DNA of 63,780 nucleotides, filler included, from Reclinomonas americana ATCC 50394 (GCA_048213135.1; 17 parts of 17 records of this genome joined end to end with filler, not necessarily neighbours in it), one strand, 5' to 3'; positions 1 to 63,780 are shown, counted from the first letter of the whole stretch. Notes: generated from the letters alone by a model not told the origin. A program made the numbers and translations.

Positions 1-9
1 CACAACAAC

Positions 10-97
<88 letters not shown>

Positions 98-420
98 CAC
101 ACGCACACACACACACTTCCGCACACTTTCCGCACACTTTTACACACTTTTCGCACACATACACACACTTTCACACACTTTTGCCACTTACACTCTTGAC
201 CATACACCCTTCCACACACTTACACACAGAGAGACACACACAAACACACACAAACACACACTTTTGCACACTTTTCGCACACTTTTCGCACACTTCCCCT
301 TCCACTCTCTCTCGCTCTCTCTCTCTCTCTCTCGCACACACACACACGCACACACGCACAGAGACACACATACACACGCACACACTTTCGCACACTTTCG
401 CACACTTTCACCACACACAA
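1..420. repeat. (CA)n microsatellite and degenerate CACACTTT repeats, probably intronic
   Basis: Direct reading of the sequence. Confidence 0.9.
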
Positions 421-469
421 ACCCCGTCCCTCTCCCTCCCTCCCTCTCTCTCCCTCTCATCTACACAAC

Positions 470-608
470 GATCATGCCGCGACTGCTGCTGTAGCTGTTG
501 CTGCTGCTGCTGTTGCTGAGAGAGAGCTCCACTTGCACTGCTCGTTGCGCCTCCCATCGAGGCCGCAGCTGCGCGACGACGCGACGAGGCTGATCGTCGT
601 CCACTCAT
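470..608 (-). CDS. Probable first exon of an unidentified gene running off the left edge (MSGRRSASSRRRAAAAS...polyQ...RHD)
   Basis: ATG at 608, polyQ-coding tract, then a C|GTTGTGT donor at 469 matching the window-wide shifted donor class; no homology recognised. Confidence 0.4.
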
Positions 609-762
609 CGCAGACTGAGAGAAAGAGAGAGAGAGAGAGGCTGTTGACACAAACAAAAACCACGCGCGCTGCTCTCTCCCTGCGCTTCTTCTACGTTGTT
701 TTGTGAATCGGATGTGTTCGGAGCGGAAAAAACCGCAAATTTGTTTGTCGTGAAATACTGTA

Positions 763-1190
763 CAGCAATCGTGCAAGCCGCGCATGCTTCCGTGTCGGTG
801 GTGCAAGTGCGTTATGATACTTGAAAGCATACACTGGTATTGATGGTGGCCTTGGTGGCTGTTCGACATATCGATATCGAATTTTGCAATTGCAAGCGAA
901 TTCGAATACAGCAATCGTGCAAGCGGATGGTCGCTGTTGGTGGTGCGAGTGCGTGTTATGATACTTGAATGCAACCGCTGCCGTTGATGACGGTGGCTGT
1001 TTTTTATCTCGATATCTATTTTCTGCAATTGCAAGCGAATTCGAATACCGCAATCGTGCGAGCCGGCATCATGTCGGTGGTGCAAGTGCGTGTTATGATA
1101 CTTGAATGCAAGCGCTGCCGTTGATAACGGTGGCTGTTTTTTATCTCGACATCGATTTTTGCAATTGCAATCCGGTTCGATATCGATATT
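763..1190. repeat. About 3 diverged tandem copies of a ~145-bp unit rich in palindromes (TCGATATCGA, TTGCAATTGCAA, CGAATTCG)
   Basis: GGTGGTGC(A/G)AGTGCG..TTATGATACTTGAA and TGCAATTGCAA each recur three times between the divergent genes at 608 and 1436. Confidence 0.8.
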
Positions 1191-1435
1191 CAGCTACCGA
1201 GCAAAGTCGGGAGCCATAATTACCAGCACATGCCGCGTAATAGTACAGACAGCGTTGTTGATCTTGCACGGACGCTCGGCGAACTCGCGGGCGCCGGTTT
1301 TGTGCATTTGCACATCGCTTGTGGGTCTTTGGCGTGGGCAGTACGTCACAAGAATGCTTCGTCCTCGACCGCACTTCGTCCCACTCCTCGTTCATCATCG
1401 TCTTCCACGATCGCACAGACACTCTCTCCCTCTTC

Positions 1436-2536
1436 ATGTCTCTCGCTCCCTCCCCCCTCCTCCTCCCTTCCAGCCGCCTCGCCGGGCACACCGGTAGGGT
1501 GAACTCTGTCGCCGTCACTCCCGACGGCCGGCACATTGTGAGTGCCAGTGCAGACAAGACCATACGTGTGTGGTCTGTGGCGAGTGGCGCAGAGGTGCGC
1601 CGGTTGGGGGGGCGCGCTGGTTCGGTATTCTCCGTCGCTGTCACCCCCTGCAGTCGTTACATTGTGAGTGGGGGAGAGGACAAGATTGTGCGGGTGTGGT
1701 CACTGGAGAGTGGTGAAGAGGTGCGTCGTTTGGAGGGACATGAGAATTCGTGTATCGCCGTCGCCCCCGATGGAGAGCACATTGTGAGTGGTGGCTCTGA
1801 TAACACTGTACGGGTGTTGTCACTCACAACTGGCGATGAAGTGCGACAAATCTTTGAAGGAGGCATCCAGGTGCATTTGTCTGTCGCCGTCACTCCCGAC
1901 AGTCAGCACATCGTGAGCGGAGGCTTAGGGCTTGACATGCTTGTGCGCATGTGGTCGCTGTCAACTGGCGAAGAAGTCAGGCGCTTCTCCGGGCATTCGC
2001 GTTGGGTGATGTGTGTTGCCGTCACCCCCGATGGATTGCACGTGGTGAGTGGGAGTATGGACTGCACGGTGCAATTGTGGTCTGTGGCGAGTGGTGCAGA
2101 GGTGCGACAGTTGGAGGGACACACGGACTGTGTGCGGTCCGTAGCCGTCACTCCCAACGGACAGCATGTGGTCAGTTGCAGTGAAGACACAACCGTACGA
2201 CTGTGGTCACTGGCGAGTGGCGAAGAAGAGTGCCGGCTAAAGGAGCATGATCATCTACTGACATCTGTCACCGTCTCTCCCGACGGACAGCACCTGCTGT
2301 GCGGGAGCCAAGATTGCACCATTCGCATGTGGTCGACGCCGTGCTGTCTCGCTCGTGAAGAGGCACAAGATGCGCGATTCGCGTTGCTGGCTGTGCAGGA
2401 GATGCAGCGGGAGGGACGGGAGGAGGAGGAAGTCGATTCTCGCTGTCTGGCAGAGATGGCCCTACGCTGCTTCATCGTCGAGGATGCAACGGCCGTGCTG
2501 CACCGATGCAGTGTGGACCCTGAGTTGCATTTGTGA
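1436..2536 (+). CDS. WD40 array copy A: intronless 7-blade WD40 protein plus ~60-aa conserved C-terminal tail
   Basis: Seven ~42-aa repeats GH..V..VAVTPDG.HIVS...D.TVRVW; start MSLAPSPLLLPS shared by all copies. Confidence 0.9.
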   Translation: MSLAPSPLLLPSSRLAGHTGRVNSVAVTPDGRHIVSASADKTIRVWSVASGAEVRRLGGRAGSVFSVAVTPCSRYIVSGGEDKIVRVWSLESGEEVRRLEGHENSCIAVAPDGEHIVSGGSDNTVRVLSLTTGDEVRQIFEGGIQVHLSVAVTPDSQHIVSGGLGLDMLVRMWSLSTGEEVRRFSGHSRWVMCVAVTPDGLHVVSGSMDCTVQLWSVASGAEVRQLEGHTDCVRSVAVTPNGQHVVSCSEDTTVRLWSLASGEEECRLKEHDHLLTSVTVSPDGQHLLCGSQDCTIRMWSTPCCLAREEAQDARFALLAVQEMQREGREEEEVDSRCLAEMALRCFIVEDATAVLHRCSVDPELHL

Positions 2537-2701
2537 ATGAGTATCCTTTTCTTGTGTTGTATTCGCCCTTGGTGGTTCTTCAAGTAAAGTCAAGAACATA
2601 ACGTCGGTCGGCATACATGTGCCTTCGGTCCTCGACAGCACTTCGTCCCACTCCTCGTTCATCACCTTCCGCGATCGCACGGACGCCCTCTCTCCCTGTT
2701 C

Positions 2702-3805
2702 ATGTCACTCACTCCTTCCCCAGCCCTCCTCCTCCTCCCTTCCAAGCGTCTCGTCGGGCACACGAGCTTCGTGTACTCTGTCGCCGTCACTCCCGACGGC
2801 CGGCACATAATAAGTAGTAGCGCCGACGAGACCGTGCGTGTTTGGTCCGTGGCAAGTGGAGCAGAGGTGCGATGTTTGTATGGACACACTGGTGCGGTAT
2901 TCTCCATCGCCGTCACCCCCTGCAGTCGTTTCATTGTGAGCGGAGGTGATGACAAGTCTGTGCGAGTGTGGTCACTGGAGAGTGGCGAGGAGGTGCGTCG
3001 GTTGGAGGGACATGAGTATTGGGTGCCTTGTGTCGCCGTCGCCCCCGATGGAGAGCACATTGTGAGTGGTGGATCGGATAAGACAGTACAGGTGTGGTCC
3101 CGCGCAACTGGCGATGAATTGCGACGAATTGAGGGAGGCTGCCAGGTGTACATCTCTGTCGCCGTCACTCCCGACAATCAGCACATCGTGAGCGGAGGGC
3201 TTGACATGCTTGTGCGCATGTGGTCGCTGTCAACTTGCGAAGAAGTCAGGCGCTTCTCCGGGCACTCGGATTGGGTGATGTGTGTTGCCGTTACCCCCGA
3301 TGGATTGCACGTGGTGAGTGCGAGCCAGGACCGCACGGTGCGAGTGTGGTCTGTGGCGAGTGGCGCAGAGGTGCGGCGATTGGAGGGGCATGTGTCGAAC
3401 GTGCTTTGTATCGCTGTCACTCCCAACGGACAGCATGTGGTCAGTTGCGGTGAAGACATAACCGTACGAGTGTGGTCATTGGCGAGTGGCGAAGAAGAGT
3501 GCCGGCTAAAGGAGCATGATCATCTGCTGGTATCCGTCTCCGTCTCTCCCGACGGACAGCATCTGCTGTGCGGGGGTCATGATTGCACCATTCGCATGTG
3601 GTCGACGCCGTGCGGCCTCGCTCGTGAAGAGGCTCAACATGTGCGATTCGCGTTGCTGGCTGTGCAGGAGATGCAGCGGGAGGGACGGGAGGAGGAGGAA
3701 GTCGATTCTCGCTGTCTGGCAGAGATGGCACTGCGCTGCTTCATCGTCGAGGATGCAACGGCCGTGCTGTACAGATGTAGTGTGGATCCCTCGTCGCACT
3801 TGTAG
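2702..3805 (+). CDS. WD40 array copy B
   Basis: Same architecture as copy A; ends DPSSHL-TAG. Confidence 0.9.
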   Translation: MSLTPSPALLLLPSKRLVGHTSFVYSVAVTPDGRHIISSSADETVRVWSVASGAEVRCLYGHTGAVFSIAVTPCSRFIVSGGDDKSVRVWSLESGEEVRRLEGHEYWVPCVAVAPDGEHIVSGGSDKTVQVWSRATGDELRRIEGGCQVYISVAVTPDNQHIVSGGLDMLVRMWSLSTCEEVRRFSGHSDWVMCVAVTPDGLHVVSASQDRTVRVWSVASGAEVRRLEGHVSNVLCIAVTPNGQHVVSCGEDITVRVWSLASGEEECRLKEHDHLLVSVSVSPDGQHLLCGGHDCTIRMWSTPCGLAREEAQHVRFALLAVQEMQREGREEEEVDSRCLAEMALRCFIVEDATAVLYRCSVDPSSHL

Positions 3806-3982
3806 TCTGCAGCAAGAGAGTGTCTCACGCTCCCTTTTCAAGTAAAGCCACATCGGTCTTCGGCGTAGTGGGCAGTACGTCACAAGATAAGAATGCTTCG
3901 TCCTCGACCGCACTTCGTCCCACTCCTCATTCATCATACATCGTCTTCCACGCACGCACAGACACTCTCCGGATCCCTCTTC

Positions 3983-4198
3983 ATGTCCCTCGCTCCCTAC
4001 CCCCTCCTCCTCCCTTCCAATCGCCTCGCAGGGCACACTGGTTGGGTGTACTCTGTTGCCGTCACTCCCGATGGCCAGCACATTGTGAGTTCCAGTGCAG
4101 ACGAGACCATTCGTGTGTGGTCCGTGGCAAGTGGAGCAGAGGTGCGATGTTTGTATGGACACACTGGCGCGGTATTCTCTGTCGCCGTCACCCCCTGC
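3983..4198 (+). CDS. WD40 array copy C, 5' part cut by gap
   Basis: MSLAPYPLLLPSNRLAGH.. then two WD repeats before the Ns. Confidence 0.8.
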
Positions 4199-4298
4199 NN
4201 NNNNNNNNNNNNNNNNNNNNNNNNNNNNNNNNNNNNNNNNNNTTAATTAATTAANNNNNNNNNNNNNNNNNNNNNNNNNNNNNNNNNNNNNNNNNNNN

Positions 4299-5320
4299 CC
4301 ACTCCCGACGGTCAGCACATTGTGAGTGCCAGTGAAGACAAGACCGTGCGTGTGTGGTCTGTGGCGAGTGGCGCAGAGGTGCGACGGCTGGAGGGGCACG
4401 CTGGACAGGTGCACTATGTGGCCGTCACCCCCTGCAGTCGATACATTGTGAGCGGAGGTGACGACAAGACTGTGCGAGTGTGGTCACTGGAGAGTGGAGA
4501 AGAGGTACGACAGCTGCTGGGAAACCCGTCTTGGGTGGCGTGTGTCGCCGTGACCCCCGACGGCGAGCACGTTGTGAGTGCAGGCGGCTATGATAACGCA
4601 GTGCGTGTGTGGTCGCTGGCGAGTGGCGAGCAGGTGCGCCAGTTGGACGGACACACAGAGATGTCGTTGTGTGTTGCCGTGACTCCCGACAGTCGGCATG
4701 TGGTGAGCGGGAGCGCGGATACCACAGCGCGAGTGTGGTCACTGGCGAGTGGGGAGGAAGTGCACCGATTGGATGGGCACACAGAGTCGGTGATTGCCGT
4801 CGCCGTCACTCCCGACGGGGTGCACGTGGTGAGCGGGAGCCGAGACTGCACCGCACGAGTGTGGTCTGTGGCGAGTGGCGCAGAGGTGCGACGGTTGGAG
4901 GGACACGCGGACTGGGTGCGGTCTGTCGCCGTCACGCCCAACGGACTACATGTGGTGAGTGGCGGCGAGGACATGACCATACGACTGTGGTCGCTGGCGA
5001 GTGGCAAGGAGGTGCGCCAGCTGAAGGAGCGTGCTTGCTTGGTGTTATCGGTCGCCGTCGCCCCCGATGGGCAGCACTTGCTGTGCGGGAGCCACGATTG
5101 CACGATTCACGTGTGGTCGACGCCGTGCGGTCTCGCGCGGCAGGAGCTTCAAGGCGCTCGTGATGCGTTGCTGGCTGTGCAGGAGATGCAGCGTGAGGGA
5201 CGGGAGGAGGAGGAAGTCGATTCTCGGTGTCTGGCAGAGATGGCATTGCGCTGCTTCATCGTCGAGGATGCAGCGGCCGTGCTGCACCGATGCAGCGTGG
5301 ATCCTGAGTTGCATCTGTGA
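4299..5320 (+). CDS. WD40 array copy D, 5' end in gap
   Basis: Resumes within blade 1, while copy C had already entered blade 2 with a different sequence, so this is a separate copy; full tail to DPELHL. Confidence 0.85.
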
Positions 5321-5494
5321 ATGAGTTTCCTTTATCTTGTATTGTGTTTGCCCTTGGTGGTTCTTCAAGTAAAGCCACATCGCTTGTGGGTCTCAGACGG
5401 GCAGGGCGTCACAAGAATGCGTCGTCCTCGACCGCACTTCGTCCCACTCCTCATTCATACCATCTCCACGCACGCGCACGCTCTCTCCCTCTTC

Positions 5495-6595
5495 ATGTCT
5501 CTCGCTCCCTCTCCCCTCCTCCTCCCTTCCAGGCGCCTCGCCGGGCACACTGGTTGGGTGTACTCTGTCGCCGTTACCCCCGATGGCCAGCACATTGTGA
5601 GTGCCAGTGAAGACAAGACCATACGTGTGTGGTCTGTGGCAAGTGGCGCAGAGGTGCGACGGTTGAAGGGACACACTGCATACGTGCTGTCTGTCGCCGT
5701 CACTGCCGATGGACAGCACATTGTGAGTGGGGGAGAGGACCAGACTGTGCGAGTGTGGTCACTGGAGAGTGGCGAGGAGGTGCGACAGCTGCTGGGACAC
5801 CCGTCTTGGGTGGCGGGCGTTGCCGTGGCCCCCAACGGCGAGCACATTGTGAGCGCAGGCGGTTACGACAACGCAGTGCGTGTGTGGTTGCTGGCGAGTG
5901 GCGAGCAGGTGCGCCAGTTGGACGGACACACAGAGTTGTCGTTGTGTGTTGCCGTCACTCCCGACAGTCGGCACGTGGTGAGCGGGAGCGCAGATGCCAC
6001 AGTGCGAGTGTGGTCACTGGCGAGTGGGGAGGAGGTGCGTCGACTGGTGGGGCACGCGGAAGCGGTGATTGCTGTCGCCGTCACCCCCGATGGATTGCAC
6101 GTGGTGAGCGGGAGTCGGGACCGCACGATTCGGGTGTGGTCTGTGGCGAGTGGTGCAGAGGTGCGACGGTTGGAGGGACACACGGACTGGGTGATCGCAG
6201 TCGCCGTCACTCCCAACGGGCTGCATGTGGTGAGTGTGAGTCGTGACATGACCGTACGAGTGTGGTTGCTGGCGAGTGGCGAAGAAGAGCGGCGGTTGGA
6301 GGGACACACTGGTGACGTGCGGACTGTCGCCGTTACTCCTGACGGACAACACATTGTTTGTGACGACCATGACCTGACAGTACGTGTGTGGTCGACGCCG
6401 TGCGGTCTCGCTCGGCAGGAACTCCACGCAGCTCGTGAAGCGTTGCTGACTGTGCAGGAGATGCAGCGTGAGGGACGGGAGGAGGAGGAAGTCGATTCTC
6501 GGTGTCTGGCAGAGATGGCATTGCGCTGCTTCATCGTCGAGGATGCAGCGGCCGTGCTGCACCGATGCAGTGTGGATCCCGAGTTGCATTTGTGA
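5495..6595 (+). CDS. WD40 array copy E
   Basis: Seven WD repeats plus conserved tail. Confidence 0.9.
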   Translation: MSLAPSPLLLPSRRLAGHTGWVYSVAVTPDGQHIVSASEDKTIRVWSVASGAEVRRLKGHTAYVLSVAVTADGQHIVSGGEDQTVRVWSLESGEEVRQLLGHPSWVAGVAVAPNGEHIVSAGGYDNAVRVWLLASGEQVRQLDGHTELSLCVAVTPDSRHVVSGSADATVRVWSLASGEEVRRLVGHAEAVIAVAVTPDGLHVVSGSRDRTIRVWSVASGAEVRRLEGHTDWVIAVAVTPNGLHVVSVSRDMTVRVWLLASGEEERRLEGHTGDVRTVAVTPDGQHIVCDDHDLTVRVWSTPCGLARQELHAAREALLTVQEMQREGREEEEVDSRCLAEMALRCFIVEDAAAVLHRCSVDPELHL

Positions 6596-6762
6596 ATGAG
6601 TTTCCTTTATCTTTGTTTGCCCTTGGTGGTTCTTCAAGTAAAGCCACGGCGTTTGTGTGTCTCAGACGGGCAGCACGTTACAACGAAAGTGTTTGAAGTC
6701 CTCGTCCCACTCCTCAAGTATCATCCATCTTCCACGCACACACACACACACTCTGCCCATTC

Positions 6763-7535
6763 ATGTCGCTCACTCCTTCCCCTCTTCTCCTCCGTTCCAA
6801 GCGCCTCTTTGGTCACACAGGCATCGTGCGGACGGTCGCCTTCACAACCGATGGCCGGTTTATAGTGAGTGGAAGTGCCGACAAGACAGTGCGCATGTGG
6901 TCTATGGTGAGTGGAACAGAGGTGCGACGGTTGGAGGGGAACGCTGGCTCGGTATTCTCTGTCGCCGTCACTCCCGATGGACAGCACATTGTGAGTGGGG
7001 GCCATGACAAGACTCTGCGAGTGTGGTCACTGGAGAGTGGTGAAGAGGTGGAGCGACTGGAGGGGCACACATCGATGGTGGAGGCTGTTGCCATCACTAC
7101 AGATGGTCATTACGTGGTGATTGGCAGCGCAGGCAACACTGTGCGAGTTTGGTCATTTGCGAGTGGCGAAGAGCCGAGACGGTTGACGGGGCACACGGCA
7201 GGAGTGTCCTCTGTCGCCGTGACTGCCGACTGTCGGTACATTGTGAGTGGAGGATACGATCGCACAGTGCGAGTGTGGTCACTGGGGAGTGGGGAGGAAG
7301 TGCGTCGACTGGTGGGGCACACAGATGTAGTANNNNNNNNNNNNNNNNNNNNNNNNNNNNNNNNNNNNNNNNNNNNTTAATTAATTAANNNNNNNNNNNN
7401 NNNNNNNNNNNNNNNNNNNNNNNNNNNNNNNNCGATTCTCGTTGCTTGCCGGAGATGGTACTGCGCTGCTTCATTGTCGAGGATGCAGCGGCCGTGCTGC
7501 ACCGATGCAGTGTGGATCCTGAGTTGCATTTGTGA
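6763..7535 (+). CDS. WD40 array copy F (most divergent), spanning a gap; the tail fragment 7433-7535 may belong to it or to another copy
   Basis: MSLTPSPLLLRSKRLFGH, 4+ WD repeats before the gap; DSRCLPEMVLRCFIVEDAAAVLHRCSVDPELHL after it. Confidence 0.8.
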
Positions 7536-7713
7536 ATGAGTTTCCTTGTTCTTGAATAGAGTTGACCCTTGGTGGTTCTTCAAGTAAAGGCACATCGCTT
7601 GTGTGTCTCAGGCGGGCAGGGCGTCACAAGAATGCGTCGTCCTCGACCGCACTTCGTCCCGCCTCACTCATTATCGTCTTCTACGACCGCACAGACACTC
7701 TCTCTCCCTCTTC

Positions 7714-8814
7714 ATGTCTCTCGCTCCCTCCCCCTTCCTCCTCCCTTGCAGGCGCCTCGCAGGGCACACTGGTTGGGTGTACTCTGTCGCCGCCACCCCC
7801 GATGGCCAGCACATTGTGAGTGCCAGTGACGACAAGACCGTGCGTGTGTGGTCTGTGGCAAGTGGAGCAGAGGTGCGACGGTTGGAGGGGCACGCTGGAC
7901 AGGTGCACTATGTGGCCGTCACCCCTTGCAGTCGTTTCATTGTGAGCGGAGGTGATGACAAGACTGTGCGCGTGTGGTCACTGGAGAGTGGAGAAGAGGT
8001 GCGACAGCTGCTGGGAAACCCGTCTTGGGTGGCGTGTGTCGCCGTGGCCCCCGACGGCGAGCACGTTGTGAGCACAGGCGGCTATGATAACGCAGTGCGT
8101 GTGTGGTCGCTGGTGAGTGGCGAGCAGGTGCGCCAGTTGGACGGACACACAGAGTTGTCGTTGTGTGTTGCCGTGACTCCCGACAGTCGGCACGTGGTGA
8201 GCGGAAGCGCAGATGCCACAGTGCGAGTGTGGTCACTGGAGAGTGGGGAGGAGGTGCGTCGACTGGTGGGGCACGCGGAAGCGGTGATTGCTGTCGCCGT
8301 CACTCCCGACGGGGTGCACGTGGTGAGCGGGAGCCGAGACTGCACAGCACGAGTGTGGTCTGTGGCGAGTGGTGCAGAGGTGCGACGGTTGGAGGGACAC
8401 GCGGACTGGGTGCGGTCTGTCGCCGTCACGCCCAACGGGCTACATGTGGTGAGTGGCGGCGAGGACATGACCATACGACTGTGGTCGCTGGCGAGTGGCA
8501 AGGAGGTGTGCCAGCTGAAGGAGCGTGCTTGCTTGGTGTTATCGGTCGCCGTCGCCCCCGATGGGCAGCACCTGCTGTGCGGGAGCCATGATTGCACCAT
8601 TCGCATGTGGTCGACGCCGTGCGGTCTCGCGCGGCAGGAGCTTCAAGGCGCTCGTGAGGCGTTGCTGGCTGTGCAGGAGATGCAGCGTGAGGGACGGGAG
8701 GAGGAGGAAGTCGATTCTCGCTGTCTGGCAGAGATGGCACTTCGCTGCTTCATCGTCGAGGATGCGGCGGCCGTGCTGCACCGATGCAGTGTGGATCCCT
8801 CGTCGCATTTGTGA
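7714..8814 (+). CDS. WD40 array copy G; another spacer begins at 8815, so the array probably continues into the gap
   Basis: Seven WD repeats plus tail; 8815-8872 repeats the conserved inter-copy spacer. Confidence 0.9.
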   Translation: MSLAPSPFLLPCRRLAGHTGWVYSVAATPDGQHIVSASDDKTVRVWSVASGAEVRRLEGHAGQVHYVAVTPCSRFIVSGGDDKTVRVWSLESGEEVRQLLGNPSWVACVAVAPDGEHVVSTGGYDNAVRVWSLVSGEQVRQLDGHTELSLCVAVTPDSRHVVSGSADATVRVWSLESGEEVRRLVGHAEAVIAVAVTPDGVHVVSGSRDCTARVWSVASGAEVRRLEGHADWVRSVAVTPNGLHVVSGGEDMTIRLWSLASGKEVCQLKERACLVLSVAVAPDGQHLLCGSHDCTIRMWSTPCGLARQELQGAREALLAVQEMQREGREEEEVDSRCLAEMALRCFIVEDAAAVLHRCSVDPSSHL

Positions 8815-8972
8815 ATGAGTTTCCTTGTTCTTGAATAGAGTTGACCCTTGGTGGTTCTTCGAGTAAAGCCACNNNNNNNNNNNNNNNNNNNNNNNNNNNN
8901 NNNNNNNNNNNNNNNNTTAATTAATTAANNNNNNNNNNNNNNNNNNNNNNNNNNNNNNNNNNNNNNNNNNNN

Positions 8973-27092: not shown

Positions 27093-27124
<32 letters not shown>

Positions 27125-28972
27125 CTGCTGCTGATGATGCTGTTGCTGGCGAGTCTGTGGCGGCGGTGTGTGCTGTCCCTGCGAGGCGTAGTACGCATGC
27201 TGTTGTTGCTGTTGCGGCTGCTGCGGATGCTGCTGCTGCTGTTGCGGGTAATGCTGCGCGTACTGCGGATACTGGCCGTACATGTCGGGAGCACCGTGCT
27301 TCGAATACGGGTAGACTGCACCGGCGGCGGCACCGTTCGGCATGTAGCCGTATGAGCCGTCGTCGGTCCCCTCCACCTCGTAGCCGTCCTCGTACGGCTC
27401 CTCCACAACATCGCCGACAGGAACCGGTGCCGCCGCATGTGCCCGGCCATTCATGCCACCATGAGCGGCCGGCGGCAGCGGTGGCGTTGCCGTGGACGAT
27501 GATGTCGGCGTCGTGGTTGTCGGCGTGTTGGTCGTCGGCGTGGAGCTCGGCGTCGCCGTGGTGACAGTGGGCGGTGCGGGCGCCGCAGTTGCCGATGAAG
27601 ACGACGTGGGCGGACCGCCTTGCTGCTGTTGGTTTGCACGCGGCTGGCGCTTGTTGCCACCAGAACTGTACACGAGCGATAGATGAGCGCCGGCGGGCAA
27701 GGAAAAAGTCACGTTGAATTGAAACGCAACTTCTTGCCTAGTGGAGGGAACGGATCGGATTGATCAGGCGACAGGAGACCCGGCGGCATCACCACCAGCG
27801 GGAAATCGTGCTGCGTGTCAACACTCGGCGCCGACGGCTTCCCGTTGCTGGCCGGCCGCGTGGAAGCACCACCAGCCGAGTCGGTTGTCGATGTGACCGA
27901 CGAACCGTTGGCACCCGACTCTGCACCACCGCGTCCTCCACCACCACCACCGCGTCCACCACCACCTCGGCCACCGCGATCGGCACGAGGCGCACCACGG
28001 CCACCCGCTCCGTTACCACCACCATTACTACCGGCATTAGCACCACCACCGCGATCTCCACGACCACCACCACGACCACCAAATCCACCACGACCTCCGC
28101 GACCCGAACCGTGGCCATTGGCCTCCACCGCTTCACTACTTGCTGCGTGCGGCTGCGAAGGTGGTGGTGGTGCCGCCGATGCACCATGATCACGACGCAC
28201 ATGCGACGGCGGAGGAGGCGGCGGCGGCGCAGCGGTGGTCGTCGTCGTCGTCGTCGTGGTTGTCGTCGTCGATGACGCGTCAGCCGCAGTCTGTGGTCTC
28301 TTTCCACCACGCTGTCGACCGCCCTCTCCCTGCTGCTGCTGCTGCTGCTGCTGCTGTGGCCGCGCACCACCATTCGCTGCCGACTCGGGTCGCGGATTCC
28401 GCGGCCGCGGTTGCTGCTGCTGCTGCTGCTGCTGCTGCAGAGGTAGCTGAGGAGGAGGAGGAGGAGGAGGAGGCTGCGTTGTCGTCGGCGGCGGCGTTTG
28501 TTGTTGCTGCGCTGGCAGCGACTGCGGCTGCGGAGGTGGCGCATCACTGTTACTACGACTCTGTCTTCGCTTCCGCGGAACCTTCTTTGGCTTCACACTC
28601 CCACTCGATGCATCGCTACAACGCAAGGAAGCGATCAGCCCACAAGTGCACCAGTCGATTCCCACACAGACAGACAGACACACAGACGAACCCATTTGCC
28701 GCCACTGGTGCAGGAACGGCGGGAGCAGCGGTCGATGTCGACCCTGCGGAGGAAGGCGCAGGAGGAGGAGGCGGAGGAGGAGCTGCCGGAGACACCGGAC
28801 CTGATTGAACGGACACGATTTCTCAGTTCAGTGTACGTCATCCATCGCATGCGCGCACACACATACAACATCGCGCACACTCACTGACGCACACACATGA
28901 AGAGGAAGAGAGAGAGAGAGGGCGATTGGTGAACGAGAGAGCGAGTGATGTTAAAAGTGTCAAACTAGACAT
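26978..28972 (-). CDS. Low-complexity P/Q/T-rich and RGG-rich protein, possibly RNA-binding; 3' part in gap
   Basis: Exons joined in phase by GT-AG introns (donors ~28965, ~28691, 27730); RGG tract followed by DFP/FPPL motifs and a Q/Y-rich segment; start exon uncertain. Confidence 0.6.
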
Positions 28973-29355
28973 CTCCTCACACCAAACCCCCCTCTGCTCC
29001 TCAACTCCCCTGCTCGAGTGCACAATGACGGCAGCACAACACACATTCACCCAGAGGGCATGCGTGCGTGTGTGAGTGCGTGCGTGTGTGCGTGTTTGAC
29101 GTTGGACATCACACACATGCCACCACATATATTACAAAAATTCTCACCCGTCTCGTGTTCGCTATCGGACGAATCGTGAGCGACAGTGGAAGAGCCTCCA
29201 GTACGTCTGCGTCGGCGGGCAATCATCACGGCTTTGGGTGGGTAAAACAGGGAAATCGTGAAATGGGACAATGGGACAGATGAAGTCTGAAGTTTCTGCT
29301 TCACCGACAGCTCATGCGAATACAAAAGAAAAGACACTATCTACTCCACGCCACA

Positions 29356-31535
29356 TCACTCCTCATCTCCGAATTCCTCATCGATGGTGTCAAGCATCTC
29401 CATCATGGCGTCAATGTCCACCACTCCGTTGCCGTTGTTCACTGGTGGCGGCGGTGCAACAACCACTGGCGGTGCAAGGCGCGGCAAACCAAGCACACGG
29501 CTGGTCACACAAAAATAGTATGAAGTGAGGCGCACGGTCCGCGGTTGTTTTCGATTTCATATGCATGAAAAAAACACAAACCTGACGCGGCGATTGTACT
29601 CGACCACGGCGAACATGGGCTCCGTCAGCGCCTTGGGTGCCTCCGCCATGCCGATTGGGTTGAACTTGAACGGGATCAGCGGGTACCCCATGACACCGGA
29701 AAAGTCCAGGCTCACCACTGACAGTAAATTATGAGTGCGCACAAAACAAACATGTTGTGGGGGGAAGAAAAGGCGCAACAGTTGCCGAGGTAGCCAATGT
29801 GGGCGGCCGTGGGCAGCAGCGGCTGCACGCCGGTGCGCTGCCTGAGTGCGAGGTGCAGCAGCTTGCCGCTCTCAGCGTTCCACAGCGCCACAGTGTTCTT
29901 CAGAATGTGGGAGCTGGCTGACAGCTGCTGCGGACTGTATGTCGACGTGAAACGGTAGCCGAACTTGCCGCGGGTGGCGATCTTCGCCGGGTCCCACGTC
30001 ACGTAGTTGTTGGCGTTGGCGACGGTGAACTCGGCCAGGTACTCGTCGAGCTTCGCCTGCTGTCCGTTGATGATGGTGGTCGGGTTGACACTGGTGCTGG
30101 TGCCGCCGTACTTCTTTGGCTCCTCTGCGCAACCTCATCGTGTGTGAGCATCGCATGCATCGTGCGCGATCCGGTAGTGCGCAACACGAAGCACTCACCG
30201 CGCTGGCGATTGAAGATGAACGCCTTGGGCTCCGTGGCTTGCAGCAGCGTGGCGAGCACCGGATCGTTGTTCGGCAGCAGCTGATTGGTGTTGAACGGTG
30301 TAATCTCGTCGTCTGCCGCACCGCGCACGTCATGAGTGATTGGGAGAACACGGCAGCGGCGCACGCACGTAATCACACACCCATCGGTTGCGTCTTGTCA
30401 GAGTCGATGTCGAAGATCATGATGACGGCGCCAGTCTGCAGGTTGTCGTTGTGGATCTGGCCGAACGCGACGAGAGAAAGAGGGTGAGCAAGTGGGCAAA
30501 GAAGCATGCACAGCAGTCGGAGGCGCAACTGCGTGCTGGCGGGCGCGGACGCGAGCCAGAATCGTCTTGACTTTGGTGGCCGCCGCCAGAGGCACGGGAC
30601 CACCGTCTGCACACACACAACGATAGTACGTGAGCACGAGATCGCCCCAAACAAGTGGAGGGAGCACGCACCTGTCTTTGAGCCAAACATGAAATCCGAC
30701 AGCGCGCGGTTGTACTGCACGTTGTTGACCGTGTATGCCTCTCGCGTGCCAAGGTTCCTCGCAAAGTCCGCCATGGTGATGCCATTCAGGCGGAACCTAC
30801 GCGCGACCAATGAGTAGGGCATGGAGAGAGAGTGAGGTGTGTGTGTGTGTGGCCACCGCAACTTGATGTGCACGATCTCGCTCGAGTACGCCGTGAGGAA
30901 CTTGATCAGTCCGCGCTTCACCTGCTGCCAGTTCTGACCGCCGAATCCGCCCAAGCCAGCCGAAAAGTGCTCAAACAGCCATTCACCTCCCTTTGCCTTC
31001 AATCGCACATCAAACCAGCGCCATCCCGCGCACATCTCTATAGAGTCGAATGAGTGCATGAACGCACGCGCGCGCGATGGTTTCTCTCTCCTCTCAAACA
31101 GACGCAACGCTGCTTGATGGTCAGCGCATGCGTGCGTGCTGAGCTGTCCTCCGCCGTCTTACCCGTCGTCTTGGCGCGGATAGGCGGGTACAAGCCCGCA
31201 TCGTGACTGCCAGCAATGAGGATCTCATTCATGCGCAACTCCTTGAACCCCGCTCCCAGACGCCCCTGCACACACACACGAGTGAGCCAGCACACATAGA
31301 CGCATTACGAGAGCGGCACGCACCATCCAATCAGGCATCTGCGCACACAAAACGAGAAGAGTGTATCGTGTGAGTTGAGTGTGAGTGAGTGAGGGAAAAC
31401 CACCACTCATTCGTTCGCAACGTTGCTTGGCGAGTCCGCTGTGTCGGCGAGGTTCGCCGGGCAGATCGCCTGCACCGCGCCCGCGCATGCCAACACCAAC
31501 AAAACCACGAGGAAAAGCGCACTAAAACGCGACAT
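29356..31535 (-). CDS. Secreted PI-PLC X-domain (bacterial/PLCXD-like) phosphodiesterase, 11 exons including a 15-nt micro-exon (31324-31338, MPDWM)
   Basis: Signal peptide; PDWM..L..ILIAGSHDAG; QQMCAGWRWFDVRL; second His in WLFEH; EIVHIKF; NLVSLDF. Confidence 0.82.
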
Positions 31536-31666
31536 GCAAGCGCTCTCCAATAGACTAAAAGAACAATGAGAAAATATCCGCTCGCTCGCCCGCAGATATC
31601 CGAGATATCCGCGAGCATTTTGTTCTCTGTGTTTGTTTGTTGTTTTGTCTTGTGTGTGTGTGCGCG

Positions 31667-32344
31667 ATGAGAGCGATTGCGTTGTTGGCATTGGTGTTTG
31701 CACTGGTGGCATGTGTGGCGTGCGCGGAGCAGACTGAGGAGCAGTGGATGGACATGATGGAGCACTGTTGCGCCACACACACACACACTCTCTCTCACAC
31801 ACACACACCTGCTCACTCTTTCGCGCAGTGTCTGACGAGCAAGACGAGCTGAAGGAGATGAGCGACGACGTGCAAGTGTTTGCGCGCGCAGGAGTCGTTG
31901 TCACTGGACCGTATGCTGTGCAAAAGCGCGGTGGCAACTTTGACTCCAAGTGGCAAGATCGACGACTGTGGCTGGTCGACATGGGCGCGGGCCAGTTGCA
32001 GGATGGAGCGCGCTATCTCATTCGCTGGTCCTCTCTCTCTCTTCGTCTATGCACTCTTGCTCGCCTTCTCCTCATCATTGCTCACTGCGCACAGGTACAA
32101 GGAGGACAAGACGAGTGGACTCTTTGGTCAGAAGACGCCCAAGCACTTGCCGTTGAAGGATACGCAGACGTATCCGTGGCATTACTTCAAGACGGCGGAT
32201 GACTCGATTGTGGTGGTGGTGCCGGGCGGCGCCGATCCGTACGAGTACAAGGCCGATCCGAATGCGCCTGGTGGTGATTTCGGGGCGGTGCTGACCTTCC
32301 TGCAGACGGCACGTGCCAACCTCGTCATGCCTGTGCGTCAATGA
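31667..32344 (+). CDS. Small secreted protein: signal peptide, acidic segment, PH-like domain; exons 31667-31766, 31829-32027, 32095-32344
   Basis: MRAIALLALVFALVACVACA; QKRGGNFDSKWQDRRLWL, IRWYK, PKHLPL, YEYKAD and a terminal helix follow the PH pattern. Confidence 0.65.
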
Positions 32345-32421
32345 GACGATAGGGACAAGGCGTATCCTCTTGCGCGAGAGGAGAGTGAAGTGTGGCATAG
32401 TCGCATGGTTCTTCATTGTTC

Positions 32422-35400
32422 TTACGATGTGGCGGGCATGCCGATGACCACCCACGTGACGTAGGTCTCGTCGATGCCGGCGCCGCTGGTGGGTGTGACT
32501 GTCAGCTGTCCGTAGTTGCCGGCCGAGGCGAAGCCTTGTGCGGCGACGGCTCCACTCGGTGGCACAGCGGGATTCACTGACAGGGCCGCCACAGCCAACG
32601 TCTTCCATCCGCGCAGGAACAGAGCAGTCTTGAAGTCGGTCGACTTCAGCCCAAACGGCGTCTGTGTGGTGATCAGTGACACCACCACAGCGGCATTGCT
32701 GGCGTGCGTGGTTTCTGCGCGGAGGCGGTTTGAGAACAAAATAACAGCAAAAGAAAGGAGCGACCCAACACGCACCTCCCGACAGCATCACATAGCCGCT
32801 GTTGTTGTCCTTTGGCACCGTCGCCGAGCCAATCACAAGCGAGCGGAACTCCATCGACTGCATGCGACAGTCGGTGCGCACTGTCATTTTGACCTCGGTG
32901 GAGCCGGCCGACACCGATCCCAGCGACACCTCAAAGTTGTCGGACCGCACGTCGCTGGCAGACGATCCTGTCCGCAGCGTGTTGACGGCCGTCAGCGCGA
33001 GTGCCACCGACGGTGTCGTGCTGAACCCAAACTTGTTGTTGTTGACCAGCGTCTGCGATGTAAATGCGCGGTTTTGTTAGATTATATTTACACGCTCTCC
33101 TAGCAGCGCAGTCCATTACCTGCAAGGCGTTCTTGTTCGTGGCGAGGCCGAGCCATTGATTGCGCTGACTGGCCTTCACGTCCACGTTGTCGATGGTGTA
33201 TGCGTACGTCGCGTCAATGTACGTTGCAATATAGTCTGCGCGACAATAGTGAGGCGAAATGGACGCGCCGTGCCGTTGTTGGTTGATGGGGAACGCAACT
33301 GGTGATGAGCGTGGTGAACTGAGCACCACTGACAGCCGTGCACACCAGGGACATGCGCTGCATGGAGATGGTGGGCAGCGCACAGCGAAGGTTGGTGTCG
33401 CCCTGCGAGGTGTTGCTGAGGGTGGTGACGCCGATCAGAACGCGAGGGATGCCGGGGAAGGCCCTTGCAAAATTGTGCGTAATGGACACTGATCGGTTCC
33501 CGGAGCCGGTGCTCAGCTGAGACCAACAACGTCAGCTTGACATACGTGCATGTCTCGAATCGACATGTTGCCACTCACCGTGGTTCCCGCCTGGTTCGTG
33601 GTCACTGTGGACACTTGCGTGAGCATACCCGACGTCACTCGTGCCTTGCTGTTCGATGCCACCGCGTATGTTCCGCCTGGGGACATGGCGACACACAGAA
33701 TAAAGTCCGCGGCCTGCGAGGTGGTGACCGACACGGTGTATTCGTTGCAGGCTTGGGATCCGCTGCTGAGCAGACACGAGTCGGCGTCGTACACGCCCGC
33801 TTGATACGTATTCAGTGTGACGAGCGACGCTGCAGGCCAGCAGACACGGTCAGCAGCGTTGCAGTCACGGTGAAACAACGCAGAGACGACGCACAAGCAG
33901 CAGAGGCGCATGACAATCCCGCCGTGTAGTCCACTGCCTTGAATCGCGTGCAACTCGTGAATGACTTGTTGGATGACACGATTTTCACCGCTGTGGCCGT
34001 CGACAGCGGCACGTACGACGGTGAAACGAAACCGATTTCCGGCGCCACAAGCGGAGTGATGGTGAAGGTGATGCCGAGAGGGACGTATGTACCGTCTTGG
34101 AAACTGTGTGATTGACGAAGTGAGGAAGCTGTGAGAGTAGCAGCGTGGAAACTCGCAGGCACACGTGCGCACACGAACCGCACACAAATCTGGTACGTCT
34201 GCGCGGTGGCCAACGTACACGTGTTTGTCGTCACTCCCGACACGGTCGACAAGGTCGCCGCAATTTGCGTGCGTGTCACTCGGAGCGACGACAAAAATGT
34301 CAGGGCCAAGTCCAGCGACGCGCATGTCGCCGACGTGGACAAGAAGATGGAAGAGGAAAAGCCGCCGGGTGTCGATGGATGTGTGCCGCTGGCCGATGTC
34401 GCGGCCAGCTGGGGGAAGTTGTTGCCTTGGATCACCACTGGCTGCGACAGCAGGCCTTGCATCACAGAAGAAGGCTTGGCGGACAGCGCTTCATCTGGAG
34501 TGACACGGTGTGAGACCACCTACGGAGAGGCGTGAAGCTGGTGACAAAAACGTGAACGCAACAAATGGCAATCTTGGCCATGACATAGGAGCCGGTGAAC
34601 TCGGCCGCCGACACGCACAAGTATTGCGTCACGTAGGAGGGCTGGCCAGTGGCGTCGAACACAAACACCATCTGGTAGTTGGTCGTAACCGTGGTGATGG
34701 TGGGTCCGGTCATCACAGTGTTGACAGTGCCGGTGCAATCAGAGTTGGCACGCATGTTGAACGTGACGGTGGCGATGGTGAACGGGAGGCTCGCGGTGGC
34801 AATGGTGAGGTACACAGTCTGCGATATGCCGGCTCGAATACCAACGGTGGACGTCGAGGTGGGGTCCGATACTGCACATGGTCGTGAGCGCACAAGGGTC
34901 CAGTAAGGAAACAACGATGAGACCCACCCAGAGTCGACGTGTTGCCGGTCTCCACCGTGTACGACGTGGACACAGTCGACAGCGAGAAGGTTGGACGCGC
35001 CACTGCGGTGGTTGAACACAGCGCACAGGATTAGCACTGCCCCACGACTGCACACAGCAGCAGAAATTTGTTCATCGATAGGCACGCACATACAGTGAGC
35101 TGTCCACCATTCGACTTGGAGAAGGAACTCATTCCCGTAAACGTTCCGGCATATTGCACACTATAGCGGGAGTATCCCTGTCAATGCTCACGAGCGGCAA
35201 CGAAAAATGGATCAAGTGGAACGCACCACACAGCATATGAGCCCGCGGGAATGCTGTAGTCCGACGAGGTGACCAGCGTGTTGAGACGCGCCGAGGCGAC
35301 GCCAGCAAATGCGTACGGTCGCAGCAAGTAGCCCGTGAGGATCTGGTTGTTGCACGTGGTGCCAGAGACCAACCGTACAGCATCAGTGGCCAGCAATCCG

Positions 35401-37496
35401 TGTCCAGTCAGCGTGAGGAATACTCCTGCTAGCTGACCGGTAATGGTGGTGGGACTGAAGGAGTCCGACACGGCCGCTGCGCAAGCAAGCACAGCGAGTT
35501 CAGAATACACGCACACAGAGGACAAGAGTGCAGGGTACTAGCGCACTGATAATGTACGGAGTCGCAATAGAGTTGATCAGGGAGAGCGGATAGCCGACAA
35601 AATCCGTGTATCGAATGCTGCACACACACACATCCACGCATGAGTTGTCAAAGGTAAGCAATTCGGAGGTAGTGCGCCAGGCGACGCACCAGATGGCGTA
35701 GTAGCCGGCGGGGATCTTGTTATTGGCTGTCTTCATGGTCAACACCCAGGAGCCAATGCTGCCGGTGTACGACACCTCGGTCAGCTGGTACGACGTGCCG
35801 GTATTGCAGTGGAGACTGACATGGGAGCCGGGAATCAGGTACACATCGTCGGTGGATCTCAGAGCCGGGCCAGTGAGGGCGATTTGCACATCGGCCGTCT
35901 CCGACACAATGGTGGATGGCGTGTAGCTGTTGATTATCGGCACTGCAATATGGGAAGCTCGTAAGAATCGAGAAGTGCCCGTTCCCGAATACAAGAGGAA
36001 GAAAAAATCACCAGCCAGAACTCGCTGATTGGTTCCGACCGCGTAGAATGTGCCACCGGTCGGGAACTGCAGCTGAACGCTACGCAATTGCAGGAAGTAC
36101 GTGCGTGAGGAGATGCACGTGTGGTGGACGATACAAATGCGTGCACTGACTAACCAGACGGTAAAGGCGCCGGGAGGAATGGTGTTGGTGGAGGTCGTGG
36201 CAATGATGGTGCGAGCACCTTGTGACCCCGCTCGGCTGCCGGTGCTGGTTGCGTATGTGGTGCTACCGGGGCAGCTTGTGCCAGCCACGATGGTGACAGT
36301 GTCGACAAGTAGGCCGTGACCGGTGATGGTGATCTGCTGGCCCGCGGTCTCCGCAATAATCGTGCCCGGCGAGAAGCCGTTCAGCGTCTCCACTGGCGGT
36401 CACGCATTCAGAACGATCGTGGGACACACACACAATGCCAAACGACAAGACCACACACACCGACGGTGAGCTGAGAGCCGGAGGCGAGAACAAACGTGCC
36501 GGTGTAGTAGTATCGGATGCTGCAGCGCGCACGGGAGTTTGAGTGCAGACCACTCACTCACACGCTTGTGATATGAGAATGCAACGCACCACAGGTAGTA
36601 GAGGCCAGCAGGGACACTTGTGTCGGTCGTGCCTGCGCTGAGTACACGTGCCGTCGCCACGCCCTGGATCGTCGACAGCGTCGACAAAACGAATGTGCTG
36701 CCGCCGCACGCATTGGTGGTGGCCAGCTCGACAACATCGCCATTGGTCAGACCGTGACCAGTGAGAAACACGTACTGGCCGACGGTTTCAGAATCAAAGG
36801 TGCCGGGTGCCTGAGTGTATGACTCGACGGTTCCAGCTGCGCACTGGCAATCAGCGATCGTGCGTGCTCATGATCAGCAGCTGTCTGTGGGCGCACGTAC
36901 CGACGGTCAGTGGGCCACCAGAAACCTCACTCCAACCTCCATCTCCGTCATAGTCGATACTGCAGACGCACACGCGTGGGAGGAGATCTGCATGAGGGGG
37001 GACAAGAGACAACATACACACAATGCAGCGTTACCATACTCGGTACAGTCCAGAGCCGAGACCTGTGCCAGAGACAGTGGCCGTCTCCGAGTTGCCACTG
37101 CCTGAGACAGAGAGAGCAGTGCCAGCTCCGTCACAGCCTCCACTGCTCTGCAGCTTCAATCGTACTGCGTCGGTGCTCAAGAAGCTGAGAAACGTGCCAT
37201 TGATGGTGATCTGCGCGCCATTTGTCTCAGAGTTGATCGAGGATGGATTGAAGCCGGTAGCCGCGGCAGCCACTGTCGCAAGGCACACACGAGGATGAGT
37301 GAGACGCGCACAGAGAGTGCGTGCATGTGTGTGTGGGAGAGGGAGCCACAATCACCTCCATGGATCACTGTGCGAGAGTGAGTTGCGAGTGAGTTGATGA
37401 CGACAAGAAGCACACAGAAGGCCAGTGACACTTACCAGTGGCGAGTGACACCAGTGCGAGGAGCACCAGTGGTGCCCACGCGTGCGCTCTCCGCAT
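32422..37496 (-). CDS. Large secreted Thr-rich protein: signal peptide, about 8 ~100-aa Ig/IPT-like repeats, up to three C-terminal H-type-lectin-like domains; about 20 exons
   Basis: Repeats F.P.TI..ET....I.LTGHGL...D.V.L...T.C....IPAG.Y.VC; C-terminal ITHNFARAFPGIPRVLIGVTTL...TNLR and similar units; exons join in phase. Confidence 0.7.
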
Positions 37497-37838
37497 AATC
37501 CGTGAAGAAAGAGCAGAGTGGGGTTTTCGCGCCAAAAAATCAACCAAACTGTGAAGTTGAGTGATCGCTGCAACAAGACACTGATTATGACAAGAGAGGC
37601 AGGAGAGGTGGCAGCTGAAGAGATAATGGTGGAAGAAACAGCGATGAAGCAGCTGCGCTGCGGGGGTGACTGTGAACGAGAAAATCGATATCGCGACGTC
37701 GACGTTGTGTTTGCGGTAAAGCTTCTTGTGCTCTACAAACGCCTCAGTGCCACCTTTACGCGACACTGATCTGCGACACTGACCACTCGCGCATGAAGAC
37801 CCTCCACGTGTCCTGCACGTCTCAATTTCGTTCCGCAC

Positions 37839-40800
37839 ATGCAACACTCGAGCGCAGGTGTCACACAGCAATCAGCGCAGTTCCGCGAACGCTGGGAACG
37901 CGATGCTCCACTGAGCGAGTCACAGACTGTGCTCTTGCATCGACTGGAGGAGCACAGCTCTGCGCTCACAGGTCGCACAACAGCAACAACAACAGCGACC
38001 ACACACTCTGTGAGATACGCCACTGTAGACGCCTTCCTGGAGGCTCTTCAGCAGCAACGCGCGGGAACGTCAGCGCNNNNNNNNNNNNNNNNNNNNNNNN
38101 NNNNNNNNNNNNNNNNNNNNTTAATTAATTAANNNNNNNNNNNNNNNNNNNNNNNNNNNNNNNNNNNNNNNNNNNNAAACTGTGCGCAGGGAACGGACTG
38201 ATGATGATGATGATGAGCAGGAGGAAGAGGAGCTGCGACATGCGCGGCAAGTGGTCAATGAGTACAAGCAGACAGCATCGTCACTGGCACATGTGCTGCA
38301 GCTGCTGTCGCAGGTGGCCACGTTGCAGGCGAGTGCAGCCAAGGCCACACATCGATTGCATGCGGATTGCGCCACAGTGTTGGCGCAAGAGGTAAGAGCA
38401 GCAGCAGCAGCAGCAAGCTGAGAGTGGCGTGTTCACGTGTGTGTGTCGCAGGAACGATTGCGCGCAGTGGTGCAGAGCGTGGAGGAGCGCCTGAAGCACT
38501 TTGAGGTGCTCAATCGTGTCACGCGAGAGCTGTCGGGCGCGTCGGCACTGTCGCTGCTGACACTGGAGCGACCGACGCACGCGCGGCGAGATAGCGACAC
38601 CGAGTCGGTGGCCTCGAATGCCTCGTCGACTGCGGCGAGTGCCGGTGCATCGACGGGCCCGTCGTTCCCTCTCAAGCGATTGCTGCGCAAGTTGGATGCG
38701 GCGGTCAACTACATGCTGACCAACAGCGCCTTTAGCGAGAGCGGTGGCTACCTGGCCAAGCTGCGCACGGTGCAGTCGCGGTGCCTGGCGCTCCTGCGCG
38801 ATCACGTCACCAGCCAGGTGCGCGAGCTCACCGAGCAGCTGCAACGCGAGTCGAAGCCGGCCGGCGGACCCGGTTCGTTGGTGCGGCGGCGCTCGTCGCA
38901 GTCTGTCACTGCCGCGGCGGGCGCATCTGCGGGAAATGCAGCCGGCAGCGGCGAGGATCCCATGGCGCCGCGAGAGGGCGGACGTCTGGTCGTCAGCGGC
39001 GGTGAACGGTACGAGAGGCCGAATCCAATCCCCCTTTTCTTTTCCATTCTCAACTCCCTCCCTCCAGCGATACATCGGCCGTGCAGTACGTGCGTTTCCG
39101 CGCACTGGCCCAGCGCATGCGCCCGCTGATTGAGGAGATGGAGCGCCGCGCCTCACGGCGTGAACACGCCCTCTACCTGGAGGATGTGTTCGAGGCGTTT
39201 GTCATGTGCCGACGCGGTCTGCTGGCACCCACGCTGGCGGCGCGCATGGACTCACTGAAGATGCTGGAGCACGACTTGCCGTCGGTGGTGCGCGACGGAT
39301 GCTTGATGGTGCTGAACGTGGCGGCGCACGAGAGCGACTTGTGCGCGCAGTTTTTCTCGTCGCCCAACTTGAAGGAGTCGACGCAGTTACGTGTTGCGGC
39401 AGCTGGTGCAGTTGTTTACTTCATGTGATGGTCTCTCACCTCCAACGACAGCGCCTTCCTGGCCGAGGTGTGCCGCGAGCTGCAGAGCTGTCTGCGCCCG
39501 CTTATCATTCGGCAGCACTCTGTCGACGCGCTGTGTGCGGCCATTCGTGTGCTGCGCTCGGAAATCATGCTCCACTGCAGCGCACCCGCTGCGTCCTCCG
39601 TGGACGCGTCAAGCGGCGCTCCCGCCTCGTCATCTGCAGTTGTGTGATGAAATAATCAATGCTTCTCACCTTCGGTGTTCTGACTCGCGGGCACGCACAG
39701 GGCGCACCGGCGGCCTTCTCGGCCAGTGTCGGCGGCGTGCTCACCGAGCTGCAGGAGCGACTCATTTTTGTCGCCGAGCGCTTTGTGGAGACGCGCATCG
39801 CCGGCTTTGTGCCGCCCTCCAATCTGGAGCGCTTCCGCCGACCATCCGATCAGCTGGCGGCGCAGGCGGCGAAACGCTGGAAGTCGGAGACATGGGACGA
39901 CGACGACGATGGCTACGACGATCTTGATGGAGGCAATGGTGGTGGTGGTGGTGGAGGAGAGGGAGGAGGTGGTGGTGGTGGTGGCGATGGAGGCGATGGA
40001 GGCGAGGCAGCGTGCAACTGGTATCCGACGCTGCTGCGTACGCTGGAGCTGTTGAGCAAAATCTATCGAAGCCTGGAGGTGCGCACGTTCGAGAGCATTG
40101 CGCAGGAGGCGGTGCAGATTTGCACATCGACGCTGGTCGACATTAGCGAAAAGGTGGCGGCGCAGCTCGGCGAAGTGCAGGCGCACCTCTTTCTCATCTC
40201 GCACCTGCTGTGCTTGCGAGAGCACCTGTCGACGTTTCAGGTGGATTTCGCCAGGTTGGTGCTGTCGCACGCGCACGCACACACACATGCGCTCGCTTTA
40301 GCTCACTACGTGAACCCCTCCGCAGCACCGAGTACGTGCTGGATTTCACGCACGTTCCCGAGGTGTTTTCGCGACTGCTGCGCGGCGACAGCCAATCGCT
40401 GCTGGCCGAAGGCGTGTGGGGTCTCGTCTATCGCACCGGCGTGCAGCTGACGCAGGCGAGCTCCGATTCGAAAAAGGACTTGGAGCGGGCGTTGAAGCTG
40501 CGCTGCGAGTCGTTCATGATGATGGCCACACGCGCCGCCATTGGCCCGCTCCTCAACCACTTGTCGCGCCTGACGGCCGCCAAGGAGGCCGGCCAGCACG
40601 AGGTGTTTGAGGCGCTGCTGCGTCGCGAACGTGTGGCCGAGGTGCTGCGTGATGTGCGCGACGACGGTCTCTCCACGCAGTTGCGGCAGGTGTATCAGCA
40701 CATGTCGGTGCATCTGACGGACGCGGTGACCAAGAGCATCTTGTTGCGACCGGTGCGCTGCAACATTGTCGACTCGTTCGACCAGCTGGTCAGCTTTGCC

Positions 40801-40911
40801 GAGAGTCGCCTGCCCGACCTCTCCGCCAACGGCACAACGCCCGAGGGCGAGGAGCCGCTGCCGCTCAATCGCCTCTCGCTCGTCACCCTGCTCGATCAGG
40901 CGCTCTCATGA
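37839..40911 (+). CDS. COG3: Conserved oligomeric Golgi complex subunit 3 (Sec34)
   Basis: WE..APLS..Q, LKHF, YVRFRA, LRPLII...VD.LC, LQERLIF, WYPTLLRTLELLSKIYR, LFLISHLLCLREHL..F, DSKKDLERALKLRCESF. Confidence 0.93.
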
Positions 40912-40967
40912 GCCCCGACAAAGGGGAATGAATGAACGTTGTTGGGGTTTTTGTTGATTCATTTCTC

Positions 40968-41423
40968 TCACAGCGTCTCCACCAAGTGCTGCATGTCCTG
41001 GAACTGCTTGGCCACATCGTAAAACTGCGCCAGCGACAACTCGGCCGTGTGTCGCTGCAACTGCCCGTCGGCATCGGCCACCGTAAACGACAGCGTCACC
41101 GACGGCTCCCGCAGACCCGCACACCGCGACGACGCCAGCGACACCTGCAACTGATAATCGACCGCCTGCAACCGCGCAATGGCGAATCCCACTCCCTCCG
41201 CATCATCGGCATCGTCGCCGACCTCGGCCTCGTCCCACACGCGCTTCAGCATGGGCAGGAAGTCGGTCGAGGTGGCGCTCTTGTCGCGCACGCGCGTCAA
41301 GTACGCGCCGACTGCCGCCTCGGCGTTGCCGGCGCCCTGCGATTGTACCGCCAGGGTCAAGCCGCGGTAGATGAATGAGACGGCATTGATGGCCGACTGC
41401 AGTTGGTCGTGCGTGATGTCCTC
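40968..41423 (-). CDS. COMMD6: COMM domain protein, COMMD6-like; last exon, 5' part in gap
   Basis: LQAVDYQLQVSLASSRCAGLREPSVTLSFTVADADGQLQRHTAELSLAQFYDVAKQFQDMQHLVETL aligns with the COMMD6 COMM domain. Confidence 0.75.
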   Translation of the reverse strand, partial: EDITHDQLQSAINAVSFIYRGLTLAVQSQGAGNAEAAVGAYLTRVRDKSATSTDFLPMLKRVWDEAEVGDDADDAEGVGFAIARLQAVDYQLQVSLASSRCAGLREPSVTLSFTVADADGQLQRHTAELSLAQFYDVAKQFQDMQHLVETL

Positions 41424-41780
41424 CTGTGGGAGAAGGAAAGGGGTGAGAGGGTGAGAGGGAAAGGTGAGAGGGGGGAGAGGGAAGGGGGAGGAGGAGGAGG
41501 AGGAGTGAAGCGGAAGGAGTGAAGGAGAAGGAGAAGAACGAGAAGAAGAAGAAGAAGAAGAAAGAGAAGAAGAACAAGAAGACGAAGAAGAGGTAGAGGA
41601 AGAAGAAGAAGAAGAGAGAGAGAAGAAGAAGAAGAAGTAAGTAGAAGAAAAGAAGAAGAAGAAGAAGAAGAAGAAGAAGANNNNNNNNNNNNNNNNNNNN
41701 NNNNNNNNNNNNNNNNNNNNNNNNTTAATTAATTAANNNNNNNNNNNNNNNNNNNNNNNNNNNNNNNNNNNNNNNNNNNN

Positions 41781-44700
41781 TCTGGCGGTGTGGATCTCTG
41801 GTCTGCTGCACCCGTCGCTGCCGCCGATGTACAACCTGCTGACGTCGCCGGGCATCTCCACCATGTGCCCGTCTGGTGAGTTTTTTGACACACTTTTTGT
41901 TCACCACATCACAAACAGTGACTGACTCTCTTCCTCTCTTTTCAGCTCGTGAAACTGTGGCTTGGTTCCCTCGCGAGGCTCGCGATCTGATGGACCTGTC
42001 GCATGCCATCAAGAAGAACCCCGACGAGTGGGTCTTCTTCTGCAAGCGCGTCCTGCTCGACTACGAGACCACTCGCACGGCGCGCGACCAGCGCGCTCTC
42101 GGCCACATGCTGTCTGTGTTCGGCATCCACCGTTACGACCCCGAGACTCACGAGATGGACAAGATCGTCAACGACCCGCGTTGCAAGCCGACCCACGACC
42201 ACCGCGGCCATCGCCTCAACACCGCCGCCTCCAAGATGGTGTACGACTCGCTGGCCAAGAACATTGGCATTCTGCGCTACCTCAACAACGATCAGCACAC
42301 TGAGGTGTTCGACTCGCTGTTCTACCTCGACCGCAAGTACTTTGAGGCGCTGCGCCGCTGGATGAGCGGTCGCATTCAGTCGCTGTCGCGTACCATTCGC
42401 GGCTTCGGCACCACGTGGAAGGCCATGTCGGTGCTGTGCCGCATTCAGAACCCGCGCATGAGCAAGTCTCGTGCGGTGGCGGTGGCCGAGGACAAGTACC
42501 AGATGGTGGTGTCGTTCCAGGAACTCGGCGAGACCATCAAGGGCTCTCGCTGGGAGAAGCATCCGTCGGGCCAGCAGCTGGTCAACCAGCAGAACGTGCT
42601 CGATCTGCTCGACACGATGTGCAACTTGCCGGTCGACCTGGTGACGGTGCTGCGTCGCGACACTCGCTACTTCTCGGTGCGCTACCGCGTGCGCCGTGTG
42701 AATGGCAACATTATGCTGTTCTTGCAGCGCAAGCTGAAGGTGTGTGTTTGAAGAGTGACACATGGGCGTGTATTTGTGCTTCCATTGTGTGCTCACTCTT
42801 CTCTCCTCTCGTTTCTCCTCACAGCTTCCGGGTGACTTCTTGTTCGGCAACGGCAAGAGTGACAACCAGTCGCAAATGCTTTTGCATGTGCGCAACCCGC
42901 TGATTCAAGCCGTCGATGTGAACCAACATGGTTCTCCCGAGGAGCAGATGAAGCTGGTGTGCGTGGCCGAGGAGTTCAACATTGACCGCCGCCTGGCCAT
43001 TATCGGCTTCTCGCAGTATGTGATTACTGACGGCTGGACTCCGGTCGGCAGTGTCGCTGCCTCCAACGAGCGCACGTTCAACGCCACTCTGCAGCGCGGC
43101 CTCGACATGATTGGCCTGCGCACTCACTACGGTCAGCCCGATCTGATTGCCTACGACTACCTTGTCGGCTACAACGGCGAGTCTCTGTCGGACTTTGTGT
43201 CTGAGGATACGCCGAAGGGTGTGACGGTGCATCTGTTTGGCCTGCGTGTCGGTCACGCCGACTACATCACCTGCGGCAAGGGTCGCGATTGCTGCTTGCC
43301 GACGACCAACCGTTTCTCGCTGAAGATTTCTGCCGGTGGCGGAGAGATTGGCACGACTCAGATGTTCCGCGACGCCATGCGCAGCAACCACATTGGCCTG
43401 TGCAAGCGGTGGTCACTGTACCACAGTCTCATGGGTGAGGAAATGGGCAGAAGTGGGAAAGGGGGAAAAGGGGCAAGGGGGGGGAGAGGGGGAGAGAGGG
43501 AGAGGGAGAGAGGGGGAAAGGGGCAAGGGGGAGAGGGGAAGGGGGAGAAGAACAGGGGGGGAAGGGGAGAATGAGACTGAGGGGACAGGGAGGAAGAAAA
43601 GGGGAACAGGAAAGGGGGAGTGGAGGAGAAGGGGACGACGGAGAAAGATGGGGAGGGAGAAGGCAGAGAAGAAGAGGGGAGTGAGACAGAGGGTAGAAGG
43701 AGAGGTGGGATAGTGGGGGAGTGCGTAGAGGTGGAAAACGAGTGGAGATGGTGGGAAGAGAGCATGTGAGTTGTCTTTGTTTATTTGATGGTGTTGACAG
43801 TTTAGAAGTTGTGGCGATGAGACCTGTTTCTCACTGATGTGTCGTTTGTGTTGCAGGATTCTTCACGTCACAGTATGTGATTGTGTGGGGTATCATTGTG
43901 TTCCTTGTCNNNNNNNNNNNNNNNNNNNNNNNNNNNNNNNNNNNNNNNNNNNNTTAATTAATTAANNNNNNNNNNNNNNNNNNNNNNNNNNNNNNNNNNN
44001 NNNNNNNNNCAAAGGGAGAAGGAGATAGAGAGGAAGAGAAGAGACATAGAAGAGAAGAGAGAAGAGAGAGAGAAAAGGAGCTCGTTCAAAATCTTTGTTG
44101 CTCACTCCTCTCTTTGTTTCGCATCGCAGACACTGGTCATCGCTTCAGCTACTACGCTGAGATCCGCTCGTTCGGTGTGCCGCCTGGCCAAGACTTCCGT
44201 CTGGAGGGCGCGGTGCCGCCGGATGCCAAGGACCGACCGGAGGTGCGCTCGGTGCAGAATGTGGTGTCGGAGAACCCGCGCACGCTCGCTCGCGAGTCGC
44301 GCCGCCTCGGCTCCAAGATCCTGCTGGCCATTCTGACCTTCACGTGCCTGTGGGCGGTGGTCGTCGTGTTGGCGGTGGTGATCTTTGTGATCTACCACGT
44401 GCTGCGCGCCATCTTCAAGTGCTGCTGCGGATGCTGCTGCCGCAAGAAGAAGAAGGAGGACGAGGAGGAGACGGTGGAGGAGTCGGAGAATGAGATGCCG
44501 AATCTGGACAAGTTCAAGACGCCGTCGCTGGCGTCGGACGCGACCGAGACCTCGGTGGTGCTCATCAACTCGGAGCTGGAGTACGCCGAGGGACCGGCAC
44601 CGTGGGAGGAGACCGATTATTCGATCCTCGTGCACGAGCGTGGCAAGAACCCGTGGCGTGCCGTCAAGGGCAAGACCACCGACATCAACCTCGCCGACGA

Positions 44701-45994
44701 CGGCGACGACGACGACGTCAGCTCGAGCGCCTCCCTGCCGTGGCTGGAGGGTGAATCGAAGCAGACGGTGACGGGCACTGCTGGCCGTGTGGCCACTGGC
44801 AGCGCACCGGGTTCACGGACGCACAGCCGCTCCAACTCGGGCGCGTTCGAGGCCAAGATGAAGGCCATGCAGCAGTTTAGCGGTGCCGGCAGCGCCAACG
44901 CTTCGCCGGTGCGCGGCAGCCCCATGATGCGTGGACAGAGCCCGCAGTTCTCGGCCGCCTCGTCCTCCCAGCGTGGCAGCCCGGCCGTGGTGACCACCAC
45001 CACGACTTCGACACACAGCCGCCGCATGAGCTCGGTGGCGGAGGGCTTCAAGGCCGGCCGCTCGCGCGTCATGACACCTTCAGGCGCCGGTGGTGGTGGC
45101 AGCCGCTACCAGTCATCGGAGGACGAGGATGCGCACACTCGCGCCTCGTTCCGCACCGCCAACTCGAACGACGAGTCCGACGGTGGCTACCGCACCGGCC
45201 ACGAGTACACTGGCGGTCAGCAGTACTCTGATCGGTCCGACGATGACTCGGCCGCACGTGGCACCGGCTTCAACTCGCACAACGCGTCGCCGCAGCCGTC
45301 CAACATTGACCACACCGAGACGCACGTTTCGATGCCGACTGACACGTCGTCGGCCTCGGAGCCACCACCATCGTCGGCCCGCCCGCTCTACACGGGACCA
45401 CCACCACCACAACCGGTGGTGCGCTCCTCGTCGCAATCGGGCGGCGTCCAACAACAACGCAACTCGGCGGCCACAATGTCGCGCCAGAACTCCGAGGTCG
45501 CCATCATGGTCAACAGCCGCTCGTACGATCAGCGTGCTCATGGCAGCGGTGGTGCGGCAGCCGGCGGCGGCGGCGGCTCGGACGACTCGGTGTCGGAGGG
45601 CGAGACGATTACGCAGTCGATTAGCGAGGTGTCGCCGCGTGGAGCGCGTCACGAGACGCAAATCGTCACCAAGAAGAAGAGGAAGATTGTGCGCAAGATC
45701 ATCAAGAAGAAGGCCAAGAAGACGGCCACTTCGACGGTGCACCAGCAAGAGGACGCCAGCGAGGCCACTGGCTCCGACTACGTCTCCACTTCGGGTGACG
45801 AGTTTGGCCGTCCGTCGTCGCTGGTGCTGGCCCAGGCGCAGGGTGCGCTGGTGCAGCTGGGCAACATGCAGCAGATGGTCGGCGCGATGCGACAGGAGCG
45901 CGTGATGCAGGAGTCGGCGTATGAGGAGCATGTGGTGAGGACGGCGAGCAGCAGCAACAGCAGTGGAGGCATGCCGCCGATCTCCAGACCATGA
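41781..45994 (+). CDS. Divergent GT48 1,3-beta-glucan (FKS/callose) synthase. 5' end and part of the TM region lie in gaps; the exon 44130-45994 (TM, Cys cluster, long disordered tail) is assigned by position
   Basis: WMSGRIQSLSRTIRG, LPG..LFGNGKSDNQ, IQAVDVNQ, RTHYGQPD, VSED, YITCGKGRD, KISAGGGE correspond to FKS motifs WAS.R.QTL.RT..G, GEGK.ENQ, HYGHPD, L(S/N)ED, GKGRD, KI..G.GEQ. Confidence 0.85.
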
Positions 45995-46704
45995 GAAGGA
46001 GCAAGAAGGGAGGAGTGAGAAGGAGAAGTGCTTTTAGAATCTAAAGGTGGTGTGTGTACAATGAACAATTGACGATGTTATATAAGGAGGGAGATGGGGG
46101 GAGAAGGGGGTGTAAAGGGAAAGGTAGGGAGGGGGGAGAAGGGGGAAGGGGTGTAAAGGGAAAGGTGGGGAGGGGGGAGAAGGGGGAAGGGGGTGTAAAG
46201 GGAAAGGTGGGAAGGGGGAAGGTGAGGAGAGGGGAAAGGGAGGAAAGAGGATAGAGGAGGTGGAGGGAGAGATGGTGAAGAGAAGGGAGGAAGTGAGATA
46301 TCGGGGCGACGGAAGGGATGAGAGAAAGCGGGAGGAAATGCAGAGAAGGAAACAAACAGGGAAGCGTTCCACAGCATGATTCTCGGAGAAGCAATGGAGA
46401 ATGGTTGCCGACCAGGCAATTGCATGTTAGCAGAGGGGTCTGAAAGAGTAAAGCAGTGAGCATGAACTGGAAATGTCCATTGGCAACAGTTTGGGTCGGA
46501 GGCACTGTGGATCATGAGGGACAGTCTCGTGAGAACGCGCTGCGAAGAAAAAGGATATGGAAGGGAACGAGAGCAAAGGAAAGGTCAGGAGAAAAGGAGA
46601 GGAAGAATTCTAACTGGCGACTGTGCTTCTAAGGATTACCTCTGCAGCTGGCAACTGCAAGCGTCCTGCATGATCATCTCTTTTTTTACTTTACAGACAG
46701 AGAC

Positions 46705-46980
46705 ATGGCCTTTCGTCTCTCTGACGCCGACTTTGTCGGAGTTGCGCCTGCAGCAGCCCTCCTGCCTGTCTCTCTTTCTCTCACTCTTCTCTCTCTCTCT
46801 CTCACTCACACAGTTCGACATGGACTTCACTGCAGTGCACTACAAACTTCCGGCGTTTGTGCCTCTTGTGCGCTCGCTCTTTGTGCAGTTCTTGGTCGAG
46901 GAGGAGGGATTTGATGAGTCGTTGTTGACTGTTGAGTGGAGGGAGGAATGGGTGAAGGAGAGGGGGGAAGGGGAAGGGGA

Positions 46981-47011
<31 letters not shown>

Positions 47012-47135
47012 CGAAGGACGACGAGGAAGAAGAGANNNNNNNNNNNNNNNNNNNNNNNNNNNNNNNNNNNNNNNNNNNNTTAATTAATTAANNNNNNNNN
47101 NNNNNNNNNNNNNNNNNNNNNNNNNNNNNNNNNNN

Positions 47136-47225
<90 letters not shown>

Positions 47226-48700
47226 GTGTTGTTTCCTGTGCGTGTTTGTGTGTGTTATGGATTGTGTAGTGTTTGTCGCTGCACTAGTGTGCATGCAGAC
47301 TTGTTTCTTTGTATGTGTCGAGTTCATTGCCCCTGTATATGATGTGGTCGTGTTCTGTCGCTGCGCTTGTGGGTGTGCATGCGATAGTGTTTGCCTGTGT
47401 GTATTCGTCTTGTGGGTGACGTATTCTGTTGGCCCTGTGCATGCGTGCGTGTATGTGTACCGCTGCGCTTGTGTGTGCGCTTACGTGTTTGCCTGTGCGA
47501 GTGTTGCGTGTTCTGTTGTCCCTGTATGTCATGTGGTCGTGTGCTGTCGCTGCGCTTGTGCGTGTGCATGCGTGCGATCATGTTTGCTGTGTGCATCGCG
47601 TTCATTATTGCCTCTGTGTGCTTGTGTGGCATGTTCTGCTTCCCCTGTGTTGCGCATTTGTGGGGTGCGTGCATTCAGTCTTGTTTGCCTGATTTATTAT
47701 CTCTGCGTGCGTGTGTGGCGTGTTCTGTTGCCACTTTGATTGGGTCGTGCTTATCTGACATTCTTGCTTGCATATCAGATCTGTTGATGCGCTTTGCGTA
47801 CGGCGACGACTGGGAGTCGCTGTTCGAGCTGGTGGTGGTGCGTGCGAGGAAACCTACCTTTTGGACCGACGGCTCTCCGTTCTATCGTTGCGTCTGTAGC
47901 ATGCATCTGACAGCCGCCCGCCGCCTGTTTGTATTCATTGTTCTCCCACTCCGCTGCAGAGCTGGACGTGCACTCGTACCTCGATCTCAGTCACGTGCCG
48001 GAGGTGCGCATTGACGCTTCACGCGTGGTTGTTGGTCCCGTAAAGTACTGGTACTTGCGTGGCAACGGCACCGATCTGCGCAAGGTGCTCGCCGCTCGTC
48101 TGTCGGATGTGCGATCAGCACCAGGTGCGTGTGTGGGAGGGGGGATGTGGTGTGGTGTGGTCGTCTCTTGGCTGACTGCAAGCGCAGTGGAACCGGATGA
48201 GGTACGGGTGACGTATGTTGGTGATCACATTTGGGCGGATGTGGTGGCTCCGAAGCGGTGAGTGAGAGGGAAAGGGAACAGGGAAGGGGAAAGAAAAGGG
48301 CATGGGGGAGGGAGAGATAGAGAGGATGGGATGAAAGAAAGGCAGGGTGGCTGACACCTGCATTGCTTTCGCAGATACGCCTCGTTCCGCTCAGTGTGCG
48401 TGTGCCCGCAACTATTTGCATATCTTAGCGGCGGCAGCCTCGAGGAGGAGGACCCAGAGTTTTGTGGTCGTCGCTGCTTCCTTGCCCTCCTGTGTTTTGC
48501 CTCTCACACACGATGGTGCTTGCAGGCGCGCGGTGTGCCACGGCGAGATCATGGAGAAGAGCGACTCGTACTACGCCGTGCTGGCCCGCGACAGTGCTGA
48601 TTTGTGTGTGCGCACGCTGGCCGATTTTGCCAATCGATACAATGTGGATCGCGAGTTTATGGATCCACTGGAGCCCATTCGTAAGGAGCGCGCTGTGTGA
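46705..48700 (+). CDS. HAD-superfamily cN-II/NT5DC-type 5'-nucleotidase
   Basis: FVG|FDMDFT motif I, DWESLFELVVVRARKPTFW, YLRGN, VTYVGDHIWADV. Confidence 0.85.
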
Positions 48701-48767
48701 GCTTCCCGAAGTGGAATAGATGAATTATGGTTGTTCTGCTCACTCATTCCACTGTGGCACGCTGCTT

Positions 48768-48803
<36 letters not shown>

Positions 48804-48912
48804 CGATCGTGCCCTCTCCTTTCCCGCACTTTGGTCACAGGAACTGTTCACTGTGACTCTCTCTTTCTCTCTCTTTTCTTTCCTGATCTCCTTCTTGTTT
48901 CTCCGCGTCGAG

Positions 48913-50349
48913 CTATCCACTCCGATTGTTGATCACCGCCAGCACGCGACCGGGGAGCGCCAGCGGCGGCAGGCACAGCGCCACGCAGCCCTCGGAGGTC
49001 TGTGAGTAGTACAGCTGGATGGCCGACTTGGCCAGGCGGCGGCGTGCCTGTCGGAACTGCTGGTGCATCCACCGGAGGCAGTCGACCAGCGGGTCCACCG
49101 ATGTCCAGTGCTGGCGCTCGGGAGCGTCGGCTGGCTGTTGCTAAAGTCAGGGAGAGAGAGAGAGAGAGAGTGAGGTGTGTGAAAGTAGGATGCGCACGCA
49201 CCCACACGTCTCCCATGCGGAGGGCGTGGCGGGCGAGGATGCGAGCGGCCGCGGCGAGGGTGGACGGCTGGTACTGCAGCACGCCGACGTCGAGGAGCGA
49301 CACCTCCAGGATGTACTGCGCGCGCGGAGGATGTCACCAACAAGTGCTTGCCTGGACCGGTGGTGTACCACGCAACTTGCACCAGCTTCTCAAACTGCGC
49401 CAACACAGCAGCCTCCTGCTTGCTCCCGCCACGTCGCCGCAACGCGCGCCGGTCAAAGCTGGAGAAGGTGGTGGCAAAGGTGGCCGCCGTGGCCGAGAAG
49501 CAGCGAAAGTCGAGCGCACGCAGCATGTGCGACTCCTGCTTGCCAATCTGCAAGGCACGAAAGGTGAGACATCTCACTGGCGGGGCTGGAGAGGTGTGCG
49601 CGACGTACCTCCTCCGCCGTGTAGGCATTGTCGGTGAGCGCGGCCACTCCGTGCAACGAAGGCACAGTGGCCTCCTCAAATTTCCTGCTCATCCTGATGA
49701 GGAGACTGGGAAGTAGAAAGGCACAGTGTAGGTGGAGGGAGCAACGCAACACGGCCACCAGCAGCGCCGCTGCTCCCACCAACTGCAGTCGACTGCGCGG
49801 GACATCGCGACCCGCGCGCTCCGAGGAGAAGGCCAAGTCGGTGAGTCGCACGGCCAGGTGCACGGTCTCCGGCGACGCCTGCAGCTCGTGCAAGCAGTCG
49901 ACAATCCACTCGACCAACACAAAGCGCATGTTGGGCGTGGTGTGCCGCTGGAGGCCCTCGGTGGGGTCCAAGTACGAGGGCAGCGGTTGTGGCCAGCGGA
50001 GAGTTGTCTCGCCCTCGAACATGAGCTGCAGTGAGTGCTCCATGTGGTACCACTGGCAGATGTCGGTGTCGGTGGAGCCGGGGGGAGTGTTCTCGTCGCT
50101 GTTGGTGGAGGAGGGGGGTGCGAGGATGACGGTCACGGGCTCTGTGTGTGAGAGAGAGAGGGAGAAGAGTGAGAGATTGTGAGAAACTGACTCACAAGGA
50201 AGTGAACCTTTGTGCTCGCTGAGAGGTGCCGCGGGTTGTGAGTGGGGAGGCGAGGACATGTTGTCGGATTGCTGTGGCGGGTGTTGCGCAGAGTCCTCGG
50301 TGGCTCCCGAGGGTGAGGAGTGGGAGATTGCGTTTTCTCCGTCGCGCAT
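48913..50349 (-). CDS. A/B-type cyclin; start at 50349 or 50260
   Basis: PNMRFVLVEWI, ETVHLAV, LQLVGAAALLVAV|KFEE, TDNAYT.EE, YILEVSLL...YQPSTLAAAA. Confidence 0.88.
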
Positions 50350-51149
50350 GAAAAGTTGAGTTTACAGTAAAATATTGCTCGCGAAAAATGCCCACGTGGG
50401 GGAAAGAAAGGGACGGGTGACAATAACTTTGAAGACAAGTAGCAATACAGATGCATGGTCATGGGTGAGTACGAGAAGTGGAAGCATGACAGAAACTGTT
50501 GAGTAAAAGTCGAAAATATCATATGCATGGCCACGTACTGTCTGCAACTGCACCTTCGCCAACAAACAAACGTTGCGTTTATGGCCAAGTCCAATCATCA
50601 ACCCAAACAGCTGCCTTGGAGGCAGCGGGACGGATTTCTTCCGAGCGGCTGCATGTTCGTCGACGATTGCTTCGAATTCGAACAAATCGATCTAGATCTC
50701 TGCGTCGCATAATGCGTCGTAGTCACACTGCATGACAAGCACGGATCTGATACCGAGTTGAAGCTGGTTGGTGGCGCGTGGTAGTTGGCCAGTTGAAAGC
50801 ATTTCTTGAATTCAAGAGAAACTGAAATCGAAATGGATTCCAGTGCGCAGACCTGCTCTGAGTTTCGAGCAGTTGGACCTAAGCATTGAATTCCGATAGA
50901 ACGGGCGAGTCAGTGCTCTGCAATAGAGCCTCGTTTGCAAGTCAGGCTGGACTCGCCGTGAATTCGCGATCGACGTCGGGGACCTGATCCTAACTTCGAG
51001 GAAACTTTGAATTCGGAAAAAACTTGCTGCAGCTCATGACTCTTTGCTCTGAGACTTGTACACACTGCTAGAGTTGCATATCAAGCTGGCTTTGCTGGAA
51101 ATGCATTGCATTTCGTGTCCCACCACTCCGACGGACCAATTCTCCCATC

Positions 51150-54100
51150 ATGTTCTCCGTGCCCGCGTGGGATGCCTCCGAGCAACCGCCTCGCAAGCGC
51201 CAACGCGTAGACACAACAACAACCACCACAACAACACAAGAGAAGAAGAAGAAGAAGAGCAAAAAGTCCCAGTCAAACACCGAGTCGCTCTTTGTCATTC
51301 CCGCGCCTCCCGTCGCCCGCAGCGAGGCCGCACAGGAGAAGAAACGCGACAAACGCCGTCGTCGCAAACAGCGCGCGCGTGAGGAAGTCACACAGCGACT
51401 TGCGCGCAAGGCCGAGAAGCATGCTGCTGCAGAGGTCGAGGTCGAGGCTGAGAAGGCCAAGGCGGTGGAGGCGGAGGCCGACNNNNNNNNNNNNNNNNNN
51501 NNNNNNNNNNNNNNNNNNNNNNNNNNTTAATTAATTAANNNNNNNNNNNNNNNNNNNNNNNNNNNNNNNNNNNNNNNNNNNNAAGGGGGAAGGGGGGAGG
51601 GAAAAAGGGAACAGCTCCTCAATACTTTTCTTTTTCATTTCTTGCATGTTGGTCTTTCACTTGTTCTTCTTCCTGTTACTCGTCTCCTCCTTGTCTCCAT
51701 TCACTTTTCTTTCTCCCCTTCGCGTACTCCTGCGTGTTCTGCCTCTCCCGAGCTTGCATGTATCGTTAACCTGCGTTTGATGTTTTGCTGTCCAGGTTCC
51801 TTCTTCGTGCTTTCTGCAGTCTCCACCTCCTCGTTCTTGCTTCCTCTTATTCTCCTACCCGCCTCGTCTGCAATCCCGTTCGTCTTGTTCTCCATTCCGT
51901 CATGTTGACCTCTTGCTTGTTGTGCTTTCGCTTATTCTTGCTCCTGTTGCATCGTCTCCTCCTTGTCTCCTTTGCGTACTCCTCCGTCTTCTTCCTCTCA
52001 TGTGCTTTCCTGTTCTGCTCTTCTCGGTATCCTGCCTTTGATGTTTTGCCCTCCAGGTTCTTCTTCGTGCTTTCTGCACGTCTTCACCTCCTCATTCTTG
52101 TTCCTTCTCATTCTCCAACCCTGCCTCGTCTGCTTCCACCCCGTTCGTCTTACTCTCCATCCCGCCATGTTGACCTCTTGCTTGTTGTGCTTTCGCTTGT
52201 TCTTTCTCTCCTTCGCGTACTCCTACGTTTTCTTCCTCTCCTGTGCGTTCGTTCTCTTTATTCTGCATCTTCTGCTTGCTCTCCAGGCTCTTCTTCGTGC
52301 ATTCTGCACGTCTCCACCTCCTCGTTCTTGCTTCCTCTTATTCTCCTACCCGCCTCGTCTGCAATCCCGTTCGTCTTGTTCTCCGTCCCGTCATGTTGAC
52401 CTCTTGCATGTTGGTCTTTCACTTGTTCTTCTTCCTATTACTCGTCTCCTCCTTGTCTCCATTCACTTTTCTTTCTCCCCTTCGCGTACTCCTGCGTGTT
52501 CTGCCTCTCCCGAGCTTGCATGTATCGTTAACCTGCGTTTGATGTTTTGCTCTCCAGGCTCTTCTTCGTACTTTCTGCACGTCTTCACCTCCTCATTCTT
52601 GTTCCTTCTCATTCTCCAACCCTGCCTCGTCTACTTCCACCCCGTTCGTCTTGTTCTCCATCCCGTCTTGTTGACCTCTTGCTTGTTGTGCTTTCGCTTG
52701 TTCTTTCTCTCCTTCGCGTACTCCTACGTTTTCTTCCTCTCCTGTGCGTTCGTTCTCTTTATTCTGCATCTTCTGCTTGCTCTCCAGGCTCTTCTTCGTG
52801 CTTTCTGCACGTCTCCACCTCCTCGTTCTTGCTTCCTCTTATTCTCCTACCCGCCTCGTCTGCAATCCCGTTCGTCTTGTTCTCCGTCCCGTCATGTTGA
52901 CCTCTTGCTTGTTGTGCTTTCGCTTGTTCTTGCTCCTGTTGCTCGTCTCCTCCTTGTCTCCTTTTCCAGAATCGTCTTCCACTTTTCTTCTCTCCTTCTC
53001 GCACTCTTCGTTGATTTCTCAGAGCCGCCTGCATTTTCTTTCTCTTCCCCTCTCCTTTCGTTTTTTGCTGTTTTATTTCCTCTGCATCCACTCTTGTGCC
53101 ACACCTTGGTCGTCTTCTCTTGTTCTGCGTTTGCCGTTCGCATGAATCGATCTTCTCCTCTCCCTTGTCGAAATCTTTCTCCTGCATTGTCTTCCTCTCT
53201 TGTCGCCTTCTCATCGTCCTCCTCCCCCTTCCCCATTTCCCCCCCGCAGTACCACGACGGCTTCCGCAAGCAGGTCTCCAAGTGGCCGCAGAACCCGCTG
53301 CAGCTCATGATTGACTACGTGCGGCGGTGTCCGCCGGAGTGGACGATTGCGGATTTCGGGTGCGGCGAGGCGGAGCTGGCGCGCACGCTGCACGAGTCAC
53401 ACCCGCACATTCACTCGTTCGACTTGGTGGCGGCGAATGAGTTTATCACGGCGTGTGATGCGGCGAATGTTGAGCATTGGGGGGAAGGGATTGGGGGGGA
53501 AGGGAGGTGTGGGAGAGGGTGGATGAATATGGAGAGGCAACGTCTCCTTTCCTTGGCAAACTGAGGAGAGAGACCTGGTGTGCGCGGTCTGTTTCCTTTT
53601 CCTTGACAGACTTTCGCGAGAGAAAGAGACTGTCCGTGCTTGAGCCGTTTGTCTTCTCCTCCTTGGCAGACTGAAGAGAGAGAGGGAGAGAAAGAGAGAG
53701 AGAGAGACTGTCTCTGCCCTGATCTGTCTCACCTTCTCCTTGGTTGCCTGGGAGAGAGTGGCTTGCTGTGAGCTGCCTGTCTCCGATTGTGGCAACCGAG
53801 AAGAGACAGACCGTCCTTGTGAGCCATCTGTCTCTTTTCCCTTTACATGCCGCGAGAGAGTTGGAGAGTCCGTCTTTGCTCTGATCTGTCTCACTTCCTC
53901 GGCAGGCAGTGGAGAGGGAGCGTCTTCTCTGTCTTCTTTTCCTTGGTAGACGGGGAAGAGAGAGACTGTCCCTGCTTGAGCCGTCTGTCTCCTCCTTGGC
54001 AGACGGAGGAGAGAGAGACCGTCTCTGTGAGCCGTCTGTCTCCTTCTCTTCCTCCCTCCCTCACCCTCTTGCCGCCGCACAGACGCCCCTCAAGGACTCG

Positions 54101-54547
54101 ACCGTCAACGTTGCGATTTTCTGCTTGTCGCTCATGGGCACCAATTTTGCCGATTTTCTGCGCGAGGCGGAGCGCGTTTTGCGCCCGAAGTTGCGTCGCC
54201 TGCTCGTTGCTTGACCGTTGCCCGTTGCTCACCAATCACCACACAGCGGCACTCTGCTGATTGCAGAGGTTGCCTCGCGTTTCACCGATCTAGATGAGTT
54301 CTGCCACGCCGTGTGCGCCGATCTCGGTTTCCAGCTGCGCAACAAGGTGAGAGAGCGGCACGAGCATGCTTCTTGGTCTCCCGCCCCTCACCCTCTTGCG
54401 CACACCACACAGGATACGAGCAACTCGCATTTCGTGCTGCTCGAGTTCAACAAGGCCAGCAAGCGCGCCACCAACAGCAGCAAGAAGCGCGCAAGCAGCA
54501 CTCTAGACGGCATCTCCCTGCGAGCGTGTCAATACAAGAAGCGATAG
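51150..54547 (+). CDS. RRP8: rRNA methyltransferase RRP8/nucleomethylin
   Basis: [61 protein letters not shown]. Confidence 0.93.
51641..52960. repeat. Pyrimidine-rich nested duplications within an RRP8 intron
   Basis: Blocks 51641-51800 and ~52405-52565, and ~52040-52400 and ~52540-52900, are near-identical. Confidence 0.8.
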
Positions 54548-55250
54548 TGGCTGTTTGGGAAAGGCGCGATAGCTCCGACGTACTCATTTTGAGCATCACT
54601 TGCTCGGAGGCTGCAGATATCGATCGGATCCACTCCTGCTTTCAAATCAGCCACTCAGTGCTGGTGTCTCAACAGCTTCCGCGGATCGAATCCACTGCGT
54701 CATTCAGACTGCACGGCGCCTCATGCTCAGCTACTTCGGGTCGGATCCTGTTCCACATGCTCTGTTACTTTGAACAGGCACTGCTCAACACTGTTGCCTC
54801 ATGATCAGATGCTTCGGGTCTGATCCGGACCACTACTGCAATCAGACTTCATCGCTGCGCTCTGTGCTTGTTCAGATCGGGTTCATTGCTGCCTGCAAGA
54901 TGGCAGTCCCACTGTGCTGTGGGATCCACCGCGGCTTGCGGACTGCACCGCTCAATACTGTTGCCTTATGATGCCTCACTGCTGCATTCAGAATTCATCG
55001 CACTGTACTGGTGCCTCATGACATTCACAGCTGCTTTCTGCACTCTGCTGCTTTTGATCGCTTGTATTTCTCTTCTCGTGACAACTTTACATCAACAAGC
55101 GCAGATCGGTGTTATAGATCGCACTTGCCCACTTCAGGAAGAGCCTGTCTCTGTCTTGGACTTGCAAATCGTTGCTGGTTCTGCCAACGATGCAGCGATG
55201 TGACACGTGACACCCCTCACGCGCGTTCGTCGTTTGTGCACAAACAAGCA

Positions 55251-55660
55251 ATGAGCACGCAGTCGCGCCCTCGGTTGCGCGCAGACAGGAAGTTAACACA
55301 CACTCTCTCACACACTCTACTCAGTCATTGGTGATTCTGATTGGTCAACAAACAACAACAGAGCGGATTTGTCATCAGTGGCCGCCAGTGCAGTTGGCGC
55401 GCCTCTCTCTCAGTCATTGCCCGCGCAACAGTCTCCACAGCAACAGCAACAGTTGCAAAGACGAGTGCCTGAGGATGTGCCCACTGTGGTCAGTGAATGA
55501 GAGAGAGAGAGAGAAGGGGGAGAGAGATGAGAGAGAGAAGGGGGAGAGATGAGAGAGAGAGAGAGATGAGAGATGAGAGACAGAAGAGAGACAGGAGAGA
55601 GACAGACGAGAGACAGAAGAGAGACAGAAGAGAGCGAGAGATGAGAGAGAGAGAGAGAGA

Positions 55661-55691
<31 letters not shown>

Positions 55692-56526
55692 GAGAGACAG
55701 TAGTTGCAGAGACGAGTGCCTGAGGATGTGCCCACTGTGGTCAGTGAATGAGAGAGAGAAGGGAGAGAGAGATGAGAGATGAGAGAGCGCGGGAGATTGA
55801 TTTGGGGTTTCGCGCTCTCCTGGAGAAGAGAGGGAGAAAGTGGCAAAGCAGAAGGAGCAAGAGGTGAGAAGGGAGAGAGAGATACAGAAGGAGGAGTTGA
55901 GACTGATTCTCTCTCTTCCTTCAGGGTCTCCTCTGACTCCAGTTTCTTGTTGTCTTCTTCATCTTGTTTCCTTCTTCTCCTCCTCCTCCTCCTCTCCTTC
56001 TTTTTCTTCTCCTCCAGAACCTCTTACTTGTTCCGCTTCTTCTCCTTTCTCCTTGCTTCTCTTCTCCTCGCTCATTCGTCCTCCCTCCTCCTCTCTGTCT
56101 TCTCTTTCTTTTTTCTTCTTCCTCCCTCATCTCCTTCTTCTTTGTCTTCCTCTTTTTTCTTCTTCTCCTCCTCTCCCTTCTCTTTCTCTTCTTCTTCTCA
56201 CTCATTGACTCGCATTCCTTCTTTCTTCTCATGCCCTTCTCCTCCTCCTCCTCCTTGCTTCTCTTCTTCTCCGTCTCCTCCTCCTCTCGCGTTCTCTCCC
56301 CCTTGTCTCTGCTCGTTTTCTGACTACAATTTCGCAGCCCCCTGATCAGGCCAGCCACATTCTGCAACTCAAGGCGCGACTGCAAACACTGAATGAGGAG
56401 AAGGCGGCGGCCAAGGTGCTCATGGTCAACATGACCAAGGAGATGCATGAGCGCGAGGTCAGTGACATGCTCTTCTCCCCGGACTCTCCATCCTGCCCTT
56501 GTCTCTGATGATTTGGCCTTGTGCTC

Positions 56527-56575
<49 letters not shown>

Positions 56576-59500
56576 TCTTCGTCTACTTCTCTTCTCTCTT
56601 CTCCTACCTCTCTTCTTCTCTCTCGTACTCTCTCTACTCTCGTACGTACGTACTACTNNNNNNNNNNNNNNNNNNNNNNNNNNNNNNNNNNNNNNNNNNN
56701 NTTAATTAATTAANNNNNNNNNNNNNNNNNNNNNNNNNNNNNNNNNNNNNNNNNNNNAGGCACCTCGAATTCCACGACCGCGTCCCCCCACCCGAGGTCA
56801 CCGCCGACGCCCTGGCCGGTGCTGCGGCCGCCGGTTCCGGCGCCGACGGCGGACAGTCGGACATGGCGGCCAGCAGTACGGGTCTCGGCCGCCTGCTGGG
56901 CGTGGCGCGCATGGCCCGCACACGCTCGGCGCGCTCCGACGACTCGCAGAACGCGAACAACTCGCTGCAGATGATGTTGCCGGAGCAGCAGCGTGCGGGT
57001 GTGAAGCCGCCGTCGGAGATGGTGGGCGAGTCGATTCAGGCGGCGAGGGAGCGCTTGCGCAGTTGCGGATGAAGGATGGGAAAGGGCGGTTCTTGCATGA
57101 GATGCTTATTGTGCTGCAGGTCGCGGTCCTTTCTTGGTCATTGAGCAAATACGCGAACATTTGCGGTTCTTGATGACGTTTCGGGAGGTGAGTGTGTCGG
57201 GCACATGGTGTGTTCAGTTCATTGCTTTGCTGTTTTGTTCTGTGCTTCGGTGTGCAGCATTGCTACTTGCTGTGGTTTGTGCACCTTGTTTGTGTCTGTT
57301 GTTCTGCCCTTCTGCTGTGCTATGTCGTGCTGTGCCGTGCGTTGCCTTGCTGTGCTCTTCTCAGTTTGTTTTCTGCTGAGCTGCGTTCTTTTCTGTTCTG
57401 TGCCGTCCCGTGCTATCGTGCTCCGATGCGCTGTCCTCTTCTGTGCTGGTCTCTGCAGCTACTGTCCTGCGTTGTGCTGTTTTGCGCTGTGCTGCGCCGT
57501 TCATCCCCCGTTGTGTTCTCTGCTGTGCGGTGCTGTGTATTGCTGCTCTGTTCTGTTCTGTGCTTTGTGCTCTGTGTGTGTATGCTGCGATGGGCTGCTG
57601 CATCTGTTCTGATTGTGCTTTGTTGCGCCGTGCTGCACCGTTCGTCCTGCGTTGTGTTCTTTGCTGTGCAGCGCTGTGTATTGCTGTTCTGTCCTGTCAA
57701 GTGCTGTGCTATTCTGTTCTGTGCCGTGTTGCTGTGATGTGCTTCGTTGCGCGTTCCTGCCTTCGCTTGTCGTGTTATGTTGTCTTTTGCTATATTCGCC
57801 GCATGTGAATAGAGCTCTCGTTTACACACTTGCGCGCAAGACTCACCTCGCGATGGCCACAGGAATATGAGGCACAACTGGAGGGTCGCGTCAAGGCCCG
57901 CCGCCTCGACAGCGAGCGCGAGGTGAAGCAACTGCAGCAGCAAATGGCGCAAATGGTACGACTATAGTGCTTGCCCATCGGTCTCTCCTCCCGCCCAATT
58001 CCTCTCGCATGTGCAGAAAGAAGAGGCCGACACCATGCAAGCCACCATGCGCCACGCGCGAGAGCGACAACGCGAGGAGGAGGAGTTGCGGCAGTCGATC
58101 ATGCACAAGTACGACGATCTCGTGGCCGAACTGCGGCGAGGTGCGTGCCTGCTCCTTTAATCGGAGTGGGGCTGTGATCCACTCACCGCTTCTCCAGACA
58201 ACGAAACTCTGCAGCGTGAGCTGGAGGCCCGCGATCGAGCCAAGCTGGAGCTGGAGGAGCAGCTGGCTGAACGTGATCAGCTGCTGCGCAAGAAGGAAAT
58301 GCGCCTGATGCGTATTCGACAGCTGGAGGGCGAGATGTTGAAGACGGAGCGTGATTTTGAGCGGAATGTGGAGGAGTTGGTGACGGAGAATTCGTACGCC
58401 AAGGCCGCGACCACGAGGGTGAGGCGTATTGGGGAGAGAGAGGGGAGGGCAAGGGTGTCTTTGCTCACTCTCCTCCCACTACAGAACCAGTACATTCTCG
58501 TGGAAGTGCAGGCACAAATTGGCCAGCTGCAGGACGAGTATGCGCGAGTACAGATGCAGTTGCACAGCTACAAGGTGTGTGGCGCTCTCTCGACCCCCTC
58601 TTGCTACCCTCCATCTGCAGCCCTCGTGCATCCCTCCATCTGCATCTCTCCTCGTGCAACCCTCCTTCTGGCAACCCTCCTCGTGCAGCTCTCCTGCAAC
58701 CCTCCTCGTGCACAACCCTCCTCGTGCAATCCTCCCCCTGTAACCCTTCTCGTCCAACCCCCGTGCAACCCTCCTCGTGCAACCCTCAATCTACTGCCCT
58801 CGTACAACCCTCCATCTGCATCTGCATCCCTTCTGCTGCATCCCTCATCGTGCATCTGTCTCGTGTAACCCTTCTCGTGCAACCCTCCACTTGCAACCCT
58901 CCTCGTGCAACCCTCCTCTGCAACCCCCTTGTGCAACCCTCCTTGTGCAGCTCTCCTGCTGCAACCCTCCTTATGCAACCCTCCTCGTGTAACCCTCTTC
59001 GTGCTACCCTCCTTGTGCAACCCTTCTCCAAAAACCCTCCTTGTGCAACCCTTCTCGTGCAACCCTCCTCATGCATCCCTCGTCGTGTAACCCTCCTCGT
59101 GCAACTCTCCCCGTACACAACCCTCCTCCTGCACAACCCCCTCGTGCTAGCCTCCTTGTGCAACCCTCTTTGTGCAACCCTCCTCGTGCAACCCTCCTCG
59201 TGCAACCCTCCTCGTGCAACCCTCCTCCTGCTACCCTCCTCCTTCCTCCCTCCCTCCTCCCTCCTCCCTCCTCCCTCCTCCATCCTCCATCCTCCCTGCT
59301 CCCTCCCCCCCTCCCTCCTCCTTCACGCCTCCCCTTCCATCCCCTTCCCCTTACCCTTCCCCCTTGCCCACAGCGCGACGTGAACCAAGCCGCCGAGCAC
59401 GTGCTCAAGTCGAAAATCACCAACCTCACCGAGCGCATCGGCGCCAAGGCCACCGAGACGCAACAGATCCGCCTGCAACTCGAGCAGCGCAAGGAGGAGC

Positions 59501-60090
59501 TGGAGCGGTTGCGCATGCAGCAGGCGCAGATGCGCGCCGACTTTGAGCAGCTGCACACGGCCAAGAAGAAGGACGACGTGCTGAGTCGCAAGAAGAACGA
59601 GCTGCAGGATCGCAAGGTGGCGCGCGAGGCCGTCGACCGGCTGGTGGAGGCGGAGCACGAGGTGGCGGCGGCGTTCCAGGGGCAGCTGGCGGAGAAGGAC
59701 CGGCAGATTGAGCGGCTGTATGAGACGTTGCAGGCGCTGACGCGGCGGGAGCGCGCCCTCCGCAACACCGACGAGCAGATGGTGCGGGAGAAGCTGCGCA
59801 TCGAGGCCGAGCTGGCGGAGATGGAGGAGCGGACGGTTTGATTATGGAGAGGGAGGGAGGGAGGACAGGTTACTTGCCGGCTGACTTTCTCTTTATTTAA
59901 GAATCGCATGGCAGAGGAGCGACGACGCATGGCGCCGAGTCCCACAGCTGGACCGACGTCGACCTCGGTCACCGCTGCAGCCGCACGGTCGCGACCCGCC
60001 AGTGTGCAGGGGACGCGTCGACCGTCGTTGGAGTCGCTGGAGGAGGTGGTGCGACCGCGGTCGTCCATGGCGACCATGCGGAGGAGGTGA
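55251..60090 (+). CDS. Multi-exon coiled-coil protein of unknown family
   Basis: E/Q/R/K-rich heptad exons (e.g. 56338-56457, 57863-57955, 59373-59835) join in phase through GT-AG introns; start exon less certain. Confidence 0.7.
57195..57790. repeat. Degenerate TGCTGTG/TGTTC low-complexity repeat (intron)
   Basis: Direct reading. Confidence 0.75.
58600..59235. repeat. 14-bp minisatellite (GCAACCCTCCTCGT)n in an intron
   Basis: Many degenerate tandem copies. Confidence 0.9.
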
Positions 60091-60716
60091 TCTGCGGGGA
60101 AAGGGAGGAAGGAGGGTGAGGGAAAGGAGAAGGGTGGGGGAAAAGGGAGGAAGGAGGGTGAGGTTAAGGAGAAGGGTGGGGAAAAGGGAGGAAGGAGGGC
60201 TCAGAAAAATGTATTGGTGAAGGAAAAGGAGATGAGTGGGGGCAACGGGAAGAGCGAGGGCTCAGAAACATGTATTGGTGTAGAAGGAGAAGGGTGGTGA
60301 TTGTTAGAGTGGTGTTTGCTGCATGTTTCGCTCTCTACTTGTCGTGAATGACCTCTTCTGTTGTTTCTTTCTCGAGTCTTTGACCCTTGTGGGAGAAGGT
60401 AATGCCAGAAGCCAGGCGTGGGTACCGGGTAGACTGCCTACGGCAGTGCGAGGGCAAACAGATGATTCATCTCCAACGGCACTCGCTGTTGCTTGTGTGT
60501 TCGCGATGAGTTGTTCTGCATTCGCATCAGCAGCAGCACACCACAACTGAAATGAGCCTCAGCGACATGCTCTCTGTTGTTCATGCTCACTTCTTTGCTT
60601 GCTCCACGGATCCGAACCCGGTTTTGCTTTGCTTGAAGTGGACGTGCCGTGCACGATCGCAGAAACCGCTGTGCGTCTTCGGCAGAGCTTGGCCCACAAG
60701 TCCTCTTTCCCTCTAT

Positions 60717-61493
60717 TCATGGGTGCTCAATTCCAAGTACAACACGGACCCGTGAATTCGCCTCGGCCGCCGTGACTGCGTCCAGCACCAGCGCAGTGTC
60801 GCTCGGCCGTTCGACAATCTGCGCTTGCTGCATGACGACCAGCTTCCACGCCCGCGTCTCGGCCTCGGATTTGCCGAGTTTTGTCAACACGCGAGCTCGA
60901 ACCGCCGCCAGTGTGTCCGCCTGCAGCGCAGCACCGAGTCAGAGATTGCAAACAACGAACAGCAAGTGTGTGTGTGTGTGTGTGTGTGTGCGTGTGTGTG
61001 TGTAGCTCACCGGGGTGACCAACATGAAGAATGGCGGCATGCCGGCGGGCACGAGATCCGAGCGATGCTGTCGCACATGCTGAAATTGCATGAAGCGATC
61101 GCCCGGCTTGATCGTCCCCGGCCGCTCCTCGGCCGGAATCTCCTCCGCTCGCAGTGTGATGATGGGCATTTGCAAAATCGTGCTGGTCGTGTCGCTCGGC
61201 TCGTACACCCGATTGATTTTGTTGTCGTACGTCTCCAGCAGGCGCAGGGGGCCGGAGGCGCGTGGAGCGAGATTCTCACGCACGGCTTTCAGCAGCGATT
61301 CCACCGTCCGGTGGGATTCCAGCGAGACGCGCATCATCGACTGTGGCGGCAGAGGTGGTGAGATGGAGAAGGGGAAGGGTAAAAGGTTGACAAACCTCGG
61401 GTTCGACTTTGGGATTGAAAAAGGTGATTTGCACGACGCGCTTCACCGCAGGTGCGGCGGGTGGTGGGGCGGCGGCGGCGGCGGGTGCGGGTG
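60717..61493 (-). CDS. USP7/UBP12-type C-terminal ubiquitin-like module (UBL4-5) preceded by a Pro/Ala linker
   Basis: TVESLL, LRLLETYDNKI, LRAEEIPAEE, GMPPFFMLV, VRARVLTKLG...WKLVV, LGIEHP-stop match USP7 C-terminal motifs. Confidence 0.75.
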
Positions 61494-61593
61494 NNNNNNN
61501 NNNNNNNNNNNNNNNNNNNNNNNNNNNNNNNNNNNNNTTAATTAATTAANNNNNNNNNNNNNNNNNNNNNNNNNNNNNNNNNNNNNNNNNNNN

Positions 61594-63085
61594 CGGTCTG
61601 CCGGAAGGGGAGAAGAGGGGAAGGGGTGGGTGGGGGAAGGGTGGGGAAAGGGAAAGGGAAAGAGAAAAAGCAAAACTGAGCTGGCATGCGACATGAAAGA
61701 AAACGAGTTAAGAGCGAGCGAGCGAAAAGAGAATGAGAGAGAGCGAGAGAATGAGAGAGAGAGGAAGAGGAATGGAATGCGTTGCTGGCAGCGGCAACAA
61801 GACAAATGAGAAGAATAAGAGGAAGGAGACATCAACCACAGCGCACGAAAGTCATCTTTCTAACAAATACAAGGACAAGAGTGCTTCCGTGGAGCTTCTC
61901 ACTTCAGAGGCGGCAACGCAACATACGACATACTCGGGGAAGGAAACTGAACCGCCGTTGGCGTGGGTCCTGCGAAGAGAAAACGATGGGCACTCAAAAG
62001 AAAAGAGATCGACAAAACAAACGGCACGCAACAGTGCTTCCAGCGAGTGATAGCCGGCCGCTTCTGTCTTGCGCTCCGTGTGCTCTCTCATCCCTGTATC
62101 GCCGCGTCAACAAAGACAACACTCTTGCAATAACGCTGCTCACAGAAAAACGCAACATGTGGCCACCCGCTCCCGCTTTCCCAAAATCACACGGCACAGG
62201 AACACCTCACGCGGGCACTCCAAACAGTTCTTTCGGCGATGCTCACTGCATTGCTCGTGAGCACCGCGCGAATACATGTCGGATTTGGTGACGTTCTTGC
62301 CGAAATAGACGCCAGCGCCCCCTGCAACCAAGACTATGAGAAAGAGCGAGTGCGTGAAGAATGATAGGCAGGGACGCAACACATGTTGCCCTTGTCTCGT
62401 GAGTAGCGCTCGTCGAAACCATTGAGCAGCACGAGGTTCGGCTGCCGTGAGCCGTGCCATAGGAGCTCCGATACACGCTCGTCAAACACGTCTTCGCAGT
62501 CGAGCTCCTTGGCCACCTCCTGGGCGCGCATGTACCACCATCGCCACATGCGGGGGTCCTGCAGTATGGTGAGGGAGGGGTGAGGGGAAGGGAGAAGTGG
62601 AGAGAGGCGGAGAGGAAGGCGACCCCTTCAAAGTCAAACCATCCCCTCTCCTTTCCCTCACACTCAGTATTCCCTCACTGTCGCTCCCACTCTCTTCCCC
62701 ATCCCTTTCCCTTCCCTCCTCTTCCCCACTTGCCGCACCTGGAAGCGAAACACGCTGACCACCTGCAGATCCGAGTACCCGCCTCCAGGGTTGTTGGGGT
62801 TGTTGCAGTGGTCTGGCGCGATTGAGTCGCGGAATAATCGGTGCACCATTTCGTACTCGTCGGTGAGCTCCTGCACCTGCACGAGAACGCCGCGCTGCAC
62901 GCTTCCACCACTGCCGCTGCCGGTGCCCTCTGCGCCACCGCCCATGAGGGGGATTGGTGCAGCGGGGGTTGGCTCCCTGGGTGAGCAGAGGGTGGATTGG
63001 TAAGAGGGAGGAGTTGCATGTGCATTTGCGAGCGTACCAGAATGGCGGATACACCAGGCCGACAGCCACTTCGGATTTCTGCAGT
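61594..63085 (-). CDS. PARP-family ADP-ribosyltransferase catalytic domain with H-Y-E triad; both ends uncertain
   Basis: YPPFWEP, EYEMV, LLWHGS, GFD, WGAGVYFG...KSDMY, VFLCRVILG, GYHS, PEYVV|YR. Confidence 0.85.
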
Positions 63086-63199
63086 CTGCGCAACGAGTGT
63101 GAAAATAGCGTGCATACGCAGTGACTTCTTCTCGAGCCTCAGGTGCTCACACTCGCGCTGTCAAACACACGCACCATCGACAACTGATACCGCATTACC

Positions 63200-63377
63200 T
63201 TCTCTATCTCTCTCTCTGTCTGTCTGTCTGTCTGCATGTCTGTCTGTCTGTCTGTCTGTATCCCGTGCACAGACATCGTCTTTCTCTCTGTCTATCTGTC
63301 TGCCTGTTCGTTTCTCCCGTGCACAGACATACTGTCACTCTCTCTCTCTCTCTCTTTCTGTCCGTCTGCCTGCCTGC

Positions 63378-63411
<34 letters not shown>

Positions 63412-63780
63412 ATTCGTCTGTATCCCCCTCTCTCTCTCCCTCCCTCCGTCTGTCTGTCTGTCTCTCTTTGTCTCTCTCCTGTGCACAGACATATTGTTCT
63501 CTCCCGTGCAAAGACATTGTCTCTTTCTCTTTCTCTCTCTCTTCACTCTCTATCTCTCTGTCTGTCTGTCTGTCTGTCGTTTGTCAGTCTGTCTGTCTCT
63601 CTCCCGTGCACGGACATATTGTCTCTCTCTGCCCTTTCTGTCTGTCTGTCTGTCTGTTTGTATTCCTCTCTCTCCCTCCTTCCGTTTGCCAGTCTGTCTC
63701 TCTTTGTCTCTCTCCAGTGCACAGACATATTGTTGCTCACCAGTGCACAGACATATTGTCTCTCACCTCTCTCTCTCTCT
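63200..63780. repeat. (TCTG)n/(CT)n tracts with a recurrent GTGCACAGACAT motif
   Basis: Direct reading; the motif recurs about 7 times. Confidence 0.8.

Follow-up and report, generated by a model that had tools for sequence, protein, structure and literature searches.

Mosaic WD40 genes encoding predicted propellers with a variable top face and a conserved C-terminal tail in the jakobid Reclinomonas americana

Related WD40 genes occupy positions 1436 to 8872 of the window, the whole 63,780-nt stretch of Reclinomonas americana ATCC 50394 DNA analyzed here, and the proteins they encode differ most at residues predicted to line one face of a propeller. What such a set of genes might do is the question raised by this locus. 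The initial annotation proposed a diversifying, possibly immune-like receptor repertoire. We favor, at a probability of about 55%, a multigene family restricted to this lineage, whose small, stand-alone WD40 proteins serve as adaptors or in recognition and combine a variable face with a constant tail.

Results

WD40 gene copies lie head to tail within three separate contigs

ORF listing and translation identified four complete and four partial WD40 gene copies in this interval, all on the + strand, and no further copies were found elsewhere in the window. Each gene is intronless and encodes 366 to 367 aa, with a repeat unit of 1266 to 1281 bp from start to start and conserved inter-copy spacers of 165 to 181 bp. 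An ATG located 17 to 19 codons ahead of the first GH was conserved in all six copies that retain an N-terminus. Contigs are joined across the window by 16 N44-TTAATTAATTAA-N44 linkers, and those at 4199 to 4298, 7333 to 7432, and 8873 to 8972 divide the apparent array into three contigs whose mutual adjacency is not implied. Head-to-tail order was thus seen within single contigs only, as A-B-C5, Cp-D-E5, and Fp-F. Copies C5 and Cp differ in their shared alignment stretch and hence represent distinct genes, giving at least seven in total. The earlier description of at least seven head-to-tail units of ~1.27 kb therefore stands for gene number and spacing, while tandem order applies only inside each contig. 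The partial copies E5 and Fp are possibly parts of one gene.

On the first contig, copy A (1436 to 2536; 366 aa, complete, Pfam WD40 E 5.5e-68) is preceded by a segment (1325 to 1435) that aligns with each inter-copy spacer over the spacer's 3′ half, with 117 to 131 of 168 to 175 positions identical to other spacers. This is likely a promoter or 5′ leader, and sequence farther upstream does not align. A 165-bp spacer (2537 to 2701) leads to copy B (2702 to 3805; 367 aa, complete, E 5.2e-70), followed by a 177-bp spacer (3806 to 3982), of which the first ~50 bp are unlike other spacers, and by the first 72 aa of copy C5 (3983 to 4198), cut at the contig end. The second contig starts inside copy Cp (4301 to 5320), which lacks about 29 N-terminal aa, and continues through a 174-bp spacer (5321 to 5494), copy D (5495 to 6595; 366 aa, complete, E 1.6e-72), a 167-bp spacer (6596 to 6762), and the first 190 aa of copy E5 (6763 to 7332), again cut at the contig end and the most divergent copy (61 to 64% aa identity to the others). 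The third contig opens with the last 32 tail residues and stop codon of copy Fp (7434 to 7532), followed by a 181-bp spacer (7533 to 7713) and copy F (7714 to 8814; 366 aa, complete, E 4.2e-71), the copy used for structure modeling. The start of the next spacer (8815 to 8872) is 59/61 identical to the start of the spacer between Fp and F, and unrelated sequence lies beyond the following linker. Position 8872 is a contig end rather than an array end, and since the contig stops inside a spacer, the array probably continues.

The copies are old, mosaic paralogs

Given that the assembly is a poor draft of short contigs joined by linkers, we considered whether one or two genes had been assembled repeatedly or as haplotypes. 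Cp and F, located on different contigs, share 94.6% nt and 94% aa identity and could be allelic; however, 19 codons distinguish them, the C-terminus included, and their downstream spacers are identical at only 53/61 positions. Every other pair shows 67 to 87% nt identity and a dS of 0.22 to 0.97, and two to three different copies lie head to tail inside each contig. With dS between copies spanning 0.14 to 0.97 overall, and whole-gene dN/dS of about 0.2 to 0.4, an assembly or haplotype artifact is highly improbable, and the earlier assumption that the copies are not such duplicates was borne out. The accompanying description of the blade scaffold as nearly invariant was too strong, scaffold pN ranging from 0.02 to 0.23 with dS up to 0.97.

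The copies are also clearly mosaic, and trees of different gene segments disagree. For the quartet A, B, E5, and D, 13 sites in the N-terminus and blade 1 support AD|BE5 and one supports AB|E5D, whereas in blades 2 to 4 the support is 3 and 50 sites, respectively (Fisher p 2.9e-10). Blades mostly group by position, with nt identity of 78% for the same blade across copies and 65% for other blades, but three blades resemble blades at another position. In copy D, blade 2 clusters with that of E5, and blade 7 is nearest to D's own blade 2 rather than to other blade 7s. Exchange of segments between copies is clear from these patterns.

The predicted fold is a single, moderately repetitive propeller

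All four complete copies matched Pfam PF00400 at 223 to 237 bits (cut-off 27) through six to seven repeats each, and the blade count is constant at seven per gene. The AF2 model of copy F (mean pLDDT 87.1, pTM 0.82) predicts a seven-blade propeller of 28 strands, spanning residues ~10 to 300 with pLDDT >90 over most of its length, followed by helices at 302 to 325 and 335 to 360. Within one copy, blades share on average 55% aa (0.546) and 65% nt identity, with a maximum of 82% aa (110 comparisons), and the H-[ST]-D-W tetrad is intact in three to six of seven blades in full copies. Calculated with our own blade register, which differs from the method of Hu et al. 2017 (PMC5587647), this internal identity falls within the band of 0.4 to 0.7 described there for "moderately repetitive" WD40 proteins.

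By sequence, the nearest solved structure was 2ymu, a repetitive propeller from Nostoc (phmmer E 2.1e-139), which also scored highly by structure (Z 48.7), alongside PkwA 5yzv (Z 48.6, rmsd 0.8 over 284 residues) and the designer protein WRAP-T 7big (Z 48.3). Best database matches, among the best 120 of 1314, were WD40 proteins of bacterial or metagenomic origin, from Planctomycetota, cyanobacteria, and others, with 27 to 55% identity and 64 to 95% query coverage. Highly and moderately repetitive prokaryotic WD40 proteins, including 2YMU from Nostoc punctiforme and PkwA (5YZV) from Thermomonospora curvata, are thus the best matches in sequence and structure, and a high tetrad density is common to both groups. 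In contrast to them, the present proteins are eukaryotic, consist of a single propeller lacking kinase or STAND domains, belong to a tandem multigene family, and carry a tail with no bacterial counterpart.

These matches, the bacterial source of the nearest solved structures, and the lack of introns would fit descent from a horizontally acquired bacterial repetitive WD40 gene that was later amplified, a scenario concerning origin only and compatible with any of the functional readings. However, consensus-like WD40 repeats match one another whatever their descent, no match among those listed exceeds 55% identity, and no bacterial relative of the tail was found. GC3 is also native, at 0.64 to 0.71 in the WD40 genes and 0.58 to 0.73 in five other window ORFs. 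We consider bacterial acquisition quite unlikely.

Diversity is concentrated at top-face positions

The motifs initially reported were all present, namely TGRVNS (A), TSFVYS (B), TGWVYS (C5, D, and F), and TGIVRT (E5) in blade 1, AGSVFS, TGAVFS, AGQVHY, and TAYVLS in blade 2, and TDCVRS, VSNVLC, ADWVRS, and TDWVIA in blade 6. In agreement with the same annotation, the variable sites fall in the loops that follow GH and surround the conserved Asp; the residue preceding that Asp (register position 21) varies, with a mean pairwise difference of 0.62. The most diverse register positions were 3, 5, 21, 1, 2, 40, 6, and 23. Diversity at positions 3, 5, 21, and 23 (0.70, 0.70, 0.62, and 0.53; mean 0.64) compares with a mean of 0.28 across all 42 positions; of the 111,930 four-position sets, only 7 scored as high. 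These four correspond to codons 7, 9, 25, and 27 of HET-D/E, reported as positively selected (Paoletti 2007, PMC1805685). Diversity at hotspot sites has also been noted for prokaryotic repetitive WD40 proteins (Hu et al. 2017).

The resemblance to the Podospora anserina HNWD/NWD family (het-d, het-e; HET-NACHT-WD40 NOD-like receptors) is therefore one of site pattern. Both families have consensus-like WD40 repeats, exchange repeat segments between members, and peak in variability on the top face at the residue pairs flanking the conserved Val and the conserved Asp. On this basis, the locus could be an HNWD-like immune or non-self repertoire without NACHT, in which diversifying selection acts on top faces and concerted evolution preserves scaffold uniformity; the shared x-V-x and x-D-x pairs, the swapping of blades or segments between copies, and the chemically mixed top-face residues (W 7%, Y 6%, R 8%) all point that way. 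Other features separate the two. HNWD repeat number is variable, 10 or more, and here it is exactly seven, while the present copies lie in tandem, with a C-terminal tail peculiar to the family. HNWD repeats are described as up to 100% identical (PMC1805685), and the cut-off given for high internal conservation is >85% over at least 100 aa (PMC4986451); at 55% aa identity, the blades here are not the high-identity repeats that had been likened to those of HNWD. As first noted, NACHT is absent, only WD40-type or propeller Pfam families being recovered in the four complete copies. Pfam found no HET or other effector domain in these copies either, the ATG lies close before the propeller, and the spacers are short. 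An immune-like role is conceivable, though unsupported, and we regard it as improbable also in light of the selection analyses below.

Positive selection at the top face is not robust

By maximum-likelihood partition with one shared synonymous rate, omega_top exceeded 1, reaching 1.61 for TOP4 (2dlnL 8.86, p 0.003) and 1.48 for TOP6 (p 0.005), with w_rest at 0.25 to 0.29 and the contrast between the top class and the rest significant at p 1e-25 to 1e-32. The ratio of pooled pN to global pS was likewise above 1 at 4 of 42 positions (3, 5, 40, and 21). Taken alone, these values would support an immune repertoire and the diversifying selection initially proposed. With a class-specific synonymous rate, however, omega_top fell to 0.55 (TOP4) and 0.67 (TOP6; p 0.08 to 0.11 against 1), TOP8 was significantly below 1 (0.61, p 0.025), and for TOP4 the model was better by 5.7 lnL units. 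Pairwise omega_top ranged from 0.45 to 1.61, with bootstrap intervals containing 1 in 7/8 pairs (TOP4), and Nei-Gojobori estimates with local pS ranged from 0.22 to 1.17. In the youngest pair, Cp and F, omega_top was 0.40 to 0.45, and 6 of 16 propeller replacements were at top-face positions, mostly conservative. Synonymous change at top-face codons was 2.3 to 3 times that of the rest, an excess matched by 0/26 control sets, which would suit an HNWD-like repertoire in which selection retained old loop variants while their flanks were homogenized.

In any WD40 propeller, constraint is weakest in the loops, and the omega_top values below 1 obtained with local synonymous rates agree with ordinary drifting paralogs, whereby top-face loops tolerate change under relaxed constraint and the copies would be mostly redundant or in partial decay, with no ligand repertoire. 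Copy A fits this picture to some extent; it carries GR in place of GH before blade 2, has lost 2 aa and changed W to L in blade 3, has gained 2 aa in blade 4, retains an intact tetrad in 3/7 blades, and, judged from these scaffold lesions, may be decaying. Against drift, all four complete copies remain open despite mutual dS up to 0.67, scaffold omega is 0.17 to 0.40, and the tail is strongly conserved, including in a separate Reclinomonas protein. Moreover, omega_top lies above all 26 control sets (range 0.11 to 0.50), and some top-face residues are kept within subgroups, such as the Trp at position 3 found in 4/5 copies in blade 3 and 3/5 in blade 6. Drift of this kind is accordingly somewhat unlikely. 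Since faster change in surface loops is expected in any set of WD40 paralogs, a distinct ligand for each paralog is not demonstrated.

The only relative found for the conserved tail is a Reclinomonas protein

Each gene encodes, after the propeller, a conserved stretch of ~65 residues that is modeled as a helical hairpin. Across five copies and a Reclinomonas EST protein, 42 of 77 tail alignment columns are invariant, and tail omega is 0.12 to 0.31, showing purifying selection. Among 1.84 billion representatives, the sole relative of the tail was this protein, P0173 from Reclinomonas americana, a jakobid, with 58 to 68% identity to five copies over 115 to 116 aa; no fusion protein bearing the tail was recovered, which also speaks against an immune receptor. 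The EST origin of P0173 points to expression of a relative. Three tails searched alone matched no Pfam family at E up to 10, and a fold search against 48,161 chains returned only generic helical hairpins (best Z 8.0). With neither a Pfam family nor a distinctive fold, and with a modest pLDDT of 58 to 71 in the full model, a docking role for the tail is a guess.

Discussion

F-box/WD40 proteins, SOCS-box WSB proteins, and DCAFs are WD40 substrate receptors with a constant adaptor-binding box, and in WSB proteins the constant helical module is likewise C-terminal to the propeller. By analogy only, the present family appears to share their logic, pairing a propeller that varies with a short helical module that does not. 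Neither a SOCS box nor an F-box was among the best 25 of 46 to 52 Pfam families per complete copy, nor in the three tails searched alone at E up to 10, where HMMER filters drop most matches above E 0.1 and remote kinship is possible.

In the favored reading, that of a lineage-specific adaptor or recognition family, an N-terminal strand would close the propeller ahead of the helical hairpin. Tandem duplication would enlarge the family, and recombination or gene conversion would swap blades or multi-blade segments. Purifying selection acts on the scaffold and tail, and top-face loop positions, namely those on either side of GH and those around the conserved Asp, evolve four to six times faster. 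Each paralog might then present its own surface to its own peptide or protein ligand, and the tail, being constant, might link all paralogs to a shared partner or to one another. If so, the family would supply recognition or adaptor subunits that can be swapped for one another.

A bolder version, which we hold to be rather improbable, is an NTPase-free recognition repertoire built independently in the deep-branching jakobid lineage, with stand-alone seven-blade "variable modules", one constant tail, and blade-level gene conversion. Selection would keep old top-face loops while the scaffold was homogenized, which would explain both the excess of replacements and the 2.3- to 3-fold excess of synonymous change, and the tail would plug the variants into one signaling, degradation, or assembly partner. 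The ligands in a bacterivorous flagellate could then be prey, symbiont, or viral proteins.

The proteins of the preferred adaptor or recognition family are probably cytosolic. Other WD40-only proteins in jakobids include Gcp1 to Gcp3, which Horvathova et al. 2021 (PMC8134430) describe as Pex7-like and as found together with the mitochondrial T2SS across jakobids, heteroloboseans, and malawimonads. Compared by that description only, Gcp1 to Gcp3 are Pex7-like, whereas the present family is consensus-like and repetitive, nearest to 2ymu and PkwA. Some Gcp proteins are described with a predicted PTS1, and two copies here, among them copy B, end in -SHL.

Tandem WD40 Genes on Separate Contigs

The window contains 16 linkers, each N44-TTAATTAATTAA-N44 and carrying stops in every one of the six frames, that join short contigs of ~1.1 to 11 kb. 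Three of them fall within or end the WD40 span (4199-4298, 7333-7432, and 8873-8972), and the others are located at 15979-16078, 18243-18342, 19831-19930, 21718-21817, 22940-23039, 26877-26976, 38077-38176, 41681-41780, 43910-44009, 47036-47135, 51483-51582, 56658-56757, and 61494-61593. Because linkers interrupt the span, the WD40 "array" corresponds to three contigs (4198, 3034, and 1440 bp) whose mutual adjacency is not established, and gene neighborhood across linkers cannot be trusted.

Inside single contigs, gene copies were arranged head-to-tail on the plus strand in the orders A-B-C5, Cp-D-E5, and Fp-F. Four copies were complete (A, 1436-2536; B, 2702-3805; D, 5495-6595; F, 7714-8814; 366 to 367 amino acids) and four were truncated by contig ends (C5, 3983-4198; Cp, 4301-5320; E5, 6763-7332; Fp, 7434-7532). 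The aligned ranges of C5 and Cp overlap, and the two differ, hence at least seven WD40 genes are present. The initial annotation of one tandem array of at least seven units across 1436-8872 therefore holds for gene number and, inside single contigs, for head-to-tail order. No further copies were found elsewhere in the window by tblastn. The repeat unit measured 1266 to 1281 bp, including mutually alignable spacers of 165 to 181 bp, the 3' half of which was also present upstream of copy A. Downstream of copy F, the sequence up to the contig end comprised the first 61 bp of a spacer, identical to the preceding spacer at 59 of 61 sites; since the start of a spacer follows copy F, the array very likely continues beyond the contig end.

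A 137-bp tandem repeat (871-1170; 2.2 copies, 88% matches) lies just 5' of the first WD40 copy and is itself preceded, at 11-456, by closely packed short repeats of (AC)n, (CT)n, and similar types. An ORF on the minus strand (408-869) with a poly-Gln run opposite a TGC/TGCTGC repeat (484-518) was without family assignment. Antisense ORFs of up to 223 amino acids, themselves repeated, run through the WD40 genes (1436-8814, minus strand; e.g., 5863-6534); these long minus-strand ORFs seem to stem from the GC-rich repeat instead of being genes.

Divergence and Mosaicism of the Copies

Across 21 copy pairs, amino acid identity ranged from 61 to 94%, nucleotide identity from 67 to 95%, and dS from 0.14 to 0.97, while whole-gene dN/dS was 0.20 to 0.44 in 20 pairs and 0.65 in the remaining, 72-codon pair. 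The copies are old paralogs under purifying selection. With dS values of this size, it is very unlikely that the family as a whole is an assembly or haplotype artifact, the alternative named in the initial annotation; only Cp and F, found on separate contigs with 94.6% nucleotide identity, could be allelic.

Pairwise identity varied strongly along the gene; for example, D and F were 98% identical at codons 135 to 195 and 54% identical near codon 270. For the quartet A, B, E5, and D, 13 sites in the N-terminus and blade 1 supported AD|BE5 and one supported AB|E5D, compared with three and 50 sites, respectively, in blades 2 to 4 (Fisher's exact test, p 2.9e-10). Blade 2 of D grouped with that of E5, and trees differed between segments. 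Four-fold-site divergence was only weakly heterogeneous across blades (p 0.016 to 0.33, six pairs), hence the claim of mosaicism rests on the quartet counts. Blades mostly retained their position, with nucleotide identity of 78% between copies at the same blade and 65% otherwise; three blades were nearer to a different-position blade than to all same-position blades. Tandem duplication together with exchange between copies would generate such a family.

Variable Positions on the Propeller Top Face

Blades were placed in a register of 42 positions, with position 1 being the residue after GH. Between-copy diversity averaged 0.28 over all positions and was greatest at positions 3 and 5 (both 0.70), followed by positions 21 (0.62), 1 (0.61), 2 (0.56), 40 (0.55), 6 (0.53), and 23 (0.53). 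Positions 3 and 5 flank a conserved Val and positions 21 and 23 a conserved Asp, bearing out the initial annotation of variable residues after GH and before the Asp. Only seven of 111,930 four-position sets were as diverse as positions 3, 5, 21, and 23, so the site pattern is real and nonrandom. In the HNWD receptors of Podospora anserina (HET-D, HET-E), Paoletti et al. (2007; PMC1805685) report that codons 7/9 and 25/27, on either side of conserved codons 8 and 26, are under positive selection; the spacing of these pairs is identical to that of 3/5 and 21/23.

Selection on the Top Face

For a top-face set of positions 1, 2, 3, 5, 21, and 23, Nei-Gojobori estimates with local pS gave omega of 0.22 to 1.17 in 13 pairs, two further pairs being saturated, compared with 0.17 to 0.40 for the scaffold and 0.12 to 0.31 for the C-terminal tail. 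Using gene-wide dS, omega_top4 was 0.45 to 1.61 across eight pairs, and the bootstrap interval excluded 1 in one of these. Pooled pN exceeded global pS at four of 42 positions (3, 5, 40, and 21).

To accommodate mosaicism, we also fitted a purpose-written GY94-F3x4 partition model in which each segment had its own tree. Under a shared synonymous rate, omega_top was 1.61 for the TOP4 set of top-face codons (against 1, 2dlnL 8.86, p 0.003), with w_rest at 0.28 and equality of top and rest rejected (p 1e-25), and 1.48 for TOP6 (against 1, p 0.005). When the top face was given its own synonymous rate, omega_top was 0.55 for TOP4 (p 0.08 against 1; synonymous rate raised 2.95 times; lnL improved by 5.7), 0.67 for TOP6 (p 0.11 against 1; 2.31 times), and 0.61 for TOP8 (p 0.025, below 1; 2.54 times). 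Omega for 26 random scaffold control sets ranged from 0.11 to 0.50 and their synonymous rate from 0.40 to 1.73, the top face being outside both ranges. In the youngest pair, Cp and F, top-face positions held six of 16 propeller replacements, mostly conservative, and omega_top was 0.40 to 0.45.

The proposed site-wise dN/dS check thus depends on the model, with 1.48 to 1.61 under a shared and 0.55 to 0.67 under a separate synonymous rate (TOP4 and TOP6), and these data do not establish omega above 1 at the top face. Replacements accumulated 4 to 6 times faster there than in the scaffold, and silent changes were also faster, which fits patchwise conversion from diverged donors, preservation of old loop variants while flanks were homogenized, or saturation. 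Plain relaxed constraint, whereby the top-face loops would simply tolerate change, is the main rival to a recognition role and in our judgment somewhat unlikely. For future scans, the family illustrates a flip of dN/dS from above to below 1 at top-face-type sites once synonymous-rate variation and mosaicism are modeled.

Propeller Fold and Relatives

An AlphaFold2 model of copy F, built from a seven-row alignment (mean pLDDT 87.1, pTM 0.82), contained 28 strands forming seven blades, a ring closed by an N-terminal strand (residues 10 to 16), and helices at residues 302 to 325 and 335 to 360 after the propeller (pLDDT 58 to 71). The closest solved proteins were repetitive bacterial propellers and their designer derivatives, namely 2ymu (phmmer E 2.1e-139; VIA Z 48.7, rmsd 1.2 over 290 residues), PkwA (5yzv, Z 48.6), and WRAP-T (7big, Z 48.3). 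The H-[ST]-D-W tetrad was intact in three to six of the seven blades of complete copies. Among full-protein homologs, the best 120 of 1314 matches were all generic WD40 proteins with at most 55% identity, and a metagenome scan with copy D returned 525 relatives in 586 matched stretches, the best 80 likewise at most 55% identical.

Blades of one protein shared 55% amino acid and 65% nucleotide identity (110 comparisons). Hu et al. (2017; PMC5587647) class internal identity of 0.4 to 0.7 as "moderately repetitive" and place ~2% of WD40 proteins from fungi and protists above 0.4. The likeness to HET-D/HET-E put forward initially extends to the hypervariable site pattern but not to the very high internal repeat identity of HNWD proteins. 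Nor do the NACHT and HET domains of HNWD occur here: for the four complete copies, Pfam returned no families besides WD40 and propeller types, in agreement with the absence of a NACHT domain noted from the outset. Two further HNWD traits, positive selection and concerted evolution, give mixed signals here. The comparison with HNWD is one of analogy rather than membership, and an immune-like repertoire, as first suggested from the variable sites, appears rather improbable.

A Constant C-Terminal Tail

The ~65-residue tail after the propeller matched no Pfam family; a DNA-ligase zinc-finger family (E 3.8 to 3.9 in two of three tails, with E up to 10 allowed) was dismissed as noise. Exhaustive phmmer of the last strands plus tail against 1.84 billion representatives gave five matches at E up to 0.001, and the sole convincing one covering the tail was P0173 (E 9.5e-23, 69% identity), an EST-derived ORF of Reclinomonas americana in EukProt. 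P0173 was 58 to 68% identical to five copies over 115 to 116 amino acids, and 42 of 77 columns were invariant across all six sequences. Since P0173 is EST-derived, we infer that a member of the family is transcribed in Reclinomonas. This single protein also suggests that the window comes from a jakobid or one of its relatives. On inspection, P0174 was a repetitive rabbit protein (22% identity), and P0175 to P0177, judged from the alignment range, matched query residues 1 to 34 only, i.e., the final propeller strands; none of these four was regarded as related to the tail.

Other searches with the tail returned no relatives: a word search among shorter proteins gave 34 candidates, none of which scored (P0173 was likewise missed), a protein atlas search peaked at 0.76, under the lead level, and none of 480 pattern matches from a metagenome scan with the tail alignment proved to be a relative. 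Modeled alone, the tail formed a helical hairpin (pLDDT 71.6) with no specific fold match among 48,161 chains, only generic hairpins (the best, at Z 8.0, being part of an SMC coiled coil). A BC-box/SOCS-like identity for the second helix was dropped, there being no family match.

The last four residues were the most variable stretch of the otherwise constant tail. The peroxisomal PTS1 consensus is [SAC][KRH][LM]. The -SHL termini of B (3794-3805) and F (8803-8814) fit this pattern; the terminus is -LHL in A, Cp, D, and Fp, and -MYL in P0173. As only B and F fit, a PTS1 reading was dropped.

Interpretation

We favor a family, specific to its lineage, whose members are stand-alone WD40 adaptor or recognition subunits combining a variable top face with a constant helical-hairpin tail. 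Ligand binding by the putative top-face surface would follow from general WD40 knowledge and work on HET-E, and conservation suggests that the tail may be a common docking or self-association module. The partner of this orphan hairpin domain would point to the pathway. To our knowledge, hypervariable consensus-like WD40 propellers have hitherto been tied to fungal or bacterial STAND or NLR-type receptors. Finding the same site pattern in tandem stand-alone propellers of a jakobid-like protist would mean either that a design of variable face and constant scaffold can work without a built-in NTPase or that the site pattern alone is an unreliable mark of immune receptors.

The literature searched (jakobid WD40, tandem diversifying WD40 paralogs, and HNWD) yielded no account of stand-alone WD40 genes forming such a tandem family in a protist. 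Horvathova et al. (2021; PMC8134430) describe Gcp1-3 of jakobids as Pex7-like WD40 proteins and refer to genome assemblies of Reclinomonas that are partial; a relation of the tandem family to Gcp1-3 is conceivable.

Window Setting

The window has the character of a eukaryotic draft, with microsatellites of the (AC)n and (AG)n types and 50 to 64% GC. GC3 of the WD40 genes (0.64 to 0.71) matched that of other window ORFs (0.58 to 0.73). Of 17 further long ORFs tested, five received Pfam families and probably represent whole or partial genes: a teneurin-type EGF protein rich in Cys (12356-13783, minus strand), the C-terminal part of COG3 (39659-40450, plus), a GT48 1,3-beta-glucan synthase fragment 30 to 35% identical to fungal FKS (42762-43574, plus), a cyclin (cyclin N; 49453-50349, minus), and a Methyltransf_8 protein (52041-53564, plus). 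Partial profile coverage in several of these suggests introns, frameshifts, or contig breaks. The match of the glucan synthase fragment to FKS was uninformative as to taxon. Rfam gave no matches at gathering scores across the whole window. The plus strand was strongly pyrimidine-rich at 8001-10000, 52001-54000, and 56001-58000 (AT skew -0.43 to -0.52), stretches that are probably low-complexity intergenic DNA, and the first of these includes a long Ser/Leu/Pro/Phe-rich pseudo-ORF at 9056-9853.
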